Source of the DNA: a phage
Reading direction: 5' to 3' (one strand)
DNA: 64,000 nt
Sequence record: PV805630.1
A program made the position numbers and the translations under genes. Under the pieces are notes generated by a model. That model was given only the letters and a program-made list of their open reading frames with translations, was not told the origin of the DNA and did not search any database. This document shows positions 1 through 64,000 of this stretch, in pieces (within the stretch, counting starts at the first letter, position 1; each line of letters opens with the position of its first letter).

Positions 1-138
1 TGGCAGGGGCTACACCCTTACACTCAACCATCCCCCCCGGTATGTTGACCATGTAGCCACTACCCTACCCCACCTTACACCTTACACTGACACACACACA
101 CTCATGTCTTTGTCTTATGTGCATGTCTTCGGCACGCA

Positions 139-157
139 CGCAAGCCTTCGGCTTGCG
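139..157. promoter_or_regulatory. Perfect hairpin CGCAAGCC-TTC-GGCTTGCG (8-bp stem, 3-nt loop) in left-end leader
   Basis: Inverted repeat read directly; no T-tract follows, so not a canonical intrinsic terminator; function unassigned. Confidence 0.3.
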
Positions 158-187
158 CGCGCGCCTGCATCTTTATAAAACATTTTT

Positions 188-204
188 GACGAACTTCGTT
201 CGTC
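188..204. promoter_or_regulatory. Perfect hairpin GACGAAC-TTC-GTTCGTC (7-bp stem, 3-nt loop)
   Basis: Inverted repeat read directly; directly abuts the 207-219 hairpin. Confidence 0.3.
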
Positions 205-206
205 TA

Positions 207-219
207 CATGCTCCGCATG
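207..219 (+). promoter_or_regulatory. Candidate virion-RNAP early promoter hairpin CATGC-TCC-GCATG
   Basis: 5-bp stem and 3-nt loop with GC-TCC-GC core; template strand reads GC-GGA-GC; about 120 nt upstream of first ORF; same core recurs at 1338 and 4936. Confidence 0.45.
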
Positions 220-338
220 TTACGGATATGTGAGATCGTAAGCTCCTTATCCCATGAGCCATTGGACATGTTTCCCTTACGATGTGCCTGTGCATCCACA
301 GGCAATCTTATTAATTATCAGAGATAGGAGCTATCATC

Positions 339-662
339 ATGACTACTACCGCTACTGTACGTATGACCGCAGGAACTCTGCTGGGTACTGTTAACTCAGC
401 TGCTACTACTGTTGCAGACACCTTCGGTGCTGCAACAAAAGCAGTTGGTATGCTTAATTCTTATGTAAGTACTATGGCAAAGAAACAAGCCATTCGTACT
501 AAATTAGAAATGCATACTTTCGAAAACAAATTAGCTGAAGAAACAGCTATGAACGAGACTCTTCGTAAGAAAAGTATCGAAGAATTCTGCAAAGATCCAG
601 AAAACGCTCGTATCTACAACGCAGAATATTCAAGAATAATCGACATCCTGTCTAAAGACTAA
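339..662 (+). CDS. Hypothetical early protein (107 aa)
   Basis: ATG preceded by TAGGAG RBS; first ORF after left-end leader. Confidence 0.6.
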   Translation: MTTTATVRMTAGTLLGTVNSAATTVADTFGAATKAVGMLNSYVSTMAKKQAIRTKLEMHTFENKLAEETAMNETLRKKSIEEFCKDPENARIYNAEYSRIIDILSKD

Positions 663-671
663 ACCAATTGG

Positions 672-690
672 GGGCTCTTCGAGCCTCCTA
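672..690. promoter_or_regulatory. Hairpin GGGGCTC-TTC-GAGCCTCC (3-nt loop)
   Basis: Inverted repeat just downstream of ORF 339-662; no T-run. Confidence 0.25.
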
Positions 691-751
691 TTAAGGGCAT
701 TAGATAGATAGATAGTCAGTTCTGTATAAAAAGTTAAAAGAGAATCCTACT

Positions 752-898
752 ATGAGCAAAGTAATAGATGCACTAATCGCAATTGTTATTGCACTTGCAC
801 TTGTTGTTATGGTTTCCGTATACATTGGAAAACCTCTGGTAAACGCTGACTATGGTAATGGTCAGAAAGTAAAATCCATCCTGCTAATGGATAAGTAA
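752..898 (+). CDS. Small hydrophobic protein (48 aa), below ORF-track length cutoff
   Basis: ATG..TAA in frame by hand translation (MSKVIDALIAIVIALALVVMVSVYIG...); single predicted TM helix; weak RBS. Confidence 0.35.
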   Translation: MSKVIDALIAIVIALALVVMVSVYIGKPLVNADYGNGQKVKSILLMDK

Positions 899-952
899 AA
901 ACTGGGCTGTTCCACAGCTTACGGGTACATTTCAACCAATTAGGAGACATCC

Positions 953-1168
953 ATGCACGCAGAAAATATCCGTATAATTGAGAATTGCTTCAGTGATAAA
1001 CCAGTAGACCTTAGCAATGCGAGAAGGTCTACAGATACAGAGTATAGAGAGTTTCTCTCCTTACTCGATGAATATCGTATGCAAGGGCATGTTGAATTAC
1101 ATGCCTATCTGCATAACTCAGGCTACTTCATGGATAAACTTGAAGCTGAGACAGGCTGTCCATTCTAA
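953..1168 (+). CDS. Hypothetical early protein (71 aa)
   Basis: ATG with TAGGAG RBS 7 nt upstream. Confidence 0.55.
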   Translation: MHAENIRIIENCFSDKPVDLSNARRSTDTEYREFLSLLDEYRMQGHVELHAYLHNSGYFMDKLEAETGCPF

Positions 1169-1337
1169 GTAAACCATTCCCTCTTAGGAGGGAATTAGCC
1201 ATCTTTAGATGGTTCAACTAGATAGATAGCTATTCGCAGAAGATGCGAAGCAGCATCTACTTTAGGATAAGTAAAGTGTCCCTGAATCTAAATCACCGTA
1301 AGAATCTCTGGATATCTTACATACCCTAAAAGACAAC

Positions 1338-1350
1338 GACGCTCCGCGTC
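1338..1350 (+). promoter_or_regulatory. Candidate virion-RNAP early promoter hairpin GACGC-TCC-GCGTC
   Basis: 5-bp stem, 3-nt loop; template strand reads ..AAGACGC-GGA-GCGTC.., close to my recollection of N4 P2 (GAAGC-GGA-GCTTC); about 110 nt upstream of ORF start 1459. Confidence 0.5.
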
Positions 1351-1458
1351 TTATGGATGATGTAAATGCATCCACTAATCATTGAATTTTTATCCTTTTG
1401 TTTGGGTGTTCTCGCCGACGAGTTCACCCGTCAATCACATAAATCTGGAGAGTACAAA

Positions 1459-1839
1459 ATGTCTATTCAAAAATTCACTTTCGGTCAGTCTAACGCTGCT
1501 ACTTCTACTGCTAAAGCGGATAAACCTAAAGCTCAGTTCTGGCTGAACATTGGTTATGTAGCTAATGAAGGTTCCGACGATGAGAAATTCATCTCGCTGC
1601 CTACTGGTATCCCGCTGGATACTCAGGAACCACTGCCTACTAACAGTAGCAATGCTGACTTCCGTGCTATGCGTTGTGCACAGAACGATTTGCTGGAACA
1701 GTTAATCGAATATGCTCAGAACCTGAAACCAGGTGAGGAGGGTATCATTAACCTGCAAGTTCAACTTCGTCGTGTGAAAGCAGAGGCTGCTGACATCCCA
1801 GCAGACGAGAATAAATATGCTCGGAAACTGACTTTCTAA
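1459..1839 (+). CDS. Hypothetical protein (126 aa from ATG 1459; ORF track gives 1366)
   Basis: ATG 1459 has GGAG RBS; ATG 1366 has none and would overlap the hairpin at 1338-1350. Confidence 0.55.
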
Positions 1840-1848
1840 TCAACAACT

Positions 1849-1878
1849 GGACTCCTTCGGGGAGTCTTTTATTTTTAA
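1849..1878 (+). terminator. Intrinsic terminator (GACTCC stem, TTCGG loop, T-run)
   Basis: GGACTCCTTCGGGGAGTC followed by TTTTATTTTT. Confidence 0.6.
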
Positions 1879-1894
1879 CTCAGCGATAAACTAA

Positions 1895-1941
1895 GTTTAA
1901 CTTTTAGGGGCTTTTCGACGAAGAGTCACTAAAAGTTAAAC
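1895..1941. repeat. 13-bp perfect inverted repeat GTTTAACTTTTAG / CTAAAAGTTAAAC with 21-nt spacer
   Basis: Read directly; lies between terminator and next gene start. Confidence 0.45.
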
Positions 1942-1981
1942 GTAAACAGAAGCAGATAACTTAGAGTAAGGAGTAATCAAG

Positions 1982-2278
1982 ATGCGTACATTATGTAACC
2001 GTTATAATCCAACCGGACTGATTAACATCATGGCCTTGTATGGTAGCAAAATGACTTATGGTGCTCGTTGGCAAGTGTCTGTAGAAGACAAGAATGGCAA
2101 ATGTCATGACCACTACTTCGTAGCTAAGCCTACTCGTAAACAAATACGTAAATTGCACAATGTGCAAAAACATTACCTATCACAAAAATGCTATGAGTGT
2201 GGTAAGAGGATAGAACTAGGAAAAGAATTTACTTTTGATGACCTCAACTATGCACACACTGACTGCCTGAAAGGATAA
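1982..2278 (+). CDS. Hypothetical Cys/His-rich protein (98 aa)
   Basis: ATG with AAGGAG RBS; C-terminal CYECG...HTDC spacing suggests a zinc ribbon. Confidence 0.55.
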   Translation: MRTLCNRYNPTGLINIMALYGSKMTYGARWQVSVEDKNGKCHDHYFVAKPTRKQIRKLHNVQKHYLSQKCYECGKRIELGKEFTFDDLNYAHTDCLKG

Positions 2279-2282
2279 GACT

Positions 2283-2501
2283 ATGTTGGACTTCATTGCG
2301 TTTGTAATACTCTGTTATGTGCTGTATCGCCTACGTGGTTACATTCTCAATGGAGCCAAGTGGGTAAGAACTAAGCTGGTACTTATCTGTAAGTTACCCG
2401 TTGTATTCGTTAAGTGTCTGTTTGCTTCCATAGTAGCTAAAGAAGTTCGTAAGCAACTCTGGGCTAAAGAAGCAGAAGAGTTTGCGAAGAGGAACCAGTG
2501 A
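2283..2501 (+). CDS. Small membrane protein (72 aa)
   Basis: ATG 5 nt after previous stop; hydrophobic N-terminus FIAFVILCYVLY. Confidence 0.5.
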   Translation: MLDFIAFVILCYVLYRLRGYILNGAKWVRTKLVLICKLPVVFVKCLFASIVAKEVRKQLWAKEAEEFAKRNQ

Positions 2502-2664
2502 TATTCACTAACATTGAGGATGCCATTGAAGAATGTATCTTCCGTAGATATCACACTGGAGTACAGAAACGACACTATGGTGTTGTGCAACTCAATGGCT
2601 ATCAAATGGCTGTAAGAATTGTACGTAACAATAAACCTTTTAACTTTATGTGGAGTACTAAACA

Positions 2665-2793
2665 TGCGTAAGTCATTAATCATGGGAACCAAAGCTGACG
2701 TACAAAAGATGAAAGAACGTCTGGCTGCTAAGAAACAGGCATCTGAACCAGTACGTAAGATTGTTACCTTCAACCATCCGTGCATCAAATAAT
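2665..2793 (+). CDS. Small basic protein (42 aa), below ORF-track cutoff
   Basis: Hand translation MRKSLIMGTKADVQKMKERLAAKKQ...; ends just before terminator. Confidence 0.3.
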
Positions 2794-2795
2794 AA

Positions 2796-2830
2796 GGAGT
2801 CCTCCAATAGGAGGCTCCTATTTTTTATTT
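2796..2830 (+). terminator. Intrinsic terminator
   Basis: GGAGTCCTCC-AATA-GGAGGCTCC hairpin followed by TATTTTTTATTTTT. Confidence 0.6.
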
Positions 2831-2869
2831 TTGAATAGTTAGACATGTATTTAAATAGGAGATAGAACC

Positions 2870-3178
2870 TTGAATGAAATAGTATGTATACTTCCTCACT
2901 TAGCTAAAGTAGCCGATAGGAATATACGGATACATTTACCCTTCCCATTAAGTAATCCATTCACTCGTAATGAAAGAACCACAGTAGAGGATATAGAGGT
3001 AGCTTATGAGGCTTACCTTCGTAATCGTCTTATTAGTGGTGACAAATTAATTACAGCAGAGATGGAAAGGATTGCTGGCTTTGTCACGGATAGTACAAAG
3101 AAACCAGTTGGTTTAATTGGTACTGAATCTGATGTTAACGTTATTCGTAAAATATTAATGGAGGCTCTAAGCCAATGA
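2870..3178 (+). CDS. Hypothetical protein (102 aa, TTG start)
   Basis: TTG start with AGGAG about 8 nt upstream; compact gene packing. Confidence 0.45.
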   Translation: MNEIVCILPHLAKVADRNIRIHLPFPLSNPFTRNERTTVEDIEVAYEAYLRNRLISGDKLITAEMERIAGFVTDSTKKPVGLIGTESDVNVIRKILMEALSQ

Positions 3179-3396
3179 TGTACATGAGCAATTATGGTAT
3201 TTGCCCAGTCTGTAAGAAAGGACGTGGAGTTGCTAATCATAAGAAGTGTAGCCGTATATTGCAGAAACAACGGAACCAGGAAGAATGGTCTAAGGTGCTG
3301 GAAAATCAGCATAAAGAAGAGAATCAACAAATGGCTGTTAGGGCATCTACTCAACGTATTCGCCGTATTAACTATATACAAGGATACCAAAAGTGA
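3175..3396 (+). CDS. Hypothetical basic protein (73 aa)
   Basis: ATG overlapping upstream stop (ATGA coupling); CPVCKKGRG motif. Confidence 0.5.
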   Translation: MMYMSNYGICPVCKKGRGVANHKKCSRILQKQRNQEEWSKVLENQHKEENQQMAVRASTQRIRRINYIQGYQK

Positions 3397-3650
3397 TTAT
3401 TACATTCCCTGTAACTAAATCATTTAACTATATGGGACAAACTATTGAAGTCCCATTATGGGTTAAATATGTAGCCTTATTATCTCGACCACAGAAGAGT
3501 AAGAATGCCTCACTAATTGGATTTAGTAGAAAGCCTAAGCTAACTGAAAACTGTATTTGGAAGTCTAGTGGTAGACAAGAGGAAATTGGTTTTTGTGACT
3601 ATGTACCTCAACCGAATACAGTATATCTAACCCTGGAGAAAGTAGAGTGA
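3393..3650 (+). CDS. Hypothetical protein (85 aa, GTG start)
   Basis: Start/stop overlap with neighbours. Confidence 0.4.
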   Translation: MIITFPVTKSFNYMGQTIEVPLWVKYVALLSRPQKSKNASLIGFSRKPKLTENCIWKSSGRQEEIGFCDYVPQPNTVYLTLEKVE

Positions 3651-3961
3651 ATAATATTGTAGTAGTACATGATAATACATTTACTGACGTCGATAAGATG
3701 ATGCGTAATATTGATTATGTATCTCAGACTAGTAAAGCATTTAATGAAAAGTTCATTATTTACTGTGAACCAGAATCACCGCTGGTTCCCGTATTAAAGG
3801 AAGCTGGTCTACCCTTCTCTACAGAGAACTTCCCAGAGGAACCAGAGTATATGATCACATTCATATATGACTTACACGATGGCTCTCCTGCTAGTGAACT
3901 GGCTATGAACCAGTGGAGTAGTAAACGTCCTGTATATGCTTTCCAGGTACTTAAACCATGA
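3647..3961 (+). CDS. Hypothetical protein (104 aa, GTG start)
   Basis: GGAG RBS; ends ...FQVLKP; 3' end shares GGTACTTAAACCATGA with next gene. Confidence 0.5.
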   Translation: MNNIVVVHDNTFTDVDKMMRNIDYVSQTSKAFNEKFIIYCEPESPLVPVLKEAGLPFSTENFPEEPEYMITFIYDLHDGSPASELAMNQWSSKRPVYAFQVLKP

Positions 3962-4200
3962 TCTATGAAGAATATTATGTATTCAAAAAAGGAAATGATT
4001 TTATAGCTATGCCCAATGATTACATGGATTGGCATACAACTCCTGTATTAAAAGAAGCATTTTCCGTACCTAACCTGGAAGAGGTTAATAAAGTAATGAA
4101 CGGAGTAATGCTAACAAGAGGTATGGCTTACAAAATAGACGCATTAGAAGGAGCTTCTGTATGCAAAGTAACTACATCCATTGAGGTACTTAAACCATGA
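3958..4200 (+). CDS. Hypothetical protein (80 aa), probable paralogue of 3647-3961
   Basis: Ends ...IEVLKP with the same 16-nt 3' end as the upstream gene. Confidence 0.5.
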   Translation: MIYEEYYVFKKGNDFIAMPNDYMDWHTTPVLKEAFSVPNLEEVNKVMNGVMLTRGMAYKIDALEGASVCKVTTSIEVLKP

Positions 4201-4577
4201 AAGCTATCTCATTAGGTGATAACACCAATACTCTAATGGGTGAAACTGCTCGCTCAATTACCATTGTTAATAAACATCATGGTAAATCCGGTGAGTACAT
4301 TGGGCGTGGCTCACCATTAGGCAATCCATTTGTAATTGGTAAACATGGAACCAGAGAGCAAGTAATTGCTAAGTATAAGGTCTGGCTACAAGAACAGATT
4401 GATAAAGGTAATCCAGTTGTACTGGATGAACTCAATCATCTTGGTAATAAAGCCATTGACGAGAAAGGGCTGGCCTTACAGTGCTTCTGTTATCCGAAAC
4501 CATGTCATGGTGAAGTTATTAAAGAGAAGCTAGTACAGGCTATGTATAACTATTTTGTAGAAAATCCAAAAGGGTAA
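4197..4577 (+). CDS. DUF4326-like protein (126 aa)
   Basis: GRGSPLGNPF ... CFCYPKPCHG signature recalled for DUF4326. Confidence 0.55.
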   Translation: MKAISLGDNTNTLMGETARSITIVNKHHGKSGEYIGRGSPLGNPFVIGKHGTREQVIAKYKVWLQEQIDKGNPVVLDELNHLGNKAIDEKGLALQCFCYPKPCHGEVIKEKLVQAMYNYFVENPKG

Positions 4578-4580
4578 CTC

Positions 4581-4931
4581 ATGAAAGAAATCTTCGTATT
4601 CACTACCAACATATTAGGTCAGCATACCAATGCTGCTGCCAAGTTAGCTTATAAGAAGCACGGTGCACGTTGGGGTATGGCCTACGGTCATTATGGTAAT
4701 AGCTTTGCCATTCCAGTAAGGGATGGCAATGGTAACCGAATTAAAGAGGGTGCTATCTATGGCTTCGTTGAAGGCTTTATTTCCTATGCATCTACTAATC
4801 CACAGTGGGATTTCAAAGTAATGGGAGATGACTTTCTGGACCCATACCTGTTCAATAATGTTACTGGCAATGTACTGTTACCAGAAGCATGGCGTAAACA
4901 CTTAGGTGATGCTTACAACTACTGGTCATAA
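4581..4931 (+). CDS. Hypothetical protein (116 aa)
   Basis: ATG with RBS; no family assignable by eye. Confidence 0.5.
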   Translation: MKEIFVFTTNILGQHTNAAAKLAYKKHGARWGMAYGHYGNSFAIPVRDGNGNRIKEGAIYGFVEGFISYASTNPQWDFKVMGDDFLDPYLFNNVTGNVLLPEAWRKHLGDAYNYWS

Positions 4932-4935
4932 GAAT

Positions 4936-4948
4936 GGTGCTCCGCACC
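4936..4948 (+). promoter_or_regulatory. Candidate virion-RNAP promoter hairpin GGTGC-TCC-GCACC upstream of RNAPII genes
   Basis: Same GC-TCC-GC core as hairpins at 207 and 1338; about 35 nt upstream of RNAPII subunit 1 start. Confidence 0.45.
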
Positions 4949-4979
4949 TTGTGGTAATTAACTAATTGGAGAATATGCG

Positions 4980-5795
4980 ATGTACTCATCTATTGAACAT
5001 CAGAAGCAACTCGAAGTACTATTCAATAAAAATCAGCTCCTGCCAAGGATGCGAAAAGAGTTCGAGGACTCCGAAGAAATTGACTTTAAGGCATTCGCTG
5101 CCTATTTGGAAATTGATTATAAGCTGCTCATTGATGCAATGGTGCAGATTGCCCTACATAAACGTGCTGACATCCAGACTATGATTGGCTCTCTCATGAG
5201 CCACTCAGATGATGCTCAGTACATCGCTGACTGTCTGTATAAGATGGCAGAGAATGACTGCTTCAACTATGACCCTACCATCGACAAATTCGGTGTTATC
5301 TATGAGATTAGTGAAGATGTACAGATGGAACTGGAAGCATTCCAGTATCCATTACCTATCGTAAGTGCTCCTAATCCTGTCAGAACTAACAGGGATACTG
5401 GTTATTACCAGACCAAAGGAAGCATTATCCTCAAGAAGAACCATCATGAGATGGATGTCTGCCTTGATCACATCAACCGTATGAATAACCAACGCCTCTG
5501 TATTAACTGGGATGTTGCTAACTATGTAAAAGACTCTCGTCCTAACATGGATAAACCCAAAGAGGGTGAAACCCGTCAGGAATATGAGAAACGTGTTAAA
5601 GCCTTTGAGAAGTACAGTCGTACTGCTAAGGAAGTAATGGAGTTAGTGACTCAAGAAGGTAATAACTTCTCACTAGCACATAAGTATGACAAGAGGGGCA
5701 GAACCTATGCCTGTGGTTACCACATTAACTATGCGGGGACCTCTTATAACAAAGCAGTCATAGAGTTCGCAGATAAAGAGCTTGTGGAGGACTAA
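4980..5795 (+). CDS. Phage RNA polymerase II small subunit (N4 gp15-like, 271 aa)
   Basis: Size and position match the N4 two-subunit RNAPII; GGAG RBS. Confidence 0.75.
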   Translation: MYSSIEHQKQLEVLFNKNQLLPRMRKEFEDSEEIDFKAFAAYLEIDYKLLIDAMVQIALHKRADIQTMIGSLMSHSDDAQYIADCLYKMAENDCFNYDPTIDKFGVIYEISEDVQMELEAFQYPLPIVSAPNPVRTNRDTGYYQTKGSIILKKNHHEMDVCLDHINRMNNQRLCINWDVANYVKDSRPNMDKPKEGETRQEYEKRVKAFEKYSRTAKEVMELVTQEGNNFSLAHKYDKRGRTYACGYHINYAGTSYNKAVIEFADKELVED

Positions 5796-6409
5796 TGAAA
5801 ATGTGCAAAGACTGTGGAGAAGTTAAAGACCTATCCCAGTTTGTACCTAAAGCATCCTGCACAGACGGCTACGAAGTACGCTGCCGTAGTTGCAGGGTAC
5901 TCAAATACAATAAAGCTGATCCAGTTAAGATGTTTAAAAAGACATATCTCTCTCAGGTGAACCACTCTGTAACGAGAGGTCATCCACCACCAGCTTATAG
6001 TCTGGAAGAGTTATATGACTGGCTGGATAACCAGCCAAACATTCATGAACTATGGGATGCTTACGTCACCAACAACTATGCTAAGGACTTAAAACCATCA
6101 ATCGACCGTATAGATGACCTTAAGCCGTATACTCTTGATAACATTCAGTTAATGACGTGGAAAGAGAATAGGGACAAAGGTGCCAAGAGCAAAAAAGAAG
6201 GTGTTATTGGGAAGCATAAACCAGTGATTGCCTACCACTTGGATGGCTCAATCTATAAAGAATTTGTTAGTACCATTGAAGCTGCTAGACATGTGTCAGG
6301 CAGAGCATGGGGAATCACCACGGTAGCTGATGGCATACCGGTAAAGGATGGAAGGGATAAGCTCTACAATCCTAAAACATACAAAGGCTACATCTGGGCC
6401 TGGAAATAA
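5795..6409 (+). CDS. HNH homing endonuclease between the two RNAPII subunit genes
   Basis: SIDRIDDLKPYTLDNIQ HNH_3-type motif; Cys-rich N-terminus CKDCGE...CRSC; C-terminal AARHVSG DNA-binding-like module. Confidence 0.75.
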   Translation: MKMCKDCGEVKDLSQFVPKASCTDGYEVRCRSCRVLKYNKADPVKMFKKTYLSQVNHSVTRGHPPPAYSLEELYDWLDNQPNIHELWDAYVTNNYAKDLKPSIDRIDDLKPYTLDNIQLMTWKENRDKGAKSKKEGVIGKHKPVIAYHLDGSIYKEFVSTIEAARHVSGRAWGITTVADGIPVKDGRDKLYNPKTYKGYIWAWK

Positions 6410-6450
6410 TCCATTAAGCGGGGCTTACGCCCAAGAAGCGGAGAAATATC

Positions 6451-7668
6451 ATGCAATTACTTACTGCCCGTGAATACCTGAAAGTAGATATCGCTAACAA
6501 CTATGGCTTAGACAAGAAGACATGGGATGAACGTATTAGCTGGTTCGATGAGAACGAAGCTAACCTGCTCAATCTGGTAGATGAAGCTGAAGAATCTGCA
6601 CTGTTCTACGCAGGTGTAAACGCATGGAAAGACATGAAAGCCGGTAAACCTATCGGTTATGCCGTAGCTCTGGATGCTACATCATCTGGTTTGCAGTTAC
6701 TGGCTTGCCTGACTGGTGACCGTTCTGCTGCTGAACTGTGTAACGTAGTTAACTACATGGGGGAGAATGGTAAGCCATTACGTCGTGATGCTTATACAGT
6801 TATCTATCACAAGATGCTGGACATCCTTGGTGAATCATCCCGTATTAAACGTAGTGATACTAAGCAGGCAGTTATGACTGCGTTCTATGGTTCAGAAGCT
6901 AAGCCTAAAGAAGTATTCGGTGAAGGTATTCGTCTCAAGACTTTTGAGAATGTAATGGAAACAGTTGCTAGTGGACCTTGGGCACTGAACAAGTTCTTAC
7001 TGCAATGTGGTAACCCGGATGCTAACCGTTACGTATGGGTACTGCCTGACAACTTCCATGCTGTCATTAAGGTCATGGTTCCAGAAGTACAGACCGTTAA
7101 CTTCTTAGGTAAGCCATTCGACATCACCCGTATGGTACAGGGTACTGAAGATAAGACTCGTATGCTCTCTGCTAACATCACTCACTCTATTGATGGGATG
7201 GTGGTACGTGAAATGCTGCGTCGTTGTAACTTCAACATGAACCAGGTGAACTATGTTAAGTCCCTCTGTGAAGGAACCAGTGAGTATATGCTGGGTACTA
7301 GCGGGAACTACGACATGGTTAGTCAACTGTGGCATAACTATGAGAAATCAGGATTCCTGTCTACCCGTATCTTTGATTATCTGGATTCTGACTCAATTAA
7401 ACTGGTTGATACAGATGTAATCATGGCTATGATTAATACTATGCCTAAGAAACCATTCCCTGTAATGACTGTACATGACTGCTTCCGTTGTCATCCTAAC
7501 TACGGTAATGATCTGCGTCGTCAGTACAATCAGATTCTGTCTGACATTGCTAAGAGTGATCTACTGGGCTTCATCCTGTCTCAGGTACTGGGACAAGAGT
7601 TCTCTGCTGGTAAGCTGGATGACAGCCTCTGGCAGGACATCCTTGAAACAGACTATGCGTTAAGTTAA
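6451..7668 (+). CDS. Phage RNA polymerase II large subunit (N4 gp16-like, T7-like single-subunit RNAP fold)
   Basis: T7 RNAP-like motif A (LDATSSGLQ), motif B (DTKQAVMTAFYGS) and motif C (TVHDCF). Confidence 0.85.
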   Translation: MQLLTAREYLKVDIANNYGLDKKTWDERISWFDENEANLLNLVDEAEESALFYAGVNAWKDMKAGKPIGYAVALDATSSGLQLLACLTGDRSAAELCNVVNYMGENGKPLRRDAYTVIYHKMLDILGESSRIKRSDTKQAVMTAFYGSEAKPKEVFGEGIRLKTFENVMETVASGPWALNKFLLQCGNPDANRYVWVLPDNFHAVIKVMVPEVQTVNFLGKPFDITRMVQGTEDKTRMLSANITHSIDGMVVREMLRRCNFNMNQVNYVKSLCEGTSEYMLGTSGNYDMVSQLWHNYEKSGFLSTRIFDYLDSDSIKLVDTDVIMAMINTMPKKPFPVMTVHDCFRCHPNYGNDLRRQYNQILSDIAKSDLLGFILSQVLGQEFSAGKLDDSLWQDILETDYALS

Positions 7669-7675
7669 TAAACTG

Positions 7676-7710
7676 GCCTCATACCTTCGGGTATGGGGCT
7701 TTTATTTTTT
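7676..7710 (+). terminator. Strong intrinsic terminator (10-bp stem, UUCG loop, T-run)
   Basis: GCCTCATACC-TTCG-GGTATGGGGC followed by TTTTATTTTTT. Confidence 0.7.
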
Positions 7711-7727
7711 GCTTGGAGGTAGTCAAC

Positions 7728-7910
7728 ATGACAGACATCTATGATGTTATTACTAAAACTGTACTGATAGTTTTATCTGCTATTGTGGTACTCACTATAG
7801 CCAACGTTCATAAATCCAAGTTTTCCTATTGCTACTATGGAGCATATTCTGCCGGATGTTTTGTATTAGCCGGTTGGATAGCTTACTGGATTTACCGCAT
7901 CAACAACTAG
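7728..7910 (+). CDS. Small membrane protein (60 aa from ATG 7728)
   Basis: GGAGG RBS 7 nt before ATG; two hydrophobic segments. Confidence 0.5.
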   Translation: MTDIYDVITKTVLIVLSAIVVLTIANVHKSKFSYCYYGAYSAGCFVLAGWIAYWIYRINN

Positions 7911-7937
7911 CCACCCTCATGGGTGGCTTTCTTTTTT
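7909..7937 (+). terminator. Intrinsic terminator
   Basis: AGCCACCC-TCAT-GGGTGGCT followed by TTCTTTTTT. Confidence 0.55.
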
Positions 7938-7984
7938 ATCAGCCTTCATAATAATTAGGCATATTTACTCAAGAGGATACATGT

Positions 7985-8806
7985 ATGCCAACCTTAAAGA
8001 TTGCGTTTAATAAAACAACCAACGTTGCTATCGTGCTTGATTCAGATGGTAGTGTTCCAGATGGTTTTGCGGAAGTAGGTACTTTTGTACATCCTGATGC
8101 CACTTACCCTGATAGCTTAGTTATCTATCACGGTGTACGTGACCTGTTGTATAAACGTTCTGCTGAAGACCCTGCTGAAGAAGGTTTCTGGCCTAACAAC
8201 ATCGTGGATATGCAGTCGATCACTATTACCCCACAACTGGCTATTGCTACCGAACTGCCTAATGAAGTCTCTGCCATCGAAGGTGAAGATATTAACTGGC
8301 ATATTGATGTAGCAGGTGGTAAAGCACCTTTTACCTATAAGTGGCAATACAAAGCAGATACTGATGATGCAGTATTCACTGATATTGATTCTGATGACAA
8401 CGAATCTGCTGCTACTGCAACATTGACCATTAGTGGCGTAACCGCTGCTTCTGCTGGTACTTATAAAGTGATTGTTACTGATGCTAATGGAACCACGGTG
8501 GAAGATACCTCACTGCTGACTGTAAGCTACCCCGAAGCAAGTTCACTGGTAGCTACCCCTGATTCACTGGAACTATCTGTTGCTGACGATGCCACTGATG
8601 GCAAGACTGTAACCATTACTGCTATGCCTGTTGGAGCGTCTGTTGGTACTTTATCTATCAAGACTGCTCCGGATTCTGCCCGTGCTACAGCTACCATTTC
8701 TGATAACGTACTGACAGTTAAACCTGTGGCAGAAGGTGAAGCTACTTCTGTAGTAGTTACCAACGGTACTGTCGATGTAACCATCGCTATTACTGTTGCA
8801 GAGTAA
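7985..8806 (+). CDS. Ig-like domain protein (N4 gp17-like position, 273 aa)
   Basis: Ig-fold-like segment YKWQYKADTDD...ATLTISGVTAASAGTYKVIVTDANG; immediately downstream of RNAPII large subunit. Confidence 0.6.
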   Translation: MPTLKIAFNKTTNVAIVLDSDGSVPDGFAEVGTFVHPDATYPDSLVIYHGVRDLLYKRSAEDPAEEGFWPNNIVDMQSITITPQLAIATELPNEVSAIEGEDINWHIDVAGGKAPFTYKWQYKADTDDAVFTDIDSDDNESAATATLTISGVTAASAGTYKVIVTDANGTTVEDTSLLTVSYPEASSLVATPDSLELSVADDATDGKTVTITAMPVGASVGTLSIKTAPDSARATATISDNVLTVKPVAEGEATSVVVTNGTVDVTIAITVAE

Positions 8807-8856
8807 GAGTATCCCTTATTTGGGGTTATAAACCCTGAAAGGAATCCCTCTAGTTT

Positions 8857-8886
8857 GACCTCCCTATTGAAGGGAGGTCTTTTTTG
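8857..8886 (+). terminator. Intrinsic terminator
   Basis: GACCTCCC-TATTGAA-GGGAGGTC followed by TTTTTTG. Confidence 0.65.
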
Positions 8887-8910
8887 ACTTAAACAAACCG
8901 GAGCCAGGAA

Positions 8911-9096
8911 ATGAGATCTGAAACAGTCTTTGCTTTGATTGTTGGCTTTGCGTTTGGGCTATTCACTATGGGTGTGTTAATGACTCATATTGGCCCAAAC
9001 TCTAAGGCCAAGGTTGATGCTCGCAAGGCCGAATGTGAATTGAATATCCCTCGCAATCAAAACTGTGTAATGCAGTTCATACCGGAGAAGAAATGA
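8911..9096 (+). CDS. Small membrane protein (61 aa)
   Basis: ATG with GGAG-like RBS; hydrophobic N-terminus. Confidence 0.45.
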   Translation: MRSETVFALIVGFAFGLFTMGVLMTHIGPNSKAKVDARKAECELNIPRNQNCVMQFIPEKK

Positions 9097-9302
9097 GAGT
9101 AACAAATCGTTCTGAAAACACTGAAGTAACTTTCGGTGATGTGCAACCTGCTAACGGTTTTATTTATAACCAGTCTGTGTGTTTAAAGATTTACTTACCT
9201 GATGGTAAACCTGCTGCTGTTGCTGTAGAGACAGGAAAATCATTCTGTCTATCAGCAAGTACTTTTGTAACACCAATAAACCTGGAAGCATATTACCTAT
9301 GA
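9093..9302 (+). CDS. Hypothetical protein (69 aa)
   Basis: ATGA overlap with upstream gene. Confidence 0.45.
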   Translation: MRVTNRSENTEVTFGDVQPANGFIYNQSVCLKIYLPDGKPAAVAVETGKSFCLSASTFVTPINLEAYYL

Positions 9303-9484
9303 AACTTACCCAGTCCCAAGCAATCTTCCTTCGCATGGTTCAAGGTGGTTCTGCCACCAGCAACCGTAATAACAAAACCGCACAGTCTCTTAAGAAGCTG
9401 GGCTTAGTACAGTTCAATGCTGGTCTTGGGTGGTCATTAACCCCTACCGGCGTACTTCAACTCAACGGGTTAAAAGGTAACTAA
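9299..9484 (+). CDS. Hypothetical protein (61 aa)
   Basis: ATGA overlap with upstream gene. Confidence 0.45.
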   Translation: MKLTQSQAIFLRMVQGGSATSNRNNKTAQSLKKLGLVQFNAGLGWSLTPTGVLQLNGLKGN

Positions 9485-9811
9485 ATGAAAACTTTAATTG
9501 CTGTTGTTCTAGTAGCTTTATCAGTTCTTTCCTTCGGTGCTCAAGCATCTAGTCGTGCAACCTTGTTGGAATCTGCTGCTGATTACAAAGCTAATAATGC
9601 AAACTTTGTGAACCAGGGTTACTTCATGGGCATGGTTACTATGGGTGTGGAAGCAGGAAAGAATTGTGTACCTGACGGTATAAAATTAGGGCACATTTTT
9701 GACAGAGTGGCCTCTATTATTCTGTATGACCGAAAGGTTAATGCAGTAAAAGTACCATCAGACATGATTCTGTTAGCGATTGATACAGCGTATCCCTGCG
9801 TTAAATCTTAA
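9485..9811 (+). CDS. Small secreted protein (108 aa)
   Basis: N-terminal signal-peptide-like MKTLIAVVLVALSVLSFGAQA. Confidence 0.5.
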   Translation: MKTLIAVVLVALSVLSFGAQASSRATLLESAADYKANNANFVNQGYFMGMVTMGVEAGKNCVPDGIKLGHIFDRVASIILYDRKVNAVKVPSDMILLAIDTAYPCVKS

Positions 9812-9845
9812 TTAGTAATTCCATTAACTTTAGGAGAGTAAGTAA

Positions 9846-10898
9846 ATGGCGAGCATTGACTCCTTGACTGTATGTAATACACGCCAAGCCCGTAACTTTA
9901 TCATCCGTGCCCTGCAAGCAGGTAACGTACCGTTCCTGACTTCATCACCGGGCATGGGTAAATCTGCAATTATCCGCTCTGTTGCAGAAGAATTTGGCAT
10001 GAAGCTGATTGACCATCGTCTGTCTACTTCTGCCCCGGAAGACTTGTCTGGTCTACCATTCCGTAATGGTGACCGTGCAGAGTTTATTCCATTTGCTGAC
10101 TTGTTCCCTATCGAGGGAGACGAAGTACCGGAAGGATATAATGGCTGGCTCCTGTTCCTTGATGAGTTCAACTCAGCTAAGAAAGAAGTAGTAGCTGCTG
10201 CATACAAACTGATTCTCGACCGTATGACTGGACAGAAAAAACTTCACCCTAATGTGATGATTATCTGTGCCGGTAACAAAGCTACTGACCGTGCTATCGT
10301 TAACCCACTGGGTACTGCAATGCAGTCTCGTGTTGTCCACTTCGAAATGGAACTTAACTTCGACATCTTTGTTGAAGACGTAATGATTCCACAAGAATGG
10401 GATGAGCGTCTGGTTGCATTCTTACATGCTAACCCTGGTTATCTGCATGACTTCGACCCTGCCCATAAGAACAAAACATTCTGTTGCCCTCGTACCTGGG
10501 ACTTTGTTAACAAAGACCTCAAGAACCGACCAGAAGGTGCTCTGCCTGATGAAGATTCTATCTACTATGCAGGCCACGTTACTGCCGGTAAAGCTACAGA
10601 GTTTGTTCAGTTCACCCAGGTATACAATCGTATGATTACGATTGAGAAGGTAGTCAAAGACCCTTTGGGCTGTGCACTACCGGAAGATAATAACCTGTGT
10701 TGGGCTACCGTTAACCATCTGGCTAACAAGACTACAGAAGAGAACTTCGTTGATGTACTTAAGTACATTGAGCGATTCAAAACGTTCACTCATAAGATTC
10801 TGTACTTCCGTACAGCAGGTAAAGCATTACCAGAAATTCAGGCTACCCCTGAATGGCGTAAGGCTGCTGCCAATATTTCTCGTTACATTCACGGATAA
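9846..10898 (+). CDS. AAA+ ATPase, MoxR-like (N4 gp24-like)
   Basis: Walker A SSPGMGKS and Walker B LLFLDEF; AGGAG RBS. Confidence 0.75.
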   Translation: MASIDSLTVCNTRQARNFIIRALQAGNVPFLTSSPGMGKSAIIRSVAEEFGMKLIDHRLSTSAPEDLSGLPFRNGDRAEFIPFADLFPIEGDEVPEGYNGWLLFLDEFNSAKKEVVAAAYKLILDRMTGQKKLHPNVMIICAGNKATDRAIVNPLGTAMQSRVVHFEMELNFDIFVEDVMIPQEWDERLVAFLHANPGYLHDFDPAHKNKTFCCPRTWDFVNKDLKNRPEGALPDEDSIYYAGHVTAGKATEFVQFTQVYNRMITIEKVVKDPLGCALPEDNNLCWATVNHLANKTTEENFVDVLKYIERFKTFTHKILYFRTAGKALPEIQATPEWRKAAANISRYIHG

Positions 10899-10905
10899 TC
10901 ACAAC

Positions 10906-12081
10906 ATGAACCAGATACCTCAGCACACACTTAGTGATGAACAACTCATGCGCGAGTATGACCGTATTCAGGCCCAAGCCTTTCTAGGCAAGTCTGCTGC
11001 GTTTTTTGGTTCATTGCTGTGTAGTCTTAAGTTCTCATGGAAACGTGAGGACTGTCCTACTGCATGTACTGACGGGATAGAACTTCATTTCAACCCAGAC
11101 TTCTTTATATGGATGTGCCCAGATGCAAGAGAAACAGTGCTAATGCACGAACTCTGGCATGTGGCATATCTGCATGGAATCCGTTGTGGAAGCCGTGACC
11201 CAGAAGTCTGGAACCAGGCATGTGACCACTTCATTAACCTTCAGTTAGAGGAAGATGGTTACAAGTTCACCGGTATCGACGAAGGCATTTGCAAAGACCC
11301 TCAATATAAAGGATGGGTCGAAGAAGACATCTACGATGATCTGATGAAGAACCCTCAGAAAAGGCAGAAGCCGTCAGGGGGTATCGGAGCAGGTCTTGCT
11401 GGCGACATGAAAGCTCCCTCTTCGGGGCAGTCCCAGGGTGCTGTTGTCAACAACGTTGTACGTGCAATGCAAAGCCAGAAGATGGCTGGTGGAACAATGC
11501 CCGGTAAAGGTGCTGGTCGTATGGAAGAGGTTATTACCCAATTCCTTAAACCAGTGGTTCCATGGCAGGAAGTCCTGCTGAACTTCTTTACCGACATCGA
11601 TGACACACACTATACGTGGGCCAGACCTAACCGTCGTTTCACTGACGTCTATCTACCTTCTATGGAAGATGATGAAGGACGCTTACGACACTTAGCCTAC
11701 TTTGAGGATGTATCTGGTTCCATTAGTAGTGCTGACTCTCTGCGTTTTAACTCAGAGGTTGCCTACGTTAAGAGCCAGTTCAATCCTAAGAAGATGACCC
11801 TAATTACCTTCGACGATATTATCCAAGAAGAAATAGACATCACTGAAGAAGATACTTTTGAAGAGATTAAGATTACTGGACGAGGGGGTACAAACCTTGA
11901 ACCAGTGCGCGAATGGATTATTAAGAATAAGCCAACCGCTGCAATCATATTCTCTGATATGTATGTTCGTCCTATGGAAGAATTACCATTTGATATCCCT
12001 ATCATCTGGTGCGTTCTGAATAATCCCAATGCTACCGTACCTTTTGGGGAGGTAGTTCATATCCCTAAAGGAATGAAATAA
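10906..12081 (+). CDS. VWA-like partner protein with N-terminal HExxH motif (N4 gp25-like; start moved from 10672 to ATG 10906)
   Basis: ATG 10906 lies just after upstream stop; HELWH motif; adjacent to MoxR-like ATPase as in MoxR-VWA pairs. Confidence 0.6.
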   Translation: MNQIPQHTLSDEQLMREYDRIQAQAFLGKSAAFFGSLLCSLKFSWKREDCPTACTDGIELHFNPDFFIWMCPDARETVLMHELWHVAYLHGIRCGSRDPEVWNQACDHFINLQLEEDGYKFTGIDEGICKDPQYKGWVEEDIYDDLMKNPQKRQKPSGGIGAGLAGDMKAPSSGQSQGAVVNNVVRAMQSQKMAGGTMPGKGAGRMEEVITQFLKPVVPWQEVLLNFFTDIDDTHYTWARPNRRFTDVYLPSMEDDEGRLRHLAYFEDVSGSISSADSLRFNSEVAYVKSQFNPKKMTLITFDDIIQEEIDITEEDTFEEIKITGRGGTNLEPVREWIIKNKPTAAIIFSDMYVRPMEELPFDIPIIWCVLNNPNATVPFGEVVHIPKGMK

Positions 12082-12587
12082 TGATTGTTAATGGTAATTC
12101 TCTATACCGTTCATCTCAATTGCTGGATGTCCCAGACCGTAAGGTATCCGAGCATGGTGTAAGCTATGGATTAGGTGAAGCTGGTTACGATATTCGTATC
12201 AAACAAGACATTACCTTCTATCGCTTATTTGGGTTGATTCCAATGGTGAAAATCGTTGATGGAAAGCAAGTATCACGCCATCTCGGTAAATTCGCATTGG
12301 CTTCCGCAATTGAGAAATTCAACATGTCACCCTCCTGTGTAGCTATCGTTCACGATAAGTCCACATGGGCAAGACGTGCATTATCTGTGTTCAATACCGT
12401 AATAGAACCAGGATGGAAAGGGTATCTTACTCTCGAACTGGTCTATCATGGTCGTAAGAAACTGCATATCCCGGCTGGTGCTGGGATAGCTCAAGTATTA
12501 TTTCATCTGGTTCAAGAACCTGCCACATATACGGGCAAGTACAATAACCAGGAAAACAAACCAGTAGCTGCAAGAAGCAGTAAATAA
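12081..12587 (+). CDS. dCTP deaminase / dUTPase-superfamily enzyme
   Basis: AGYDIR and EPGWKGYLTLEL motifs typical of dCTP deaminase. Confidence 0.65.
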   Translation: MIVNGNSLYRSSQLLDVPDRKVSEHGVSYGLGEAGYDIRIKQDITFYRLFGLIPMVKIVDGKQVSRHLGKFALASAIEKFNMSPSCVAIVHDKSTWARRALSVFNTVIEPGWKGYLTLELVYHGRKKLHIPAGAGIAQVLFHLVQEPATYTGKYNNQENKPVAARSSK

Positions 12588-12596
12588 GGAAACAAC

Positions 12597-12797
12597 ATGT
12601 CTGTATTTCAAGTAACTCCTGTTGACAGTACCCAACGTAAAACTATTGTTGCAACTAACGTAGTAGACGTAGATGAAACTCCGGCTGGTGCTGTAATCCA
12701 TCTCATTGATGGGCGAACTGTAACTGTAAAAGAAAGCTATCGTTCAGTACGTGGTTACGTCCGTAAAGCTTTGACTGCTGTCTCTGATGCAGAGTAA
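12597..12797 (+). CDS. Hypothetical protein (66 aa)
   Basis: ATG with AAGGA RBS. Confidence 0.45.
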   Translation: MSVFQVTPVDSTQRKTIVATNVVDVDETPAGAVIHLIDGRTVTVKESYRSVRGYVRKALTAVSDAE

Positions 12798-12870
12798 GTA
12801 GCTGCCTAAATAGCCCGACATAGTTGGGCTATTTGTGAAGAAACTAACTCAACCTCACATAGGAACCATC

Positions 12871-13131
12871 ATGGAATCTTTAGCAGCAATTCTCGTTCTG
12901 TTATTTGCACTTGCTGTATACCTTATCCCTACTATTATTGCTTTTGCACGAGGCCATGCCTCTAAGTGGGGCATTGGTGTACTCAATATCGTATTAGGCT
13001 GGTCTTTAGTCTTCTGGGTAGTAGCACTGATTTGGTCACTGTCTAATAAAGGACAGTCTCAGACTACAATCGTTAACGTTGGTAGTGGTAACCAGTACAA
13101 CGTGTCTCAAACGAGCCAGTCTGATAAGTAA
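12871..13131 (+). CDS. Superinfection-immunity-like small membrane protein (86 aa from ATG 12871)
   Basis: YLIPTIIAFARGH...NIVLGWSLVFWVVALIWSL resembles Imm-type proteins; AGGA RBS before ATG 12871. Confidence 0.45.
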   Translation: MESLAAILVLLFALAVYLIPTIIAFARGHASKWGIGVLNIVLGWSLVFWVVALIWSLSNKGQSQTTIVNVGSGNQYNVSQTSQSDK

Positions 13132-13205
13132 CTAACCTAAGCATCATTGTATAGTGGTGCTTGTGGAAGTTGCTTCCAGCTCATTACTTATCCATCTCCT
13201 AATCC

Positions 13206-13234
13206 AAGCCCACCTAACCCGTGGGCTTTTTTAA
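13206..13234 (+). terminator. Intrinsic terminator
   Basis: AAGCCCAC-CTAACCC-GTGGGCTT followed by TTTTAATT. Confidence 0.6.
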
Positions 13235-13253
13235 TTACAGGTAGTAAATACTA

Positions 13254-13697
13254 ATGCGTATCCCATTCCTAAGAAAAAGGGAACGGAATCCTGTTCTTTA
13301 TAATAAAGGCATAGAGGATGAGTACGAACTCAACCATAAAGCCCGTTCCTACGCAGCAAAATTATTCATGGGGACTAGCAACCCTAATAGATTACTGGAC
13401 TTTGTTTTCGAACAAGTCTTTATCATATACAGTTTAGCTATGTCTGCTGGTTCACAAGAAATAAGTGATAAGGCAAGATACGCTCTCTGTATGCTCCGGA
13501 AAGAGTACGAAGCCATCCTGTATGAAGACTTGTACTCCTTTAAGAAAGAAACCGCTGTAGCGTGTTCTGTGGCTCTTACTGAAGGTATAGCAGTATTACA
13601 AGAACTACCCCGTAGTGAATTTAAGCTGGTATATGTACAGGCCAGGAGAATTACAGAAAACCGTAGTGGTATTACCAACTATCTAAGGTCATTCTAA
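13254..13697 (+). CDS. Hypothetical protein (147 aa)
   Basis: ATG start; stop overlaps next gene start. Confidence 0.5.
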   Translation: MRIPFLRKRERNPVLYNKGIEDEYELNHKARSYAAKLFMGTSNPNRLLDFVFEQVFIIYSLAMSAGSQEISDKARYALCMLRKEYEAILYEDLYSFKKETAVACSVALTEGIAVLQELPRSEFKLVYVQARRITENRSGITNYLRSF

Positions 13698-14641
13698 TGA
13701 TTAAGGCAACTGTCATTGCAGATTCCGTTCATCATGTAACGGGTACTCGTATTACTACCTTTGAATTGGTTTATCCTCGATTCATTCACAGTGAGTTTAT
13801 GACCCACCGTGTATTCAACCGCAATGCTTCAAGTAGTCGTGCTATCCCTACTTCTAAGTTTATTGAACAGGTTCGTAATGAACCAGTAATGCCAAGTCAC
13901 TGGGGCAAGAACCAGAAAGGTATGCAGGCATTTGAAGAATTGTCTGAAGACCAGCGTAGTGACGCAACCTTTATCTGGGAACAAGCTGCGTCAAGTGCTG
14001 CTACCTATGCTGAAATGCTACGTCGTGGACAAGTACATAAGCAGATTGTTAACCGTATTCTGGAACCATTCACACATATCCGTGTAGTGGTAACTTCAAC
14101 TAGCTGGGCTAACTTTTACGGATTGCGTGACCATGAAGATGCTCAACCGGAGATTCGTGAACTGGCTCAAGCAATGCGTAAGGCTCATAATGAAAGTGTT
14201 CCATCTAAGCTGTCCCAAGGTGTGTGGCATCTGCCTTATATTCGCAAGATTGATTGTATTAACGCTTACGATCATTGCAAACATCAACGAGTTACTTGTG
14301 ATAAACCAAGTGATGAAGAAGTTTTAGGCTTACTGCTTAAAGTCTCTGCTGCTCGTTGTGCTCGTGCCTCCTATAACAACTTTGAAGGCAAGCCATCTAC
14401 TATTAGTGATGACCTTGCTCTCTTTGCTAAGTTGGTAGAGAAACAACCAATTCATGCATCACCTACTGAGCATCAAGCTACCCCGATGGACTTCAGTACC
14501 AAGTTTGTTAACAACCAGAACCCATTAACCTGGGAACAAGGTGTTACTTCAATGGACCGTGAAGGTAAGCTGTATTCTGGTAATCTGTTAGATTTCATCC
14601 AATTCCGTAAACTAATCCCCGGAGAAACAATTACAGAATGA
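13697..14641 (+). CDS. ThyX-like (flavin-dependent thymidylate synthase family) protein with deviant signature
   Basis: THRVFNRNASSSR resembles the ThyX RHR-x7-S signature but with T in place of the first R. Confidence 0.45.
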   Translation: MIKATVIADSVHHVTGTRITTFELVYPRFIHSEFMTHRVFNRNASSSRAIPTSKFIEQVRNEPVMPSHWGKNQKGMQAFEELSEDQRSDATFIWEQAASSAATYAEMLRRGQVHKQIVNRILEPFTHIRVVVTSTSWANFYGLRDHEDAQPEIRELAQAMRKAHNESVPSKLSQGVWHLPYIRKIDCINAYDHCKHQRVTCDKPSDEEVLGLLLKVSAARCARASYNNFEGKPSTISDDLALFAKLVEKQPIHASPTEHQATPMDFSTKFVNNQNPLTWEQGVTSMDREGKLYSGNLLDFIQFRKLIPGETITE

Positions 14642-14874
14642 AACGTTTAGCTATCCAAGCAATATTTGTAAGTATCATCCTGGTTCTGGAATTTGTATTT
14701 GCACTACATGGTGCACAGAGCCTGGAAGAGATGTTCTTCGTAGTAGCCCGTTTCTCTGCATGTGTTCTTGGCTTATGGTGTGTGTATTACTATGCACGCG
14801 ACTATGTAGCCATCAAGGAACACGATGATGCTAAGGAACGTCTACGACAATTCGTAGAAGAGAATCGTAAGTAA
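14638..14874 (+). CDS. Small membrane protein (78 aa)
   Basis: ATGA overlap; two hydrophobic helices. Confidence 0.5.
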   Translation: MKRLAIQAIFVSIILVLEFVFALHGAQSLEEMFFVVARFSACVLGLWCVYYYARDYVAIKEHDDAKERLRQFVEENRK

Positions 14875-14879
14875 ACCTA

Positions 14880-14906
14880 AGACCTCCTACGGGAGGTCTT
14901 TTTTTG
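14880..14906 (+). terminator. Intrinsic terminator
   Basis: AGACCTCC-TACG-GGAGGTCT followed by TTTTTTT. Confidence 0.7.
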
Positions 14907-14933
14907 GCTTCAATTACTGTCCCAGGAGGACTT

Positions 14934-15158
14934 ATGGCAAGTTGGTATGCAACTATGTTGGAGAAAGATTCTAATGGACTATACAGGGAATCCGTCGGTA
15001 GTTTTAAAAACATCTGTATAGATGGGCGTTTATGCTTGATTAACGCAGTAGATATTACAGAAGAAACCCTGTCTAAAGAACCAGATTATGCAGGGTTTAA
15101 GCTGGAAAAACTTAATAGAGCCTGGGATTACAGAAATCCTTTTATTTATAAAAAATAA
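14934..15158 (+). CDS. Hypothetical protein (74 aa from ATG 14934; ORF track starts at TTG 14904)
   Basis: AGGAGG RBS 4-5 nt before ATG 14934. Confidence 0.45.
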   Translation: MASWYATMLEKDSNGLYRESVGSFKNICIDGRLCLINAVDITEETLSKEPDYAGFKLEKLNRAWDYRNPFIYKK

Positions 15159-15167
15159 GGAAACAAT

Positions 15168-15380
15168 ATGCCTGCTAAATACCGTATCAAAGACACCCCA
15201 CTAATGTGTGAGGGTGAGAAGGGTGACATTGTATATGCCTGTATCCAGGATGATTTCAATGCTGCTCTGATGTTAACCCAAATGACAAATACACTGCATG
15301 TATCAGTAACACTGGACCCTACCGGCGACTACCCATACTTCCCTATTCCTGCTCATAACCTGGAGCAAATCCGTGATTAA
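15168..15380 (+). CDS. Hypothetical protein (70 aa)
   Basis: ATG with AAGGAAAC RBS. Confidence 0.5.
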   Translation: MPAKYRIKDTPLMCEGEKGDIVYACIQDDFNAALMLTQMTNTLHVSVTLDPTGDYPYFPIPAHNLEQIRD

Positions 15381-15681
15381 TCCTGAAGTTATTCATAGTA
15401 AAACCGGTAGGGCTGTACCACTTAGTGATATTGCAGTTACCGGTGATATTGCTGCTTGCCCAGCTAATATCGCCTCCCTATGCATGTGCATTGCTGCACT
15501 AGCAGAGGAACGTAAATTATGGCTGGAACCAAGCAAAGAAATGGTACTGGCTGGTATGTCTGAACTGAATGCACTTCTGAAAGAAATGTATGACGAGGAT
15601 GGACAATTAGTTGAGCCAACCGATGACCAAATTTCTGATGCTGTAGTATTCGTACTTCAGGCAATGGCTTCAAAACGCTAA
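15373..15681 (+). CDS. Hypothetical protein (102 aa, GTG start)
   Basis: Overlaps upstream stop. Confidence 0.45.
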   Translation: MINPEVIHSKTGRAVPLSDIAVTGDIAACPANIASLCMCIAALAEERKLWLEPSKEMVLAGMSELNALLKEMYDEDGQLVEPTDDQISDAVVFVLQAMASKR

Positions 15682-15720
15682 TTAATTCAATAAGCAACAT
15701 TTAAACTGGAGAGTAAATAA

Positions 15721-18285
15721 ATGTTAGTCGCAGATACCAATCAATCAGCCACTTCAGCGACACTGGGTGGCAAAGAAGCAATCGCCTTTGGCATCTCTGA
15801 TGACCCGGCATTCTTTCACGTATTAAGTACTTCCTTGTATAACAACCCTACACTGGCAGTAGTCCGTGAGACTATCTGTAACAGTTGGGATGCTCATATT
15901 GAAGCAGGTAAGACTGATACTCCTATCCGTATCACTATTGATACTGACAATTTTATTACCTTCCGTGACTTCGGTAACGGTATCCCAGATGAACTCATTG
16001 GTTCCATTTATGGTGTCTATGGGGCATCTACCAAGAAGTCCAACAGTAGTGTTACTGGTGGCTTTGGTTTGGGATGTAAATCCCCATTCGCTTATACAGA
16101 TAGCTTCCAGGTTACCTCATGGAACCAAGGAAAGATGTCTGTATATAACGTAGCTAAGGCTGCAATTGAGAATGATGGTAAACCGGGTATTGTTCCTATT
16201 GTTACTGGTATTCCTACTGAGGAATCTGGTCTGGAAGTTAAATTCCAGTTGGGTAAACATGATGTAAATACCTTTGTACATTACATCACATCAATTGTAT
16301 TTAACGGTGAAATTAAGGCTGAGCTTAGTATTCCCAAACTTGTTCGTGAAGAAACGGGTAATAGTATTCAGCAGGGTAACTACACTCTACTGAATACTCT
16401 AGGTATGTCATTTGAACCTGGTTCATATGATATGTCTGATAGATGGTATCAAGGCTATATGGGTAACAGTACCATCTTTGTTCGCTACGGTAACGTAATG
16501 TACCCAATAGTATCTAGTCCAGCTAGTGAAGAGGCTGTGGGTCTTATTCTCAACTTCATGAATATCATTGGAGCTGATAATTTAGTAGTTCAGGCTGCAC
16601 CGGATACACTAGCGATTGCTCCTAGTCGTGAAACTCTGTCTAACCAGAAGTTAACCGACGATGGCATTACTGCTCTATGTGTAGACTTAGTAGACCGTAT
16701 GGAGAAAGAGATTAAAGCTAAAATTCCTGAAGCTATTAAGCAGATTGAAGAATATGCCTCCCAATCTTCTGCCCGTGACTGGGAATACCCATCTTTCCTT
16801 CTTGCTGTTACAGATGAGATTGTTCGCCGCTATATGTCCTCCAGTTTGTGGGCTAAGCAGCGTAAACATCATGTTAAGCACTGGCGTAATCTATCCAATA
16901 AGGCATTACTAGCTCGCCCTGAATATGCAGGGCTTAAAAAACTGTATAGTAAGGCTATGCGTGCTCTTAAGTGTACGCGTGAAGATAAAACATACTATCA
17001 ATTCCAGGATTTAGTATATCGGCATCTGCACTTACCTCAGCTTGCTGCTTTAAAAGCTACAGGTATTAAGTGGTCTGGTTACATAATGAACCAGGGTAGC
17101 AGTGTTGGCCTGGTAACAGGTAAACTTACTGACTACTTTAAGATGGGCTATAACAGCCATTTGGGTATCGGTATATTCACTACCAAGAACGTTGTAGTTA
17201 CAAGACGTTTATCTGACTGTGCAGACTCTTTCTCATACTTCCCAGAGTACATCCAAGGTGACCTGGAGCGAACAGCTTTTGTTCACGTCGTTGGTCCTAA
17301 GAAAGGGGAAGCAGAGAAAGCTGTAGCTAAGTTCACTGCTATGGGTTATCGGGTTATTGACCTTACTCAATATAATGAGTGGGACAGGCCAACTAACTTC
17401 CGCAGGGAACAGGCTAAGATAGCTGCTGAGAAGCGGGCTAAGACAATAGCTGCCAATAAAACCAAAGCAGGTGGTAAAACTAATGCACTGGTTTCATTGA
17501 ATGCAGTACTTGGTACTTCCCCTGTACGAGATAAAAATGAAGATTTGGTATCTAAACCACACATTGACAAGGATTTTGCTGACCCAAGATTCCATGAGGA
17601 ACCTAGATTCGTCGAAGTGGGACAGCCTAAGTACTACGTACCAGCCAGTCAGGTTGTTTCTGGTAGACCAGAAACTGCCAAGATTGGAACCATGTGGAAA
17701 TGGTGGGAGCTGTCAGATGAGATGAAAGCAGAAACTGTTGTCTGCCGTAATCAAATCGAAGTTAACAAGGCCAAACGTCGTGGTGCTATTCACATTGACG
17801 ATATTCGTCTTAATGAATTGATGTCTGTTATTACCAGCAAGGGATTCAAGAAGTACGCCACTGAACAACGTAACGGTGTTCTTGAGTATCTTGATTTAAA
17901 TGACAAAGAATACTGTGAAATCCTCGACATTCTTGGACTAACATTCAAACCATTACAGAGTCTGGTTCTTAAACCAGAGTACGAATGGGCATGTGACTTC
18001 CTAAGAAATCATTCAAGTAACAAAGATAAACTGGTTGAGATGGGCCTCATTAAGTCAGTAGATGACTTGGAACCATATGTAAGGATGGTTAATCCTCGTA
18101 TGCATAAGTATTTCAAAGTACTTAACGAGTACAAAGGGTTATTTAGATATAGCTGGAATGATAATGACATCCTGCAAAGCCTGGATTTGAGTAGATTAAT
18201 CAAACATCTCAAGAAAAATCCAGAGGATATTCCTGGGTTTAAGCCCCTCTACCGTAATCGTCTAAATAAACTGAAAGGTAAATAA
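15721..18285 (+). CDS. rIIA: rIIA-like protein with GHKL-type ATPase domain
   Basis: N-terminal GHKL-like motifs NSWDAH, DFGNGI, GGFGLGCKS; 854 aa; followed by large partner gene. Confidence 0.65.
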   Translation: MLVADTNQSATSATLGGKEAIAFGISDDPAFFHVLSTSLYNNPTLAVVRETICNSWDAHIEAGKTDTPIRITIDTDNFITFRDFGNGIPDELIGSIYGVYGASTKKSNSSVTGGFGLGCKSPFAYTDSFQVTSWNQGKMSVYNVAKAAIENDGKPGIVPIVTGIPTEESGLEVKFQLGKHDVNTFVHYITSIVFNGEIKAELSIPKLVREETGNSIQQGNYTLLNTLGMSFEPGSYDMSDRWYQGYMGNSTIFVRYGNVMYPIVSSPASEEAVGLILNFMNIIGADNLVVQAAPDTLAIAPSRETLSNQKLTDDGITALCVDLVDRMEKEIKAKIPEAIKQIEEYASQSSARDWEYPSFLLAVTDEIVRRYMSSSLWAKQRKHHVKHWRNLSNKALLARPEYAGLKKLYSKAMRALKCTREDKTYYQFQDLVYRHLHLPQLAALKATGIKWSGYIMNQGSSVGLVTGKLTDYFKMGYNSHLGIGIFTTKNVVVTRRLSDCADSFSYFPEYIQGDLERTAFVHVVGPKKGEAEKAVAKFTAMGYRVIDLTQYNEWDRPTNFRREQAKIAAEKRAKTIAANKTKAGGKTNALVSLNAVLGTSPVRDKNEDLVSKPHIDKDFADPRFHEEPRFVEVGQPKYYVPASQVVSGRPETAKIGTMWKWWELSDEMKAETVVCRNQIEVNKAKRRGAIHIDDIRLNELMSVITSKGFKKYATEQRNGVLEYLDLNDKEYCEILDILGLTFKPLQSLVLKPEYEWACDFLRNHSSNKDKLVEMGLIKSVDDLEPYVRMVNPRMHKYFKVLNEYKGLFRYSWNDNDILQSLDLSRLIKHLKKNPEDIPGFKPLYRNRLNKLKGK

Positions 18286-18289
18286 TCTG

Positions 18290-20335
18290 ATGAAAATCGA
18301 ATTGATTTCTATCATCGCACTGGCAGTTGACAGTCGAAACCTCACACTGTGGAAGCCAGATGGCTCTACGGTTGTATACCCTCAGAGCGACCCACGGGTT
18401 GCTCGTATTGTATCTGAAGCACAGACTAAAGGTCTGGGCACTACCCAGGACCAAATAGAAGTAAACATTGCACCAGAAGTAGAGCTACGTACTGAATATC
18501 TGGAAGCAGAGAAGAACACCAATGGGTTCGTTCGTTTCTTTAAGGTAGCTAAAGCTAAACTCAAAGAGTTCTTCGAAGATGGTACAGGTGTTCAACCAGC
18601 CCGTACCGTCTCAGATATTAAGCTGGGTAATCCTACTAAGACACTGGTATCTAAAGCTATGGATACCTTCCTGGCTATTCAGGCTAATGAACCAGAAGTA
18701 ACAGTAGCAGATGGTTACTATGATAAACGTGACAATCTGATGTGGGTTACTGGTTGGGATAAAGACCATAACCATCTTGCACTGGTTCGTTTTATTAACG
18801 ACGTACTTTGTTGGAGCCATAAACATACTGATCTTACTCTTAGACAAGAATGGCCTATTGCAATTCGTGCAGTATCTGATGATGAAATGGGTGAGTTTGC
18901 TAAACAAGCCCAGAACATCAAAGGTGTACACGTTGTATTTACCAATCGTGGGGAAACACCACTGCCTTACGTGGAAGTAGCTAAAACTACGAACCAGGAT
19001 AAGCTGGCTGCTGCTTCTGAGAAACTGGCTGCATTGGGTGCTATCAGCACCGATGATGCTAACTTCCACACTGATGTGAAGGAAGATGAAGTGGTTGTTG
19101 CTGTTACCAACAATGGGGTTATCCCTGGGGTTGAGAACCTGCAACGTCACCTGCGTCAATCTGCCAAACTGAAAGACTACAAGGGCTTTACTAAGTTCCT
19201 TGAGCGTCTGGCTCCGGTTATTAAAGACCGCCTGCACTCAGTGGAAGACCTGATGAAGTTCATGGAAACTGCTGAACTGCCTATCGCTGATGATGGCTCT
19301 ATCCTGTTTCTGAAACGCCTTGAGTTCAGAGGTGAAGAAAATGGTAAACGTGTATTCGTTGACTGTCACTCGGGTAACATCCGTCAGTGGGTAGGCTGTA
19401 AAGTACAGGTACGGGAAGACCTGGTAGACCCAGACCGTCGTCAGGACTGCTCTAATGGTCTGCACGTAGCATCCATGAGTTACATTCGTACCTTCGGTGG
19501 TAACGTAACTATCCTTGGTAAAGTAGCACCAGAAGATGTATTTGCTGTTCCTGAGTACAACACTAATAAGATGCGTGTAGCTGCGTATCACATTATTGCT
19601 GAACTACCGGAAGAGGAACGTTGCAACGTTAACAATGGCATTTATCTGTCTAAAACAGAAGTGGGTAAGAAACTGCTTAATGATGCCATCGTTGGGAACC
19701 ATAGTTCACCTACCACACTCGTTATGGTTGGTGGGCATCATGGCACTAACCTCAAATACACCAATCTCTCGTCTGGTTCTGTAGAACAGTTCCGTACAGT
19801 TGCTAATAAAGAGGCACTGAATATGGAAGAGTCACTGAATGAAGCTGTAGCTGCTGAACCAGTGAAGGCTACTGACCTTAAACCTATTGTTAATAAGGCT
19901 CCTACTGTGAAAGAACAAATCCAGGAACTGATTAAAGAGTTCCTTAACGCTGCTACTCCAGAAGATAAATTAGCTGCTGCTGATTTACTTGTGGAAATGC
20001 GAGGTAAGGCTCGTAAGCCATGGGCTGCTTTAGGTGTTGGTTCTGATGTGGTGGCTAAGATTGCTGATGTGCGTAGTACTCGCATTCCTGCACCGAAAGC
20101 TGTACCAGTGAAGCAAGCTAAGGTTCATCGCTCGGCTACTGCCACTAAGGTAGCACCGTCAGGTAAACACGCTGATAACCTGCGTAGCATCCTGAACGAT
20201 ACGTCCTACTCTGACTATCAGAAAGGTCATGCTCTACAAGACTATAAGCGTCATGCCAAGAAGTCATTCACTGCAATGGGTCTGACTGAAGAAGAAGCTA
20301 AGTTGGCTACCAAGCTGGTCAAGGCCGTTAAGTAA
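18290..20335 (+). CDS. rIIB: rIIB-like protein (681 aa)
   Basis: Position directly after rIIA-like gene as in T4 and N4-like phages; no motif verified by eye. Confidence 0.5.
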   Translation: MKIELISIIALAVDSRNLTLWKPDGSTVVYPQSDPRVARIVSEAQTKGLGTTQDQIEVNIAPEVELRTEYLEAEKNTNGFVRFFKVAKAKLKEFFEDGTGVQPARTVSDIKLGNPTKTLVSKAMDTFLAIQANEPEVTVADGYYDKRDNLMWVTGWDKDHNHLALVRFINDVLCWSHKHTDLTLRQEWPIAIRAVSDDEMGEFAKQAQNIKGVHVVFTNRGETPLPYVEVAKTTNQDKLAAASEKLAALGAISTDDANFHTDVKEDEVVVAVTNNGVIPGVENLQRHLRQSAKLKDYKGFTKFLERLAPVIKDRLHSVEDLMKFMETAELPIADDGSILFLKRLEFRGEENGKRVFVDCHSGNIRQWVGCKVQVREDLVDPDRRQDCSNGLHVASMSYIRTFGGNVTILGKVAPEDVFAVPEYNTNKMRVAAYHIIAELPEEERCNVNNGIYLSKTEVGKKLLNDAIVGNHSSPTTLVMVGGHHGTNLKYTNLSSGSVEQFRTVANKEALNMEESLNEAVAAEPVKATDLKPIVNKAPTVKEQIQELIKEFLNAATPEDKLAAADLLVEMRGKARKPWAALGVGSDVVAKIADVRSTRIPAPKAVPVKQAKVHRSATATKVAPSGKHADNLRSILNDTSYSDYQKGHALQDYKRHAKKSFTAMGLTEEEAKLATKLVKAVK

Positions 20336-20397
20336 TAGCCTGTTCAAATGCCCTCACTTATAATAAAGTGAGGGTAAATTTGAAGAGGAAGTGTACT

Positions 20398-20793
20398 ATG
20401 AGTTCTGTATACAGAGTTAATCGCAAAGCAACTGATGAAGACATCATTCGTATGAATGCTGTTGGTCTATCCCTCGCAACTATCGCTAAGACGTTGGGGG
20501 TTCACCCCACTACGGTTACTCTGCGATTGCGTTCTTTAAACATTGAACCAGCCGACACACGTCGGACGTTCATGGAGAATGTACTCCGTCCATTACCAAC
20601 CCATGTGGTAGATTGGCTATCAGAGCAAGTTGGTCCTGCTTATGAGATTCGTTCATATGTAAGGGACTTGATTCTGGAGGCATATAATAATCGCCACCTT
20701 AACCAAGAGAGTGAGCATGACAAGTTCATCCGTTTGTACGCTGGAAAACACACGGCAATGGTTTCTAAAAGCCGTACCAAATCCGACGAGTAA
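20398..20793 (+). CDS. Putative HTH DNA-binding protein (131 aa from ATG 20398)
   Basis: AGGAAG RBS before ATG 20398; helix-turn-helix-like segment NAVGLSLATIAKTLGVHPTTV. Confidence 0.45.
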   Translation: MSSVYRVNRKATDEDIIRMNAVGLSLATIAKTLGVHPTTVTLRLRSLNIEPADTRRTFMENVLRPLPTHVVDWLSEQVGPAYEIRSYVRDLILEAYNNRHLNQESEHDKFIRLYAGKHTAMVSKSRTKSDE

Positions 20794-21178
20794 GAACATT
20801 AGTACCCAGATTGGTTGTCATCTGGAAGAAGTATGTGAAATGTTAGACGAGTTAACTCCTTCCTGCGAAGAAAGTATGCAGGTATTAGCTGAAGCACAAT
20901 CTGCTTTAGGTAAACTGTCCTTACTCATGAAAACAAATCACACAGCTGTTTTCCCAGAAGATGCCAATCGTTTGGCTCTCCTGGACTCACTGGCAGATCA
21001 GATCGTTACAGCAACTGGCGTCGGTACTTTCCTTGGGATGAATGTCCCTGGAGCATTGGCTGAAGTCAATCGCTCAAACTATTCCAAGTTCGAAGATGGG
21101 GAACCTATCTTCAACGAGAACAAGAAAGTCATGAAGGGGAAAGATTATACTCCCCCTGATTTGTCCAGTTTCATTTAA
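20711..21178 (+). CDS. Hypothetical protein, possibly MazG-like; start uncertain (GTG 20711 / ATG 20717 / ATG 20840)
   Basis: Overlaps upstream gene by about 80 nt in another frame; EE/D-rich helices HLEEVCEMLDEL and LLDSLADQ. Confidence 0.35.
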   Translation: MSMTSSSVCTLENTRQWFLKAVPNPTSKNISTQIGCHLEEVCEMLDELTPSCEESMQVLAEAQSALGKLSLLMKTNHTAVFPEDANRLALLDSLADQIVTATGVGTFLGMNVPGALAEVNRSNYSKFEDGEPIFNENKKVMKGKDYTPPDLSSFI

Positions 21179-21180
21179 TG

Positions 21181-21206
21181 AAAGCCCCATTTGGGGCTTT
21201 CTTTCT
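21181..21206 (+). terminator. Intrinsic terminator
   Basis: AAAGCCCC-ATTT-GGGGCTTT followed by CTTTCT. Confidence 0.55.
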
Positions 21207-21695
21207 ATGGAGTCATATATGAATTGGCACGCTTTATTTGAATACATAGATGGAAAGCTCTATTGGAAAGTTAATCCATCTATGGCAGTGCGTATAGGAC
21301 ACGAAGCAGGGTCCATAAATGGAGATGGTTACATTCAAGTAGGTTACAAAGGCCATGTTTATCAAGCACACATAATTGTGTGGGAAATGCACAACGGCCC
21401 GGTTCCACCAGGAATGGTCATAGACCATGACGACAGGAACAGAATCAATAATCGAATAGATAATTTGAACTTAGTTACTCAGTTGCAAAACAATAGAAAC
21501 AAGTCCAAAAGTAAAAGAAACACATCTGGTGTTACTGGTGTGTACTGGCACAAACGTGACCAGAGATGGGTAGCATCAATCAGGATAGAAGGTAAGCTGA
21601 AACAGTTGGGTCAGACTACCTGTCTGGAGGAAGCTATTAAATTAAGAAGGGAAGCTGAAATAAAACATGGCTTCCATAAAAACCATGGTAAATAA
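21207..21695 (+). CDS. HNH homing endonuclease with AP2 DNA-binding domain
   Basis: IDHDDRNRINNRIDNL HNH motif; GVTGVYWHKRDQRWVASIRIEGK AP2-type domain; alternative ATG 21219 has better RBS. Confidence 0.8.
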   Translation: MESYMNWHALFEYIDGKLYWKVNPSMAVRIGHEAGSINGDGYIQVGYKGHVYQAHIIVWEMHNGPVPPGMVIDHDDRNRINNRIDNLNLVTQLQNNRNKSKSKRNTSGVTGVYWHKRDQRWVASIRIEGKLKQLGQTTCLEEAIKLRREAEIKHGFHKNHGK

Positions 21696-21707
21696 CTGGA
21701 GATTTAA

Positions 21708-23018
21708 ATGTTTTCCAAACCTACCAAAGCCCCATTGAACCAGGGGCAAGAAGCGGTTGCGAAGGAGTTCTTCGACTTCCTGCTCGACCCTAATGCCACA
21801 GAGTTCGGAATCAGTGGACCTGGAGGAACTGGTAAGACATTCCTGATGTCGCACCTCATTGATGACACTATGCCTGCATATATGGAAACCTGTTCTCTGA
21901 TGGGAACCAAGCCTCTGTATAACGAAGTTGTCATGACTGCGACCACGAACAAAGCTGCTGAAGTTCTGGCTCAAGCTACTGGGCGTCCAACGTCTACCTA
22001 TCATTCCTTCCAGGGACTGATTGTTAAGAATGACTTTAAGACCGGTGAGGCTAATGTCGTACCGTCTAAGTCATTCACTATTAAGAAGAACAAAATCATC
22101 TTCGTAGACGAAGCATCCATGATTGACCGTCAGTTACTTAAGTATGCACGTGAAGGCACTCACCAGTGTAAACTGGTATTCGTAGGTGATGCTTCTCAGC
22201 TTCTACCTGTTAAAGAGAGTAAGTCTCCAGTGTATGCTGGCAATATCCCAACACACTATCTGACTGAACAGATGCGTACCGATTCACCAGAACTCAAAGC
22301 GTTGCATCAGCAATTGCGTGATACGGTGGAAGGTAAGACAGGCTTCCTGCCTATTAAATGTATTCCAGGCATTATTGACTGGGTGCAAGGGGAAGAGATG
22401 GAGAAACTGGTTCTCAGTCACTTCACTCAACCCACTAATAGTCGTATTGTTGCTTACACCAATGACCAGGTTATTAATTACAATAACTACATTCGTGAAG
22501 CTAACGGCTACGTGGGTGAATACTCCATTGGAGAACAGCTTGTTTCTAACTCAGCTGTTCGCTTGGGCGTGGATGACCGTCTGTCTATCGAGCAGGACGT
22601 AAAACTCATTGACCAAGATAGCAGTACTCGCATGATTCAAGTCACAGGCGACCTGGAACTAGAAGTCCGTGATAGTACTCTAGACCTTGGTTATGGTGGT
22701 ATTGTTAGTGAAGTTCCAATTCCTACTGACCCGGACTACTTCAACCGTTTGGTTAAGTGGTTAGGTAAAGAGAAGAACTGGGAACCTTACTTCCGTCTTA
22801 AAGAAACCATTCCAGACCTACGTGCTACTCATGCATGTACTGTTCATAAATCACAAGGCTCTACTTACGACACAATCTTCATTGATGCAAATGACCTCTC
22901 AAGCTGTCGCCAACCTGATATGGTTGCCCGTCTGCTTTACGTCGCTGTGTCTCGTGCCCGTAAGCGTGTAGTGTTCTATGGCAATCTTGCCAGTAAGTAC
23001 GGTGGTCTAACTTTCTAA
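21708..23018 (+). CDS. SF1 DNA helicase (Dda/RecD-like, N4 gp37-like)
   Basis: Walker A GPGGTGKT, Walker B IFVDEASM, motif VI-like VAVSRARKR; GGAG RBS. Confidence 0.85.
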   Translation: MFSKPTKAPLNQGQEAVAKEFFDFLLDPNATEFGISGPGGTGKTFLMSHLIDDTMPAYMETCSLMGTKPLYNEVVMTATTNKAAEVLAQATGRPTSTYHSFQGLIVKNDFKTGEANVVPSKSFTIKKNKIIFVDEASMIDRQLLKYAREGTHQCKLVFVGDASQLLPVKESKSPVYAGNIPTHYLTEQMRTDSPELKALHQQLRDTVEGKTGFLPIKCIPGIIDWVQGEEMEKLVLSHFTQPTNSRIVAYTNDQVINYNNYIREANGYVGEYSIGEQLVSNSAVRLGVDDRLSIEQDVKLIDQDSSTRMIQVTGDLELEVRDSTLDLGYGGIVSEVPIPTDPDYFNRLVKWLGKEKNWEPYFRLKETIPDLRATHACTVHKSQGSTYDTIFIDANDLSSCRQPDMVARLLYVAVSRARKRVVFYGNLASKYGGLTF

Positions 23019-23028
23019 GGGAGAGTAT

Positions 23029-23559
23029 ATGCCTCAGATTGGTTCAGCGACTATTGGTCAGGTTGCCAATAGTAGTGAGATAGTCAAACACCTGTTCTTA
23101 GCAGAGCTGGTTCGTCTTGATGGTGTGTTAAACGGCATTATTGATAAGAATGATCGTATCAATGGCGTAGACGTATCGGCGGGATTTCTTCATCAAGGGG
23201 AGTTCTATCAGCGTTCTAATGCTACCAGACCTCCAACCTACGGTGAACGATTAACGCTTAATCCAGAACTATGGCCTGCAATGGACAAGTATCTGAAAGC
23301 CTCCAGTCGTCTGATTATGGAAGTACACCTTGTGAACCAGACTGTATATCGACTGGTTCGTGGTTGTATGTCCTACCAGGATGTACGTGATGCTTTGCCC
23401 GAATGTCTGGTAGCACAAGACCAGACTGGACAGTACAAAGGACTACCGCGTACTCGTGAAGCAGCTTGGACTCTTGCTGGTGATGCTATGGCAATCAAAC
23501 AGTATGAGAAGATTCTTCCTTCTATTGAGTATTATGCAGCTTCCCATCTGATTTTCTAA
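23029..23559 (+). CDS. Hypothetical protein (176 aa)
   Basis: ATG with AAGGGAGAG RBS. Confidence 0.5.
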   Translation: MPQIGSATIGQVANSSEIVKHLFLAELVRLDGVLNGIIDKNDRINGVDVSAGFLHQGEFYQRSNATRPPTYGERLTLNPELWPAMDKYLKASSRLIMEVHLVNQTVYRLVRGCMSYQDVRDALPECLVAQDQTGQYKGLPRTREAAWTLAGDAMAIKQYEKILPSIEYYAASHLIF

Positions 23560-23568
23560 GGTAAAGCT

Positions 23569-25386
23569 ATGCGTTACATCACCTCTCAGGATACTGGCAA
23601 GTATCCTATTGCTATCCTCGGTCATCAAATCCGAAGGGAGGAGATGATTAAAACCTACCTGCTGCCTTATGACCTAAGCATGGAAGATTTCATCTTCCTT
23701 GAACTTCATTCTGCCCCTGGCAAGAAGAAAACTCCTGCAAGGGAGATTAAGGAGTTCATACAGCAGGAACTGCAACAAGTACTGGATGATGCAGAGACTC
23801 AATACATTATCTGTACCGATTCTGACTACTTTAAAATACTGACTAAAGAAGCTAAAGCAGAAGCTAACCTCGGCTATGTTTGTGACTCAGTATGGGGTAA
23901 GCAGAAGGTTATCTATACACCTAGTTACAGACAGGTCTTTTACGACCCACCAGTAGTGAAAGCCAAGATTGCTCAGGGTATGGATGCATTACTTAACCAC
24001 ATTCGTGGGCAGTATGCTGAACCAGGACAGGGAATTATTGAGTTTGAAGCCTATCCGGATACACCCGAAAAGATTAAAGCCTGGTTAGACCAGTTGCTTG
24101 AGATGAATAAGCCTCTGGCTATAGACATCGAATCATTCGGTTTAAAGCACTATAACGCAGGTATAGGAACTATTACGTTCTGTTGGAGTAAGACACAAGG
24201 CATAGCCTTTAATGTGGACTACGAGCCGATTAAGGGGGCTACTGAAGCCCCTTATGGGCGTATTAACAGGAATGATGTTGTTCGTAACCTGTTACGTGAG
24301 TTCTTCATTAAATACACTCAACGGCAGATGTATCACAACATTAGCTATGACGTGTACATACTTATCTATCAGTTATTCATGGATAACCTGATTGATACAG
24401 AAGGCTTACTGCATGGCATGGAAATCATGCTACGTAACTGGGACTGTACTAAGTTAATCACCTACCTGGCTACTAACAGTTGTGCCGGTAATCACCTTAG
24501 TCTGAAAGATCAGGCTCAGGAGTATGCTGGTAACTATGCTCAGGATGACATTAAAGACATACGTCTTATTCCTAATGAGCAACTGTTACGCTACAACCTC
24601 ATTGATGGTTTGTGTACGTGGTACACCTACGAGAAGCACTGGGATACTCTCATTGCTGATGACCAACTGGATGTTTACAACAACATCTTTAAACCAGCCT
24701 GTGAAGACATTATTCAGATGCAGTTAACCGGTATGCCCATGAATATGGAAACCGTTAACCAAGTAGCTGAAGAGATGGAAACTGACAGGAATCAGGCTCT
24801 GAAAACTATTCGTGAGTCTAAGCTCATGAAGAACTTCACCCTGATGCTTCGGCAGGAATGGGTAGACGATAAGAATGCTAAGCTTAAGAAGAAGCAGGTA
24901 ACACTGGCTGATTGTGACATCGAGTTTAATCCTAATTCAGGGCCACAATTACAGAAACTGTTATTTGATTATATTGGCTTACCGGTCCTTGGTCTTACTA
25001 AGAGCAAGCAACCTGCTACTGACGGTGACACTATTAAAGCACTGCGTACACATACGCAGAGTGAAGATGTTAAGGAACTGCTCAATGCACTTATCGACTA
25101 TAAACTCGTGGATAAGATTATCACTAGTTTTATACCAGCTTTCAGGAATGCCCAACCGGGGCCGGATGGCTGGCACTATCTGTTCGGAAACCTCAATCTG
25201 GGAGGCACAGTCTCCGGTAGGCTATCGGCTTCAGAGCCAAATCTACAAACAATTCCATCCGGCTCTAAATATGCCAAGAAGATTAAGAAATGCTTCGAAG
25301 CCCCACCCAGTTGTTACTTGCCAAACAGGAATAAGCTGGATACATTAATCCAGTCCCTGAAAAATACAATTGGTGGTGCCGAATGA
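23569..25386 (+). CDS. DNA polymerase (family A), N-terminal fragment: 3'-5' exonuclease plus N-terminal part of polymerase domain
   Basis: Exo I LAIDIESFG; Pol I-like SGRLSASEPNLQTIP and KKCFEAP just before the stop; catalytic motifs A/B/C absent from this ORF. Confidence 0.85.
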   Translation: MRYITSQDTGKYPIAILGHQIRREEMIKTYLLPYDLSMEDFIFLELHSAPGKKKTPAREIKEFIQQELQQVLDDAETQYIICTDSDYFKILTKEAKAEANLGYVCDSVWGKQKVIYTPSYRQVFYDPPVVKAKIAQGMDALLNHIRGQYAEPGQGIIEFEAYPDTPEKIKAWLDQLLEMNKPLAIDIESFGLKHYNAGIGTITFCWSKTQGIAFNVDYEPIKGATEAPYGRINRNDVVRNLLREFFIKYTQRQMYHNISYDVYILIYQLFMDNLIDTEGLLHGMEIMLRNWDCTKLITYLATNSCAGNHLSLKDQAQEYAGNYAQDDIKDIRLIPNEQLLRYNLIDGLCTWYTYEKHWDTLIADDQLDVYNNIFKPACEDIIQMQLTGMPMNMETVNQVAEEMETDRNQALKTIRESKLMKNFTLMLRQEWVDDKNAKLKKKQVTLADCDIEFNPNSGPQLQKLLFDYIGLPVLGLTKSKQPATDGDTIKALRTHTQSEDVKELLNALIDYKLVDKIITSFIPAFRNAQPGPDGWHYLFGNLNLGGTVSGRLSASEPNLQTIPSGSKYAKKIKKCFEAPPSCYLPNRNKLDTLIQSLKNTIGGAE

Positions 25387-26039
25387 TTGGAAAGAAATTC
25401 AATAGATTGACAATAGTAAGATTCAGTCACAAAGACAAATACTATGCAAAGCATTGGGAATGTCTTTGTGACTGTGGGAACACTACTATAGTCAATATTC
25501 AAAAATTAAAGAGTGGTCATACAAGAAGCTGTGGATGTTTACACAAGGAACGCCCGGGCAACTACAAAGATGGGCGTTCCAAGGAACTCCTATATAAGAT
25601 TTACTACGGTATTCTTGACCGCTGCCATAATGAAAAGTGTTCCACTTATTACAAATATGGAGCCAAAGGCGTAATTGTTTGCGACGAGTGGAGGAATTCA
25701 TATGAAACTTTCCGAGAATGGGCATTATCTTCTGGCTATAAAGTAGGTCTTAGTATTGACAGGATTGATTCTTACAAAGGGTACTCTCCTGACAACTGTA
25801 GGTGGGCAGATAGAAGTACCCAACAAACTAATAAGAGGGTTTGGAGTACAACTCCTTACGTTAGTTACAGTAAGTCGAAAAATAAATGGGTAGGTAGAAT
25901 TACCCATTTAGGTAAGAGAGTAGAAATCCTAGTAGATAAAGATTTAGATGCTGTTATGAATGCGGTTATTGCTTATGTATTAGCAAATAACATGGTTGAA
26001 CAGGAGAAGGTACTTCGTAATGCAGGACTTATTAAATAA
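25383..26039 (+). CDS. HNH homing endonuclease inserted in the DNA polymerase gene
   Basis: LSIDRIDSYKGYSPDNCRW HNH_3 motif; Cys cluster CLCDCG...SCGC; AP2-like C-terminus NKWVGRITHLGKRVEIL; ATG overlaps polymerase stop. Confidence 0.8.
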   Translation: MIGKKFNRLTIVRFSHKDKYYAKHWECLCDCGNTTIVNIQKLKSGHTRSCGCLHKERPGNYKDGRSKELLYKIYYGILDRCHNEKCSTYYKYGAKGVIVCDEWRNSYETFREWALSSGYKVGLSIDRIDSYKGYSPDNCRWADRSTQQTNKRVWSTTPYVSYSKSKNKWVGRITHLGKRVEILVDKDLDAVMNAVIAYVLANNMVEQEKVLRNAGLIK

Positions 26040-26991
26040 ATTAGTTAGCATAAAAGATAGAGTAACCCTGGATGACTATGATGAATTAATGCAATTAGCT
26101 AGTAAATATGACATGCAGGAACAAGTGTCTGATTGCTTTAACTATGAGGGGGGTTGGTTGTTCTGTGGCCTCGATTTTGCATCCTTAGAGGATCGCATAT
26201 CAGCCCTAACAACCAAAGACCCTAATAAATTGCGTGTATACACTGACGGGTTCGATGGACATTCACTCAGAGCTAAATTTTATTTCGGGGAACAAATGCC
26301 GGATATTGATGACTCTGTGGAAGGCATCAACTCTATACAGAAAAAATATAAGTCATTACGTAGTGAATCGAAAGCACCTACTTTCTTATTAACCTACGGA
26401 GGGACTTATATGGGCTTAATGAAAAACTGTGGTTTCTCTGAAGAGAAAGCTAAGTTAATCGAATCCAGATACCACGAAATGTATACAGTTAGTGATGCGT
26501 GGGTTCAGTCTAAGCTAGACGAAGCTGCCAAAACTGGTTATGTAACTGCTGCATTTGGTTTGAGAGTGCGTACTCCTTTACTGGCTCAGGTATTACGTGG
26601 GACATGTAAGACTCCATATGAAGCAGAAGCTGAAGGTAGGACTGCTGGTAATGCCTTGGGGCAAAGCTGGTGTCTACTTAATAACCGTGCTGGTTCAGAG
26701 TTTATGCGTAAAGTCAGAGCCAGTGAGTTCAGATTAGATATACGTCCTAGTATTCACATTCATGATGCTCAGTACTTCATGATTCGTGACAATATGGATA
26801 CCTTGCAATTCACGAACAAGCATTTGGTGGAAGCCGTTAACTGGCAAGACCATCCTGATATTGCTCATCCAGAAGTTGGTTTGGGTGGGGAACTATCCTT
26901 GTTCTACCCAACGTGGGCTAACGAGATTGAGATTCCAAATCACGCTACCCCAGAAGAAGTTCATCAAATAATTCAAAAGGCATTCGCATGA
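25996..26991 (+). CDS. DNA polymerase (family A), C-terminal fragment: palm and fingers with motifs A, B, C
   Basis: Motif A DFASLEDRI, motif B SESKAPTFLLTYGG, motif C IHIHDAQYF; homology starts about residue 50 (EGGWLF); start codon uncertain (TTG 25996 or ATG 26020). Confidence 0.8.
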   Translation: MNRRRYFVMQDLLNKLVSIKDRVTLDDYDELMQLASKYDMQEQVSDCFNYEGGWLFCGLDFASLEDRISALTTKDPNKLRVYTDGFDGHSLRAKFYFGEQMPDIDDSVEGINSIQKKYKSLRSESKAPTFLLTYGGTYMGLMKNCGFSEEKAKLIESRYHEMYTVSDAWVQSKLDEAAKTGYVTAAFGLRVRTPLLAQVLRGTCKTPYEAEAEGRTAGNALGQSWCLLNNRAGSEFMRKVRASEFRLDIRPSIHIHDAQYFMIRDNMDTLQFTNKHLVEAVNWQDHPDIAHPEVGLGGELSLFYPTWANEIEIPNHATPEEVHQIIQKAFA

Positions 26992-27293
26992 CTAAAAGTA
27001 CTAAAGAAACCGTCGTCAAAAAATATCATTGGATGGTGGCAGCACAGGTAATCTTCCAGCTTCCTAAAGCCGATGATGGTTCCCTGCTTACCATGAACAC
27101 AATGCTGCTCACTACTGAACCTTATGTGACCTATAAAGATATGGCTCGTGCCAATCATTCCCTGAAAATTAGTCTGGACCAGCGTTTCGATACCTCAGTT
27201 GACCTGAAAGACATTGTTTATCTGTCTCTTAGCAACCTGGGTCTGATGTCTGAACCAGAGTTCCAGGCAAACATGATTCCCAAGGGGGAATAA
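26988..27293 (+). CDS. Hypothetical protein (101 aa)
   Basis: ATGA overlap with polymerase stop. Confidence 0.45.
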   Translation: MTKSTKETVVKKYHWMVAAQVIFQLPKADDGSLLTMNTMLLTTEPYVTYKDMARANHSLKISLDQRFDTSVDLKDIVYLSLSNLGLMSEPEFQANMIPKGE

Positions 27294-27577
27294 TGACTAA
27301 GCTCTCCGGTGGCCTTAATAACTACTATGTAGTTTTGATTAAGAATCCCCAACGGAAAGAGCAAGAGCCATACCAAGCAGAGTGTGAGGATATTATCCAA
27401 GCATTGGGCATGACCTTCGATGAAGGTTGTGCCTTTAAAGCTCTATGGCGAAATGCTGCTGCCCGTATGGGTAATGGTAAACCAGGTAACTCTTCGGTGT
27501 ACGACTCAGAGAAGATTGTGCACTATGCCAATCGAATATTGAAAAAGGCTTATAATGAAGATAACCAACAATCATGA
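27293..27577 (+). CDS. Hypothetical protein (94 aa)
   Basis: Overlapping start/stop. Confidence 0.45.
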   Translation: MTKLSGGLNNYYVVLIKNPQRKEQEPYQAECEDIIQALGMTFDEGCAFKALWRNAAARMGNGKPGNSSVYDSEKIVHYANRILKKAYNEDNQQS

Positions 27578-28535
27578 TGTCTCACTGGCGCTGGCTGTTT
27601 GGCTTGTTACAGATGATTATGATTATGTAGACAATCCTAAGTACCTGTCTGCTACTACATTGCTTAAGCCTATTAAGCAAATCGTCATGAAGCATCGTGT
27701 AGATTTTAGTGACCAGTCTATTGATGTTATGGATTTTGTTTCCACATCAATGGGTACTGGCTTACATGATTCTATCGAGAAAGCCTGGAAGCTAGGTCAT
27801 AAGACTGCATTGAAGAAGCTAGGTTATCCTCAGCGAGTAATTGATGCAGTAGTCATTAACCCAACCAAAGAAGACTTTGCTGCTAACCCTGACCTTATCC
27901 CAATCTACATTGAACAGCGTGGAACCAAGCAGGTTAAGGGATGGACTATTGGTGGTAAATTCGACATCGTAACGGAAGGTCTGTTGCAAGACTTCAAGTC
28001 TACCTCAACCTATTCCTGGGTTGCTGGTTCCCGTGATGATGAACACAAGATGCAAGGCAGCTTGTACCGTTGGATTCACAACGACATCATTACTGAGGAT
28101 GTAATTCGTATTAACTACATCTTCACCGACTTCATGAAACACATGGCTAACAGCAATCCGAACTATCCTGCTAATCGCATTATGCATAAGGATATTCCGT
28201 TACTGTCTGTCGAGAAGACTGAGCGTTGGGTGGAAGAGAAAATTCACTTAATCGAAAAGTACTGGGATGCACCTGAAGAGGAAATCCCTGAATGTACTGA
28301 CGAGGAGTTGTGGCGAACAGAGCCACAGTTCAAATACTTCTCTGATGCTTCTAAGGTAGATGTACCTGGGGCCAGAAGTACCAAAAACTTTGGCGATATG
28401 GCATCTGCCCGTATCTTCATGGCTGAAAAAGGTGGCAAGGGTGCTATCAAGGTTGTGGAGGGGCAGGTTAAACGCTGTTTATATTGCCCTGTCGCATCCA
28501 TTTGCAAACAAAAAGAGAGATATTTTCCATCATGA
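27555..28535 (+). CDS. PD-(D/E)XK nuclease, Cas4/RecB-like with C-terminal Cys cluster
   Basis: GGKFDIV...QDFK core; QGSLY motif; C-terminal CLYCPVASIC. Confidence 0.5.
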   Translation: MKITNNHDVSLALAVWLVTDDYDYVDNPKYLSATTLLKPIKQIVMKHRVDFSDQSIDVMDFVSTSMGTGLHDSIEKAWKLGHKTALKKLGYPQRVIDAVVINPTKEDFAANPDLIPIYIEQRGTKQVKGWTIGGKFDIVTEGLLQDFKSTSTYSWVAGSRDDEHKMQGSLYRWIHNDIITEDVIRINYIFTDFMKHMANSNPNYPANRIMHKDIPLLSVEKTERWVEEKIHLIEKYWDAPEEEIPECTDEELWRTEPQFKYFSDASKVDVPGARSTKNFGDMASARIFMAEKGGKGAIKVVEGQVKRCLYCPVASICKQKERYFPS

Positions 28536-30685
28536 GTATTGACCTTACCGGAGTAGTGCACCATCCAGCGATTGAAGAAATCGTAGATGTGCTCTGCAAT
28601 AAAACCCAGAATAACGACCGGGGATTCTTCCGTGTCGAAGTAGCCTACTTCTTGGCTAAAATGGCATCCTGCATGGGTGCAACCATCGTAACTAAAGACC
28701 GTGGTGACCTGCCGGTAAACATCTACGCTATGGCGTTGGCTACATCTGGTTTCGGTAAAGGTCACTCGGTAAATATCATTGAAGACGGGTTCATGACTGG
28801 CTTCCGTAAACGTTTTATGGAAGACACCATGCCCGTCATTGCAAATGACCGTTTATGGAAGATTGCTAACGAACGTGCTGCTCGTCAAGGTACGGACCAG
28901 AATGATGAATTCGATAAAGTTGAGGCAGAGTATAAGCGTGCTGGGGCATTCCCATTCACGTTCGACTCTGGTACAGCACCTGCTGTAAAACAACTTCGTC
29001 ACAAACTGCTTATGGCTGGTTGTGGTGCTATTAACTTACAGATTGATGAGATTGGTTCCAACCTCATTGCCAACGTTGAAGTACTTAACCTGTTCCTTGA
29101 GTTGTATGACCAGGGGAAAGTAAAACAGAAGTTAACCAAGAACACTGCTGAAAGTATTCGTGGTGAAGAACTGGATGGTAAGACTCCTGCTAACCTGCTG
29201 CTGTTCGGTACTCCGAGTAAGCTGCTGGATGGTGGTCAGACCGAAGACCAGTTCTATGACTTCCTCGATACAGGATATGCACGTCGTTGTCTGTTTGCCA
29301 TTGGACACTTAGACAAGCGAGCACATGCAACGATGACTCCGGAAGAAATCTACCATAACCTGATTAAGCAGGATAACGTTCAGTCTCTTGGTAAGTGGGC
29401 CAACCACTTCCATAGTCTGGCTGACCCAAACCTGTTTGGCTTTAAGATGATTGTGGAAGATGCAGTGGGTATTGCTCTGATTGCTTACAAAATTGATTGT
29501 GAGAAACAAGCAGAAGCTATGGCTGACCACGAAGAAATTCGTAAGGCTGAAATCTCCCATCGTTACTTCAAGGCTCTTAAGCTGGCAGGTGCATTGGCGT
29601 TTGTTGACCAGAGTTCATTCATTGAGATGTCTCACCTTAAACAAGCAATCCTGCTCGTAGAAGAATCTGGGGCAGCATTCCAGGGTATTCTCAATCGTGA
29701 GAAAGCCTATGTGAAGCTGGCTAAGTACATTGCCTCCGTAGGCAAAGAGGTTACTCATGCTGACTTGCTGGAGTCGTTACCATTCTATAAGAGTGGTAAT
29801 GCAGCTCGTAATGAGATGATGACTCTTGCTACAGCATGGGGTTACAAACAGCACATCATTATTAAGAAGACCTTCAATGAGGGTATTGAGTTCTTCCGTG
29901 GCGAGACTCTGAAAGAGACTGACACCAATGAGATGATAGTGGCTTATAGTGATAGCTTTGCTTATGACTATGTTGGTGAACGTGTACCGTTTGACCAGCT
30001 ACATGTATTAACCCAAGCTCCCGGTATGCACTGGGTGAACCATCACATGAAGAATGGGCATCGTTCTGAAGAGAACGTTATTCCAGGATTTAACATGATT
30101 GTTATTGATTGTGATGGTGGAGTACCACTGCATACGTGCCATGAACTGATGAAGGAATATAAGTTCATGACCTATACCACTAAGCGTCATACCGATGAAG
30201 AGAACCGCTTCCGTCTGATTATTCCAATGAATTATGAGTTACACCTCGACACTGAGGAATACAAAGAGTTCATGAATAACGTTATGGCTTGGCTACCATT
30301 CGAAACGGATGAATCTGCTAACCAACGAGCTAAGAAGTGGATGTCCTGTGAGACTGGTTCATATCATTACAACCTTGATGCGAATCTGTTGGATGTACGT
30401 GACTTTATTCCTCGTACCAGTAAGAACGAGCAGTTCCAGAACCAGATGAAGGAAGTACAGTCGTTAGACAATCTGGAGCGTTGGTTCGCTGGTCGTATTG
30501 CCTCCGGTAATCGTAATAATCAAATGATTAAGTACGCACTGGCATTAGTAGACAGTGGTTGGGACTTTGCTCAGGTACAGCAAGCCGTCTACACATTCAA
30601 TAAGAAACTGGCTAATCCATTGCCAGATGATGAATTGAATTCAACCGTAATGGTCACCGTAGCTAAACGCTTCGCTGGCAAGTAA
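28534..30685 (+). CDS. Primase-like replication protein (N4 gp43-like; about 717 aa from ATG 28534)
   Basis: Large ORF at the N4 primase position between nuclease and ATPase; no catalytic motif verified by eye. Confidence 0.45.
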
Positions 30686-30741
30686 GCAAACAGGAGTCTT
30701 TCTTTGGTTTGAAGGACTCCTAAACTAAACGAGGAAAAATA

Positions 30742-31494
30742 ATGTCCGAAGAAATCTCCAATGATATGAACACTCAGCTAATCCTGATTGCAGGATTCTC
30801 AGCGAGTGGTAAATCAGCATCACTGCGTAATATCCGGAACCAGGAACGCTGGCTGTATCTGAATACAGAAGCAGGTAAGCGTCTACCTTTCCGTAATAAG
30901 TTCAACACCTACAACATCGAAGACCCATATCAGATTTGGGAAGCATTTGATGTTGCATCTCCAGGTGGTGAAATGGCAGACGATGTTGATGGTATCATTA
31001 TTGACTCTGCTACCTTCATGATGGACATGCTGGAATCTCAGTATGTATTGCCATCTGCTAATACCCAGAAAGCCTGGGGAGACTTTGCACAGTTCTTTAA
31101 AATACTGCTGCAACAGAAAGTCGTTAAGTTTGGTAAGCCAGTAATTATTACTGCCCATGCCAAAGATGAACTTGACGAAGCTGCTGGTGTGATGAAAACA
31201 TTCATCCCGGTTAAGGGTTCACTGAAAAATAATGGCCTTGAGGCTTATTTCTCTACAGTAGTTTACGCAGAACGTGTAGACATTAAAGAACTGGAGAAGT
31301 ACGGCAACAAGATGCTTGATATTACGGAAGAAGAACGTGACTTAGGCTATAAGCACGTATTCCAGACTCGTCCAACCAAGAAGTCTGTTGGTAAACGACT
31401 TCGCTCACCAATGGGTATGTTTGATAAGTCGCAGACTTATATTGATAATGATGCCCAAAAACTCTTAGACCATCTGGCTGAATACTACGCTTAA
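30742..31494 (+). CDS. P-loop ATPase, Sak4/RecA-like (AAA_24-like)
   Basis: N-terminal Walker A AGFSASGKSAS; about 250 aa; AGGA RBS. Confidence 0.5.
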   Translation: MSEEISNDMNTQLILIAGFSASGKSASLRNIRNQERWLYLNTEAGKRLPFRNKFNTYNIEDPYQIWEAFDVASPGGEMADDVDGIIIDSATFMMDMLESQYVLPSANTQKAWGDFAQFFKILLQQKVVKFGKPVIITAHAKDELDEAAGVMKTFIPVKGSLKNNGLEAYFSTVVYAERVDIKELEKYGNKMLDITEEERDLGYKHVFQTRPTKKSVGKRLRSPMGMFDKSQTYIDNDAQKLLDHLAEYYA

Positions 31495-31534
31495 GCGTTT
31501 GCCTGGTTGTTAATCACTTATTAGGAAAAATATT

Positions 31535-32338
31535 ATGTCACTGTTCAGTAACTTGAAAGAAAAGACCAAAAACGTTGAAGCTGTAAAAGACTCCCTTGGT
31601 GGTGGTGGCTTCGGTGCTAAAGAATCCGATATCTACACCGGTACTGTAAAAGTAGCATATGTAGGTAAAGCTGACTCTGGTGCAGACTGGATGCAGTTAA
31701 TCATTGAAAACCTGAAAGGTTCTGACGGCAATGATGCTGGTGAGTTCCGTGCTCAGGTGTACTTTACTTCTGGTAATGCTAAAGGCAATAAGCCAACTTA
31801 CGAGAAGAATGGTAAAGAGTACTTCCTGCCTGGTTACACTGTCATTAATGACATGATGCTGATGGCTACTGGTTGTGAACTGCCAGATGCAGACTTCGAA
31901 GAGAAGATTGTTAAAGTCTATGACTTCGATCTGAAAGCTGAAACCAATAAATCTGTCATGGTTCCAGTTGACCTGGTTGGTCAGACTGTTACCTTCGCTC
32001 TGGAAAAGGTTCTGGAAGCTAAGCAGGTTAAAGGTGACAACGGTTACGTTGACTCCGGTGAAACCCGTGAAGTAAACGAGATTCAGAAAGTGTTTCATCC
32101 GGAACTGCTGGTCACAGTCGTCGAGGCTCAGGAAGCAGAGAAGGCTGAGAAAGAACTGACCCCAGAACTGGCTGTATTCTATGGAGCATGGCTGGAAAAG
32201 AACAAAGGTAAAACCCGTGATAAGACCAAGGGTTCTGCTGGTGGTAATGGTAAAGGTGGCTTGCCTCCTAAACCAGGTGCAGGTGCTGGCACGGGTACTA
32301 CTCCAGCTGGTGGTAAATCTCTGTTCGGTAAGCGTTAA
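31535..32338 (+). CDS. Putative single-stranded DNA-binding protein (N4 gp45-like)
   Basis: Size and position as N4 SSB; Gly-rich C-terminal tail; no OB-fold motif verified. Confidence 0.45.
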   Translation: MSLFSNLKEKTKNVEAVKDSLGGGGFGAKESDIYTGTVKVAYVGKADSGADWMQLIIENLKGSDGNDAGEFRAQVYFTSGNAKGNKPTYEKNGKEYFLPGYTVINDMMLMATGCELPDADFEEKIVKVYDFDLKAETNKSVMVPVDLVGQTVTFALEKVLEAKQVKGDNGYVDSGETREVNEIQKVFHPELLVTVVEAQEAEKAEKELTPELAVFYGAWLEKNKGKTRDKTKGSAGGNGKGGLPPKPGAGAGTGTTPAGGKSLFGKR

Positions 32339-32892
32339 TGAAAATCCCAATTGTCGGTGCAGACATTAGCCTCCGCAATTGGGGATTAGCTCGTGGGATG
32401 CTGGACATTGAGTCCGGCGTCTTCGAGCAGGTCGAACTTAAACTGGTTCAAACTGAAGTTGACCACAACAAACAAGTTCGAACCAACTCCAAAGATATAC
32501 AAGCTGCCCATGATTTGTTTCTTGGTTGTGAGGAATGGTTACGGTCTGCTAAAGCAGTATTCGTAGAAGTACCAGTAGGCTCTCAGTCTGCTAATGGAAT
32601 GAAGTCCTATGGTGTATGCGTAGGATTAATTGGTGCATTCCGTGCATTGGGTTGTCCAATCTTTGAAGTATCCCCAATTGAAAACAAACTTGCACTGGTC
32701 GGCGATAAAACTGCATCAAAAGACACGATGATTCGTGCTGCTCATGCCATCTATCCTGAAGCCAACTGGCTCACGGATAGTAAAGGTAAACTTCTGAATA
32801 AGAATGAGCACTTAGCTGATGCAATCGGTGCAATCCACGCTGGTGTAAATCTCCCAGCTTTCCAGAATCTCATTAAATTAATAAAGGCATAA
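32338..32892 (+). CDS. RuvC-like Holliday junction resolvase
   Basis: N-terminal IVGADIS with catalytic Asp, FVEVPVG, C-terminal LADAIGAIHAG typical of RuvC-like fold. Confidence 0.55.
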   Translation: MKIPIVGADISLRNWGLARGMLDIESGVFEQVELKLVQTEVDHNKQVRTNSKDIQAAHDLFLGCEEWLRSAKAVFVEVPVGSQSANGMKSYGVCVGLIGAFRALGCPIFEVSPIENKLALVGDKTASKDTMIRAAHAIYPEANWLTDSKGKLLNKNEHLADAIGAIHAGVNLPAFQNLIKLIKA

Positions 32893-32893
32893 T

Positions 32894-33343
32894 ATGCAAA
32901 TCGTTCTGAACCAGTCTGAAGTAGAAGCTGCTATTGAAGCTTATGTAAATGAACAGGTTAATCTTGCCGGGGACATTAATATCCTGGTGAATGCAGATGG
33001 TACTGCCACCATTGGCATCAATGAAGAGGCCGGTCATAGTGATGACACTCCCCCCGTGGTAGAGAAGAGGACTCGTCGTTCTCGTAAGAATCCACAAGAA
33101 GCCAAACACCGTCCGGTAGAACCAGAACCAGTTGTTGGGGATGAAACTGAAGAAGAGGTAAAGGAAGAAGAAACCCAGACCTCTACTGGTGGTGTGAACG
33201 AGAGTTCTACGCCGGAACCTGAAGAAGCAGTAGCTGAACCAGAAGCACAAGAAGAAGTTGTGCAGGAGGAAGTTAAGGCAGAAGAACCAGCAGAGAAACC
33301 TGCTGCGAAGCCTTCACTGTTCGCTGGCCTAAAACGTAGTTAA
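32894..33343 (+). CDS. Acidic hypothetical protein (149 aa)
   Basis: Glu-rich C-terminal half. Confidence 0.5.
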   Translation: MQIVLNQSEVEAAIEAYVNEQVNLAGDINILVNADGTATIGINEEAGHSDDTPPVVEKRTRRSRKNPQEAKHRPVEPEPVVGDETEEEVKEEETQTSTGGVNESSTPEPEEAVAEPEAQEEVVQEEVKAEEPAEKPAAKPSLFAGLKRS

Positions 33344-33574
33344 TCTGGTAGGTGGCTCAGAAGCTGCTGCTAGGTGTGGTAGTGTTTATAGTCCTGATGT
33401 TACTACTGGTCAGGATTATAGACGTGTCGGCTCCATACATAGCTTTTATCATCACTGTCATTATCCTGTGGAAATGCAGTGGTAAACACGGTGGTGACAA
33501 GCCGCCAGAATAACAACAACCGAACCAGTGGATTGGAATACTCTCCCCAGTCCATTGGTTCAACCGAGGTTGAT

Positions 33575-33745
33575 ATGAACAAATTTACTATTCACTGGCT
33601 CAATGGAAAGGTTAGTTCTTTCATGGGTGGGGAACCTGCTGAAGGAAACAAAGCATTCCACATTGATTCAGAAGGCTGCAAAATCTTAATACCTTATGCT
33701 TGGTATAAAGGTGGTGAAGTTGAAGCATTGAAAAAGAGTAGTTAA
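33575..33745 (+). CDS. Small hypothetical protein (56 aa; ORF track extends to GTG 33479)
   Basis: GAGG RBS 5 nt before ATG 33575. Confidence 0.4.
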   Translation: MNKFTIHWLNGKVSSFMGGEPAEGNKAFHIDSEGCKILIPYAWYKGGEVEALKKSS

Positions 33746-34186
33746 TATCGTGAAGGGTTCTGTTAGAATCCTTTGAGATAGGAACTCCTATCATAACCTT
33801 TCTTAACTTAATCTTTGCCGTATGGCACTGACGCTAGGGGTGGCCCCCCATCCGTCAGACAGACTATTTTAAGAACCGGTTATCTCAGAAAATGTAAAGC
33901 AACATTCGGGTTAATCAATGGCCTCTCCTATAGGGGCCATTTCTGAATCTTAGGCTATATCCCAAAGGTTAGTATCTTTGGGATAAGGCTTCAGATCCCT
34001 TATCAAACTAACTGCTCAATGTTGAGTATATTAATTAACCCAGCCCACTAAGGGGGCAGGAGTTTAATGCCGGTAAGCATAAGCCCATCCGCCTACAACA
34101 TCGAACTGTTAGATCTTACATGCAACATAGGGTAATGGGAGGATTCGTCCCCTCCCTCCTATTATGAACCAATTCGTGAGAACTCT

Positions 34187-34405
34187 TATCTTGGCTACCG
34201 GGAAAGGAGTGAAAAATGTTCGTAAACTACTCCCCAATTAGGTTCAACTCCTAAGCCAGGGTAAGTGTTCTCACTAATTGGAAAAATTAAGACGGGTCTG
34301 GTGAAGTAGATGGGGTTCGATTCCCTCCGGTGGAGTAATCCACTAGCGTGCTTGGTGTACGAATAAGACTTAGTACTGGTGGTTCGATTCCATCCCCCGT
34401 TACCC
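34187..34405 (+). other. Cluster of three tRNA T-arm-like hairpins at about 70-nt spacing (not foldable into canonical tRNAs by hand)
   Basis: GGTTCAACTCC at 34241, GGTTCGATTCC at 34314 and 34381, each inside a 4-5 bp stem; 7-bp acceptor-like pairings 34189-34195/34255-34261 and 34309-34315/34395-34401; no D-arm or anticodon arm found by hand. Confidence 0.3.
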
Positions 34406-34828
34406 GAAGTCGCCAGGTACTTATGGCAAACAACGAGGTAGTAACGAACTAGTCATTCGTCAAACGCCCACCCAATTATGAGTCAGCAAGAACGCCTTCA
34501 CTTAAACTTAAACAAAAAAGCTTAACGCAATAATTATGTAGGGGTATGTAAGGATTGCGAAGAAGGAGCCAGTTAGAGCCTGGCATGACTCACCCATTTA
34601 GCAGTAACATAGTCCTGATTGCATAGCACTCTAAAGACAACACTGGTAAGACAGTCCAGTGGCTGCTAATGTACTGTTATTCCCCTCGACGGGAATTTCG
34701 CTAGTGAAGGTAACACTTAAAAATCCAAACCTACGTCTTACTGCTATCGGGCTATCAACCCACGGTCGCTTAACCCACTAGTGGTAGTAGTTTGACGGCC
34801 TACCTCGTTGACTGCGTTAAAGTCACTA

Positions 34829-34868
34829 AGTCCCTCGGAGCCGTCACTCTGGGGGACTTTTTTATTTG
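34829..34868 (+). terminator. Intrinsic terminator closing the ORF-free structured region
   Basis: AGTCCCTC...GGGGGACT 8-bp stem followed by TTTTTTATTT. Confidence 0.55.
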
Positions 34869-34892
34869 AGAACTACTTATTGGACGATTCAT

Positions 34893-35045
34893 ATGATTGA
34901 CCTAATCTTAACCCCGTATGCCTATGAGGTAACGGATAACCGAGGACGTAAGTCTCTGGTATTTGCAGGTAGCGTAGCCTATAACAACGCAGTCATGTTT
35001 AAATACAAACTTAAACCACTCTATGAGGCTAACAATGGAATTTGA
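34893..35045 (+). CDS. Small hypothetical protein (50 aa), below ORF-track cutoff
   Basis: Hand translation MIDLILTPYAYEVTDNRGRKSLVFAGS...; weak RBS. Confidence 0.25.
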   Translation: MIDLILTPYAYEVTDNRGRKSLVFAGSVAYNNAVMFKYKLKPLYEANNGI

Positions 35046-35172
35046 TGATTTAGATTTTGAAGCTATTGAAAAGGCGAACCGGGAGAAACTGGAACAAGCT
35101 AATCGTGAAGCTGAAGAGTTAGAAAACGCTAAAGGTAACAATGATTGCACGAGTGGTGGTTGCACCATTTAA
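35035..35172 (+). CDS. Small acidic coiled-coil protein (45 aa), below ORF-track cutoff
   Basis: GAGG RBS; MEFDDLDFEAIEKANREKLEQANREAEELENAKG...; the Ser-rich minus-strand ORF 34908-35168 looks like its antisense shadow. Confidence 0.35.
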   Translation: MEFDDLDFEAIEKANREKLEQANREAEELENAKGNNDCTSGGCTI

Positions 35173-35296
35173 CAAACAAGTGTAAGGTGGTTTTTACCGA
35201 AAGGTACTAAACTACCCGACATGTAGTAAGGCTCATGAAGCCAAAACAAAACAAGCCCTCTTAGTGAGGGCTTTTCCATATCTGTAGGAAACTATT

Positions 35297-35527
35297 ATGA
35301 CGCAAGTATCTATTACCTCTGTTGTTCGTGAAGCCATTCTCAATAATACCGTCCGTACATATTCATTCGATGAAATCGCAGAGAAGCTAGGAGTAACCCG
35401 TTACGTGGCTAAGAAACTCTACTTCACTTTCCTGTGGTTCCCTACGGAAGAAACATTACGGAAGATTAAAGAGACTGGTAAATTTCCAAGTGAAGGACGT
35501 AAGCCTAAAATGTGGAAAACACCCTAA
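35297..35527 (+). CDS. Small putative HTH protein (76 aa)
   Basis: ATG start; YSFDEIAEKLGVTRYVAKK helix-turn-helix-like. Confidence 0.5.
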   Translation: MTQVSITSVVREAILNNTVRTYSFDEIAEKLGVTRYVAKKLYFTFLWFPTEETLRKIKETGKFPSEGRKPKMWKTP

Positions 35528-35537
35528 CTTCTAAAAG

Positions 35538-35568
35538 CAAAGCCCCTCTTTTGAGGGGCTTTCTCATT
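35538..35568. terminator. Bidirectional intrinsic terminator between convergent genes
   Basis: AAAGCCCCTC-TTTT-GAGGGGCTTT with T-rich flanks on both strands, between plus ORF 35297-35527 and the minus-strand virion RNAP gene. Confidence 0.6.
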
Positions 35569-38500
35569 TTAGTTTACTAAGTTCATCCAAGGGTTCAGGT
35601 TGTGAGCACGAAGCCCCTGACCAAAGCCCCATGAGTAATCCAGACTGCCCTTAGCAGCAATACTAAAGATGTTGTCCTGAATAGGCAGGCCAACATTACC
35701 AAACATGGTAGGAGTTGGAGCCAGCATAGCCATTGCTGCATGTACCGGGTTATTACGAATCATGGACACTGCAACTTTTGCAGAACGAATCTTAAAGTTG
35801 TAGAACCACATTAAACCAACACTCTCCATATACCCACGGAAACGGCCCGGCAGACGGTCATAGTTAATGAACTCTTCGGTTACACGTCCCAGTGCTTCTT
35901 CACGAGTCTTACCTTTACGCTGGGTCAATTCATCATAGATGATTGCTTTAGCGATAAAGTCAGAGTACTCAACCGTCTTCTGGATACCCTGGAACAGAGC
36001 AGTATCCTTAGTGATAAGTGCATAACGACCAGCAGCACGTACAGACTTAGGTAACTTATCCGCCAGCTTTTCCATGTATTCGTGAAGTTTACCTTCAGTA
36101 ATCAGGATGTCATCACGACCAATACCAGCATCTGCAATTGAAGAGAACTCACCAGCTTCTATCAGAGGCCAGATACTCATACGCTTATGGCTATCAGTAA
36201 TGGACTGAATCTCAGCCTTAAGTTTACGAATCTGGTTCGGGTTAGTAGCTGCACGTAATTCTGCTTCTGCATCTACCTGACGTAAACGAGATTTAAGGTA
36301 TTGGTTAATCTCAGCAGTCTTCCGTGGAATGCTCTTAGCAATGTTCTTAACCGGTACACCACGAGCAACCATCTGGTAAAGGTTAGCCAAAAAGTTAACA
36401 ACAGGTACGACTACTGACTTAACTACAATCAGAGTCTTAGCATCTTTAACTAAATTTTGAACCAGGTTCTCACCACCCATTAAGTACTTATAGGCACGGT
36501 TACCGGCTAAACCCAGAATAGCTTTTTTAAAAGTATTAAGCGTTTCCGGGGACCAACGAGAATTACCAGACCAAGCATCACCAATCGAAGCTGCACGATA
36601 GCCAAGTGCATCATTCAGCATGTCACGACGTACCCACAGTTCACCCTCACCAAACAGTTTTTCTGCTTTCCGTCGAGTTTCGCTGTTCATCAGCTTAAGT
36701 GCATCAGCAGTTACTGGGTCCAGTTTAGAACCAAAAAGGTTCACGTACTGGGACTTATTAGCAGCAGACATCTTAAGGTCTTCCTTGTACATGCTATACA
36801 GGTTCTCAATCAGCATATCGTTGAAACGCTGAGCCTTAGCTTCTTCCACCTGACGTCCACGCCATACACCAATTGCACGGGCAAGATGATTTTCACCTTC
36901 AATATGCTTCAGCATATTAGGGTTAATTGATTGCTCATAAGCAACCACATCACCTTTAGCATTATATATGGGCAATAGTGGTTCATTACCACGCTCACCA
37001 CGAGCTAGTGCTTTAGTGATACGGTCTACAGAAGGCTTGTCAGTAATACGACCGGCTACCATGGAACCCATCGTAAAGCCTGTGCCGAGGTCTACACCAC
37101 CAGCAGTATTACGAACGCTCTGTAGGATACCTTGTGAGAATGGAGCCTGTGCCTGTACCGGTGCAAAGTAGTAGCTACTCGATGGACCTCGGTTAGCAGA
37201 GCTACCTTGATAAGTACCCAGACGAACATAGGACTTCTCTATCAAATCGCCAAACTCGCTATCTTCAGCAACAACCAGACTAACACCCTGTTTAGTCTCA
37301 CTAGGGATATACCCTTTGTACTGGTTCAGGGTTGCACGCATATTAGATTTGGCTTTAGCCATTTCATCTTTACGCTGCCCAACCAGGTAAGAAGTAGCAA
37401 AGTCCATTCCCTCAACTTCTGTCTGAGCCAGTGAAGATAACATCTCACGGTCGGACTTGTTCATTGCTTCCAGTGCATACAGGGTAATAAGTTTATCCAG
37501 TTGAGCTACATCTACAATAGGGCGAGTAGTCTTACGTTCACCCAGCATACGAGAGATTGCAGTAGCATTACGCAGCAAGTTTTTACCGACTGTGCCATTA
37601 ATCATGTACTGAGCCAGTTGCTTAGATTTACGGTTAATCAGAGGCCAGTTACGACCAGCTTGTTTCTGCAAATCTGCTTCCAGCTTATTCACTTCACGGT
37701 CAACAATCTTCTGGTCTGACAGCAGGTCACGAATTTCAGCCAGAGACATGGTGTCACGCAGGACAGCTAAGTCAGTTTTACCCATACCAGTGTGCATTGC
37801 TTTCCACTCATCCTTAGTCAGCTTACGGCTGAACTTAGATGCGATAGTGGTAGGCAGGTGTTCACGGAACTGCTGACGGTCAGCCTGCACCTGTGCACGG
37901 ACTGCTTTAATCAAATCGTATACAGAAGCATTACTCTTAGTACGACCGGTTAAGTCATTAACCAGGTCATGGAAAGGTTGCCATACTTTACCCTGGTTCA
38001 TTGCAACCATAACGCCTTCAGCTACGTTTGCACCATTCTTCTCTGTAGCAATAGCAGCCATTAGTTGTGCAGCATGAGCAGCACCTTTGACCAATGGGTT
38101 TTTGGTATTAGCTGCAACTTCACGAGCACTTTCTAAAACACGAGTAGACAGTACATCAATAGAGTCCACCAAATACTGGTTAGCACGGTCAATAGCATTA
38201 CCACTAGGAGTAGCAACGGAATCATAGAATGACTGTGCATTTAGGCTAGTCTGCATGATTGTTTGAGCCAGTGCATCCATACCTTCCTGTACGTTAGTAG
38301 CTTTAGTATCACCTGCTACACGAGCATTCAGGCTTGCCATTGCAGCAGTACCAATGTTAGTCAGCATTGCATCAACGGTATTCCCAGATTTCTTATCTGC
38401 TTTCATAACAGGAATGTTAGCCAGTACGTTACGTACCTCTTCACTTACCATTGCCAGACCAACAAAGGTAGGCAGTATTGAAGAACGGCCCTGTGCATCA

Positions 38501-41500
38501 AACTCAATATTGTTAGCACCCATGATGGTATCGAACTTCTGCTGTGCATAGTAACGGTCAGCAGGGTTAGTACTATCTGGGTCAGTCATGAATGATTCAA
38601 CAGTCAGGTTCTTAGTAACGTGTGCATAGTATTCCTGTGCACGAGAAAGAGCAGCAGGGCTAATAGCAGCTTCAGTAGCCAGTGCAGCAACAATGTTAGT
38701 AAAGAGTCGCTGTTCCTGCATATTCATAGTGAAGCCATGAGCCTGAACATCACGGGTTACTTTAGTTGCGTGCTTTTTCGCATCAGAGAACTTACCTTCA
38801 CGGATTACTTGCTGTACTGGTTCTGAACCAATGTAGTTAGTAATCAGCTTATCAAAGGTCTGTCCTAACTCTTCCAGACGGGTATTGTCACCATATGCTT
38901 TGTTATGGAACAAGGTAGTATCTTTGGCTACAGCAGCCGTAGGAGCCTGTCCACGCATAACAACTGAAGAGTTAAACAGTAAGCCAGAGAACATATCATC
39001 TGCATTAGCAGGTGCTTTCTTGCGACCGAATACTAGACGCTTGATTGCTTCATATACAGACTGAACCATGGCTTTCAGTGCAGTGGTCTTCTTCTGCTTA
39101 CCAATCAGTTCACGGTTGGTTAAGCCCCAAGCCATGTACTCATTCAGTGCAGCAGCTTTAGCCATTGCAGGTTCAATGAAGCCGTTAGACAAATGACCAT
39201 TAATGGTATTAAGTGCATCAGCATATGCTTCACGTACTGCCGGGGATTCATCCTTAACATCCAGAGTAAGGAACTGGTTCATCAAGTCTTCAATATTCTG
39301 GACTGCTTCATTAGGAGTACCCTCATAGTGAGCCAGTACAGATTCAAAGGTAGAAGCATGTACTAATTCATGAACCAGAGTCTCTAAGGAAGGGGTAACT
39401 AAGTAGATGGTTTTATCATCAAAGTTAGTCCAACCGTATGCATTACCAGCTTCGGCAGCTTCAATATCTTCTGGTGCTGGGCGAGTAATGTTCTTCTCAA
39501 TAGCATAAGCATCCAATTGAGCAGGAGTACCGTAAACAACCTTGTAGTCTTTAGCAGCAAGGGATTTCTGTATTTCTTTCAATACTGCTTGCTGTTCTGG
39601 AGACATCTCTTTAGCCAGTTTAGTAATGGCAGTATTAGACAATAGACGTACACCAGACTTAAGTACACGGCCAACCTGCTCCATCGCTGGCACTTCTTTA
39701 ACAGGTGCTTCTTTAGTAGGCACTTCTTTCACTGGTTCTGCTTTAGAAGCACGCACTGCATCACGACGCCTGTTTAATTCAGCATCAAACAGTTCGTTCA
39801 ACTTAGCTACTTGCTGGTCTACAGTCAGACCTTCCAGAGAAATTTTACCGTTGTTCACATATGGAGCACCTACAGCAGCCATCTGGTCAACAGTGGTCTG
39901 TACCTGGTTCATTACTTTGTGGCGAATATCTACACCCAGGGCAATGTTACGCAAGTTACGCTCAATGAGGTTAACACCGGAATTCTTAATCATATCAATC
40001 TTATACTGCCTGTCTCCCTCAACACGACTGATATGAGAAAGCTGTTCAAAATCTAAAGCGGAACGAGCAATGTCATCGATTGTCTTATCCGATAACTTAT
40101 CAAAGTCTACGTTCTTCATGAACTTAGAGAAGGAGTCATACACGTTCTTAATAGGGTTGCCCTGCCAAGAAGTATATACAGCCTCATTAGCTTTACGGCT
40201 TGCATCAGTAATGTCACTGATACCAATGTTCATACCATCAAAGATTTTCAAAGTATTCTTCGGTGCACCTTTCATAGTAGAAAGGGTCTGCATCATCATG
40301 CCATCACCAGTACCGATGGTCATAAACGGAATACCTGCAACACCTGCTTGTGAAGGAGCATAGATGCTCATTGGCACACGCATACGGTCATCTAAGTTGG
40401 TAGCCAGTACTTGGTTAGCAACATCAGTATTCTCACTACCAGCAATGTAGAAAGTCTGTAAACCAGTCTCAATCATTGGAGCCAGTGGAGACAAGGATTT
40501 CTGAATTTCATTCAGTTCTTTCTGTGTTAAGAAATCACCCTTCTTCCAGGTTGGGTCTTTTTCTTTTTCAGCCAGTTTAGCCTGTACTGCTTGCTGGAAC
40601 ATATCTTGCAATACCAGAGACTGAATCTGAGTAGCCTTCTGCAAGTTCTCAGTGGATTGCATCAGCCCCTCCCCAACGGTGAACCGGATACTTTGTCTCA
40701 TTGGTTCAACGAAGAAGTGCAACATGTTCTCTTGTAAGTTCTTAAGGGCAGCACCAGATACGGTAAACTCCTGGGGATTTAACTCACCAGTCAGAGCACC
40801 ATCTACTTCTTTAATAAATAACTTACCTTTACGCTTAGCTGGAATCTTACCAGTCAGTGCTTCCATAGAAGTAAGGAAGGTATCCAGCATAGCCTGAGCA
40901 TCTGCCTCAGACGCAGCCTCCTTACCAAACATTGCCATAGCTGGGGAAATGCTAGGGTCAGCAGCACGTGCTTGTAGAACGTCACTGAGGCGTTCGTAGA
41001 TGGTGTCAGTAATTGCACTAACCATCTTCCCAGCAATACCACGTGCACCAGAACCATAGATGGTAATAGTCAGTGGGTTTTTAGCGATACCACGTTTCAG
41101 GTCCAGAGTGCCATCTTCATTCAGGTTAAAGTCTTTAATGAACAGGTCCATCAACTTCTGGAGATGGTTCATCTGGCTCATAACCGGAACATTGTTACGG
41201 TAAGTAGTACGTAACTCATTTAGATAAAATTGCAGACCATTAGTAGATGCTTCATACAGGTCAACATTATCGTCAATAGAACAATGTTCATTCATCGTTT
41301 TACCAGCACGACCAAAGAACAAACCACCCTTGGCAGTATTCTTAATCCAATTTGGAGTGAACTTACCTCCAGTCATTAATACCATTGCATTGATTGGGCC
41401 GTTGGTTACACCATCAGCTTCGACATACAGTGGGGTATTAAAGTTAGCACGGTCATCACTGTTCAGGTAACGGGCATATTCCATCAGAGCCATGAGAGCC

Positions 41501-44500
41501 ACGAAGGATTTGTTATCACCCAGGGAAGACTTCAGAATATCTACTGCATCAGTAGGTAAGTAACCAGACTTATCAAACTCGACCATCATATCAACAGCAG
41601 GTTTCAGATTACCTTCTAGAGCTTTGGTCAGATTTTCAGACATAGCTTCACGGGACATTTTGTGTACCTTGATGCCTAATGCCTGGGCCAGTCCTAGCTG
41701 GAAGTCAGAGAACGCTTGGCTGTTTTCATTACTCAAGTCAATAGTGGAGAAGGTTGGCAGAATTGCTTCACGAACCAGCTTACTGGATTGTGGATTGTTC
41801 TTACCAAGCATCTGCATACGACCTACACGGGTCATGTTGTAACCGTAATGGATAGGTGTATCCAGACCATTCTCTTGTTCTTTTAGCTGATTAATTAAAC
41901 CGAACAAGGAATCATATGCCATAGATACCGATAAGTTCTTACCTTCCAGAGATTTGGCAGTGTTTTCATTCAGCAAATCAGGATTAAGAGAACCAGCACC
42001 CATCAGTTCCAGAATGCCGTCACGCCCCAATGCTTCATAGAAGTTAACCATCGGCATGTGTACACGGAACTCCGTAGCCTGTTCAGCTTTCAGAGCAGCT
42101 TTCTGTTCTGGGGTATTCCTAACCGCAGGGTTACGTAACTGAGTTTGAGCCACGGAAGGAATGTCGTCACCGAAGTACGTTTTCTCTTCCGGGTTTACCA
42201 AAACAGCTTCTTCAATTGCTGTAAGGAAATTATTAATAGGGTCTTTATCAGCCAACTTATTAATAGTGTACAAACCAATAGTCTTATTAGAGTCCGGGTC
42301 AATCTCAGACACATCCAACATAGACTCAGTAACTGCACCCATCTCGATGAGGGAAGACAGAATCTCTGTAGCCATTGCCACTGGAATACCCTTGGTATAA
42401 CCCAGTGGTGCATTAGGGTTACGGTTTAAACCCCAGTAGGATTCAATCTTTTGAGCCAGTGAGTTAGTAGCCTCAATCAGAGTCTGGGCATTATCAAACT
42501 CAGCCAGAATACTTTCTGGTAACAGAGATGCATCTACACCAGTAATAGCAGCCACGTCTTTCATGTCTTTAATGGCAGCATTCTGTGTAGCAGTCAGTCG
42601 CCATTGCAGACCAGCAAGTACAGCAGTCTCTAACAACTGGTCATTGAACTTAAAGGTATCTCCATCTTTCTCTACGATGTTAAGTAACTTACCACCTACC
42701 CAACGGTTAGCCTCAGTACCTTCTGCAAAACGTTTACCAACATTTTTATTAGCAAGGAACTTAGCCAGTCGTTCAGACAGAGTAGCCTTCAGAGTTTCCC
42801 CAAAGTCCATCAAGTCTTGATAGCGTTCTAACACATCACCTGCGAGAACGTTATTTTCTTTTTGAGTGAACGCTTCAAAGCGAGCAGCAGAAGACAGTGC
42901 TTGCTTGATATCAGCCAAAGGAGATTCAGAACCAATGGTACGGGACTTAGGTTCTTCCGGTAGGGTAAATGCCTTCAGGAACTGGTTCGGTGTCTTCTCA
43001 TTGTTATAGACAGGGAACACTGCTTCCATTCCAGAAAGGGGTTTGCCACCCACTGTATAATCTGCTTTCAGCTGAGCCAGTGATACTTCATCCTTCTCCA
43101 CGTTGTTAGTGTTACGACCAGAGGTATCTACACCAACCAGAATCTGTGCATTATTGGCTTCAACGAAAGACTGAACAGTATTGAATTGTTCAGCAGTCAG
43201 CTTCTGATTATCAAACAGTTGCAGAGATACAAATGGTTGTTCACTACCTTTATAGAAGGTAGAGCGAATAGCACCTGTATCCAGGGACATATCACGATAC
43301 CCATCATGCCCAAATACGTCGGACAGGCTGATATGGTCGCCATTAGAACCAACCACAGTACCATCAGCAAACAGCCATGGACTCTCCCTACGATCACCAT
43401 ACTTATTAAGAGTTTCCTGTGAAATAGTATTTTCTTTCACATAGGCATCTCTTTCAGATTCAGTAGGTTGCTCGATGGTATCCTCATTAGTGGGGGTAGC
43501 ATCATCTACAACCGGGCTAGTCTTTTCAGACTTAGGTACTTTCTCTTCCTGTACAGGTGTAACTTCTGGCTGGGAGAATGTATTACGTACATAGTTCATA
43601 AAATCATTACGTGCTTGAGAAGGAGAAGACCATACTTCCCGTGTGCTACGTAAACTAAAGATTCGTCCTTCAGGAGTCATTACGTAAGGTACATTTGTTT
43701 TACCGTACTTAAATGAAGTGAGTACATCTGACTTACCAGTAACAGTGCTTTCCCCTGGAATGACAATAGTCTTACCACCAGTAGAAGGAACAGCACGAAC
43801 ACCCTCAATATCCTTACCAAGAGAAATATACTCTTTACCGTTGTAATCAAAGTACTGACCTATCTGCATATAGGTAGCTTGTTGCTTACCAGTAAACTCA
43901 GCAGTTTTCATCTCCGGGCCGTTAGGTACAGACGTACTTTCAGACTTAGGCTTAGATACTTTCTCTGGTTCTGACTTAGACTCTACAGTGTTAGGAGCAG
44001 TTTTATTGTTTACCACTGGTTTAGCTTTAGACTGTACAGTAGTAGTGTCCTCTTGCACTGGTGCAGGGGTTTCATCAACCTGATTCACTGGTTCATTAGT
44101 CTGTTGGGACTGAGTGGCATTAAGACCACCTTGACGGAACTCTTTAACTACCTGGGCAGCTGGCTTGTTCAGACGTGAATCCAACGAGGTAACTTTCACA
44201 TGAGAAACATTAAGCTCCGGGTAAGCCGTAGCAAGTGCGTTAGCAATATCAGCTACGGTCTTAGCTTCCAGCGCTACTTGCTGGGCAAACTTAACAGACT
44301 TGGTATCATAAGGATTAACACCGAGGCCAGTACGACTACGTACCCATTCACGAGTAGGCGTGAGAGCCTGATAATGAACAGACTTATTCTTATCCGCATT
44401 CCCCGAAATCAGATGCTCATTCAACGCTCCGACCTTATTCTGCATGTGCTGGGCGAACTTCATAAAATCGCTCAGATAAGCGGAGGCCAAATCGAAGTTA

Positions 44501-46848
44501 CCAGAGTTATACGCAGAACGAATGCGTTTCGCATGTTGCAACGCAGAGTACTGTCCTTCATTAGAACGAGACTCGTCGGTTTTAATCTGTTTACTAACGA
44601 TGTCTTGACGACGTAAGCCCAGTTCTTCTGCTTTAGCATCATACTCACGTGCACCCTGTAACAGAGCAGCAGCTGATTGCAGGGCAGCACGTTGACGATT
44701 ATTCAGTGTAATCTTACCCTCACTCGCATGCTTCAGAACCATGTTCACTGAATCTGCATCCAGTACTTCTGGAGACACATCAGCAGCCATAGCAATGTTG
44801 TTTGCTTGGGCTTGGTTAGCTTCTTCAGTAGCTTTCAGCTTACCTGCTTCAGCCTGTTCCTGAATCATAGAATGGATGGCACGGAATGCACGAAGTACTT
44901 TAGGGGTATTCTGTATGTTAGCCATCAGACCGGAGAACTGGTCTACGATTGCAGCAGCAGGAGAACCCTGTTCCAGATTAGCCAGAGCACCTGGGTCACG
45001 GTTAATGAAGCTATCCATAGACATGATGTTGTCATACATCTGGATTGCAGCTTCCATTTGAACGTCAGGGTCTTCAGCAGTATTAACCAGGTCAGCCATC
45101 TTCTGAATAGCTTCTACACGGTTAGTGGAACCAGAAACAGCTTCACGGATTACTGGGTTGGCTTGTTCCAATTCTACCGGGTCAAACTTCATTGCCTGGG
45201 TTAAGTCAGCAGCATACTGAGTAGCAGCAGCCTTCTCTTCTGGAGTGATGTCCATTGCATCTACTGCTTCCTGTACGGTTGCCTGTGCTTGCTCTGCCTG
45301 AGCAACAGCTTCCTGTGCAGCAGCATTAACCGTAGCATCAGCTACAGGGGATGCTTGTTCATTACGCTTAGCAACTTCTTCACCACGTTGAACCAGGATG
45401 TTAGTAAGAGGGGAGGCAGCTTTTGCTAATGTTTTACCAACCAGAGAAGCACCAGCCAGGGTAGTACGAAGAGCAGGTCCAGCAGCAGCACCGGCAGCTT
45501 TAACAGTTGCACCAGGAGCCTGAGCAACACCAGCACTACCGAAGCCATAAAGTGCACCAAGACCTGCTTGCTCACCGACACCTTTGAGGGTATCTCGGGA
45601 TGCATCAACATTTTCCTTGATTGCACGGTTCTGGGCATACTGACCAAAGCCTGACTGAATACCTTCTTCAACTGTTTCACGTAGCATATTGGAACCAGCA
45701 CCAGCCAGTGAACCTACCTTAAGTGGGTTAAGTTCAAAGCGAGATACCAGTGGACCGGTAGCAGCAGCAACTGGAGCAGTTAAGCCAGCAGCAAGGATAC
45801 CTGTTTCAGATGCAGTCTGACGACGTGCTTCATCAGGAGATAAACCATCGGCAATATGTTGTTGGTAAACAGGAGACTTACTTGCCAGTTCTGGATGGGA
45901 CATCTTCATGATTTCAGAAGCAGTCTGTTGGTATGCACCACCAGCTTCCATAGCACCGATTGCAATAGCAGGTGCAGCAACACGACCAGTAGACAGTGCA
46001 ACCTGTGCAGGACGTGAACCTAACCCAGCAGCTAAGGTAATACCCTTAACAGCTTTATCACCACCTACCATTACTTTACCGAGTGCAGATACACCACGGA
46101 TAAGTGGACCACCGGTAAAGAGGGAACCAACGCCTTCACTCAGTCCATCTGAGGCAGCCATACCATTATCAAGTGTGTTAGTAACAGAGTCGAAAGCATC
46201 ACGACCAATGCGAGACAGGGAGGCAACCAAATCGCTCTCCCCGTTTTTGATGTCCTGTTCATAGAGTTTCTGGTTCTTTTGAGCAGAAATCTGGTTCTGA
46301 TTCTGAACAACTTTACGTGTAGCATTCAGTGCATCAGATTGTAGATTGTGTACGCCTTCATTCAACCAATCCATCCCGGAAGCAATGGTTGCCCCGGCAT
46401 TATCATTGACCAGACCTGCGCCAAGAGCAGCAATGCCCCCAAGGGTATTAGCAACACCAAGACCAACACCAGAAAGAGTATCGCCAAATGCTTCTGCGTT
46501 AGTACGCTGTTTAGATAAGTCCTGACGTACAGCATCCGCAGCATTAGCTCGACTATTAAGAATTTGTAGACCTTGCTCATTACCGTATTTATTAATGATT
46601 TCTAATGGGGAGGCTTGAGTGAAGTCTGCCTGAAGTGAACCTGGTTCGAATGCACCGATTCCAAGATTACCTACTCGTCCAGTCTGGAGAGTGTAAGCAT
46701 TCTCTGGGGTTAATTGGAAAGGGCTTTGCCCTTGTGCAGCTTGCTTCTGAGAGGTTGCAGTAGAGACATCGACTTGCTTAGCATTAGTGATGCTGTCTGC
46801 GAAACCTGCCAGACGGTCAAATGTTGACATAGCATGTTTCCTGTTCAA
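35569..46848 (-). CDS. Virion-encapsidated giant RNA polymerase (N4 vRNAP / gp50-like, 3759 aa)
   Basis: Single 11.3-kb ORF, hallmark of N4-like phages; internal T7-RNAP-like motif B RGIAKNPLTITIYGSG. Confidence 0.9.
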   Translation of the reverse strand: MNRKHAMSTFDRLAGFADSITNAKQVDVSTATSQKQAAQGQSPFQLTPENAYTLQTGRVGNLGIGAFEPGSLQADFTQASPLEIINKYGNEQGLQILNSRANAADAVRQDLSKQRTNAEAFGDTLSGVGLGVANTLGGIAALGAGLVNDNAGATIASGMDWLNEGVHNLQSDALNATRKVVQNQNQISAQKNQKLYEQDIKNGESDLVASLSRIGRDAFDSVTNTLDNGMAASDGLSEGVGSLFTGGPLIRGVSALGKVMVGGDKAVKGITLAAGLGSRPAQVALSTGRVAAPAIAIGAMEAGGAYQQTASEIMKMSHPELASKSPVYQQHIADGLSPDEARRQTASETGILAAGLTAPVAAATGPLVSRFELNPLKVGSLAGAGSNMLRETVEEGIQSGFGQYAQNRAIKENVDASRDTLKGVGEQAGLGALYGFGSAGVAQAPGATVKAAGAAAGPALRTTLAGASLVGKTLAKAASPLTNILVQRGEEVAKRNEQASPVADATVNAAAQEAVAQAEQAQATVQEAVDAMDITPEEKAAATQYAADLTQAMKFDPVELEQANPVIREAVSGSTNRVEAIQKMADLVNTAEDPDVQMEAAIQMYDNIMSMDSFINRDPGALANLEQGSPAAAIVDQFSGLMANIQNTPKVLRAFRAIHSMIQEQAEAGKLKATEEANQAQANNIAMAADVSPEVLDADSVNMVLKHASEGKITLNNRQRAALQSAAALLQGAREYDAKAEELGLRRQDIVSKQIKTDESRSNEGQYSALQHAKRIRSAYNSGNFDLASAYLSDFMKFAQHMQNKVGALNEHLISGNADKNKSVHYQALTPTREWVRSRTGLGVNPYDTKSVKFAQQVALEAKTVADIANALATAYPELNVSHVKVTSLDSRLNKPAAQVVKEFRQGGLNATQSQQTNEPVNQVDETPAPVQEDTTTVQSKAKPVVNNKTAPNTVESKSEPEKVSKPKSESTSVPNGPEMKTAEFTGKQQATYMQIGQYFDYNGKEYISLGKDIEGVRAVPSTGGKTIVIPGESTVTGKSDVLTSFKYGKTNVPYVMTPEGRIFSLRSTREVWSSPSQARNDFMNYVRNTFSQPEVTPVQEEKVPKSEKTSPVVDDATPTNEDTIEQPTESERDAYVKENTISQETLNKYGDRRESPWLFADGTVVGSNGDHISLSDVFGHDGYRDMSLDTGAIRSTFYKGSEQPFVSLQLFDNQKLTAEQFNTVQSFVEANNAQILVGVDTSGRNTNNVEKDEVSLAQLKADYTVGGKPLSGMEAVFPVYNNEKTPNQFLKAFTLPEEPKSRTIGSESPLADIKQALSSAARFEAFTQKENNVLAGDVLERYQDLMDFGETLKATLSERLAKFLANKNVGKRFAEGTEANRWVGGKLLNIVEKDGDTFKFNDQLLETAVLAGLQWRLTATQNAAIKDMKDVAAITGVDASLLPESILAEFDNAQTLIEATNSLAQKIESYWGLNRNPNAPLGYTKGIPVAMATEILSSLIEMGAVTESMLDVSEIDPDSNKTIGLYTINKLADKDPINNFLTAIEEAVLVNPEEKTYFGDDIPSVAQTQLRNPAVRNTPEQKAALKAEQATEFRVHMPMVNFYEALGRDGILELMGAGSLNPDLLNENTAKSLEGKNLSVSMAYDSLFGLINQLKEQENGLDTPIHYGYNMTRVGRMQMLGKNNPQSSKLVREAILPTFSTIDLSNENSQAFSDFQLGLAQALGIKVHKMSREAMSENLTKALEGNLKPAVDMMVEFDKSGYLPTDAVDILKSSLGDNKSFVALMALMEYARYLNSDDRANFNTPLYVEADGVTNGPINAMVLMTGGKFTPNWIKNTAKGGLFFGRAGKTMNEHCSIDDNVDLYEASTNGLQFYLNELRTTYRNNVPVMSQMNHLQKLMDLFIKDFNLNEDGTLDLKRGIAKNPLTITIYGSGARGIAGKMVSAITDTIYERLSDVLQARAADPSISPAMAMFGKEAASEADAQAMLDTFLTSMEALTGKIPAKRKGKLFIKEVDGALTGELNPQEFTVSGAALKNLQENMLHFFVEPMRQSIRFTVGEGLMQSTENLQKATQIQSLVLQDMFQQAVQAKLAEKEKDPTWKKGDFLTQKELNEIQKSLSPLAPMIETGLQTFYIAGSENTDVANQVLATNLDDRMRVPMSIYAPSQAGVAGIPFMTIGTGDGMMMQTLSTMKGAPKNTLKIFDGMNIGISDITDASRKANEAVYTSWQGNPIKNVYDSFSKFMKNVDFDKLSDKTIDDIARSALDFEQLSHISRVEGDRQYKIDMIKNSGVNLIERNLRNIALGVDIRHKVMNQVQTTVDQMAAVGAPYVNNGKISLEGLTVDQQVAKLNELFDAELNRRRDAVRASKAEPVKEVPTKEAPVKEVPAMEQVGRVLKSGVRLLSNTAITKLAKEMSPEQQAVLKEIQKSLAAKDYKVVYGTPAQLDAYAIEKNITRPAPEDIEAAEAGNAYGWTNFDDKTIYLVTPSLETLVHELVHASTFESVLAHYEGTPNEAVQNIEDLMNQFLTLDVKDESPAVREAYADALNTINGHLSNGFIEPAMAKAAALNEYMAWGLTNRELIGKQKKTTALKAMVQSVYEAIKRLVFGRKKAPANADDMFSGLLFNSSVVMRGQAPTAAVAKDTTLFHNKAYGDNTRLEELGQTFDKLITNYIGSEPVQQVIREGKFSDAKKHATKVTRDVQAHGFTMNMQEQRLFTNIVAALATEAAISPAALSRAQEYYAHVTKNLTVESFMTDPDSTNPADRYYAQQKFDTIMGANNIEFDAQGRSSILPTFVGLAMVSEEVRNVLANIPVMKADKKSGNTVDAMLTNIGTAAMASLNARVAGDTKATNVQEGMDALAQTIMQTSLNAQSFYDSVATPSGNAIDRANQYLVDSIDVLSTRVLESAREVAANTKNPLVKGAAHAAQLMAAIATEKNGANVAEGVMVAMNQGKVWQPFHDLVNDLTGRTKSNASVYDLIKAVRAQVQADRQQFREHLPTTIASKFSRKLTKDEWKAMHTGMGKTDLAVLRDTMSLAEIRDLLSDQKIVDREVNKLEADLQKQAGRNWPLINRKSKQLAQYMINGTVGKNLLRNATAISRMLGERKTTRPIVDVAQLDKLITLYALEAMNKSDREMLSSLAQTEVEGMDFATSYLVGQRKDEMAKAKSNMRATLNQYKGYIPSETKQGVSLVVAEDSEFGDLIEKSYVRLGTYQGSSANRGPSSSYYFAPVQAQAPFSQGILQSVRNTAGGVDLGTGFTMGSMVAGRITDKPSVDRITKALARGERGNEPLLPIYNAKGDVVAYEQSINPNMLKHIEGENHLARAIGVWRGRQVEEAKAQRFNDMLIENLYSMYKEDLKMSAANKSQYVNLFGSKLDPVTADALKLMNSETRRKAEKLFGEGELWVRRDMLNDALGYRAASIGDAWSGNSRWSPETLNTFKKAILGLAGNRAYKYLMGGENLVQNLVKDAKTLIVVKSVVVPVVNFLANLYQMVARGVPVKNIAKSIPRKTAEINQYLKSRLRQVDAEAELRAATNPNQIRKLKAEIQSITDSHKRMSIWPLIEAGEFSSIADAGIGRDDILITEGKLHEYMEKLADKLPKSVRAAGRYALITKDTALFQGIQKTVEYSDFIAKAIIYDELTQRKGKTREEALGRVTEEFINYDRLPGRFRGYMESVGLMWFYNFKIRSAKVAVSMIRNNPVHAAMAMLAPTPTMFGNVGLPIQDNIFSIAAKGSLDYSWGFGQGLRAHNLNPWMNLVN

Positions 46849-46892
46849 ACTTATATCGTATATAGGTAACCTACTCTACAGTAAGCCAGTGT

Positions 46893-46918
46893 AAGAAAAA
46901 AGCCCCGTAGGGCTTTTA
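46893..46918 (-). terminator. Intrinsic terminator upstream of the virion RNAP gene
   Basis: AGCCC-CGTA-GGGCT with A6 and T4 flanks; T-run on minus strand. Confidence 0.5.
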
Positions 46919-46933
46919 TTAGTATGAAGTATT

Positions 46934-48880
46934 TTAAGGCATTTTCACATACCCAGGTATGCCTTGGGCTTGGCGTATATACCGTATAGCACGCTCCTGG
47001 TTTTCTTTCTCAGCCTCCCGATCTACAGAAGCCTGTGATCGAAAATTACGTGGAGCCAGGTTTTGAGGGTCAGCCTGAACTTGGCCCTGGGCATTTTTAA
47101 GCATTTCAGCAGCTCTACGTACTTGTTCCTGTCGTGCAGGTAACAGTGCAGTAAGTGCAGTCTGCCCAGTAGCAATCTTATTCTGAGTATTTGTCAGTGC
47201 AGCTACGGCAGCATCATATGCAGTTTGTGCTGCCTGAATATTCTGCATAGCCTGAGCACGACCAAGGTTACGTACACTTGCTTCAAGAGGTTCACCACGT
47301 TTTAACCCCTCAATCATTTGGTCTACCTGACGGTCATTAAGTCGCAAGCCATTACCGGCTTCTGAGGTTTTCCCTATAGTTAGGTAATCAACAAGACGTC
47401 CTGTATAACTTTCCGGTACGTTAGTCATTGCACGTTGCATAACAACACCTGCCATAGCAGGGGATACATTAGCACGCTGAGCAATTTTACTGATACGAGC
47501 CACAACCCATTGTTTATCTGCTCCCTTAAAGTCACCCTCTAGTAATCTATTAGCAACTTCCCCAACAGTAGAAGTGTCATTTAAGGCAGGTAAATAATCA
47601 GGAGCAATACTTCCAGCATTGTCCTCCATAGAACGAGTACCAATCATACCGGTAGCCAGAGTAGATACTGCCTGATTGCCCTGAACCATAGCAAGCGGGT
47701 CAGCCTCTACCTCAGCTTGAGCAATAACAGGTTTCATCTCTTCCCATGTCTTATCCTTATAAGCACCTGGGGTAGAGTTAGGCAGAGCATCCCAGGTATC
47801 TTTAAGGTTACCGTTCTTACGAGCCTCGAAGATAGCCCTACCAATCTTATCCTGGTTCTCGGGGGAAAGAGGCTGGCTTTGCCAATCTGGACCAAGAACT
47901 TTAGGAGCGAAATATTTCAGAGTATCTTGGTTAATCTGGAAAGCGCCCACAGGTGAAGCACCTAGTGTCGTCTTCATACTATCCTGATGCTTAATTACAT
48001 CACCAATACTCATTTGAGTAATAGGAGTAGATGTACCAGTAAACCGGTAAGTAACATCATAAGGAGAACCCTGACGAGTACCGGCAGTACCTGGTGCAGA
48101 CGTAGCACTAGCATTGTTACCGTAAACACCCGGATATGCTCGTGCAAGCATTTCCTGTAAACGTGCCTGTGCAACCGGAGACAGTTGCTTACTATAAGAT
48201 TCTGCCAGAATACGGGCATCGTCAGCATTCTCAGCACCTCTAGTAATCAGTGCCATTACACTCGTAGCAGCCTGATTATCAGCATCATTACGTTGAGCAA
48301 CACCTAAATCAAAACGGTTCTGTGCCTGATTGATAGCCTGACCGCCCTGACCTTGTAGACGGGTCAGCAGCTCAAGCTGTTGGTCAGCAGGAAGTGCAGA
48401 CAATGTATCACGTGTCTGTTCCAACGCAGTATTAATACGATTCTGGTCACCAGACTGGTATGCCTCAGACAGTAAACGGATAGCAGGAGAAGCATTATCT
48501 AATGCAGAATTAATATTCCGTAAACGGTCAAAGTTATAAGTATTGTAGTCATTGGTTCCCTGCTGACCTTGTTGAGTCAGCAATGTACCTGCTCGCTCAT
48601 CCAGATTTTGAAGGGTACGCTGGTTTATCAATGAACGGTCAACCCCCTGAAATAATGCACCAGATGCCAAAGCATTACGGTACTCAGTAGGGTCTTGGTA
48701 CTGCATAGCATTCATCATGACGGCATTGCCAGCCTCCTGCTTGGCAGCGTTCTGGAAATTACCCAGTGCATCACTTAAGCCGGAGGTGGCGTTACCAATC
48801 ATGCTACCAAATGTGCGAATGCTGTCACCAACTCCAGAAAAGTTAGGTGCATCAACATTACGCCATGTAATTTGAGCCAT
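46934..48880 (-). CDS. Virion-associated protein (N4 gp51-like position, 648 aa)
   Basis: Gln/Ala-rich repeats N-terminally; C-terminal segment GAFQINQDTLKY loosely resembles lytic-transglycosylase G-x-MQ motif (weak). Confidence 0.6.
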   Translation of the reverse strand: MAQITWRNVDAPNFSGVGDSIRTFGSMIGNATSGLSDALGNFQNAAKQEAGNAVMMNAMQYQDPTEYRNALASGALFQGVDRSLINQRTLQNLDERAGTLLTQQGQQGTNDYNTYNFDRLRNINSALDNASPAIRLLSEAYQSGDQNRINTALEQTRDTLSALPADQQLELLTRLQGQGGQAINQAQNRFDLGVAQRNDADNQAATSVMALITRGAENADDARILAESYSKQLSPVAQARLQEMLARAYPGVYGNNASATSAPGTAGTRQGSPYDVTYRFTGTSTPITQMSIGDVIKHQDSMKTTLGASPVGAFQINQDTLKYFAPKVLGPDWQSQPLSPENQDKIGRAIFEARKNGNLKDTWDALPNSTPGAYKDKTWEEMKPVIAQAEVEADPLAMVQGNQAVSTLATGMIGTRSMEDNAGSIAPDYLPALNDTSTVGEVANRLLEGDFKGADKQWVVARISKIAQRANVSPAMAGVVMQRAMTNVPESYTGRLVDYLTIGKTSEAGNGLRLNDRQVDQMIEGLKRGEPLEASVRNLGRAQAMQNIQAAQTAYDAAVAALTNTQNKIATGQTALTALLPARQEQVRRAAEMLKNAQGQVQADPQNLAPRNFRSQASVDREAEKENQERAIRYIRQAQGIPGYVKMP

Positions 48881-48892
48881 GATGGTTTCCTA

Positions 48893-49375
48893 TTAACGGG
48901 TTAGTTTATTAGCTGCAATGTAAGCATCAGCTGAAGACTGGTCACGGTTCTCTGCTGTAGCACGGCTACGAGCACGGTCTTCCAGTGCAGTGTTATAAGA
49001 CTTAATCTGATTATTCAGGTTAGTGTTAGTAACGCTCTTAGCAAAGTTCAGCTGGTTTTTGGCTAACTTGTTAGCCTGGAAACCACCATAGATATTGGCT
49101 AAGGAACCAAGTGCACCAAGTCCAAGTTGGAAGGTAGGAATGTTCATGCCTAATTGATCAGTCAAGCCTGAATCATTACCTGATTCAAACAAAGAACTGT
49201 CCAAATTACCATTTAAAAAATCCATGCCAACTGTTTGTCCGGGCCGATAATTCATTGCCGGAGTACTAAAGTTTTGCTTCTGGTTGTTACCAGATAACCA
49301 GGACAAAGCCCCTGGCTGAAGGGTTTGGTTGCCTGTAAAGAATGACAAATCCATGGGGATTCTCCTGTTAAACAA
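48893..49375 (-). CDS. Virion-associated protein (160 aa)
   Basis: Tightly packed in late operon. Confidence 0.55.
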   Translation of the reverse strand: MFNRRIPMDLSFFTGNQTLQPGALSWLSGNNQKQNFSTPAMNYRPGQTVGMDFLNGNLDSSLFESGNDSGLTDQLGMNIPTFQLGLGALGSLANIYGGFQANKLAKNQLNFAKSVTNTNLNNQIKSYNTALEDRARSRATAENRDQSSADAYIAANKLTR

Positions 49376-49510
49376 GGTCAGTATTAAGAGTCATATCAGA
49401 GTAGCTTCCAATCATGTTTAAAGACATGTCAGCTATATCAGAACCAGTCATGAGAGTACGTGAGAGGAAAGTATCCAACGACTCCATTGACACGAATTGC
49501 ATAGGGTCAA

Positions 49511-52030
49511 TTACACCCTGCCCAGCAGTACCAAACATTCTTCATACTGCTTATTGATTGCCATCATATCAGTATTGTACTGCTGCATTACATTCTCTGC
49601 TTTCTGAATAGTAGCAGCCGTGGATGCATTAATATACTGGCTAATGCCGTTACCTACTGAACTGGTAAGCTGCATGATGTTCTGAGCATTCATCATTTCA
49701 CCGGCTAAGGTAGATAAGGATGTACCAGTAGACATAGCAGTACCAACGTTCATAGCCACCATTGAAGCAATAGCAGCAATGATAAAACCTAGCTTATCAC
49801 CAAACAGAGAAGTGGATACTTTAGTGACAATAGATATCATAATCATTGCAGCAATGGCGTTTGCTACAGCACCAACAATTACGGCAGCTAATCCAACAAA
49901 GCCAAGTGATGCACCAACTGCACCATATGCCCCAAGAATACCTGCACCACCAGCACTACCAGCACCCATAGTAAATACGGATATAACGACAGCAACTACA
50001 ACAACCACAATCTTAAAGGCAGAGGAGTGATACCACTTTTTCTTAACCTTTTTATATGAGTTCATTACTAAGTAAGAGCAGGCAGTAGATAACTGAGTAC
50101 TACGAACCAGTGACATTGTGCGATAGATGTTGGTGTGCAGGGGAATAATGAATCCGCTTTCCTCTGCATCACCCATTGCTTCAGCAACATCAATATTTAC
50201 TGACTTATTTTTATATACCCTGTTGCTATGATGAAGCCCCAATACCCTAAGTTTACGGTAGGTATTATTACCATCCTGCCAAAGCAACTCATATTCTTGC
50301 ATAGTATAAAACGTAGGGGTAACTTCCAGGTTCTTAGTCGAACCGGAGTTACTAGCAGTACGTATGTTTTTACGGGTAAGGGTTATATCCCCTGCATATC
50401 TGGCTCGAAGTTGTCCTTGTTTAGCACCAGCCCATGCTTCACCGGAATGGGTAGTTTCAAATACGTAGTTCCAACTAATAGTCATATCATACTTATAATG
50501 CTTACTACTATGCACCCTAAACTCCCGCTTAGGTATAACAGGGTATTCTGGCAGAGGTGGGGGTGTTCCAACAGTTTGACCTTCCTGTCTGTTCCACCAT
50601 TCTACGTATGCATCAACTGCGTCATTCGCTGCCTGATAACCTGCAATCACTGCTTCCAGTGTGGGGTAGGTTGGGTCAGGTGGGAATGCTTCAGTAGCCA
50701 TCTGAAAGAAACGGTAGATGTATTCCTTAGCAGTATCTTCTGGAGTATTAAGAGATACACCGAATGTGCCATAGATGTATTGAATATCACCTATGTCGTC
50801 ATTCTTCTTAAGCTCAGTCACTACTTTATCAAGCTTACCACCAGTAGCTTTATAGAGTGCCTTCTTACAGTGGGGGTAGATTGGGTCATTCTCTACCCAT
50901 TGTTTATCATTCCTGATTGGGATGAATGGATAGAATCGGTTATCAGTAGCTTCAGTCTCAAACAGTGAATCAAGTGCAACGTTGCCTGAGTTCTGCTTAT
51001 AGATAAGCATCTTAGGTGTACCAACAGCAGTCATCTCAGTATCGGTACGGGTAGTCTGGGATGAGTACTTACGAACCAGTGTCTCTGTGGTTGTAGTGAT
51101 TGTATCGGTGCGAGTAACACCCCCACCTATATTAACAACGTTGGTAGTTACAGTAGTACTGGATTGAATCTCACCAAACTTTGTATGAGTCATTACCCTA
51201 TCAGATACAACTACAGTTACATCATCAGGTTTCTCAGTGAAGCCTCTACGGTAAACCTTAACGTAAGAGTTCCAGTTATCCACACTTGGTTCAGTAACAG
51301 TACTGTTTTCATCCGGTCTACCATCAGAGTAAACAGAATGGATCTGTATAGTCTTAGTAAGATTTGCTGTGTTAGCCGTCGTATCACTTGAGATGGTAGT
51401 CCATAACAGAGTAGACGGTAAGTCATTTTCGCTGTTATAGACAGTAGTCGGACCTACTACCGGTGGATTGGTAGCCGGGGACTTATAGAACGTGTAATCA
51501 GCATAGAGATACAAAGCACCTGGTTCAAAGTTAGTAGGTGTGAATGTAATGGGGGAACCTCCATCTAAGGAGGTCATAGTAATTTCATTGGTATCTTCAT
51601 CAATGTCTACATCGAATCGTTCCATGATTCGACTTGGGGCATTCTCATAAAGATACTGGTCACACCATTGCTCAAAGTCAGCAAAGCCAATCTCTGCTGC
51701 CTGAACATAGACAGATTCTCCAGCAGGTGGAGTAATTTGACCCTCTACAACAGTAGGGTCAATCTTAGCCAGTACACCTAACGAAGAACCTGCCATACCA
51801 ACTTCTGAATCATAGTGGTTCTTACTCCAGCTAGAGAACAGTCGCATACGAATACCCGGCCCATTCAGATAACTATCAGAGATAGTGTCTGCCATAGTGA
51901 ATCCTGTATCAGCAACAATCTTACCGATGACTACAGTCTTCATATAGTTTGGACGTTTATGTATATCCCCTGCCATGTTATAGACAGAGGATGCTACGTA
52001 TACTTTGGTCTTACTACTGAATAAGCCCAT
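49511..52030 (-). CDS. Large virion protein with C-terminal Gly/Ala-rich membrane domain (839 aa)
   Basis: C-terminal hydrophobic Gly-zipper-like segments GAGSAGGAGILGAYGAVGASLGFVGLAAVIVGAVANAIAAMIMI. Confidence 0.65.
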   Translation of the reverse strand: MGLFSSKTKVYVASSVYNMAGDIHKRPNYMKTVVIGKIVADTGFTMADTISDSYLNGPGIRMRLFSSWSKNHYDSEVGMAGSSLGVLAKIDPTVVEGQITPPAGESVYVQAAEIGFADFEQWCDQYLYENAPSRIMERFDVDIDEDTNEITMTSLDGGSPITFTPTNFEPGALYLYADYTFYKSPATNPPVVGPTTVYNSENDLPSTLLWTTISSDTTANTANLTKTIQIHSVYSDGRPDENSTVTEPSVDNWNSYVKVYRRGFTEKPDDVTVVVSDRVMTHTKFGEIQSSTTVTTNVVNIGGGVTRTDTITTTTETLVRKYSSQTTRTDTEMTAVGTPKMLIYKQNSGNVALDSLFETEATDNRFYPFIPIRNDKQWVENDPIYPHCKKALYKATGGKLDKVVTELKKNDDIGDIQYIYGTFGVSLNTPEDTAKEYIYRFFQMATEAFPPDPTYPTLEAVIAGYQAANDAVDAYVEWWNRQEGQTVGTPPPLPEYPVIPKREFRVHSSKHYKYDMTISWNYVFETTHSGEAWAGAKQGQLRARYAGDITLTRKNIRTASNSGSTKNLEVTPTFYTMQEYELLWQDGNNTYRKLRVLGLHHSNRVYKNKSVNIDVAEAMGDAEESGFIIPLHTNIYRTMSLVRSTQLSTACSYLVMNSYKKVKKKWYHSSAFKIVVVVVAVVISVFTMGAGSAGGAGILGAYGAVGASLGFVGLAAVIVGAVANAIAAMIMISIVTKVSTSLFGDKLGFIIAAIASMVAMNVGTAMSTGTSLSTLAGEMMNAQNIMQLTSSVGNGISQYINASTAATIQKAENVMQQYNTDMMAINKQYEECLVLLGRV

Positions 52031-52031
52031 A

Positions 52032-52874
52032 TTAATTCAGCCCGTTGTTAATCTTCAGCTTGGACAAAATGGTATCAATACTTGCGTTGGTGAATCCATT
52101 AGGTGGGTTCAAGCCTTCATCAATAGTCTTCTGTGTAATCCATGCATCAGTAAACAGCTTAGATGCTTTAACTTCTGCATCACGTTGGTAAGAAGTAATC
52201 TGTTGAGAGTACAACTCTTTCTGCTTACCTACGGAACCCCTAACTGCTGCACCGTCTGTACGAGTATCCAATGTCTGTGCACGTTGTGCCTCAGTCTGCT
52301 CAGTAATCAGTTTAAGCTGTTGAGGTAACATCTGGGCAGCATTAAACAATGCAGCACAGTATGTCTCAGACTCAGTAGCAATCTTCATCTTAGTGAGAGC
52401 ATATTCACTCTTAGCAGACAGTGCCTGAATCTTAGCCAGTACATACTGAGCTTTAGAAGTAGCCAGTTGCACTCGTGCAGTAACTGCCTGAATCTGTGCC
52501 ATAGCAGCAGCCCAGTATGCTTGGTCACGACCAAGTAAGAACTGAACAGCATTACTCATGCATGATTCCATCATGGCAATATAGGCTTTGGTATATTCAC
52601 CACCAGTAATACGGTTAGCTTTAAACTCAGCTTTAAGATGGTTGTGTGCAGATTCCATTAAAGCATCAAACGTACCGCTACCACCCACTTCACGGGTAGT
52701 AAGTGATTCATTAGTTACTTTAGTAATAGCATCAAAGATTGGGGAATCATCTCCACCAGGGATATCCCATTCAGGACCAGACATATCAATGTCGGGGAGG
52801 GTAAAGTCATCACCCTTAGTTAACTCTTCTAGGAGTCGGTTAGCTTCTACCTCAGCAGAACAAGACATAATCAT
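52032..52874 (-). CDS. Virion structural protein (280 aa)
   Basis: Stop/start adjacency with neighbour. Confidence 0.55.
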
Positions 52875-52944
52875 TCCTCTCGGTTCAAAAAGAAACGGCC
52901 CACGGAGTTACCCCAGTGAGCCGTGTTGAACTGTAGCTTATACG

Positions 52945-53586
52945 TTAATCGTTCAGGCTACCAGCAGCAATCTGTGCTTGAGCCAGTTGAGCCAATTCTG
53001 CTTCAGTCAGCGGAGGCAATACTTCAATGGAGAACTCACGTGCTTCTGTTGCACGGATATCCGGTAAGCCATTCTTACCTTTACGAGTCGTAATGTTGAT
53101 GAACTTACGCTCTTTAAGGAACTCGTAGATACAGTACGGAATATGATAACCATTGTCGGTGACTTCACCGAACGGAACAAACTTACGTACAGTACCCATA
53201 TATTCGTTAGCTACGGTGATAATCTCACCCGGCAGGTCTTTCTTCTTAGGATCAAGGTTCTGGATACGTACACGAATCAGTCGAGTCTGCTCTGCACGAA
53301 TCTTCTGACCCAGGGTCATCTTCTTAACACCAGCTTCTTGTTTTTCACCCAAAGGATTAACAGCAGCTTCTTTTACTTCTGGTTCATCTTTTGCTTGTGC
53401 AGCTTCAATCTTCTCACGGAGTTTCTCAACGGAGATGTTGTTAGAGAACTTAATATTCATCAACGTTGCACGTTGCTTAAGAACCTCAAGTTCGCTAGGC
53501 ATTGCAATATCGTTAACGGTATCTTCGTTGCCCTGTACGTCCAGTTCTACGCCAGTGGTCGGTTTATCGTTAATGCTCATGTTCAT
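52945..53586 (-). CDS. Hypothetical structural protein (213 aa)
   Basis: Immediately downstream of capsid gene. Confidence 0.5.
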   Translation of the reverse strand: MNMSINDKPTTGVELDVQGNEDTVNDIAMPSELEVLKQRATLMNIKFSNNISVEKLREKIEAAQAKDEPEVKEAAVNPLGEKQEAGVKKMTLGQKIRAEQTRLIRVRIQNLDPKKKDLPGEIITVANEYMGTVRKFVPFGEVTDNGYHIPYCIYEFLKERKFINITTRKGKNGLPDIRATEAREFSIEVLPPLTEAELAQLAQAQIAAGSLND

Positions 53587-53653
53587 ATTTCCTGTGGTTC
53601 AACTAGTTTTATTAAGAGGGGGACACTAGTCCCCCTTATTTTATTTAGGACTA

Positions 53654-54856
53654 TTACAGAGGAGCAACAGTCTTAATCAGAGCCAGACGTTCCGGACGTT
53701 TAACCAGGATACCGTAGTACCACTTGATGGAACTGAAGCCAGTCTCACCATACGGGTCATTACGGTCAGCAGTTTCTCGACCAGGCATCTTAGTCATGAT
53801 GGAGAACTTAACAGACTTACCATCAGTCTGGAAACCAATGGTAGAGAAGGAGTCATCACCAACTACCAGCATCGGGAACACGTCATAGTGTTCTTCGCCA
53901 CTAACCATAGAAGAACGGTAACCTGGGTTAGTAGAGACTTGTGCACCAGCACCTGCCCAATGCAGCATCTCAGGAACCTGGATAATACGGAACTTGTCGA
54001 TACAACCAATCTCACCATTCATCAGAGTACCGGCATCAGCATAGTGCTGAACCTCGATGAATGCTTTGTTACCGAACAAGTCTTTCATCGCTTTCAGTTC
54101 TGGAACTAGTTCAGAACCAACGTACATTACACGAGTACCACCAAGTACTTTGGTATCGGTAAGTTTAGAACCAGTGATGATAGTAGTCTGAGTCGGAGTA
54201 CGGTTCTCAGTAAGAATCTGGTCAAGACGCATCAGGTTCTTATAAGAAACTACAGACGGGGTAGCACCTTCACCAGTGATGGTAGCATCGGAGGTAGCAG
54301 CACCTGCATACAGTACAGTACCAGCAGCAGCCAACAGGTCTTTCTGGAGAACAGCTTCAGTCAGCTGTACAGCACCGTTCATCAGTTCACGAGACAGGTG
54401 TTCTTTCAGTTGGTCATCAGAATCAAAGTCCAGGGACTCTTGAGTAAATTCGTAGAAGAAACCGAACTTATGAATGGAACCTTCACGAGACAGACGAGTA
54501 AAGCCTACACGGTTAACACGACCACCGTTCTCTGTCAGCAGAGGCAGTTTAGAAGTGATGTTACCAACGTCTCGGGAAGAACCATACAGGTTACCATTAA
54601 CGATGGTAGCACCATTAGCATCAATACCCTGGTCGTTGATGTTCTTATCGTCAAGCAGTGGGACGTACTCATACACCTTAACAGTCTTACCGTAGTTCTT
54701 CGGCATGTTAATGGTGTTAGCCAGTGGCATGAAGTACTGGTCTTTACGGGACTGAATAATAGCTTTCTTCAGCCAGTAATAGGTATTCATCTGGTCGGAA
54801 CCAGCACCATCAATGCTAGATTTCTGGCCGTCAATTGGGGCGTTATAGTTTAACAT
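53654..54856 (-). CDS. Major capsid protein (N4 gp56-like, 400 aa)
   Basis: Size and position between scaffold-like and downstream structural genes match N4; strong hairpin downstream. Confidence 0.7.
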
Positions 54857-54872
54857 ATCATCTTATTCCTGT

Positions 54873-56093
54873 TTAAAGACTACCCGGTACTGGGAGTTTA
54901 GCGAAATCTTCGTCACTCATAGCGAGTGGGTTTACAATAGGTGTTGCTTTACGTGTAGCAGCCCGATTAAGGGAAGCTGCTTTAGCTTGCTCACTGTTAG
55001 CCAGAGTCTGCTTAGGTTGTGCTACACGCACTACCGGCTGAACCACTGGCTTAACTGCTTGTACCGGTTCTGGCTTAGCCACTCGGTTAAATGCCCCTTG
55101 CTGTGTAAGGAGGTTACCGACGTGGTTATAAGCCTGAATGAACGGAGTACCTACCGGAATCTGGCCTAACATTTGAAGACGGTTCACTTCGTTTGCAATG
55201 GTGTCATAAATACCATTCTCACGTTGTTCGTGAATAGTCTGAAGTAGGCCACGATTCTGGTAAAGAGCTTCTTTACTGGCAGCATCCCATGTCGAGCCGA
55301 TAACACCTAATGTAGCTTGTCCTTCTTGAGTAGACTTTAAGTCGTCAATTTCGGTTGCAAAATCTGCTTCGGTGTCGGTAACACGGTGATTGCCACCCTG
55401 GTAGTTAATTTCCTCATCTGGATTAAAGTCCAGAGGATCTGTACCAGAGTCTTTGAGCAACTTCTTAATGGCTTCTGGATTCTTTTTATCCAGGTCAATC
55501 AGGAAAGAAAGTTTATCCTCATCCATTAAACCGTTGTTCTGTAACATCAGCATTACCTTACGGTAAGGCTTTAGTTCTTGCATCTTGCGAGTATAGTTAG
55601 CACCCATCTGCATCAGGCTAATGGCCTCCTCCGGTGAACGGGGAGTAATCACTTTGCCGTTAGCTTTAAAAGGAGCCATCAACTTCTCGTAACCTTCTTT
55701 ATAGTTGAAGTCAGCAGGCAGACCTTCAGACTGTTTGCCTTCTTCTTTCTGTTCCTGGCCTGGTTCAGTAGTAGAAGGTTCAGCTTTAGTAATCGGCTCG
55801 CCGTTACTATCAACTTCTGTGTCAACAACTTTATCACCAACTTTATCAGAAGTTAAAGGATTTGCTGAATCTTCTTCATCAGGTTCGGCTTCAGGGGGGG
55901 TTTCTTCGGTTGGTAGGTCTTCAACAGCAGGGGTGTCAACTTCTTCTTCAGGAGTCTGTACGCCGTTGGTTTCTGGGTTGTTCTGAGTGGAAGTATCTTC
56001 CTCAGCAATAATTGCTGGGGCTTCCATATTCAGAATCTCATCATCCGACATTGCGAGAATGTCGGAAGCTGTGGTTGCAGCTTCCGTAGTCAT
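54873..56093 (-). CDS. Scaffolding-like acidic protein (406 aa)
   Basis: Highly acidic low-complexity N-terminus; between portal and capsid genes. Confidence 0.5.
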   Translation of the reverse strand: MTTEAATTASDILAMSDDEILNMEAPAIIAEEDTSTQNNPETNGVQTPEEEVDTPAVEDLPTEETPPEAEPDEEDSANPLTSDKVGDKVVDTEVDSNGEPITKAEPSTTEPGQEQKEEGKQSEGLPADFNYKEGYEKLMAPFKANGKVITPRSPEEAISLMQMGANYTRKMQELKPYRKVMLMLQNNGLMDEDKLSFLIDLDKKNPEAIKKLLKDSGTDPLDFNPDEEINYQGGNHRVTDTEADFATEIDDLKSTQEGQATLGVIGSTWDAASKEALYQNRGLLQTIHEQRENGIYDTIANEVNRLQMLGQIPVGTPFIQAYNHVGNLLTQQGAFNRVAKPEPVQAVKPVVQPVVRVAQPKQTLANSEQAKAASLNRAATRKATPIVNPLAMSDEDFAKLPVPGSL

Positions 56094-56112
56094 AGGAAAT
56101 ATCTCCGGTTAA

Positions 56113-56457
56113 TTATTCGTCTTCAGGTTCAGCACGAACTGCGTCGAGTTCTTCTTCTACCTGTAGAATAACGTCAGCTTCGTTTTCGCCCATACGAATG
56201 GCAAGATCAAGCCAACGACGTAAGTGACCAGCAGCTTGAGCCATGTTCAATGCATCTGCACGGTTATTAGGTTCAAGCAGTGGGTCACCAGACTCTTGCA
56301 CGTAACGTGCACAATCTTCCGTACAGAACTGGCGAAGAATTACTTTACGGAACAGTGGATTCTCCAGAAGTTTACGTACATCTTCTGCATGTGCAACTGC
56401 ACCTTTAGCAGCTTCCAGTCGATGTTCCAGTCCAGCGATTGTTGATTCTTTACTCAT
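56113..56457 (-). CDS. Hypothetical protein (114 aa)
   Basis: Between portal and scaffold-like genes. Confidence 0.5.
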   Translation of the reverse strand: MSKESTIAGLEHRLEAAKGAVAHAEDVRKLLENPLFRKVILRQFCTEDCARYVQESGDPLLEPNNRADALNMAQAAGHLRRWLDLAIRMGENEADVILQVEEELDAVRAEPEDE

Positions 56458-56470
56458 GTGAAGGTCTGCC

Positions 56471-58741
56471 TTACAGGTTCATGCCAAGAGCCGATGCTGG
56501 GTCTTGGCTAGGGTCATAGTATTGGGAACTAAGTGAATAAGCTGGGTCTTGCTGAGCAGCTAAATCCCGTTCTGGTATAGAGTTCACGTTAGTCAAAGTA
56601 TTATATCCAACAGCTGCAGATATGTTGGGGGTAGTTTCCCCTTCTTTAATAGGTGTTGTCAATGCCTTAGTTATCTGAAGGTTCTGGTTTCCTTGGGATT
56701 GTGCTTTTTGTTTTTCCATATCACGAGCATGTTTAGTACCAGATTCCTGTTCCAGATAATCCAGGTCTTTAAGGTCACCACTGGAAGCAGCCTCTTTAGC
56801 CTTAGCCATATTGAGTGCAATCTTACTTTGTAACTCTTCATTCTCAAGCTGTGCTTTCTGAATTGCCAATTGCTTAAGCTGTTCTTCCATAGGGTCTGGC
56901 TGTGGTTGCCAGGTACGTAACTCATGAGCCAGGTCGGGCATACGTTTAAGTTCTGCAATCTTAGCTACGAGAGATAACGTAATAGTTTGGTCAACCGTAT
57001 TACCCAATGTTTGAACCATGAAGCTCAAGTCCTGGGATTTCTGGTTATCAATTTCAGCAGTGTTGATATCAACCTCAATATCGAAGTTACCTTTAAGGTC
57101 TTCACGGTTAATCTCTACATACTGCTCGTTAGTAATACGTACTACTTCTTTCTCAGATAAGAACACAGCATTCATTGCACAAATCTTAGTACCAATGTCT
57201 GCCATGCCCTTAGCTAATCGGCGAAGGATTGCCATCTCACGTTTGGATGCTGCATCAAGTGCACCACGAATACCGGCAGCCACTTCCCCGTATGCTGAAC
57301 CAGTTACACCACCAGAGAATGCTTTAACACCAGTTAATGATTCAGCTTCCTGGTTTTGCATCTGGGTCATTATTATTGCCGACTGAGGTAACTCAGGGAA
57401 CTTATGTTCCATAATGGCCTGACTAGGATTACCCTGCATTGGGTTGTATTCGTAGTCTTGCCCATCGTCATATCGACGACGGTTTAGTGTATCCAACATC
57501 CCTTTAGGATAACCACGTTGACCGTTTGCACTTCGACCTAACAGGTCAATCATCCCACGCATAGTTGCGCCAAGAATTGCTTGGTTATCCCCTAACAGTT
57601 CAGCATCAGCTTCACCGAAGAGTTCGCGTTTACGGGGCATGTAAGGAACAACTACTAAAGGTAATTTACCGTCAGGGAATGGGTTCCTCTCCATACGAAT
57701 AAGAGTAGAACCAATCCAGGTAGCAACAATAGGTTCCAGAGAACCATCATCATTGATGTCGTAAAATCCCCAGTATTCGTAGGCAACAACTTTCTTACGA
57801 AGTGCATCCTTAAACTGAAAGTCACTTGGAGTCTTACTTTCATGGTCTGGGTCGGTCATAGGGCTAGAACTTTCCCAGTCAATCTTATCTAAATTGTGAT
57901 AACGATCTTTGTTCTTCATGAGGTCTGCTTTGCATGTCTCAAAGGAGATAACTGCATACAGAGCCTTATCCAAATCACCGTTACAGCTTGGGTCAATAAC
58001 TACGTTATTAGGGTTAAGCATTTCAACGGTAGGTCTGTTAACTAGTGCCTTCTCTACTTCTACTTCAGTAACTCCAGTCTGGATTGCATAGGTAGCTTCC
58101 CCAGTTTCATTAAAGTAGTTAACAGCTTCCTTAATATCTTCCGGCATTGTCTCATCGTACTCACGAGGATTCTCTGCCTGAAGCTGTAAAGCCTGTTGAA
58201 GAACATCTGCTTGTTCCTGGTTCTCGATTGGATATAACTGGAAGACTGGTGTTTCTGTTTTAATCTTAACAGTCTTACGTTCCCAACCAATACGAGCAAT
58301 ACCAGTACCGTCATCTACAACACTGTGTACGTAATCATCCACCAGTTTTACTTTATTAAGCTGGGTACGAAATTGGTAGTTAAGAACTAATTCATTCTGT
58401 CGTGCAGCTAACTCATCCTCAAAAGTAACCGGAGTTACTTTAAAGAGCTTATTAGATGAGAGGAATGGCTCAGACAATGGAGCATATCGCCACTCTGCCT
58501 GACGGCGAACCAGTCTGGGTTGGACTTGTGAGCGTCCCTTAACCTTTGGGGGTTTAGCCTTACCTTTAACTTCCATCAGGTCATTCCACTCACGAATCTG
58601 AGCCATAATTGCATCGTGAGCAGGTTTAGCCGATTCCAAATCACCCTTCAGTAATTGGATACTTGGTTCCTTCTTCCAGTCCGTTAGCTTCTCTGATTGA
58701 GCTGGGTCTGGTAAAGGCTTAAAAGTGTCTTGGTGTTCCAT
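56471..58741 (-). CDS. Portal protein (N4 gp59-like, 756 aa)
   Basis: Size and position upstream of scaffold and capsid genes. Confidence 0.7.
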
Positions 58742-58749
58742 AGTTAATC

Positions 58750-59271
58750 CTATTCAAAAAGTTTACGGTCAGCCTGAATTTGTTTACCCAACTCAATTAG
58801 TTGGTTGTCACGGAGTCTAACAGTTGCCCGGAGTTCTTCAACCAAACGTCTGCCTTCTTCAAGACTGTTGTCGAGTCTGGCTGCATGGCTTGCAAGACTT
58901 CTGCACTCAAGGGTTCCGGCTTCGGCTTGACGTTTATATACCGATGCTCGTCTTTCAGACTGTTGCATCCGGCTGTCGTAATCACTGCTAACGCGAGCAA
59001 GCTCGCTTGCGTAATTACTCTCAGCCGTCTGCAACCGGGAAGTGAGTAACCCGACTTCATAACTATGGTTTCTTTGGAGAGCATTGTATTTGTCCTGTAG
59101 TTTTTGTGTTGCCTTCTGGTCTTCAACCTTTTGGGCATCCCACTTCTTTTGAACAGTAGACTGTCCATTGGAATTGCCCCAAAAGTAAATGGTGGCCCCG
59201 AGGACCACCACCAGAAGATAAGGCCAACCTTTAGAGATTAGCATCTTCATTACATGCCTCCAGTGGTACAT
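58750..59271 (-). CDS. i-spanin (Rz-like)
   Basis: N-terminal [18 protein letters not shown] followed by coiled-coil-rich periplasmic domain; directly downstream of endolysin. Confidence 0.65.
58797..59060 (-). CDS. o-spanin (Rz1-like lipoprotein) embedded in the i-spanin gene in another frame
   Basis: [32 protein letters not shown] signal peptide with lipobox Cys; entirely inside the Rz-like ORF. Confidence 0.55.
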   Translation of the reverse strand: MKSGYSLPGCRRLRVITQASLLALAVITTAGCNSLKDEHRYINVKPKPEPLSAEVLQAMQPDSTTVLKKADVWLKNSGQLLDSVTTN

Positions 59272-59866
59272 TACCGATTCGGTTAGCTACCCAACCATAC
59301 GTAAAGTCTGGCATGTTCAATGAGGTGTAGTGGTTCAGTTGTTTAGCATCAAGTAACTTAATCATTACCTGACATGCTGCAACTTTGCCTCGTTTTTTCT
59401 GCAATGCTTTATATGCATTAACAGTACCTGCACCGACTTTACCATCAACTTGTATTTTAGGGTAGTCTTTGCCATCACGGGACATTTCATTAAGTGACTG
59501 TTGTAACCACTTAGCTGGTCTGGTTACACCGGTATTAACACCAGCATCAACCAGTTTGTGTGTTACAGCAGGAGATATATCAGCGAAGGCTACGAAGTTA
59601 GGCTTAATAACGTAGTCATCAATGTATATCTCAGCAGCCATCTCTTTAGATAAACCCTTCATGGAACCATCCCAACCATACTCAGTAGCCAGAACTTCTT
59701 TATGAGACTTAGCTACTGATTGGGTAATTCCATGATTAGTTTCCCCACCTGGGTCACGAGGATTGTTTACGTACCCTCCTTCCATATAGAACACTGCCCC
59801 CAGAATAGCAGCGATAACTCCTCCCACTGCACCCCCTTTTGCAGCAAGTTTCTGTTTAGCTTTCAT
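59231..59866 (-). CDS. Endolysin, GH108-type N-acetylmuramidase with N-terminal signal-anchor (SAR-like)
   Basis: EGGYVNNPRDPGGETNHGIT GH108 signature; N-terminal Gly/Ala-rich hydrophobic segment GGAVGGVIAAILGAVFY. Confidence 0.75.
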   Translation of the reverse strand: MKAKQKLAAKGGAVGGVIAAILGAVFYMEGGYVNNPRDPGGETNHGITQSVAKSHKEVLATEYGWDGSMKGLSKEMAAEIYIDDYVIKPNFVAFADISPAVTHKLVDAGVNTGVTRPAKWLQQSLNEMSRDGKDYPKIQVDGKVGAGTVNAYKALQKKRGKVAACQVMIKLLDAKQLNHYTSLNMPDFTYGWVANRIGNVPLEACNEDANL

Positions 59867-60116
59867 GAGAATCTTCCTTTGGATGGAATCGTATTAGTCT
59901 GCCCACAATATTTAAAGCAAACAGTGCGATTGTAATACTGGAACCATGTGGAATATCTTCAAGGATGTGACGAGGTAGTCCCGTCAGCATTGGTTGGATA
60001 ATATCTACTGTAGAAAACAGAATTAATCCAAATGCACTAATCTGAACAGATGCCCACTTCCAGGACTTCTTCCAGTTAGGAACTAGCCCTATTTTTCTTT
60101 TTAGCTTGCGAACCAT
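59856..60116 (-). CDS. Holin-like small membrane protein (86 aa from internal ATG; ORF track 59856-60182)
   Basis: Two predicted TM segments; immediately upstream of endolysin. Confidence 0.45.
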   Translation of the reverse strand: MVRKLKRKIGLVPNWKKSWKWASVQISAFGLILFSTVDIIQPMLTGLPRHILEDIPHGSSITIALFALNIVGRLIRFHPKEDSHES

Positions 60117-60433
60117 GCGAATATCTCCCGTCTTGCAGCAGCCAATACACCAATAATTGCACCTGCTCCAGCCCACACCCACTTACCAAAAATTCCAGCA
60201 CCTGCAACCTTATGTTTAATGGTGATGAACTCTTCGATGGTAGGTTCAGACTTAGTGATGCTCTCCTCTACCCGTCTAAGTCGGGTACTAAGATCACCCA
60301 TAGACTCGCTTAGCTTTTTAATAGACTCATCCATTTTCTCCCTTTCCCTCGATTCACGAGTTTGGTTTTCGAAAATGTTTCTCAGTCTCTCTTCGAGTCG
60401 GGCTAGAGTTACGTTATCTGGTTCATTTCCCAT
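60101..60433 (-). CDS. Small membrane protein with C-terminal TM anchor (holin/antiholin candidate)
   Basis: Charged coiled-coil N-terminal region and C-terminal GAGIFGKWVWAGAGAIIGVLAAA. Confidence 0.45.
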   Translation of the reverse strand: MGNEPDNVTLARLEERLRNIFENQTRESREREKMDESIKKLSESMGDLSTRLRRVEESITKSEPTIEEFITIKHKVAGAGIFGKWVWAGAGAIIGVLAAARREIFAWFAS

Positions 60434-60500
60434 AGGGATTTTCTCAGGTTAGTTAAGTCGTAATTGACTGAAACAGTCTACATAAAGGTTTGATTGGGGT

Positions 60501-60530
60501 ACAACAAAAAAGCCCCTCCCTCATGGGCTT
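60501..60530 (-). terminator. Intrinsic terminator (minus strand)
   Basis: AAGCCC...GGGCTT hairpin with T-run on minus strand. Confidence 0.45.
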
Positions 60531-60555
60531 CGAAGATTAAATACTTTTTCTGATG

Positions 60556-60581
60556 ATAAAAATAACCCCGCCGAAGCGGGG
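60556..60581 (-). terminator. Intrinsic terminator downstream of tailspike gene
   Basis: CCCCGC-TTCG-GCGGGG (minus-strand reading) followed by TTATTTTT. Confidence 0.55.
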
Positions 60582-60609
60582 CATAATTTTAGTTAACTGC
60601 TATGCCAGA

Positions 60610-63165
60610 TTAGCCCACATTACCAATAGTCATGCTGTACTCAAGAGTAAATAACTGACTAGAAGCAGACGTGTTATATAATCCTACATAACCAGATGTA
60701 GCTACAGTAGTAGAGAATGCAGACGTAGTTGCCGTGCCATCATCTGACTCTACGGTAAAGGTATGAGCACCAGTAGAGGCGGAAGTATATTCCCATACTT
60801 TAAAGCCTTTATCTTCACGAGTAGTATCACCAAATACTACCCAGTCAGTTGGGTTAGTATTGTTGAACGTACCGATGCACATATTACCTGCAGCATTCAC
60901 ACCGACTAACACACCAACATTAGTAAGTGGGTTATAGTTAAGTGCAATATAGGTGTTTTTCTTAAGACCTTTCGGTACAGCCAGATAACCTACAGATGCA
61001 CCATTATAAAGGTGAGAGTCTGCGGTTTTACTGAACTGAGTACCAGACAAAACTTCACCAAATACACCATAGTCATTGGCGTTAGACTGCTTCATTACTG
61101 GAGCAGGGCGGGTCATGTTAGGTTCTTTGCTAAGACGAACCATCGGCAGCTTAACCCCATCCGTTTTGTAAGAACCAAACTTCAGCATAGGGAAGTAAGC
61201 ATCAGTAGGACTACCATCAATGATATAACGGATAAAGTTCAAACCTTTACGTAATCGCCCCATATAGGTAGTAAGGGTTTTGCCACCCCCAAAGTAACTC
61301 ATGGCAGTCTTGCCATTAAGCACGGTACGGTAGGCATTAATTTGAGTATTACGCTCTTGGTATTCACCGGACTCAATCAATGCTTTGCCCGCAGGAGACT
61401 CAACACGGATGTTGTGCTGTTGCCCAACAACGGCAGCATTAGTCCATGGTTCTAGAAGGGATACAGTCATACCTTCTTCTTCACACCATACCATTGTGGT
61501 CATGGTTACATTTTCATTAGTTACACACTTAGACAGAAAACGGAATACGTTCAGAGCAGGAGCACCAGATACAGGTACATACTGTGGTGCATAGTGAGTA
61601 CCGGAAGGATACCCTACACAATCCCAATAGTTTTCTACAGCAGCCTGAGTGATCATATCCCCCGGTCTAACACGACGACAGTACTTATTACCAAGGGTCT
61701 GCATATACATCGCATTACCCATAGCCATTTGTCCAAGTTCTTGTGGGTGAGTAGTATCCCAGGTTCCATCCTTCTTAACATAGTAGTAGTACCCAGTTTG
61801 CTCATTGCGGCTACTTGCACTAGTCAGATTTGGTCCCAAGTTAAAATACTCAACACCTAGTTTATCTGCCATGTACTTCTTAGTACTAAGCTCAAATGCC
61901 ATACGTACTGAGTCATTATCGTTGACTGTTACAATACCAACGGCACAACCGTAGCCCCATGCTTTACGAACAAACTTGTCAATCTGGTCACGGTAGGTAG
62001 CGATACTAGCACTACTGTCATTCCAACCCATTGCAAGGATACATACACGAGGAGCTTCTGCACCATAGCGTGTGTTACCGAAGAACCCACGGTCGAAGTT
62101 ACGATAGCCCCAACCGTCGGATAACTTCTTACCAGATACGGAACAGTTAGCTGATTGGTAAATAGTTTCACCACTACGACGAGACTGTGTGAGCAACAAG
62201 CCATTCATCCAGTGTTCAGTCCATGAGTGGGAACCCCCAGATAAAGAATGATTGTATGTACTTGGGGCATCTAAGTCACCATCTGAGTTAGTTGGCGGAG
62301 AACTCCAATCCTGTTTACCCCATGCACCATCAGTAATGGAATCGCCAATGATACCGATACGACAAAATGTCTGGTCACGGAATGCACAGTATATTTCGTC
62401 ATTAACGGTTTTATTGTTACCATTCATTGAAGCAGCAATGTCAAACGTATGGTCCTTTGCATACCACTGGTTTTTAACAATAAGTTTGCCTTCCCCAACA
62501 AACTTACGGACATCATCATCGGGTAGTAAGTTACAACGAATGGTAACACCCTTAGGGATAAAGATTTTACCGGGGAAAGCATAAGCAGCTGCACGGTTAT
62601 CCGTAGTAGTATTAACAACAATGCCAGGAACATCATATACGGAAGTAGAACCAACAGGAGGAATTAGCCCATTGTTTAATTCTTGTCGTATTAATTCATC
62701 ATTAGCAATAACCCATGCAGTGGGAGAAATACCACCTGCACTAAACGGAGTAGAGTTAAGTGGTACGCTCTTGGGTAACCCACCAGCCCAGCGATACTGC
62801 GTGCCATTATGAGTAAGCAATTCATTCTTGGTCTGTATAACTGAGCCAGAAGTAAACGTATCCGGTAAAGTTACATATTCTTTGCGAGTAACAGCTAATG
62901 CACCTAAGTCCACGCTACCAGCAGAGTGAACTAATACACCAGCAGGACTAAGGCTTATAGCAGTAACCCCTGAACCAATGTCAGCAGGTAAGGAATAAGC
63001 ACGTTGTGTCTCTTTGTCGTAGATGACTTTATATCCACTTAGTACAGCACCCTCTGAGAAGTAAACAACCTCTGATTGCTTAACCCCGAAGTGACGGGCT
63101 ACTGCTTGTTTATTGGTTAAGATTCCAGTTGAACCCTTACCACCTTGTGAGAACATTTCGTTCAT
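60610..63165 (-). CDS. Tailspike/tail protein with central SGNH-hydrolase (esterase) domain (851 aa)
   Basis: SGNH blocks GDSITDG, GWND and DTTHP in order within the central region (about nt 61700-62400). Confidence 0.75.
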   Translation of the reverse strand: MNEMFSQGGKGSTGILTNKQAVARHFGVKQSEVVYFSEGAVLSGYKVIYDKETQRAYSLPADIGSGVTAISLSPAGVLVHSAGSVDLGALAVTRKEYVTLPDTFTSGSVIQTKNELLTHNGTQYRWAGGLPKSVPLNSTPFSAGGISPTAWVIANDELIRQELNNGLIPPVGSTSVYDVPGIVVNTTTDNRAAAYAFPGKIFIPKGVTIRCNLLPDDDVRKFVGEGKLIVKNQWYAKDHTFDIAASMNGNNKTVNDEIYCAFRDQTFCRIGIIGDSITDGAWGKQDWSSPPTNSDGDLDAPSTYNHSLSGGSHSWTEHWMNGLLLTQSRRSGETIYQSANCSVSGKKLSDGWGYRNFDRGFFGNTRYGAEAPRVCILAMGWNDSSASIATYRDQIDKFVRKAWGYGCAVGIVTVNDNDSVRMAFELSTKKYMADKLGVEYFNLGPNLTSASSRNEQTGYYYYVKKDGTWDTTHPQELGQMAMGNAMYMQTLGNKYCRRVRPGDMITQAAVENYWDCVGYPSGTHYAPQYVPVSGAPALNVFRFLSKCVTNENVTMTTMVWCEEEGMTVSLLEPWTNAAVVGQQHNIRVESPAGKALIESGEYQERNTQINAYRTVLNGKTAMSYFGGGKTLTTYMGRLRKGLNFIRYIIDGSPTDAYFPMLKFGSYKTDGVKLPMVRLSKEPNMTRPAPVMKQSNANDYGVFGEVLSGTQFSKTADSHLYNGASVGYLAVPKGLKKNTYIALNYNPLTNVGVLVGVNAAGNMCIGTFNNTNPTDWVVFGDTTREDKGFKVWEYTSASTGAHTFTVESDDGTATTSAFSTTVATSGYVGLYNTSASSQLFTLEYSMTIGNVG

Positions 63166-63314
63166 ATAAACCTCTTTGTTTTTCTAGGAAACCCCTCCGA
63201 AGAGGGGATAGTGTTACAGGGAAACAGATGCATGGAATAACTTTCCTGATACCACCCATTCAGAAAGGCTATCTTAGAGATAGCCTTTAAGAAAAATTGA
63301 GTGAAAAGCAGTGC

Positions 63315-64000
63315 TTACGCACTGCCTAATACACGTTGGGATAATGCTGCGATACAGAAGCAAGACAGTTCTGCATAGTTAACACCATACATATCTGCTT
63401 CAGCATCATAGGTAACGAGAGAGTAATCCAGAGTATTTAACCCATGTTTCTCCATAATTAGCATGACTTCTTGCGCCAGACAACCGAAGTGATACTTGTC
63501 TGCTTCCGTATCTGTCCACTTGAACTTAATCATGCTAGAGGACAACTCTAGGCCAGCATGGTATTCAGCCTTGGTAATCTCGTATACATCCTTGCATCGC
63601 CCATCAGACGTCTGAATAACACCATTTGTAGCAAAGACTGTCTGCCATCTACGGCTAGATTGACCACAGGTTCTTGTGTTATCAATCTGAGGTGCTACAC
63701 TCCCATCTATACGGAGATAGTTATTCTCACTCTGAGCACCACCCATAGTACCTTCTATGAAAGGCAAGCCAGTGTGATTGTTAATAATTAGCGTATTAGA
63801 CTTCTCACTATCAATACCTGCACCTGCATCCGCACCAATGAAGATGTTACCAGATCCGCTAGGTAACTTACGTCCTGCCCTTGCTCCAACAATAGTATTC
63901 AACTCACCAGAGGTAAAAGAGGTTAAGGTGTCAACACCAACAGCCGTGTTAAAGCTACCTTCCATCGTACCAGTAAAACTGTTACTCTCTGAGCTTACAC
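63315..64000 (-). CDS. Tail fibre protein, C-terminal part with intramolecular chaperone (peptidase S74-like); N-terminus beyond window
   Basis: TSDGRCKDV matches the S-D-x-R-x-K autoproteolysis motif; ORF open to window edge. Confidence 0.6.
   Translation of the reverse strand, partial: VSSESNSFTGTMEGSFNTAVGVDTLTSFTSGELNTIVGARAGRKLPSGSGNIFIGADAGAGIDSEKSNTLIINNHTGLPFIEGTMGGAQSENNYLRIDGSVAPQIDNTRTCGQSSRRWQTVFATNGVIQTSDGRCKDVYEITKAEYHAGLELSSSMIKFKWTDTEADKYHFGCLAQEVMLIMEKHGLNTLDYSLVTYDAEADMYGVNYAELSCFCIAALSQRVLGSA

Follow-up and report, generated by a model that had tools for sequence, protein, structure and literature searches.

DNA mini-hairpins of the d(GCGAAGC) type, which carry a GNA triloop, are extraordinarily stable. 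In coliphage N4, the early promoters P1–P3 are themselves DNA hairpins with a 5–7-bp stem and a 3-nt loop, and they are extruded via negative supercoiling (PMC4496689). Extrusion and stability require a C:G closing pair and a loop with G at its 5′ and A at its 3′ position, the loop of the N4 promoters containing a sheared G:A pair, and the bases recognized by vRNAP are −11A/G, −10G, −8G and +1C; the first ~500 bp of the genome are the first DNA to enter the cell and to be supercoiled (all PMC4496689). In the Pseudomonas N4-like phage LUZ7, middle promoters are also hairpins, which are GC-rich, have a stem of at least 6 bp and a loop of 3–4 nt and precede a G start by ~15 bp (PMC9163698), whereas the RNAPII promoters of N4-type coliphages are AT-rich, extend from −7 to +2 and are not hairpins. 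UUCG-capped intrinsic terminators follow gp1 and gp2 in N4 and its relatives; the N4 homologue of the gp2 terminator listed in Table 1 reads AGGACTACC-TTCG-GGTAGTCCT, then TTTTT. We found no paper describing mapped N4 vRNAP terminators in the literature searched.

The window analysed here, a 64-kb stretch of PV805630.1, is the left end of an N4-type coliphage that is G7C-like (Gamaleyavirus), with ~94% identity to G7C over the matched parts. Three hairpins with TTC loops were located in it by direct reading and by scanning. A preliminary description had placed them together in one second hairpin family. We found that they are two unrelated things, one terminator hairpin (hairpin 3) and two inserted palindromes (hairpins 1 and 2; Table 1): the former appears to descend from a conserved UUCG terminator, and the latter belong to a rare, lineage-specific insert.

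Table 1. Features at the left end of the window and one reference terminator
Feature	Position	Strand	Description
Insert A	89..204	.	Lineage-specific; ~116 nt between the terminal sequence (...ccttacac) and P1; from left-end alignment
Hairpin 1	131..165	.	35-nt near-palindrome GGCACGCACGCAAGCC-TTC-GGCTTGCGCGCGCGCC; template-strand tip C-GAA-G
Hairpin 2	188..204	.	Perfect 7-bp palindrome GACGAAC-TTC-GTTCGTC; one base (205) from P1
P1	206..220	+	Canonical vRNAP early promoter hairpin ACATGC-TCC-GCATGT, then TAC-GG; predicted +1 = G224
Insert B	236..307	+	Lineage-specific; putative structured 5′ leader of the P1–gp1 transcript; outside the TTC set, same rare left-end variant
Hairpin 3	670..688	+	Post-gp1 RNA hairpin GGGGGCUC-UUC-GAGCCUCC; read as derived from the conserved UUCG-capped early terminator, its T-run having decayed (TATTAA)
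gp2 terminator (reference element)	1849..1867	+	TTCG-type loop, then TTTATTTTT; an example of the ordinary early terminators of this phage

Three TTC hairpins near the left end

Perfect triloop hairpins exceed chance expectation at this end of the genome. We counted three with stems of at least 6 bp in positions 1–338 against 0.07 expected (P(≥3) = 0.0004; 5000 dinucleotide shuffles), and three perfect TTC-triloop hairpins of at least 7 bp in the whole 64-kb window against 0.075 expected. A C-TTC-G tip on a stem of at least 5 perfect bp occurs within the window only at hairpins 1, 2 and 3, and no further copies of the hairpins were found elsewhere in the window at up to 3 mismatches. A fourth, imperfect TTC-tipped fold at 119–137 was no better than shuffles (z = −0.7).

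All three stems had been described as perfect and 7–8 bp long. This holds for hairpin 2 (7 bp) and for the core of hairpin 1, CGCAAGCC-TTC-GGCTTGCG, a perfect 8-bp stem at 139–157, but not for hairpin 3, GGGGGCTC-TTC-GAGCCTCC, which has 5 perfect pairs (673–685), then G.T, then 2 G-C pairs. Similarly, the positions given for the first two hairpins, 139–157 and 188–204, were correct, the former only as the core of the 35-nt near-palindrome at 131–165, and the third hairpin lies at 670–688, two off from the 672–690 first reported. The arms of hairpin 1 form an inverted repeat (131–146 against 150–165) of 16 nt each that is 88% complementary, with two mismatched positions (A.C in the + strand, G.T in the − strand).

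In nearest-neighbour DNA folding, used without a special triloop bonus, positions 135–161 reached −12.0 kcal/mol on the + strand and −14.3 kcal/mol on the − strand (z = −3.2 and −4.2), and hairpin 2 reached −6.1 and −6.2 kcal/mol (z = −4.3 and −3.4). On the bottom strand all three hairpins present a C:G-closed C-GAA-G tip, as do mini-hairpins of the d(GCGAAGC) type. They differ from these in being longer and partly mismatched palindromes, and their stability and extrusion are predicted.

Comparison with vRNAP promoters

We compared the hairpins with the vRNAP promoter rules in the review by Lenneman and Rothman-Denes (2015; PMC4496689). P1, P2 (1338–1350) and P3 (4936–4948) of the window follow every one of them (−11A/G, −10G, −8G, +1C, closing pair and loop), and share a GCTCCGC heptamer, a top-strand C at −8 and a GG start, expected 11–12 nt from the centre of the loop. 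Most relatives have the same P1 hairpin, and a promoter hairpin is found just upstream of gp1 in every relative read. Hairpins 1 and 2 had been said to flank a promoter hairpin at 207; both in fact lie upstream of P1, since hairpin 2 ends at 204 and P1 occupies 206–220.

The TTC loop does not set these hairpins apart from promoters: N4's own P1 reads GTTGC-TTC-GCAAC. In all three hairpins the top-strand C-TTC-G corresponds to C-GAA-G in the template, with a purine at −11 and G at −10. Hairpins 1 and 2 thus resemble the N4 vRNAP promoters in having a triloop, a C:G closing pair and a template loop of the form 5′-G-N-A-3′, GAA being the loop of N4 P1, and also in their location, within the first-injected few hundred bp and beside P1. 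The remaining features differ. The top-strand base at −8 is G in hairpin 1, T in hairpin 2 and A in hairpin 3, against C in P1–P3, and the top-strand base at +1 is G in hairpin 1 only (followed by GCGCG), with C in hairpin 2 and A in hairpin 3. In place of GCTCCGC, hairpin 1 has the heptamer CCTTCGG, hairpin 2 ACTTCGT and hairpin 3 TCTTCGA, and the (T)TAY-GG start is missing from hairpins 1 and 2. With regard to the stem length of 5–7 bp, hairpin 2 has 7 bp and hairpin 3 has 5 perfect bp, whereas the 8 bp of hairpin 1, set in 16-nt arms, fall outside the range. Hairpins 1 and 2 also lack the conservation of position among relatives that marks the promoters. The proposal that the TTC hairpins are alternative promoter hairpins is therefore not borne out: −8G is absent in all three and +1C in two of them.

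The position of hairpins 1 and 2 bears on transcription in general. Both precede the leftmost predicted start, G224, and so should serve neither as promoters nor as places where vRNAP pauses or stops, and the sequences that follow them (CGCGCGCC/TGCATC after hairpin 1 and TACATGC after hairpin 2) contain no U-run, unlike those of intrinsic terminators. A scan for a sigma-70-like promoter upstream of or within positions 1–340 found none and so lends no support to the two hairpins being transcribed on the incoming genome. Of the roles suggested earlier, that of a termination signal fits hairpin 3 but not hairpins 1 and 2, which stand 5′ of the leftmost vRNAP start on the incoming genome.

The hairpin downstream of gp1

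Hairpin 3 starts 7 nt past the gp1 stop codon. As RNA it is a stable, GC-rich stem-loop of 8 pairs, including one G.U, with a folding energy of −14.8 kcal/mol; no U-run follows it, the tail in the window being TATTAAGG, and it was not among the terminators called in our promoter/terminator scan. A positionally homologous hairpin follows gp1 in all relatives examined; 19 relatives have it at this position, mostly as GGAG[A/G]CTC-TTCG-GAGTCTCC followed by TTTT or TGTTTT, and the usual form is GGAGNCTC-TTCG-GAGTCTCC, then TTTT. Phage ZQ2 has a weak TGTTAA tail at the site. The reported absence of a T-run after the hairpins is thus correct for the window, but hairpin 3 carries TATTAA where most relatives have TTTT or TGTTTT. 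Judged from this alignment, the T-run is an ancestral feature that has decayed in this phage, and the TTC loop is a putative one-base deletion of TTCG.

Pairing in the stem is maintained among the relatives. In the close relatives, 97% of cells are paired, and one pair occurs as A-U (5), G.U (6) or G-C (2), although covariation among close relatives alone was not better than in shuffles. The commonest form has the G.U pair, which fits an RNA of the + strand and would be A.C on the opposite strand. When we added the positional homologues from Klebsiella, Erwinia and a 58%-identical phage, 7 of the 8 pairs showed compensatory changes, 98% were paired and 0 of 500 shuffles were as good, a count biased by the choice of these distant homologues, which were selected for having a hairpin there. 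Consistent with a terminator, the homologous site in phage SP5M carries the depositor annotation 'terminator', presumably from prediction, and the other terminators of the phage studied here are likewise TTCG-capped.

Hairpin 3 therefore resembles the UUCG-capped intrinsic terminators of N4 and its relatives in its GC-rich 8-pair stem directly after a stop codon, in its position and, with the distant relatives, in the covariation of its stem, and differs from them in its 3-nt UUC loop and broken U-run (UAUUAA). By contrast, hairpins 1 and 2 have nothing but the letters of the loop in common with these terminators; they lack a U-run and lie outside any mapped or predicted transcript. Hairpin 3 would act in RNA, ending or stabilizing the short P1–gp1 early transcript (about 224 to 690). 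Because it has UUCG minus one base and an interrupted U-run, termination at this site is probably leakier than in the relatives.

A rare insert upstream of P1

Insert A consists of a (CA)n run, the weak TTC fold at 119–137, hairpin 1, an AT-rich spacer (166–187) and hairpin 2. It is missing from 36 of 39 related INPHARED (GenBank) genomes, as well as from G7C, N4 and Klebsiella relatives, and in those 36 genomes the spacing between the terminal motif and gp1 is 44–45 nt by coordinate subtraction. The terminal 88 nt are 88–98% conserved over 50+ relatives. Comparison with the left ends of related N4-like genomes, which had been proposed as a check on all three hairpins, thus gave a split answer: the site of hairpin 3 is kept, but hairpins 1 and 2 are missing in 36 of the 39.

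Outside this phage, the full insert was found only in a metagenomic IMG/VR genome, UViG_3300006879. Hairpin 1 is 71% identical there, with an altered 5′ arm and 20 extra nt in the loop, and region 89–130 cannot be aligned. Hairpin 2 is 100% and the AT spacer 91% identical, against 89% for gp1. This degree of conservation, at least that of gp1, may reflect constraint on hairpin 2 and the spacer; at ~90% background identity, the 17 unchanged bases of hairpin 2 are not significant. In PD205 and PE007, a 27-nt insert contains hairpin 2 broken by two adjacent uncompensated mismatches (TGACtcAC-TTC-GTtcGTCA). U1G has an independent 29-nt insert nearby, with AGTGTGC-TCT-GCACACT and AGCC-TTC-GGCT. Hence three independent inserts near P1 all bear C:G-closed triloop hairpins with TTC or TCT loops, and their recurrence, as seen in these genomes, hints at selection or a mechanistic bias over pure neutrality.

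Searches with other parts of the region returned little. A blastn search of 86–235 against 5,426 complete E. coli genomes for a host origin of the insert gave zero matches, and Rfam at E ≤ 1 on 1–2500 gave no family. The exact hairpin 1 had 0 matches in a scan of IMG/VR. The pattern of hairpin 2 plus P1 (IMG/VR and JGI metagenomes) recovered only the contig already known to bear the insert (70,568 bp), and so did the leader pattern in IMG/VR; two additional IMG/VR matches were rejected as unrelated in sequence. A degenerate hairpin 2 pattern in GTDB genomes had 45 matches in unrelated taxa, which is uninformative against the ~70 estimated by chance (17 fixed bases, 596 Gb).

Two further candidates in the insert were considered and rejected. 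The G.T pairs on the − strand of hairpin 1 had prompted us to examine it as a minus-strand RNA, but when the arms of the insert-bearing relative were paired by hand, three mismatches were counted on the − strand as well. An ORF at 117–233 (38 aa) spans the hairpins, in a region that is unalignable in the one close relative.

Possible roles of hairpins 1 and 2

We consider it probable that hairpin 3 is an early terminator hairpin and that hairpins 1 and 2 are dispensable, extrusion-prone palindromic insertions, neutral or mildly modulatory in effect. Hairpins 1 and 2 would then be DNA palindromes in the insert of a rare sub-lineage, placed immediately upstream of P1, and would be both dispensable and fast-evolving. 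Because the N4 work links a C-GAA-G tip in the template to stability and extrusion, the two hairpins are expected to extrude; by the same sequence rules, gyrase-supercoiled, first-injected DNA should present them as cruciforms. The 8- or 16-bp stem and the mismatched palindrome may behave differently in extrusion from the 5–7-bp promoter hairpins. The insertions may be neutral or mildly modulatory and may mark a hot spot for small palindromic insertions. Any effect would be exerted in cis on P1, by competing for negative supercoils or absorbing them, and modulation of P1 by the two hairpins is possible.

A stronger version, in which hairpins 1 and 2 adaptively regulate P1 in cis, as cruciforms in the first-injected supercoiled DNA, seems unlikely to us. 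Such cruciforms could aid the opening of P1, by providing an adjacent melted region together with the AT-rich spacer, or could buffer supercoiling so that P1 fires only at high gyrase activity. The setting would suit such a role, since the first ~500 bp enter and supercoil first (PMC4496689) and the C-GAA-G template tip fits the published rules of extrusion and stability. However, in a short domain a palindrome of 35 bp would take up ~3 superhelical turns and would more plausibly hinder P1. The distribution of the hairpins is similarly divided. Hairpin 2 is one base from P1 in all four genomes that have it, hairpin 2 and the spacer are well kept between the two insert-bearing genomes (100% and 91%), and independent C:G-closed triloop inserts recur within ~25 nt of P1 (U1G; PD205/PE007), but 36 of 39 relatives with the same P1 have neither element, the nearest relative with the insert has a rearranged hairpin 1, and the mismatches that break hairpin 2 in PD205/PE007 are uncompensated.

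That recurrence could also be given a more general meaning. The stretch of ~25 nt directly upstream of P1 might be a hot spot at which N4-type coliphages acquire C:G-closed triloop hairpins time and again, which work as auxiliary cruciforms or vRNAP holders, a proposal that we rate as distinctly unlikely and that is supported by the three inserts, those of this window and UViG_3300006879, of PD205/PE007 and of U1G. If it were true, the auxiliary cruciforms would tune how the first promoter to be injected is activated by supercoiling and SSB, or would hold one of the few vRNAPs injected, and infection would have, at its very first step, a 'rheostat' made of DNA structure and acting in cis.

Use of hairpin 1, hairpin 2 or both as extra vRNAP sites, either as weak alternative promoters or as decoy or landing hairpins for one of the ~four injected vRNAPs, is improbable. 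The template loop GAA, as in N4 P1, is present together with −11A, −10G and the C:G closing pair, the 7-bp stem of hairpin 2 lies within 5–7 bp and hairpin 1 has the correct +1, but all lack −8G, a specifically recognized base (PMC4496689), and neither the GCTCCGC heptamer nor the TTAT/TAC-GG start region of P1–P3 is found. Moreover, the stem of hairpin 1 measures 8–16 bp, a start directed by hairpin 2 would land inside the P1 hairpin, and hairpins 1 and 2 are not kept in relatives. The middle promoters of LUZ7 (PMC9163698) offer a second model, as GC-rich hairpins with stems of at least 6 bp and 3–4-nt loops; hairpins 1 and 2 are like them in being GC-rich or long-stemmed triloops distinct from early-promoter hairpins. 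This model is countered by the AT-rich, non-hairpin RNAPII promoters of N4-type coliphages and by the absence of hairpins 1 and 2 in close relatives whose RNAPII genes are the same; unlike the LUZ7 hairpins, they are known from sequence alone.

A role in RNA is very improbable. Here, hairpins 1 and 2 would block or stabilize rightward transcripts of the last genes that read into the right-end copy of the repeat or into concatemers. The left end is probably part of a direct terminal repeat, as the G7C record marks 1–1160 as containing the terminal repeat, and in permuted records the rightward genes stop ~140–200 nt short of the terminal motif, an interval that contains no obvious terminator. 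Both hairpins would be very stable in such transcripts (RNA folds of −26.9 kcal/mol for hairpin 1 and −8.3 kcal/mol for hairpin 2), but they are not followed by a U-run, the + strand RNA of hairpin 1 contains A.C mismatches, PD205 and PE007 show no compensatory change, and relatives without the insert face the same read-through.

Finally, the notion that hairpins 1 and 2 serve the genome end as a replication origin or in packaging, through terminase recognition, is the hardest to sustain and highly improbable, for although both are found in the first 205 nt from the physical left end, beside the AT-rich block at 166–187, and stable GNA-triloop hairpins occur in some single-stranded-phage origins, 36 of 39 relatives share the terminal sequence, P1 and gp1 without having them, the conserved terminal 88 nt (88–98% in 50+ relatives) thus being kept where the hairpins are missing from nearly all, and an essential function of the end would not sit in one or two genomes, nor be rearranged between them.

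Implications and a neighbouring insert

The main value of these comparisons is one of clarification, in that a TTC/UUCG-like loop alone does not reveal the function of a hairpin in N4-type genomes: one and the same loop sits on a genuine promoter (N4 P1), on ordinary terminators and on what appear to be non-functional look-alikes. Promoters are told apart by −8G, the GCTCCGC heptamer and the GG start, which together make a simple rule for early-promoter annotation in Schitoviridae. The extrusion-prone palindromes that recur beside P1 would, if they alter P1 firing, offer a natural handle on the supercoil gating of the first N4 transcription.

The same rare left-end variant contains a second insertion, insert B, which folds into a CGTAAG...CTTACG helix plus a GCCTGTG-CATC-CACAGGC hairpin. 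Insert B and the gp1 leader of Erwinia phage MIF8 are homologous and show one compensatory change (C-G to A-U).

The left end and its TTC-loop hairpins

The first 3 kb of the window match G7C-like coliphages (Schitoviridae, Gamaleyavirus), with phage G7C the top match at ~94% identity. Because this match begins at base 1 of G7C's linear record, we take the window to start at the physical left terminus of an N4-type genome. The terminal repeat is contained in 1-1160 according to the G7C record, and that of N4 is 390-440 bp (PMC3715699).

TTC hairpins are far more frequent than chance predicts. Across the 64-kb window we observed three of at least 7 bp (0.075 expected), and perfect triloop hairpins of at least 6 bp occurred three times in 1-338 (0.07 expected, P about 4e-4). 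An imperfect fourth TTC fold at 119-137 was no better than shuffles. The sequence confirmed the perfect stems of hairpin 1 (8 bp) and hairpin 2 (7 bp) and the absence of a T-run after either. The former is a mere core of a 35-nt near-palindrome (131-146 versus 150-165) interrupted by two mismatched positions (A.C in the + strand, G.T in the - strand). Other parts of the preliminary description needed correction. Hairpin 3, reported as perfect at 672-690, is displaced by two bases and has five perfect pairs, then G.T, then two G-C pairs; hairpins 1 and 2, said to flank the promoter hairpin, both lie upstream of it.

Features of the window, with identity to the metagenomic contig UViG_3300006879
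Feature	Position	Strand	Sequence or promoter bases	Identity
Left end	1-88			90%
Insert, left part	89-130			21%, not alignable
Hairpin 1	131-165 (core 139-157)		C-GAA-G, -11A, -10G; top-strand -8 G, incorrect; +1 correct	71%
AT spacer	166-187			91%
Hairpin 2	188-204		C-GAA-G, -11A, -10G; top-strand -8 T, incorrect; +1 wrong	100%
P1	206-220		ACATGC-TCC-GCATGT then TAC-GG	93.5% (205-235)
Leader	236-338			93%
gp1	339..662			89%
Hairpin 3	670-688		C-GAA-G, -11A, -10G; top-strand -8 A, incorrect; +1 wrong	
P2	1338-1350		GACGC-TCC-GCGTC then TTAT-GG	
gp2 (RNAPII cofactor)	1366..1839			
TTCG-capped terminator, T-run	1849-1867			
P3	4936-4948		GGTGC-TCC-GCACC then TTGT-GG	
TTCG-capped terminator, T-run	7675-7700			
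TTCG-capped terminator, T-run	60565-60582	-		
TTCG-capped terminator, T-run	63192-63207	-		

The TTC hairpins lack some promoter features

Scanning the window for hairpins whose top-strand tip reads C-TNC-G revealed three with all promoter features in common, the early promoters P1, P2 and P3 of the virion RNA polymerase (vRNAP), which alike contain a GCTCCGC heptamer, a top-strand -8 C and GG at +1/+2. We applied the rules of a 2015 review of N4 polymerases (PMC4496689), in which extrusion and stability require a C:G closing pair and a template-strand loop with 5'G and 3'A, and vRNAP specifically recognises -11A/G, -10G, -8G and +1C. By these rules, the TTC hairpins are predicted to be extrusion-competent look-alikes and not vRNAP promoters; the heptamer and the TTAT-GG region were absent from all three. 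P1 of N4 itself is GTTGC-TTC-GCAAC followed by TTATGGAC, so a TTC loop is no obstacle to promoter function, and no separate family is defined by the letters of the loop. Rather than the single second hairpin family first proposed, the three comprise a conserved putative terminator (hairpin 3) and a rare insert (hairpins 1 and 2).

We also observed a promoter-like hairpin shared with G7C, GCTGT-TCC-ACAGC (906-918) followed by TTAC-GGG, upstream of ORF 953..1168. Its loop is TCC, its -8 base C and its start GG, with a T:A rather than C:G closing pair; it could be a vRNAP promoter that is weak or no longer active.

Hairpin 3 is a conserved post-gp1 element

A hairpin was present at the homologous site in 19/19 relatives extracted; except in G7C, it starts a few bases past the stop codon of gp1. 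Its usual form is GGAG[A/G]CTC-TTCG-GAGTCTCC followed by TTTT or TGTTTT, and N4 has GGAGGCTC-CTCG-GAGTCTCC followed by TTTT. One loop base has been lost (TTCG to TTC) in the window and G7C, the ZQ2 loop is TTAG, and the tail reads TATTAA in the window versus TTTTAA in G7C. The site is annotated as a terminator in the SP5M record. Comparison thus points to an ordinary, slightly degraded terminator, and the degraded U-run may make it leaky; no mapped vRNAP terminators were found in the accessible literature.

In close relatives 97% of cells are paired, and the variation at one pair, A-U (5), G.U (6) or G-C (2), is not better than shuffles. Distant positional homologues have different stems beneath a UUCG or UCCG loop: TGGCACTC-TCCG-GAGTGCCA in Klebsiella phage BaqKoxi, GGGGCACC-TTCG-GGTGCTCC in a 58%-identical IMG/VR phage and GCCTACTC-TTCG-GAGTAGGC in Erwinia phage MIF8. 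Adding these homologues, which were selected as hairpins at that position, gave compensatory changes in 7/8 pairs, matched by 0/500 shuffles. The G.U pair of the commonest form is tolerated in + strand RNA and becomes an A.C mismatch on the opposite strand, which argues that the hairpin acts as RNA, on the rightward transcript.

In G7C, an extra ~90-nt segment (469-555) separates the gp1 stop from the hairpin 3 homologue. Within it, ATCCCCA-GAAA-TGGGGAT with a trailing TTT resembles a terminator and AACGC-TCC-GCGTT a promoter hairpin. The segment is a further case of hairpin-rich insertion in the early region.

Hairpins 1 and 2 lie in a rare insert

In a left-end alignment of G7C, N4 and most relatives, ...ccaccttacac(g/c)ttacac runs directly into the P1 hairpin; the window has about 116 extra nucleotides before P1 (89-204) and about 76 after it. 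By subtraction of coordinates, the conserved terminal motif lies 44-45 nt from gp1 in 36/39 distinct INPHARED genomes, the exceptions being U1G (+29) and PD205 and PE007 (+27). With the insert as query, blastn gave partial matches in these three genomes only, plus an Erwinia phage at the downstream leader. The full insert was found only in UViG_3300006879, a 70.6-kb IMG/VR metagenomic contig (Ga0079226_10000045); only four genomes are informative on hairpin 2 and only two on hairpin 1. Neither hairpin had a counterpart in E. coli or Rfam, or a second copy within the window.

In hairpin 1, the window's 5' arm complements the contig's 3' arm exactly, which suggests that the 16-bp palindrome was once perfect. 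With a different 5' arm and 20 more bases in its loop, the contig does not keep the triloop hairpin. Hairpin 2 of PD205 and PE007 (TGACtcAC-TTC-GTtcGTCA) contains two neighbouring mismatches without compensation. The insertion there (about 701-727 in PD205) lies between duplicated copies of ATGC and leaves a P1 stem of 4 bp in place of 6 bp; P1 may not work in these phages. Only a few bases from this position, U1G has another insert (about 76-104), with AGTGTGC-TCT-GCACACT and AGCC-TTC-GGCT. Counting the window's insert, three small palindromic insertions have arisen independently in about 25 nt, those of the other phages upstream of or inside the P1 hairpin, which suggests a hot spot. A microsatellite-like (CA)7 run, tgACACACACACACtc, at the insert's left edge (89-104) is missing from the contig, the sole relative with the insert.

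Possible roles of hairpins 1 and 2

We moderately favour a reading in which hairpins 1 and 2 are dispensable look-alike insertions and hairpin 3 an ordinary terminator; that the first two are rare and rapidly rearranged argues for their dispensability. They are nevertheless stable palindromes with a template-strand C-GAA-G tip beside P1, in the first-entering DNA (the first ~500 bp of the genome; PMC4496689). Gyrase-imposed negative supercoiling would drive them out as cruciforms, and the arm on the template strand would withstand melting by SSB, a property described for promoter hairpins. Any effect would be exerted in cis on P1, by local melting or by competing for superhelical energy, and it is unlikely that they are adaptive modulators. 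Less likely still is a weak promoter or decoy, since vRNAP should not use hairpins that lack -8G and the start region. An RNA-level role is similarly improbable. Both hairpins lie 5' of G224, the leftmost predicted vRNAP start, and no sigma-70-like promoter was found upstream of them; untranscribed on the incoming genome, they could not pause or stop vRNAP there, as had been suggested. An end-function reading is improbable too, and the hairpins are not needed for such functions: almost every relative has the same terminal 88 nt but neither hairpin. Of the functions first suggested, termination fits hairpin 3 only.

Other early-region elements

In the P1-gp1 transcript, the 5' leader contains a second lineage-specific insert (236-307; also sequences L009, 1400-1470, and L014, 1502-1575). 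It folds into a CGTAAG...CTTACG helix and then a GCCTGTG-CATC-CACAGGC hairpin, and had no match in Rfam. It is ~83% identical to the gp1 leader of MIF8, from another genus (Efbeekayvirus), with one compensatory change (C-G to A-U), and could be a conserved regulatory RNA swapped between distant N4-like phages.

Two public records have left-end oddities that are probably assembly artefacts: in CU10EC (about 545-690) copies of the P1-gp1 start stand on both sides of a run of N, and in F22 (OP870143, 7-159) the best gp1 5'-end match is inverted at the record start, besides a normal copy. Both should be excluded from left-end comparisons.

The motif TAGATAGATAG(A/C)TA occurs at 701-717 and 1219-1235, downstream of the hairpins after gp1 and ORF 953..1168. 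ATCTACTTTAGGA (1255-1268; ATCTACTTTAAAGA in N4) is kept in most relatives, upstream of the next gene or P2. These may be middle-promoter or other regulatory motifs. Just upstream of ATCTACTTTAGGA lies GATGC-GAAGCA-GCATC (1238-1258), kept in G7C, whose top strand contains GCGAAGC, the classic stable GNA mini-hairpin sequence.

Follow-up and report, generated by a model that had tools for sequence, protein, structure and literature searches.

Candidate hairpin promoters for the virion RNA polymerase in the early region of an N4-like Gamaleyavirus

Hairpin promoters in N4-like phages

At promoters of the N4 type, a virion RNA polymerase (vRNAP) begins transcripts with GTP at position +1 in early infection, in a manner resistant to rifampicin. 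Phage N4 has three early promoters, as a preliminary description of the DNA studied here had stated; in each, inverted repeats flank a GC-rich heptamer whose centre lies at -11 (PMC4496689, which reviews Haynes & Rothman-Denes 1985; Glucksmann 1992; Dai & Rothman-Denes 1998; Gleghorn 2008), and the closing C:G pair of the hairpin (-9C:-13G) is necessary for both extrusion and hairpin stability (PMC4496689). The N4 P2 core that the same description had given, GAAGC-GGA-GCTTC, is indeed present at N4 557-573, where the non-template strand reads AAGAAGC-TCC-GCTTCTT, and in the oligonucleotide of the N4 vRNAP cryo-EM structure (PMC13492108). In Klebsiella phage KP8 the same motif is marked as early promoters P1-P4, both in the paper (PMC6950046) and in GenBank record MG922974; these sites, like those described below, are predicted from their likeness to N4. 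Pseudomonas phage LUZ7 is N4-like but belongs to another subfamily, and its early hairpin promoters have been mapped by ONT-cappable-seq (PMC9163698); they resemble the present sites in a conserved 3-nt loop, a stem no shorter than 4 bp, a G start and a number of early promoters above three, and differ in that transcription was measured to start 13-14 bp away from the centre of the hairpin, compared with 11 in N4 and, by prediction, here.

Two further comparisons concern the structure itself. The N4 promoter is cited as a natural example of the GCGNAGC DNA mini-hairpins of Hirao and colleagues (PMC13037366), of which the template heptamer GCGGAGC is a member (N = G; Tm of the isolated 7-mer 73 C), although these form a physical-chemistry class and not a promoter family. 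Single-subunit RNAPs of the T7 type share a homologous polymerase fold; the N4 type differs from T7 RNAP, which reads duplex sequence, in requiring an extruded single-stranded hairpin. The mechanism is well known and not new, and existing knowledge of how N4-type promoters work is unchanged by what follows. Our literature search brought up neither mapped transcript 5' ends nor binding or extrusion data for a Gamaleyavirus, and no Gamaleyavirus promoter analysis except that of KP8.

Three canonical hairpins before early genes

The window, that is, the whole stretch of DNA analysed, covers the leftmost 64 kb of an N4-like E. coli phage, a Gamaleyavirus (Schitoviridae) with 96% identity to phage G7C. 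About 19% of its first 5 kb is non-coding, and a search for related loci with gp15 returned 10, mostly from known phages. The preliminary description had placed three hairpins at 207-219, 1338-1350 and 4936-4948, all intergenic and the third before the RNAPII genes, and had read them as candidate vRNAP promoters. Their sequences are exactly as it gave them, their intergenic position holds, and a gp15 homologue begins at 4980; its interpretation is supported by their location before the homologues of N4 gp1, gp2 and gp15, as with N4 P1, P2 and P3, and by the presence in the window of a gene for the cognate vRNAP, in which the promoter-contact residues are retained (Table 1). From the combined analysis we consider these hairpins very probably to be early promoters, orthologous to N4 P1, P2 and P3 and read by that polymerase. 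The count of three in the preliminary description, right for canonical hairpins, falls short as a total, since another hairpin, built in the same way, is present at 906-918.

Table 1. Hairpins, early genes and virion polymerase gene of the window, with predicted transcription starts.
Feature	Coordinates	Strand	Predicted start	Details
Hairpin 1 (putative N4 P1 orthologue)	206..224	+	G224	ACATGC-TCC-GCATGT; 6-bp stem (206-220); spacer TAC; upstream of gp1
gp1 homologue	339..662	+		66% identity to N4 gp1; first early gene 3' of hairpin 1
Variant hairpin	906..923	+	G923	GCTGT-TCC-ACAGC (906-918); 5-bp stem; spacer TTAC
gp1.2 ORF	953-1168	+		Start 30 nt 3' of the variant hairpin
Hairpin 2 (putative N4 P2 orthologue)	1338..1355	+	G1355	GACGC-TCC-GCGTC (1338-1350); 5-bp stem; spacer TTAT
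gp2 homologue (N4 RNAPII cofactor)	1366..1839	+		68% identity across full-length N4 gp2; 3' of hairpin 2
Hairpin 3 (putative N4 P3 orthologue)	4936..4953	+	G4953	GGTGC-TCC-GCACC (4936-4948); 5-bp stem; spacer TTGT
gp15 homologue (RNAPII small subunit)	4980..5795	+		65% identity to N4 gp15; 3' of hairpin 3
gp16 homologue	6451-7668			69% identity to N4 gp16; Pfam match RNA_pol PF00940
Virion RNA polymerase gene	35569..46848	-		3759 aa; match to N4 vRNAP structures, E = 0

Each canonical hairpin has a recognisable counterpart in related phages. Hairpin 1, whose 5-bp form CATGC-TCC-GCATG extends by one pair, aligns with P1 of N4, G7C, KP8 and five further relatives, and its stem differs from that of G7C, KP8 and N4 (GTTGC..GCAAC) by two changes in which both sides of the pair are altered. 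Hairpin 2 is identical to G7C 1228-1240 and equals the annotated KP8 early promoter AAGACGCTCCGCGTCTTATGGA over the last 20 of 22 nt; the gp2 ATG lies 11 nt downstream of it, and the distance from P2 to the gp2 ATG is 10 nt in N4. Hairpin 3 stands just after the gp14 stop (4931) and 27 nt before the gp15 ATG; the sequence 3' of it, TTGTGGTAATTAA, matches TTTTGGTAATTAA of N4 P3, and its stem covaries in relatives (GGT..ACC, GCT..AGC, GCA..TGC).

All three lie on the same strand as the early genes and are followed by TTAC, TTAT or TTGT and then GG. Their template strand reads GCGGAGC, centred at -11, with the loop-closing C:G pair (-9C:-13G) kept at 207, 1338 and 4936 and absent at 906-918. With the variant included, four hairpins with 3-nt loops stand on the + strand within 5 kb of the conserved left genome end; a G occurs exactly 8 nt past the last heptamer base of every one, and the recognised template bases (-11 purine, -10G, -8G and +1C) are present at 4/4 sites. 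The three canonical sites match the experimentally defined N4 elements exactly, namely a template hairpin with a G-purine-A loop and heptamer GCGRAGC, a stem of 5-7 bp in N4 and 5-6 bp here (7 bp in N4 P2 and P3), the -8G, a 4-nt spacer, a template purine at -1 and template C at +1 and +2. They differ from N4 in their outer stem sequences, with compensating changes, in the loop of hairpin 1 (GGA here, GAA in N4 P1), in the spacer (TTTT in N4 P2 and P3), in the presence of a fourth site, and in being predicted from sequence.

The polymerase encoded in the window is homologous to that of N4 (70% identity to N4 mini-vRNAP across the polymerase domain) and retains, in the -11 recognition element and the specificity loop, every base-contacting residue of the N4 enzyme (K114, R119, W129, D901 and R904); K268, K849, K850 and the catalytic D559/D951 are conserved as well. 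Counting against the promoter assignment, K267, which belongs to the intercalating hairpin of the N4 enzyme, is replaced by N. A consensus scan found no sigma-70 promoters at the hairpins, and sigma-70-like sites are depleted in the early region (5 observed vs. 16.7 expected), as expected if host RNAP does not read the early genes. An Rfam search of positions 1-6000 returned nothing relevant.

By homology with N4, the left genome end would enter the cell and supercoiling by host gyrase would extrude the inverted repeats as cruciforms; host SSB would then melt the non-template hairpin with its TCC loop, leaving the template hairpin 5'-GC-GGA-GC-3', which should be unusually stable owing to its sheared G:A loop and C:G closing pair. 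W129 of the vRNAP would stack on -11G, with K114 and R119 bonding -10G and -11G, and -9C/-10G and -8G would be read through D901 and R904. The enzyme would set the stem/single-strand junction at -5/-4 and start with GTP opposite template C, 8 nt past -8, which gives the predicted RNA 5' ends listed in Table 1. The resulting early transcripts would carry the genes for gp1, gp2 and the RNAPII subunits, the last of which would run middle transcription, and the hairpin at 906-918 would be a fourth member of this promoter family, at a place where relatives have a canonical one. The early transcription units can be annotated with confidence on this basis, with three or four promoters and predicted starts at 224, (923), 1355 and 4953.

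Compound motif, stem covariation and competing readings

We asked how often such sites arise by chance. Counting both strands of the 64 kb, there are 3 copies of the heptamer GCTCCGC, all of them on +, which bears out the earlier statement that there were no further copies; yet dinucleotide shuffles give a mean of 2.37, and 44/100 of them contain at least 3, so that the bare heptamer is not enriched and significance rests on the compound of heptamer and paired flanks. This compound, with three complementary flanking base pairs, was observed 3 times against a mean of 0.055 per simulated window, and none of 1000 simulations contained two or more. A relaxed scan of both strands of the whole window recovered only four perfect sites, all on + and in the first 5 kb. 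Bare heptamer frequency fails as evidence; recurrence of the motif at similar frequency in coding regions, which the preliminary description had named as refuting, was not seen in the coding sequence of the other 59 kb. Counting against the assignment, nearest-neighbour DNA folding gives the hairpins modest stability, -3.8 to -6.5 kcal/mol (z -1.9 to -4.0); it is not our main evidence, because these z-scores are modest and the model leaves out the special stability of GNA triloops.

For comparison across relatives we used 18 genomes, the window and the early regions of 17 relatives. Over 46 distinct sites, the three outer stem pairs each show 3-4 Watson-Crick pair types, with changes on both sides in 6, 23 and 20 sites, and 0 of 138 cells is wobble or unpaired, the lack of unpaired cells being partly by construction in that the aligned sites were chosen for paired stems. 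As this count is partly circular, we added one on heptamers unselected for stems: 59/60 GCTCCGC copies in the 18 genomes have three complementary flanking base pairs, for which the chance is 1 in 64, 59/60 lie on the early-gene strand, and 58/60 have GG at +1/+2. What stays constant across Enquatrovirinae is the N4 promoter code, made up of the core heptamer, the spacing and the contact residues of the polymerase, and the stems drift through compensatory change.

It is exceedingly improbable, then, that the hairpins are functionless short palindromes arisen by chance in AT-poor intergenic DNA. The bare heptamer count would allow this, and perfect palindromic hairpins with a 5-bp stem and 3-nt loop number 116 in the window; against it, strand, intergenic location and downstream TTNY-GG are common to all sites, and the same sites are kept in 17 relatives with compensated stem changes. 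The compound-motif simulations and the count on stem-unselected heptamers effectively refute it.

Another reading is that the hairpins act not as DNA promoters but in RNA read through from upstream, as terminators or attenuators for the preceding gene, or as processing or stabilising hairpins. Each hairpin follows the stop codon of its upstream gene (as 4936 follows 4931), and those at 906-918, 1338-1350 and 4936-4948 are terminator-like in a consensus scan, but on the - strand only; on + no T-run follows any hairpin, the spacer and GG standing there instead, and terminator-like hairpins with true T-runs are found elsewhere, at 1849-1867 and 2801-2814. The stems are just 5-6 bp, hairpin 1 has no gene upstream and stands about 200 nt from the genome end, and the invariant loop, -8 and +1 bases coincide exactly with the bases that the N4 enzyme contacts. 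Moreover, the covarying pairs pass through no G:U-type intermediates (138 cells), which fits DNA pairing better than RNA pairing. We therefore regard action in RNA as very unlikely.

Perfect, promoter-proximal palindromes could also be duplex-DNA operators, with half-sites bound by a dimeric phage or host protein and no extrusion. The outer arms, however, vary freely while complementarity is kept (CAT/GTT/GAC/GAA/GCT/GGT/GCA/GAT), the signature of a structure and not of half-site recognition; the asymmetric TCC centre is on the same strand in 59/60 copies, whereas a symmetric operator would be strand-blind, and the conserved spacing to GG would be left unexplained. We give this explanation very little credence beside the promoter assignment.

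The variant hairpin at 906-918

The fourth hairpin keeps the GGA loop, but its closing pair is T:A and not C:G, and its template heptamer, GTGGAAC, falls outside the GCGNAGC mini-hairpin class. The same form is common to G7C, pSb-1 and Moo19 (the last about 80% identical overall), the orthologous site is a canonical GCTCCGC hairpin in ShWW44, SP5M, KKP3715 and ST4, and of 14 Gamaleyavirus/Moovirus genomes, the window among them, 6 lack a promoter here. KP8 offers a close parallel, with the GCTCCGC core, TTATGGA-type downstream sequence and four sites, one of them before the gene preceding gp2; its heptamer is nevertheless canonical at all four, whereas the extra site here reads GTTCCAC. A blastp comparison of gp1.2 with the KP8 ORF downstream of P2 gave no match, and the two are therefore not demonstrably homologous.

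We tentatively entertain, at somewhat less than an even chance, that this hairpin is an active fourth promoter for the virion polymerase despite its T:A closing pair; that pair probably makes it a weaker promoter or one less easily extruded, though all four recognised bases are kept. It may instead be inactive, since the closing C:G that is necessary in N4 is missing, and we see it as close to an even prospect that the site is a decayed, non-functional promoter relic, with gp1.2 expressed by read-through from hairpin 1. Decay would accord with the replacement of a pair required for extrusion and hairpin stability, with loss of the D901 contact to -9C, with a predicted stability (-3.8 kcal/mol) that is the lowest among the four, and with the genomes that lack a promoter there. 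On the contrary, the closing pair is changed on both sides (C to T, G to A), so that its two bases still pair; four phages retain an intact loop, -8G:-14C, outer stem, 4-nt spacer and GG, and the bases recognised by the N4 enzyme at -11, -10, -8 and +1 are all kept.

If active, the site would be a naturally occurring departure from the requirement, known in N4, for a closing C:G in extrusion and hairpin stability, and would imply different supercoiling or SSB needs and possibly a change in when or how strongly gp1.2 is transcribed. Only two things in this analysis are mildly new, the T:A closing-pair variant and extra structured DNA beside P1, and both could refine the sequence rules for hairpin extrusion. 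Two GAA-loop hairpins, at 133-165 and 188-204, were considered as extra promoters and rejected, both being devoid of the -8G and the GG start.

Early-region hairpins and their N4 counterparts

The preliminary description had proposed three hairpins with a TCC loop as candidate promoters of the virion RNA polymerase (vRNAP); we found all three sequences in place (see table), and, as had also been claimed, a scan of both strands revealed no further GCTCCGC core (3 occurrences in 64 kb, all on +). While the bare heptamer is at chance level (2.4-2.6 expected per window vs. 3 found), a heptamer whose three left-hand flanking bases pair with the three to its right is above it (0.055 expected vs. 3 seen), and at least two copies of this compound motif arose in 0 of 1000 first-order Markov simulations. 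The three canonical hairpins all fall between genes on the early-gene strand, and directly downstream of each comes a TTAC, TTAT or TTGT spacer and a GG. When both strands were rescanned under looser rules (heptamer's outer G..C pair kept, loop T-Y-C, closing pair of any Watson-Crick type, outer stem with no more than one mismatch), the only perfect sites were these three and 906-918; the seven imperfect matches were scattered, and five lacked the GG. That the hairpins act as terminators or attenuators is unlikely, since the transcribed strand shows no T-run downstream of them and the stems span only 5-6 bp; hairpins that do resemble terminators, T-runs included, are found elsewhere (see table). 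Host promoters at the hairpins were also considered and rejected, there being no sigma-70-like match near any of them; across window 1-5400 such matches are depleted about three-fold (5 vs. 16.7 ± 3.9 expected from shuffles), a pattern that fits the early region avoiding initiation by host RNAP.

N4 promoters are conserved from -17 to +1, with a GC-rich heptamer centred at -11 within inverted repeats; the C:G closing pair and the loop G and A are required for extrusion and stability, the enzyme recognises the -11 purine, -10G, -8G and +1C, the template carries a purine at -1, and the start lies eight nucleotides beyond -8 (PMC4496689). Inspection of the N4 sequence revealed three such sites, and the window's three hairpins are identical to N4 in template heptamer (GCGGAGC) and spacing. 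The genes downstream are homologues of the same N4 genes (66% identity for gp1, 68% for gp2, 65% for gp15 and 69% for gp16), and the gp2 leader measures 11 nt vs. 10 nt in N4. By analogy with N4, transcription would start at the bases predicted by counting from -8 and would depend on gyrase and SSB. Mechanism and motif are already textbook for N4, the paper and record of Klebsiella phage KP8 carry the motif over to a related genus (PMC6950046; MG922974), and the early hairpin promoters of Pseudomonas phage LUZ7 were mapped experimentally (PMC9163698); the window's hairpins, correctly identified, are therefore further examples of a known N4-type promoter.

Positions of features in the window and in N4
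Feature	Position	Strand	Predicted +1	Detail
Hairpin 1, before gp1	207-219	+	G224	orthologue of N4 P1
Hairpin 2, before gp2	1338-1350	+	G1355	orthologue of N4 P2
Hairpin 3, before gp15	4936-4948	+	G4953	orthologue of N4 P3
Fourth hairpin	906-918		G923	GCTGT-TCC-ACAGC, then TTAC-GG
N4 site before gp1				GTTGC-TTC-GCAAC
N4 site before gp2	557 (N4)			AAGAAGC-TCC-GCTTCTT
N4 site before gp15	4546 (N4)			AAGCTGC-TCC-GCAGCTT
Terminator-like hairpins	1849-1867, 2801-2814			T-runs
vRNAP ORF	35569-46848	-		3759 aa; matches solved N4 vRNAP structures, E = 0
Segment before hairpin 1	93-205			~113 nt
Inverted repeat	133-165			GC-rich, 15-16 bp
Tandem hairpin	188-204			GACGAAC-TTC-GTTCGTC, 7 bp
Extra gp1 leader part	236-307
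gp1 leader hairpin	285-304			TGCCTGTG-CATC-CACAGGCA, 8 bp, then T-rich tail
Predicted gp2 mRNA start	1355-1368			GGAUGAUGUAA-AUG
Second in-frame gp2 AUG	1459			strong GGAG upstream
ORF between RNAPII subunit genes	5795-6409			204 aa

Conservation among relatives and of the polymerase

The first 5.4 kb of the window are 96% identical to Escherichia phage vB_EcoP_G7C (Gamaleyavirus, Enquatrovirinae, Schitoviridae); identity is 85-93% to ~80 further N4-like coliphages and ~74% to N4. Bases 1-92 line up with the physical left end conserved in N4, G7C, KP8 and others, so the window begins at the left terminus of the genome. In GenBank, the G7C entry carries no annotation of hairpin promoters, and in the Gamaleyavirus literature we found no paper annotating them. 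Across the early regions of 17 relatives, each genome carried between three and five sites of this kind, invariably on the early-gene strand. To avoid circularity, we took every GCTCCGC heptamer irrespective of its flanks: three complementary flanking pairs were present in 59/60, the + strand was used in 59/60, and GG stood at +1/+2 in 58/60; the paired flanks, along with the excess of the compound motif in the window, exclude chance palindromes.

The outer stem differs among sites and among orthologous sites (CAT..ATG or GTT..AAC at P1; GGT..ACC, GCT..AGC or GCA..TGC at P3), and among 46 distinct sites, in whose alignment the absence of unpaired cells is partly due to site selection, both sides of the three outer pairs have changed in 6, 23 and 20 cases, respectively, and no pair is a wobble. 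Since the arms vary freely with complementarity kept, the asymmetric centre is invariant and G:T-type pairs are absent, the comparison points to a DNA hairpin read on one strand and argues against an operator recognised as duplex and against an RNA element. In IMG/VR, three more uncultivated genomes have the same pattern. G7C additionally carries, after gp1, a hairpin with no counterpart in the window (AACGC-TCC-GCGTT, 503-515 of its locus L001), which is followed by GTTT-CG without a GG start and is one of only two exceptions in the 60-heptamer count.

The enzyme is conserved as well. With mini-vRNAP numbering fixed on the translated N4 segment (14/14 named residues on the right letters), the window protein, whose polymerase domain spans roughly residues 1264-2366, aligns at 70% identity over 1095 residues; the -11 recognition element (K114, R119, W129), the specificity loop (D901, R904), K849, K850 and K268, and the catalytic D559, D951, Y678, K670 and R666 are all retained in identical local context, and only K267 differs among the residues checked (N in the window protein).

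A fourth, variant hairpin

The count of three in the preliminary description overlooked a fourth hairpin, which emerged when TCC-loop hairpins with any 5-bp stem were sought and which lies 30 nt upstream of ORF 953-1168. The variant is shared by G7C, pSb-1 and Moo19; in ShWW44, SP5M, KKP3715 and ST4 the aligned position, ahead of the same leader, is occupied by a canonical GCTCCGC hairpin. The KP8 annotation places one of its four early promoters ahead of the gene preceding gp2. Relative to the canonical core one pair is changed on both sides (C:G to T:A), so that the stem, GGA loop, -8G and GG start are kept but the -9C contact and the closing pair found necessary for extrusion in N4 experiments are lost; we consider it about as likely to be a functional promoter of lower strength as a relic. 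When relatives are aligned around this site (window 850-965), the genes upstream are unrelated and the downstream leader and gene are common. As this homology breakpoint falls at or beside the hairpin, the alignment suggests that promoters mark recombination module boundaries in these phages.

Leaders and neighbouring sequences

The conserved genome end and hairpin 1 are separated by a segment missing from N4, G7C, KP8 and five other relatives, which is very strongly structured as single-stranded DNA (z = -6.9). Its inverted repeat and its tandem hairpin, the latter a base or two away from hairpin 1, present on the template strand GAA triloops closed by C:G pairs, without -8G or a GG start. 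The tandem hairpin plus P1 recurs in IMG/VR UViG_3300006879_000003 (1304-1337 of its locus, L027), and phage PE007 carries a related insert. The segment could influence how P1 extrudes as a cruciform, or stop transcription that comes in from the right end in concatemers. The gp1 leader (around 232-320) is 115 nt long vs. ~39 nt in relatives, and BLAST matches its extra part at ~83% identity to the leader ahead of a gp1-like gene in Erwinia phage MIF8, of a different Schitoviridae genus, where the leader hairpin shows a compensatory C:G to A:T change; this part may be a horizontally exchanged attenuator or stabiliser.

The predicted gp2 leader lacks a Shine-Dalgarno sequence and includes a mini-ORF of two codons (AUG AUG UAA) immediately next to the gp2 start; in N4 the corresponding stretch reads GGAUGAAGUAAUAUG, and KP8 lacks the mini-ORF stop. 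The product of the ORF between the two RNAPII subunit genes had no Pfam match; in G7C and pSb-1 the gene annotated at its position is an HNH / endonuclease VII-like homing endonuclease.

Follow-up and report, generated by a model that had tools for sequence, protein, structure and literature searches.

A putative free-standing homing endonuclease gene between the RNA polymerase II subunit genes of a G7C-like phage

The window, by which we mean the whole 64,000-nucleotide stretch of phage DNA that was analyzed, carries a 204-aa open reading frame (ORF) between the genes for the small and catalytic subunits of an N4-type RNA polymerase II (RNAPII). The genes and features of this junction are as follows:

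4980..5795, + strand: RNAPII small subunit, gp15-like (N4-type), 271 aa, to which the element is attached (PHROG 2166 'N4-like RNA polymerase', E = 2.6e-115)
5678..6615 (approximate), + strand: swapped cassette with converted flanks, where the window departs from a near-identical G7C backbone (mismatch map against G7C)
5784..5795, + strand: recoded gp15 3' end, GTGGAGGACTAA (..VED*) (junction comparison, 17 genomes)
5795..6409, + strand: putative free-standing homing-endonuclease gene, 204 aa (ORF, homologues, PHROG 1035, model, dN/dS)
6407..6450, + strand: native gp15-gp16 intergenic element, TAATCCATTAAGC with a short hairpin and a Shine-Dalgarno sequence (the same element lies 3' of the gp15 stop in the empty N4 and phiG17 sites)
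6451..7668, + strand: RNAPII catalytic subunit, gp16-like, 405 aa (Pfam RNA_pol, E = 1.1e-14; PHROG 2051, E = 3e-177)

The initial annotation had placed an ORF of this length between two RNAPII subunit genes, with its ATG overlapping the upstream stop, and both points were borne out. The ATG (5795-5797) and the gp15 TAA (5793-5795) have one base in common, and the flanking genes were identified as gp15 and gp16 by PHROGs 2166 and 2051. A Shine-Dalgarno sequence, GGAGG, lies at 5786-5790, 4 nt 5' of the endonuclease ATG, and the gp16-like gene begins 41 nt past the endonuclease stop. Since the homologues begin with MK-x-C, translation of the ORF probably starts at the first ATG. We found 109 database homologues of the protein (top match E = 1.5e-134), a match to PHROG 1035 (E = 2.4e-27), and a family that comprises 2,046 clusters at 50% identity with E <= 1e-30 and 11,226 clusters with E <= 1e-10. 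Between endonuclease alleles dN/dS was 0.04-0.07, indicating strong purifying selection, and it was equally low in gp15 and gp16. The polymerase genes of the window share 97.6% DNA identity with Escherichia phage G7C, the two gp15 proteins are 98.9% identical, and every polymerase-gene match was to a Gamaleyavirus (G7C-like, within the N4-like Schitoviridae). By sequence, the window is a G7C-like Gamaleyavirus. A promoter scan found no sigma-70-like promoter near the endonuclease gene. It was also noted that Rfam at gathering thresholds found no intron anywhere in the 64 kb; this result, together with the location of the gene between two complete ORFs, ruled out an intron-borne endonuclease.

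We sought to characterize the domain architecture of the 204-aa protein. Direct searches against Pfam (E <= 1), NCBIfam (E <= 10) and PDB sequences (E <= 10) returned nothing meaningful, and the classification was drawn from PHROGs, the family profile and the predicted structure only. The AlphaFold2 model has a pLDDT of 94, with DSSP strands at residues 101-105 and 117-121 and a helix at 122-134. An endonuclease had been proposed from the sequence, and the fold and profile searches agree with that class: Foldseek against the PDB placed the model with the homing endonuclease I-HmuI (E = 2e-4) and the HNH restriction enzyme PacI (E = 0.043, probability 0.97), the family profile matched I-HmuI residues 56-171 (E = 3.1e-4), and the matches in BFVD (viral structures) included numerous HNH and homing endonucleases, T4 MobB and proteins of giant viruses among them. 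The following parts were delimited:

5795..5899, + strand: N-terminal Cys4 zinc ribbon, residues 1-35 (C4, C7, C30 and C33 invariant in 59 homologues)
6089..6199, + strand: beta-beta-alpha-metal nuclease core, residues 99-135 (DSSP of the model; I-HmuI and PacI alignments)
6104-6106, 6107-6109, 6128-6130, 6140-6142 and 6167-6169, + strand: core residues D104, R105, Y112, N116 and N125, respectively
6215..6406, + strand: predicted NUMOD-like or I-HmuI-like DNA-binding region, residues 141-204 (profile to I-HmuI; domains of homologues)

The protein is thus predicted, from sequence and model, to consist of a zinc ribbon, a helical linker, a PacI-type core and a NUMOD-like tail. The Cys-rich N-terminus described in the initial annotation corresponds to the four cysteines of the ribbon, and PacI residues 1-44 and Hpy99I residues 75-118 align collinearly with it, at E-values that are non-significant. 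At the other end, homologues carry Pfam NUMOD1 (PF07453) or PF22083, including the G7C gp15.1 protein at the equivalent C-terminal position (NUMOD1, E = 6e-8), and the window protein itself has no direct Pfam match. Pfam holds no model for the nuclease part of this family. The 'HNH_3-type motif' of the initial annotation therefore needed to be divided: SIDRIDDLKPYTLDNIQ is present at residues 102-118 and the superfamily was right, but the family was wrong, since no Pfam family matches at E <= 1 and an Arg takes the place of the His. Membership in Pfam HNH_3 (PF13392) was accordingly rejected.

The alignment of 59 homologues is invariant at Q54, P66, Y68, S102, Y112, N116, W122 and N125 in addition to the four cysteines, and near-invariant at D104 and R105. 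When aligned with I-HmuI, D104-R105 falls on D74-H75, N116 on N87 and N125 on N96, which suggests that the metal ligands are kept; the general-base histidine is replaced by arginine. D104 and N125 would then be the metal ligands, N116 would brace the hairpin and R105 would occupy the position of the general-base His, roles that are read from alignments and the secondary structure of the model rather than from side-chain geometry. PacI offers a parallel for the core. Its residues 90-117 are GVDRSDSFEGYSPQNARLACFICNRIKS, within which D92, R93, Y100, N104 and N113 have a spacing identical to that of D104, R105, Y112, N116 and N125, in a sequence match that is not significant alone (E = 0.35). The motif D-R-x6-Y-x3-N-x8-N was found in 232 of 253 family proteins, and one more has His for Arg. 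PacI has no histidine, and a tyrosine in its inter-strand loop takes the His role (PMC5714182, PMC4081073); by analogy, the loop residue Y112 may act as base or nucleophile. As a caveat to the nuclease reading, the canonical catalytic His is absent, and the tyrosine substitution is argued from the PacI analogy.

The boundaries of the insertion were assessed by comparing the junctions of 17 genomes. The gp15 end reads GTAAAYGAAGACTAA (..VNED*) in endonuclease-free alleles, whereas VED* and the TAATG overlap are common to all carriers of the window's type and of an unrelated type found in phage Mimir124, and the recoded end in these two groups is GT(G/A)GAGGACTAA. This recoding supplies the ribosome-binding site (GGAGG) for the inserted gene. 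At the other side, the first TAA of the native intergenic element doubles as the endonuclease stop codon, and in N4 the native element TAATCCAYTAATGC starts 1 nt past the gp15 stop. The slot is therefore identical for the window type and the Mimir124 type, and runs from the A of the gp15 TAA to the TAA of the native element. It was noted that two unrelated endonuclease ORFs with the same TAA...TAATCC boundaries are also what cassette exchange by flanking homology, without cleavage, predicts. The carriers of the G7C type have a common GAGGATTAG, and the first 60 nt of gp16 are strongly recoded. A hairpin before gp16 has the same position in all variants; its folds were not significantly better than those of shuffled sequences (z -1.0 to -2.2), and for this reason we claim no function for it.

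The occupants of the gp15-gp16 junction differ among the relatives. Empty junctions, with 55 nt (phiG17) and 47 nt (N4) between the RNAPII genes, were found alongside the following occupants:

Small ORFs of 36-80 aa, unlike any endonuclease: PhAPEC5, U1G, CU10EC, KKP3715, E20 and 24-32N
G7C-type gene: G7C, Bas96 and PGN829.1
168-aa HNH_3+AP2 gene, unrelated to that of the window: Mimir124 and PW8
Window's type, 75-76% aa identity: HK2 and pSb-1
Window's type, 97% aa identity: two metagenomic contigs

The G7C ORF15.1 protein (193 aa) is a paralogue, 33% identical to the window protein, and the Mimir124 junction gene belongs to HNH_3 (Pfam E = 2.5e-14). At more than 60% identity, the window's type was found in the phage collection in HK2 and pSb-1 only, and no record of that collection has the window's allele above 76% aa identity. 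We considered whether the small junction ORFs are decayed endonuclease remnants, and this was rejected, since in tblastn at E <= 1 they resembled none of the three endonuclease types. A phage of the G7C set without any ORF15.1 is on record (bioRxiv 10.1101/542787, supplement), and the gp15-gp16 spacing varies widely across the Schitoviridae. From this examination, most Gamaleyaviruses are without the window's gene, its presence is sporadic and the empty sites are intact. The insertion proposed in the initial annotation is therefore upheld by synteny, with empty phiG17 and N4 junctions and three alternating endonuclease types; we did not find a homologue of non-nuclease function in all relatives. 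At least three endonuclease lineages have the gp15-gp16 junction of N4-like phages as their common landing slot.

We further compared the history of the endonuclease gene with that of its flanks. Between the window and HK2, dS was saturated in the endonuclease gene (>2.4) and was 0.39-0.57 in the flanks. Compared with G7C, the window has dense mismatches at 5678-5795 and 6456-6513, few from there as far as 6768 and none at 6769-7668. The converted flanks could also reflect no more than mosaic recombination, a frequent event among phages of the G7C set (bioRxiv 10.1101/542787). Among four distant N4-like metagenomic lineages with gp15 only 39-51% identical, a homologue of the endonuclease lies immediately 3' of gp15 in all four. 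The endonuclease identities in three of these lineages exceed those of gp15/gp16 (58% versus 39/40%, 56% versus 40/44% and 64% versus 51/54%), and in the fourth they are the same (50% versus 50/50%). In the metagenomic N4-like contig L014, a displaced and divergent copy of the last 23 gp15 codons (INYQGASYNKAVIEFADGEVIKE*) begins at the endonuclease stop codon, which points to entry of the cassette within the gp15 3' end, along with a replacement end of its own. These results demonstrate that the history of the endonuclease gene is discordant with that of the flanking genes, and that it is part of a foreign cassette in a G7C backbone. The junction position, the sporadic distribution and the discordant history are the marks expected of a site-specific mobile endonuclease gene.

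Two further endonuclease-like genes had been reported in the window by the initial annotation, and both are real:

21207..21695: HNH_3+AP2 gene directly upstream of the helicase gene (Pfam E = 1.1e-19)
25383..26039: DR..Y..N gene between the halves of the family-A DNA polymerase gene
23569..25386 and 25996..26991: the two DNA polymerase halves

The arrangement at the DNA polymerase is the same as that of phage 10Gb, in which an endonuclease-like gene lies inside a DNA-polymerase insertion. The window was on that account considered as a candidate for 10Gb itself; the table published for the G7C set gives a deletion of ORF15.1 and not its replacement. In L014 and a second metagenomic N4-like contig, L008, gp16 is itself interrupted, at ..THS|IDGM.., by further endonuclease genes. 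The single-subunit RNA polymerases (RNAPs) of T7-like phages align unbroken across the gp15|gp16 boundary (e.g., query positions 190-554), and since these are in one piece, the endonuclease slot lies exactly at the break of the split polymerase. By eye, the gp15 end and the gp16 start presumably continue the ...LAKGKPIGKEGYYWLKIHGANCAGVDK region of T7 RNAP. It is conceivable, if rather doubtful, that an ancestral single-chain T7-like RNAP gene was cut into gp15 and gp16 by an endonuclease gene of the window's family, so that the heterodimeric RNAPII would represent a 'gene in pieces' that became fixed. Such fragmentation can be seen under way in the DNA-polymerase split of the window and in the gp16 splits of L014 and L008.

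We propose that the ORF is probably a functional free-standing homing endonuclease gene, located between the gp15 stop and the native intergenic element of N4-like phages, with a nuclease activity that we infer. The protein would be translated early, and the TAATG overlap and the GGAGG of the recoded codons would couple it to gp15. During a mixed infection with a relative that lacks the gene, it may nick or cut the naive genome at the junction or in the 3' region of gp15, and recombinational repair from the carrier genome would then copy the gene along with some flanking sequence. The carrier itself would be protected by its recoded gp15 end and by the physical interruption of the site. Homing with co-copied flanks would explain a G7C backbone with a foreign cassette and converted flanks. 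The endonuclease-like DR..Y..N gene in the DNA-polymerase insertion of 10Gb, a member of the G7C set, could be cloned only with a frameshift, which its authors ascribed to nuclease toxicity (bioRxiv 10.1101/542787), and this result may be taken as indirect experimental support for the activity of DR..Y..N proteins.

Other explanations of the junction gene were weighed against this proposal. That the ORF is spurious, or a pseudogene in decay, has hardly any probability: its small size and the missing Pfam and NCBIfam matches are all that speak in favour, and the idea is contradicted by full-length homologues, the low dN/dS (0.04-0.07), a confident fold and an intact start with a Shine-Dalgarno sequence. 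A second question is whether the product is instead a catalytically dead DNA-binding protein, with a zinc ribbon and NUMOD tail, that regulates the RNAPII operon or serves some other early function, much as Smad MH1 is a disabled His-Me finger. The Arg in place of the catalytic His in nearly all family members would fit such a protein, as would the lack of a Pfam HNH match and a purifying selection as strong as that on the essential neighbors, and some His-less His-Me groups are inactive (PMC5714182). However, the PacI constellation of D, R, loop Y, N and N recurs with identical spacing in more than 230 relatives, and PacI is an active enzyme; the sporadic distribution with empty sites is unlike that of a needed regulator, and the frameshift required to clone the related 10Gb gene (bioRxiv 10.1101/542787) also counts against it. 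We regard a dead nuclease as quite improbable.

Somewhat less improbable, yet still unlikely, is that the gene is a passenger in a recombination hot spot, a generic slot at which homologous recombination between the conserved polymerase genes swaps accessory ORFs, and that it encodes a nuclease that serves a purpose other than its own spread, such as attack on host or competitor DNA. Unrelated small ORFs unlike endonucleases also fill the slot, the boundaries of two unrelated endonuclease genes are identical, the gp15-gp16 spacing of the Schitoviridae is widely variable and phages of the G7C set commonly show mosaic exchange, all of which a passenger would accommodate. The occurrence of the gene in the same exact place beside a gp15 that is only 39-51% identical, and its better conservation than the flanks, argue for site-specific spread, and the gp15-end duplicate of L014 indicates insertion into a gene rather than exchange between genes. 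Both the dead nuclease and the passenger fit the data less well than a homing endonuclease.

Taken as a homing endonuclease gene, the locus has several implications. For annotation, the product should be described as a free-standing homing endonuclease whose His-Me finger core is of the PacI (tyrosine) type, rather than as HNH_3 or "endonuclease VII". Because this large family has neither a Pfam nuclease model nor the canonical His, a single biochemical test of one member would decide whether thousands of phage proteins are active. The repeated fragmentation of N4-like phage polymerases by such elements bears on the origin of the two-subunit RNAPII, without proving it. What is new is the occurrence of this allele in a G7C backbone, the exact slot common to unrelated endonuclease genes and, in the window protein's family, the predicted joining of a PacI-type active site to an I-HmuI-type tail. 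The discovery is modest, because the junction genes of G7C and pSb-1 were already annotated as endonucleases ('putative HNH homing endonuclease' for G7C ORF15.1 and endonuclease VII for pSb-1 gp54), and the gene is a real but ordinary mobile element.

Several known systems can be set beside the window gene. I-HmuI, the HNH homing endonuclease of Bacillus phage SPO1 (PDB 1u3e), is encoded in an intron, relies on His75 as its general base and lacks an N-terminal Cys4 ribbon, whereas the window gene is free-standing and its product has an Arg at the His75 position and a zinc ribbon with a helical linker before the core. Both the window protein and the I-HmuI-like proteins (His-Me group 2) carry a NUMOD/HTH-type module C-terminal to the nuclease. 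PacI (PDB 3ldy/3m7k; His-Me finger group 20, PMC5714182) is a homodimeric restriction enzyme of 142 aa that has a second Cys4 site around the helix (LACFICN). The window protein has LMTWKEN in place of LACFICN, has the N-terminal Cys4 only and adds the NUMOD tail, and it resembles PacI in the absence of the His and in the loop Tyr inside D-R-x6-Y-x3-N-x8-N. Closer to home, G7C ORF15.1, pSb-1 gp54 and the HK2 'endonuclease' lie at the same junction and belong to the same protein family, and G7C ORF15.1 has the DR..Y..N..N motif of the window protein together with a NUMOD1 domain. The window allele is a distinct lineage, with 97% identity to metagenomic contigs only and a saturated dS relative to HK2 and pSb-1. 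Unlike in the window type, the intergenic element of the G7C type is replaced and the gp16 5' end is recoded.

Free-standing homing endonuclease genes beside essential phage genes are well known, with the T4 Seg and Mob genes as examples, and in the Aeromonas phage Aeh1 mobE splits nrdA. Together with the g39 insertion of 10Gb, these are likewise small endonuclease genes that lie between, or inside, conserved genes for replication or transcription, occur sporadically and have moved with flanking sequence; unlike the window gene, none of them is known from the gp15-gp16 junction.

In the distant metagenomic N4-like contig L014, a displaced copy of the final 23 codons of gp15, the RNA polymerase II small subunit gene, was found directly 3' of the endonuclease gene (3398..3499), beginning at the endonuclease stop codon. 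This duplicate is evidence for entry of the endonuclease cassette within gp15 itself, at the ..GYH|INY.. codons.

The gp15-gp16 intergenic element is composed of TAATCCAYTAATGC, a short GC hairpin and an AAGGAA Shine-Dalgarno (SD) sequence, and is kept from N4 to the Gamaleyaviruses.

Location of the gp15-gp16 intergenic element
6407..6450, window
1108..1154, N4 (L024)
2320..2374, phiG17 (L005)

The stem sequence of the hairpin varies by phage, being GGGC/GCCC in the window and GAGCC/GGCTC in phiG17, and in PhAPEC5 and HK2 the stem is 9 bp; the hairpin folds were not significant when compared to shuffled sequences. It was noted that all carriers of the G7C-type endonuclease lack this native element and have in common a gp16 (the catalytic subunit gene) whose opening ~60 nt are strongly recoded (MQIFTAKEYLKIDIANS..; ~25/60 nt differ), as seen at 2904..2975 of G7C (L003) and likewise in Bas96 (L022) and PGN829.1 (L023). 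From the sequences compared, the recoded gp16 start and the missing element together suggest that the target of this second endonuclease is the gp16 5' end and not the gp15 3' end.

The gp16 homologue is itself broken at the conserved ..AN(I/V)THS|IDGM.. motif in two distant metagenomic N4-like contigs, L014 and L008, and the downstream halves of both carry their own ATG.

Split gp16 regions
3674..5907, L014, intervening 247-aa ORF with an IDKD..Y.P.N motif
5395..7607, L008, intervening ORF with GIY-YIG and NUMOD3

Among relatives of the window endonuclease, the 77% identical metagenomic homologue P0002 was the only one seen with His in place of Arg at the canonical catalytic histidine position (SIDHIDD), and this natural R-to-H variant could inform on mechanism. 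The best-scoring database matches to the family profile (P0110-P0114 and similar) are 800-1800-aa proteins carrying a NUMOD-like C-terminal module in 8-13 tandem copies; they lack the DR..Y..N motif and are a repeat-protein family.

Endonuclease-like ORFs were also found beside the helicase and DNA polymerase genes of the window. The family-A DNA polymerase gene (23569..26991) is made up of two ORFs, and the SF1 helicase gene (21708..23018) begins 12 nt downstream of an HNH_3 and AP2 gene whose domain architecture is identical to that of the Mimir124 and PW8 gp15-gp16 slot gene.

Helicase and DNA polymerase neighborhood of the window
21207..21695, canonical HNH_3 and AP2 endonuclease gene (Pfam E=1.1e-19)
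23569..25386, upstream DNA polymerase piece, 605 aa, Pfam DNA_pol_A positions 11-150
25383..26039, intervening ORF, 218 aa, PacI-type motif SIDRIDSYKGYSPDNCRWA (PacI E=0.039)
25996..26991, downstream DNA polymerase piece, 331 aa, listed with a TTG start, Pfam DNA_pol_A positions 131-303

The 218-aa ORF had no Pfam match, and no group I intron was detected by Rfam. In phage 10Gb, a non-splicing g39 insertion leaves the DNA polymerase in two pieces, an arrangement matched by the split DNA polymerase of the window (bioRxiv 10.1101/542787).

Follow-up and report, generated by a model that had tools for sequence, protein, structure and literature searches.

The family A DNA polymerase gene of this Gamaleyavirus (N4-like) phage of E. 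coli is divided by an 843-bp insertion, which we explain best, at a probability of roughly 85%, as a mobile HNH/AP2 homing-endonuclease cassette lying between codons P580 and G581 and leaving two polymerase halves that are translated separately, without splicing. The window analyzed here is the whole 64,000-nt stretch of sequence record PV805630.1.

Organization of the divided polymerase gene

Three ORFs were verified in the window: 23569-25386 (605 aa), the upstream polymerase half, here called PolN; 25383-26039 (218 aa), an endonuclease; and 25996-26991 (331 aa counted from a TTG), the downstream half, PolC. Their coordinates and overlaps agree with those of an earlier note made from the sequence alone, the endonuclease ORF sharing ATGA (25383-25386) with PolN and 20 nt with the PolC ORF. 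The features are collected in Table 1.

Table 1. Features of the divided DNA polymerase gene (positions in the window).
Feature	Position	Strand	Description
PolN homologous part	23569..25308	+	polymerase residues 1-580; 3'-5' exonuclease, thumb, ..GRLSASEPNLQTIP..KKCFEAPP
Mobile cassette (PolN tail, endonuclease gene, PolC leader)	25309..26151	+	843 bp between codons P580 and G581
PolN C-terminal tail, SCYLPNRNKLDTLIQSLKNTIGGAE, and TGA stop	25309..25386	+	cassette-borne, 25 aa; stop overlaps endonuclease ATG
Shine-Dalgarno-like GGTGGTG of endonuclease gene	25372..25378	+	G-rich, 4-10 nt before ATG in all copies
Homing endonuclease gene, free-standing	25383..26039	+	218 aa; N-terminal Cys-rich beta domain, PacI-like HNH, C-terminal AP2
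Shine-Dalgarno and ATG 26020 of PolC, AGGAGAAGG	26002..26022	+	embedded in 3' end of endonuclease gene
PolC leader residues 1-22, MQDLLNKLVSIKDRVTLDDYDE	26020..26085	+	acidic, not polymerase-like
PolC leader residues 23-44, LMQLASKYDMQEQVSDCFNYEG	26086..26151	+	degenerate in-register copy of PolN 559-580 (LQTIPSGSKYAKKIKKCFEAPP)
PolC homologous part	26152..26991	+	polymerase residues 581-860 and stop codon

That the two outer ORFs make up one family A polymerase, as the note had proposed, was confirmed by profile searches and by collinearity with the intact polymerase of phage ECBP1. Pfam DNA_pol_A matched PolN residues 432-581 (profile positions 11-150) as well as PolC (profile positions 131-303), and PHROG DNA polymerase families matched both halves, PolN matching PHROG 17. 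Catalytic motifs A (GLDFASLEDR), B (KAPTFLLTYGG) and C (HIHDAQ) were located in the downstream ORF, where they had been placed before, by alignment to Taq and 7r0k. The DNA_pol_A profile, the three motifs and the collinearity with relatives that belong to a family A DNA polymerase (N4 gp39-like, Schitoviridae) are thus all present.

Alignment to the ECBP1 polymerase showed the two halves to be contiguous parts of one gene, 843 bp apart, and placed the insertion at ..CFEAPP|GWLFCGLDF.., eight codons ahead of the aspartate of motif A. The junction given earlier as PP|EGGW is therefore corrected to PP|GW, "EG" being insert sequence. Without the 843 nt, the joined sequence would read ..GCCCCACCC|GGTTGGTTG.., with the peptide CFEAPPGWLFCGLDFASLEDR across the junction. 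The downstream ORF had also been described as lying in another frame; PolN and PolC in fact share one (25996-23569 = 2427 = 3x809; insert 843 = 3x281 nt), and because this shared frame contains 16 stop codons across the insert, read-through or bypass of the insert is ruled out. A precise position at one and the same codon boundary, and a length that is a multiple of three, are also what introns and inteins typically show.

Variable sites fall mostly at third codon positions in both PolN (155/190) and PolC (116/160), indicating strong purifying selection on each half. A scan of 23000-27500 for promoters and terminators found nothing above shuffles.

Coding extensions contributed by the cassette

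The cassette carries the stop codon of PolN, the endonuclease gene, whose start overlaps that stop, and the Shine-Dalgarno sequence and ATG of PolC. The endonuclease ORF leaves only 74 + 112 nt of the cassette uncovered. The stop/start junction (ATGA) of the endonuclease is conserved among cassette copies. About 20 and 50 non-homologous codons had been noticed beside the two halves; such extensions do exist, but they measure 25 and 44 codons, and the last 22 of the 44 copy PolN 559-580.

The PolN tail, which includes the stretch LDTLIQSLK, follows the pattern [SA][CY]YL[PT]....L..LI[QK]S[LI]K....GA* in diverged cassette copies, and only in the PolN frame do its synonymous differences (pS 0.66-0.81) exceed the nonsynonymous ones (pN 0.26-0.39). 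Among the five close copies alone, codon periodicity in the tail was not significant ([4,1,5]), and a homologous-protein search with the PolN end and tail returned no matches.

PolC likely starts at ATG 26020 and not at TTG 25996, which gives a protein of 323 aa. This ATG is the annotated start in phi G17 and U1G, positions 25996-26039 are invariant in five close copies, and an AAGGT 8 nt upstream of the ATG, followed by MQ[DE]L, is kept in all diverged copies. The 44-aa leader that results (leader peptide VTLDDYDELMQLASK) ends ..CFxYxxG in all lineages (here ..YEG), and its residues 1-22 are conserved in the diverged copies L108, L110, L111, L113 and L114. In the close copies, third positions of PolC codons account for 10 of its 13 variable sites (P=0.0017). 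Compared with the diverged L108, the 3' 112 nt of the cassette gave pS 0.93 and pN 0.32 in the PolC frame, whereas the other frames lacked a synonymous excess (pS 0.44 / pN 0.41 and pS 0.23 / pN 0.48). Judged by these substitution patterns, the final 112 nt are evolving as protein-coding sequence in register with PolC. A search with the leader against 1.84 billion representatives returned one unrelated repeat protein only. The tail and leader peptides are conserved across five diverged lineages of the cassette, with endonucleases at 58-62% identity.

The second half of the leader resembles the end of the homologous part of PolN. In fixed register, leader residues 23-44 scored +12.9 (BLOSUM62) against PolN 559-580, compared with -20.2 +/- 7.8 for shuffles (p=4.5e-4); both segments align to Taq residues 289-309 (phmmer), and the Pfam profile ranges of PolN and PolC overlap at 131-150. 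A local-alignment shuffle test of the leader with the 60 residues upstream of the junction gave no significant result (p=0.05, the same as its control), and the gapped "SKY..CF" alignment was misleading; we accept the ungapped, in-register copy because the fixed-register test and the independent Taq alignments show it. No in-register similarity was found between the tail and the residues after the junction (score -25) or between leader residues 1-22 and the polymerase (score -31), and a simple tandem duplication of both sides was therefore rejected.

Charges follow a consistent pattern, with leaders at -4 to -7, tails mostly at +1 to +4 and PolN 559-580 at +4.

The endonuclease

The endonuclease matched PHROG 374/3377/2081 "HNH endonuclease" with E-values from 5e-62 (PHROG 374) to 4e-25. 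Pfam HNH models matched neither this protein nor any of 30 homologues. The label "HNH-AP2" in the earlier note is upheld by the predicted fold, in which a beta-beta-alpha nuclease region resembles a solved HNH enzyme (PacI-like) and a predicted C-terminal helix, with a three-stranded sheet packed against it, corresponds to the AP2 fold. The motif D126-R127...N138-C139-R140-W141 is invariant in the 30 homologues. The canonical His...Asn...His triad is absent, the first His being Arg, likewise in the aligned segment of PacI. PacI itself (PDB 3ldy/3m7k), a restriction enzyme of 142 aa, lacks an AP2 domain; the cassette endonuclease differs from it by the extra N-terminal Cys-rich beta domain and the C-terminal AP2 domain.

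Distribution and mobility of the cassette

The cassette was present in 7 of 75 records. Four independently sequenced phages, phi G17, PGN829.1, U1G and ST4, have the same architecture, with 90-93% identity over the insertion; within the phage collection it was found only in these four, and it is absent from ECBP1 and about 60 other relatives. Near-identical copies are already contained in a few published phage genomes, uncharacterized there, and the split is not taken up in papers on U1G or in those on four Gamaleyaviruses with virion proteomics. Scans of IMG/VR with the endonuclease and PolC yielded no further cassette copies, and apparent leader matches in L094-L096 and L103 proved to be intact polymerases.

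In the metagenomic phage L109, the cassette is exactly 843 nt long, 90.7% identical and bounded by identical junctions, while the polymerase flanks are only 61% (nucleotide) and 52% (amino acid) identical to those of the window. ST4 shows mosaic flanks around the cassette. These comparisons indicate that the cassette is mobile and is transferred whole between polymerase genes sharing only about 52% identity.

Two further elements occupy neighboring sites in related polymerase genes. In PhAPEC5/7 and Moonfish, a genuine group I intron containing an HNH gene lies 23 codons upstream of the cassette site, and a second, unrelated cassette type (SP5M), which has its own conserved tails, is inserted about 95 nt downstream. 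Both cassette types coexist in L109, giving a three-piece polymerase. The three insertions in Gamaleyavirus polymerases encode mutually unrelated endonucleases. With three elements inside a stretch of about 160 nt, this part of the gene is a homing hotspot, and the sequence around it has evolved as a mosaic.

Evidence against splicing, inactivation and error

The earlier note had left two readings side by side, a free-standing homing endonuclease and a group I intron with the endonuclease inside it, whose splicing would restore one continuous polymerase mRNA. Comparison supports the former through the coding extensions, the conserved Shine-Dalgarno sequence and ATG, the stop/start junction and the transfer of the cassette, and we regard the intron as improbable. 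The covariance-model search that the note had called for, using Rfam including RF00028, gave no group I match in the whole window at gathering scores and none in 25100-26400 at E<=10; phi G17, L108 and L109 were likewise negative. The PhAPEC7 intron, used as a positive control, was found (E=1e-6), but at 38 bits, below the gathering score of 50; RF00028 is not very sensitive to ORF-carrying phage introns, so a very divergent ribozyme could be missed.

Other features of an intron were also compared with the insertion. It lies precisely at a conserved site and ends in a G at 26151, which is weak evidence because this G stands in a run of six. A P1/P10-like pairing can be drawn around the junction within the predicted hairpin 25295-25382 (z -2.63), in which, in this lineage, the GGTGGTG before the endonuclease start pairs with the junction: CCACC at the end of the exon is matched by GGUGG, AGUUGU at the start of the insert by ACAAUU and, by eye, GGUUG of exon 2 could also pair with CAAUU. 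This hairpin is not preserved in L110 or L113. The PhAPEC7 intron has a U·G at its 5' splice site, whereas in the window, phi G17 and ST4 the exon ends in C, and in PGN829.1, U1G and L109 it ends in a U that faces A, not G. The 3' flank is no more stably folded than shuffles (z +0.12, against -2.33 for PhAPEC7), none of 35 predicted pairs covaries, and the 3' 112 nt, although 44% different in L108, show no compensatory pattern, their substitutions following the PolC codon frame. The small space outside the endonuclease ORF and the conservation of the PolC Shine-Dalgarno sequence and ATG also argue against an intron. The real intron 23 codons upstream in PhAPEC5/7 and Moonfish, and the genome paper of phage Pollock, which terms its polymerase insertion "intron-encoded" (PMC4319500), speak in its favor. 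On balance, the cassette does not look like a self-splicing intron.

Protein trans-splicing, with tail and leader as the halves of a very small split intein as in "fractured genes", appears very improbable. The gene order of host N-terminal part and tail, free-standing endonuclease, and leader with host C-terminal part is that of the fractured genes of PMC2677866, and the tail starts S-C or A-Y directly after host sequence. However, the tail (24-25 aa) and leader (22-44 aa) are far smaller than a Hint fold, DNA_pol_A was the sole Pfam match in both halves, residue +1 after the junction is Gly581 and not Cys/Ser/Thr, and a terminal His-Asn is lacking from the leader end in every lineage.

That the polymerase is an inactivated, two-piece pseudogene and the phage replicates with another polymerase is scarcely credible: nothing beyond the interruption itself suggests it, both halves keep their strong third-position bias, five viable isolates or assemblies of lytic phages, as well as diverged lineages, retain the same split, and the family counts DNA polymerase among its 17 core genes (PMC7650795). 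A sequencing error, which the note had named as a possible refutation, or an assembly error is excluded, since the insert with its intact 218-aa ORF recurs at the same place in metagenomes and in independently sequenced genomes, which come from South Africa, India and Egypt.

Proposed mechanism and significance

We propose that PolN (exonuclease and thumb, 605 aa) and PolC (palm and fingers, 323 aa) are made as two separate proteins because the cassette sits inside the polymerase gene. They would be translated from one transcript, with neither RNA nor protein splicing, and would reassemble non-covalently. The basic end and tail of PolN and the acidic PolC leader are probably docking elements for the two halves, like the mobE-derived tails of the split NrdA of phage Aeh1; assembly through the tails is put forward by analogy, because the amphipathicity (hydrophobic moments) of tail and leader did not exceed that of shuffles. 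In co-infection, the endonuclease would cut cassette-free polymerase alleles, and the cassette would be copied in by recombinational repair.

More tentatively, and at slightly less than even odds, the cassette may be a portable gene-splitting module, an endonuclease with tail and leader adaptors that leave a working two-subunit enzyme when inserted at PP|GW, the SP5M type following the same logic. If so, the adaptors would let the cassette spread between polymerases as little as 52% identical, and such modules would be a third general way, beside introns and inteins, for homing endonucleases to reside inside essential genes.

Annotators and one genome paper have labeled interruptions of N4-like phage polymerases as introns. 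Among the three neighboring insertions, one is a true intron and the cassette of the window is not, so the annotation of the gene product changes to two subunits, each with an extra peptide. Should tail and leader dock the halves, they would form a natural, transferable system that splits a family A polymerase just before motif A, which would help explain how an essential enzyme tolerates fragmentation and offer a lead for engineered split polymerases.

Comparison with known systems

Group I introns with HNH genes in phage family A polymerases (SPO1/SP82/Bastille, PhiI/W31, phiL7 and Pf-WMP3, PMC3428280; PhAPEC5/7) target conserved parts of the same gene, the PhAPEC7 intron lying 23 codons upstream of the cassette site, and their mobility is likewise driven by an HNH homing endonuclease. 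Their IA2 ribozyme core is recognizable, their 5' splice site has the U·G, and splicing has been shown for several of them; the cassette has neither a recognizable core nor the U·G, and its flanks are coding.

The fractured genes with split inteins (Dassa et al. 2009, PMC2677866) share the gene order of the cassette, an endonuclease gene that overlaps the downstream half and, in some copies, a hairpin before the endonuclease start. In the model given there, which includes invasion of intein-less genes, the invading endonuclease gene provides the stop and the initiator Met. The cassette differs in having an HNH/AP2 endonuclease rather than a GIY-YIG or Vsr-like one and in lacking intein halves, so trans-splicing is not expected.

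A replicative polymerase in two cistrons is represented by gp43A/gp43B, the split PolB of Aeromonas phages 25 and 44RR, for which PMC2988022 cites Petrov, Ratnayaka & Karam 2010. According to that citing account, the two products co-purify and are active as a split gp43, and in phage 25 a putative homing endonuclease gene lies between the cistrons. As described there, the enzyme belongs to family B, the endonuclease is of the GIY-YIG (seg-like) type, and it may or may not have caused the split.

A close likeness is to mobE in nrdA of Aeromonas phage Aeh1 (Friedrich 2007; Crona 2011, PMC3045599), where a free-standing HNH homing endonuclease gene splits an essential gene of replication or nucleotide metabolism at a catalytically important region, adding C-terminal and N-terminal tails, without RNA or protein splicing. 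The tails of the split NrdA are essential (PMC3045599), whereas a function of the tails here is putative. The host gene here is a family A DNA polymerase, part of the PolC leader is a degenerate copy of host sequence and, compared with the single event in Aeh1, the tails are conserved across several diverged polymerase lineages. As in other genes-in-pieces, an endonuclease ORF with its own start lies between halves that are contiguous in relatives; the element is polymorphic in presence, with identical boundaries, and more conserved than its flanks; it provides the upstream stop and the downstream Shine-Dalgarno sequence and start; and halves and extensions alike bear the mark of purifying selection as protein. 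What is new here is one more case of this known kind.

Organization of the split polymerase gene

The family-A DNA polymerase gene of this Gamaleyavirus coliphage is interrupted by an insertion that most probably (at roughly 85%, in our estimate) is a free-standing HNH/AP2 homing-endonuclease cassette yielding a two-polypeptide polymerase. An earlier note on the sequence had described three ORFs here, and all three were recovered. Both outer ORFs match polymerase PHROG families, and Pfam DNA_pol_A aligns to residues 432-581 of the first (profile 11-150) and to the third over profile 131-303. The middle ORF belongs to PHROG 374 'HNH endonuclease' (E=5e-62). The polymerase region is 90-95% identical to that of Gamaleyavirus phages (Schitoviridae, N4-like), four of which (phi G17, PGN829.1, U1G and ST4) share the three-ORF layout; in about 60 other relatives, such as ECBP1, a single 2580-nt polymerase gene runs uninterrupted.

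Features of the polymerase region and other window features named in the text
Feature	Coordinates	Strand	Length or sequence
PolN ORF (upstream polymerase half)	23569-25386	+	605 aa
Endonuclease ORF	25383-26039	+	218 aa
PolC ORF (downstream polymerase half)	25996-26991	+	
Insertion (cassette)	25309-26151		843 bp
Predicted 5' hairpin	25295-25382		
Inner stem of 5' hairpin	25334-25353		7 bp
Tail peptide of PolN			LDTLIQSLK
Leader peptides of PolC			VTLDDYDELMQLASK, YDMQEQVSDCFNYEGGWLFCGLDFASLEDR
Large ORF	35569-46848	-	3759 aa

Alignment to the intact N4-like polymerase of ECBP1 (..TGCTTCGAAGCACCCCCAGGTTGGATCTTT.. around the site), a check proposed in the earlier note, revealed one insert between codons P580 and G581, that is, between ..KKCFEAPP and GW(L/I)FCGLDFASLEDR.., with the motif A aspartate eight codons downstream. 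The view that the two ORFs are parts of one polymerase thus holds, but PolC, previously placed in another frame, shares the frame of PolN (offset 2427 nt; insert 3x281 nt). This frame contains 16 stops across the insert, and the product of an uninterrupted polymerase spanning the junction would read CFEAPPGWLFCGLDFASLEDR. PolN continues into the insert for 25 codons (the tail, SCYLPNRNKLDTLIQSLKNTIGGAE) and stops at a TGA sharing bases with the start codon of the endonuclease gene (ATGA). PolC probably starts at ATG 26020, preceded by AGGAGAAGG and overlapping the endonuclease gene by 20 nt, and therefore carries a 44-residue leader before homology resumes.

Coding evolution of the tail and leader

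The flanks of the endonuclease gene evolve as coding sequence. Among five close copies, 26040-26151 holds 13 variable sites, 10 of them at third positions of the PolC frame (P=0.0017), and no site varies in 25996-26039, which spans the Shine-Dalgarno sequence, ATG and dual-coding overlap. Searches with the leader retrieved 116-aa proteins starting with the same leader, and those with the endonuclease retrieved orthologues 58-62% identical on short contigs. In all of these copies, ..CFxxPP is followed by a tail of the form [SA][CY]YL[PT]....L..LI[QK]S[LI]K....GA-stop, and the downstream leader reads MQ[DE]L[LI]..L.S.....[ST][LI][DE].[YF][DE].[LI]..[LI]A.KY....[VLI]..CF.Y..GW. Compared with the metagenomic copy L108, the leader has pS 0.93 (synonymous sites saturated) and pN 0.32, with no synonymous excess in the other two frames (pS 0.44 / pN 0.41 and pS 0.23 / pN 0.48). 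The tail shows pS 0.66-0.81 against pN 0.26-0.39 in the PolN frame only. AAGGT, 8 nt upstream of the PolC ATG, is conserved in every lineage.

The endonuclease gene itself is maintained, since 68 of its 99 variable sites are third positions. In its AF2 model (pLDDT 89; 30-sequence alignment), the N-terminus is a Cys-rich beta domain, and the rest comprises a helical region, a unit of beta-beta-alpha type, and a sheet of three strands with a helix. The motif invariant across 30 homologues reads D126-R127...N138-C-R-W and so lacks the first His of HNH, which is replaced by Arg, as in the aligned segment of PacI. The invariant C27, C29, C31, C50 and C52 likely form a zinc site. Pfam AP2 matches 3 of the 30 homologues and not the window's own endonuclease.

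The 5' flank is predicted to form an RNA hairpin (-26.3 kcal/mol, z -2.63) in which the insertion junction pairs with the endonuclease Shine-Dalgarno sequence. It is kept in close copies, with one G·U change in the metagenomic copy L109, and is absent from the diverged copies L110 and L113. We read it as a putative lineage-specific element controlling translation, of a kind reported from other free-standing endonuclease genes (PMC2677866).

Group I intron and sequencing error as alternatives

Group I introns occur in phage polymerase genes (PMC3428280), and the earlier note had weighed one enclosing the endonuclease as the alternative to the free-standing gene. The Rfam search it had suggested came back negative for the whole window (gathering scores), for 25100-26400 (E<=10), for phi G17, and for L108 and L109 (E<=1). 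In the same search, the PhAPEC7 insertion matched Intron_gpI (E=1e-6), demonstrating that the method picks up a genuine intron when the polymerase gene has one; in that intron, the R and S elements are present and the junction adopts a P1 fold with a U·G pair. At the cassette, the exon ends with C in three close copies and with U facing A in the others. The fold of the 3' flank is no more stable than those of shuffled sequences (z +0.12; the 3' flank in PhAPEC7 gives -2.33), and 0 of 35 predicted pairs covary. The coding-type evolution of the flanks fits separately translated halves and is hard to square with an intron. The cassette most probably does not belong with the group I introns described from phage polymerase genes. 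A sequencing error creating the break is excluded, because the arrangement recurs in four other phages.

Mobility and neighbouring insertions

That the cassette is a discrete mobile unit is indicated by the contig L109 (Logan ERR12350041), whose polymerase is 52% (protein) and 61% (DNA) identical to that of the window, with 66% identity over the 100 nt adjoining the junction, whereas its cassette is exactly 843 nt long, 90.7% identical and at the same codon boundary. The flank background of the cassette differs in ST4. Polymerase nt 1600-2200 (equivalent to window 25170-25770) are strongly mosaic among otherwise 92-97% identical Gamaleyaviruses (62-98% by segment); the window and PhAPEC7, for instance, share 97% identity as far as the junction, 62-64% over the following 160 nt and 96% beyond. 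Such mosaicism fits repeated endonuclease-driven exchange, and the cassette and its flanks together present the pattern of homing with short co-conversion tracts following putative cleavage.

Other insertions occur nearby. The PhAPEC7 intron (L002 2174-2877) lies between P557 and N558 (window ~25239, where the window itself is intron-free), with the cassette site 23 codons downstream, and is shared by PhAPEC5 and Shigella phage Moonfish. Its HNH gene is unrelated to that of the cassette; at the DNA level it has relatives in the polymerase regions of T7-like phages. A third, unrelated insertion with an HNH_3 endonuclease splits the polymerase ~95 nt downstream (window ~26247) in 15 records, including SP5M (L004 2337-3031), PD205, AlfredRasser and VEc25; it is also present in L109 (5329-5868). 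Here too the insertion brings conserved extensions. Its upstream piece ends in ..KVY+MG..VY.V.I.G..HHIRDD.T...DGKT.TGEEFY.., and its downstream piece starts with M..F..L.KST.D....I..VK.VG...GYDGH. In L109, a 21.8-kb contig of a diverged N4-like phage, two different endonuclease genes separate three polymerase cistrons (2580-6700; 595 + 116 + 289 aa), the middle piece containing the leader, motif A and the tail of the second cassette.

This three-piece polymerase, together with the conserved tails that the second cassette type has of its own, supports the reading, based on comparative data, that tail and leader may be portable adaptors travelling with the endonuclease.

A partial host-sequence copy within the leader

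Leader residues 23-44 (LMQLASKYDMQEQVSDCFNYEG) match PolN 559-580 (LQTIPSGSKYAKKIKKCFEAPP) ungapped and in register (score +12.9; shuffles -20.2 +/- 7.8; p=4.5e-4), a score reached by 1 of 791 other polymerase 22-mers. Both segments align to Taq residues 289-309 (phmmer), and the Pfam ranges of PolN and PolC overlap at profile 131-150. At the DNA level no similarity is left (18/66 identities, counted manually). The start of the copy is no more than two codons from where the PhAPEC7 intron is inserted; speculatively, the cassette may once have resided there. The basic residues were lost in the copy (KKIKK became EQVSD). Leaders are acidic throughout (-4 to -7) and tails mostly basic, PolN 559-580 being +4; this charge pattern suggests that tail and leader might dock electrostatically.

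Comparison with known systems

Elsewhere in the window, ARAGORN found no tRNA genes (1-64000), and the large minus-strand ORF presumably encodes the virion RNA polymerase that characterizes N4-like phages. The GenBank annotation of the split goes no further than an HNH gene and two CDSs named 'DNA polymerase I', and we found no discussion of it in the literature for phi G17, PGN829.1, U1G or ST4.

The arrangement would operate much as the mobE-split nrdA does in phage Aeh1, where activity requires the tails that arose from the insertion (PMC3045599). Another similar case is the split gp43 found in T4-related phages (PMC2988022). In the model of Dassa et al., both the stop and the initiator Met come from the endonuclease gene that invades (PMC2677866); the cassette matches this model, but without intein halves.
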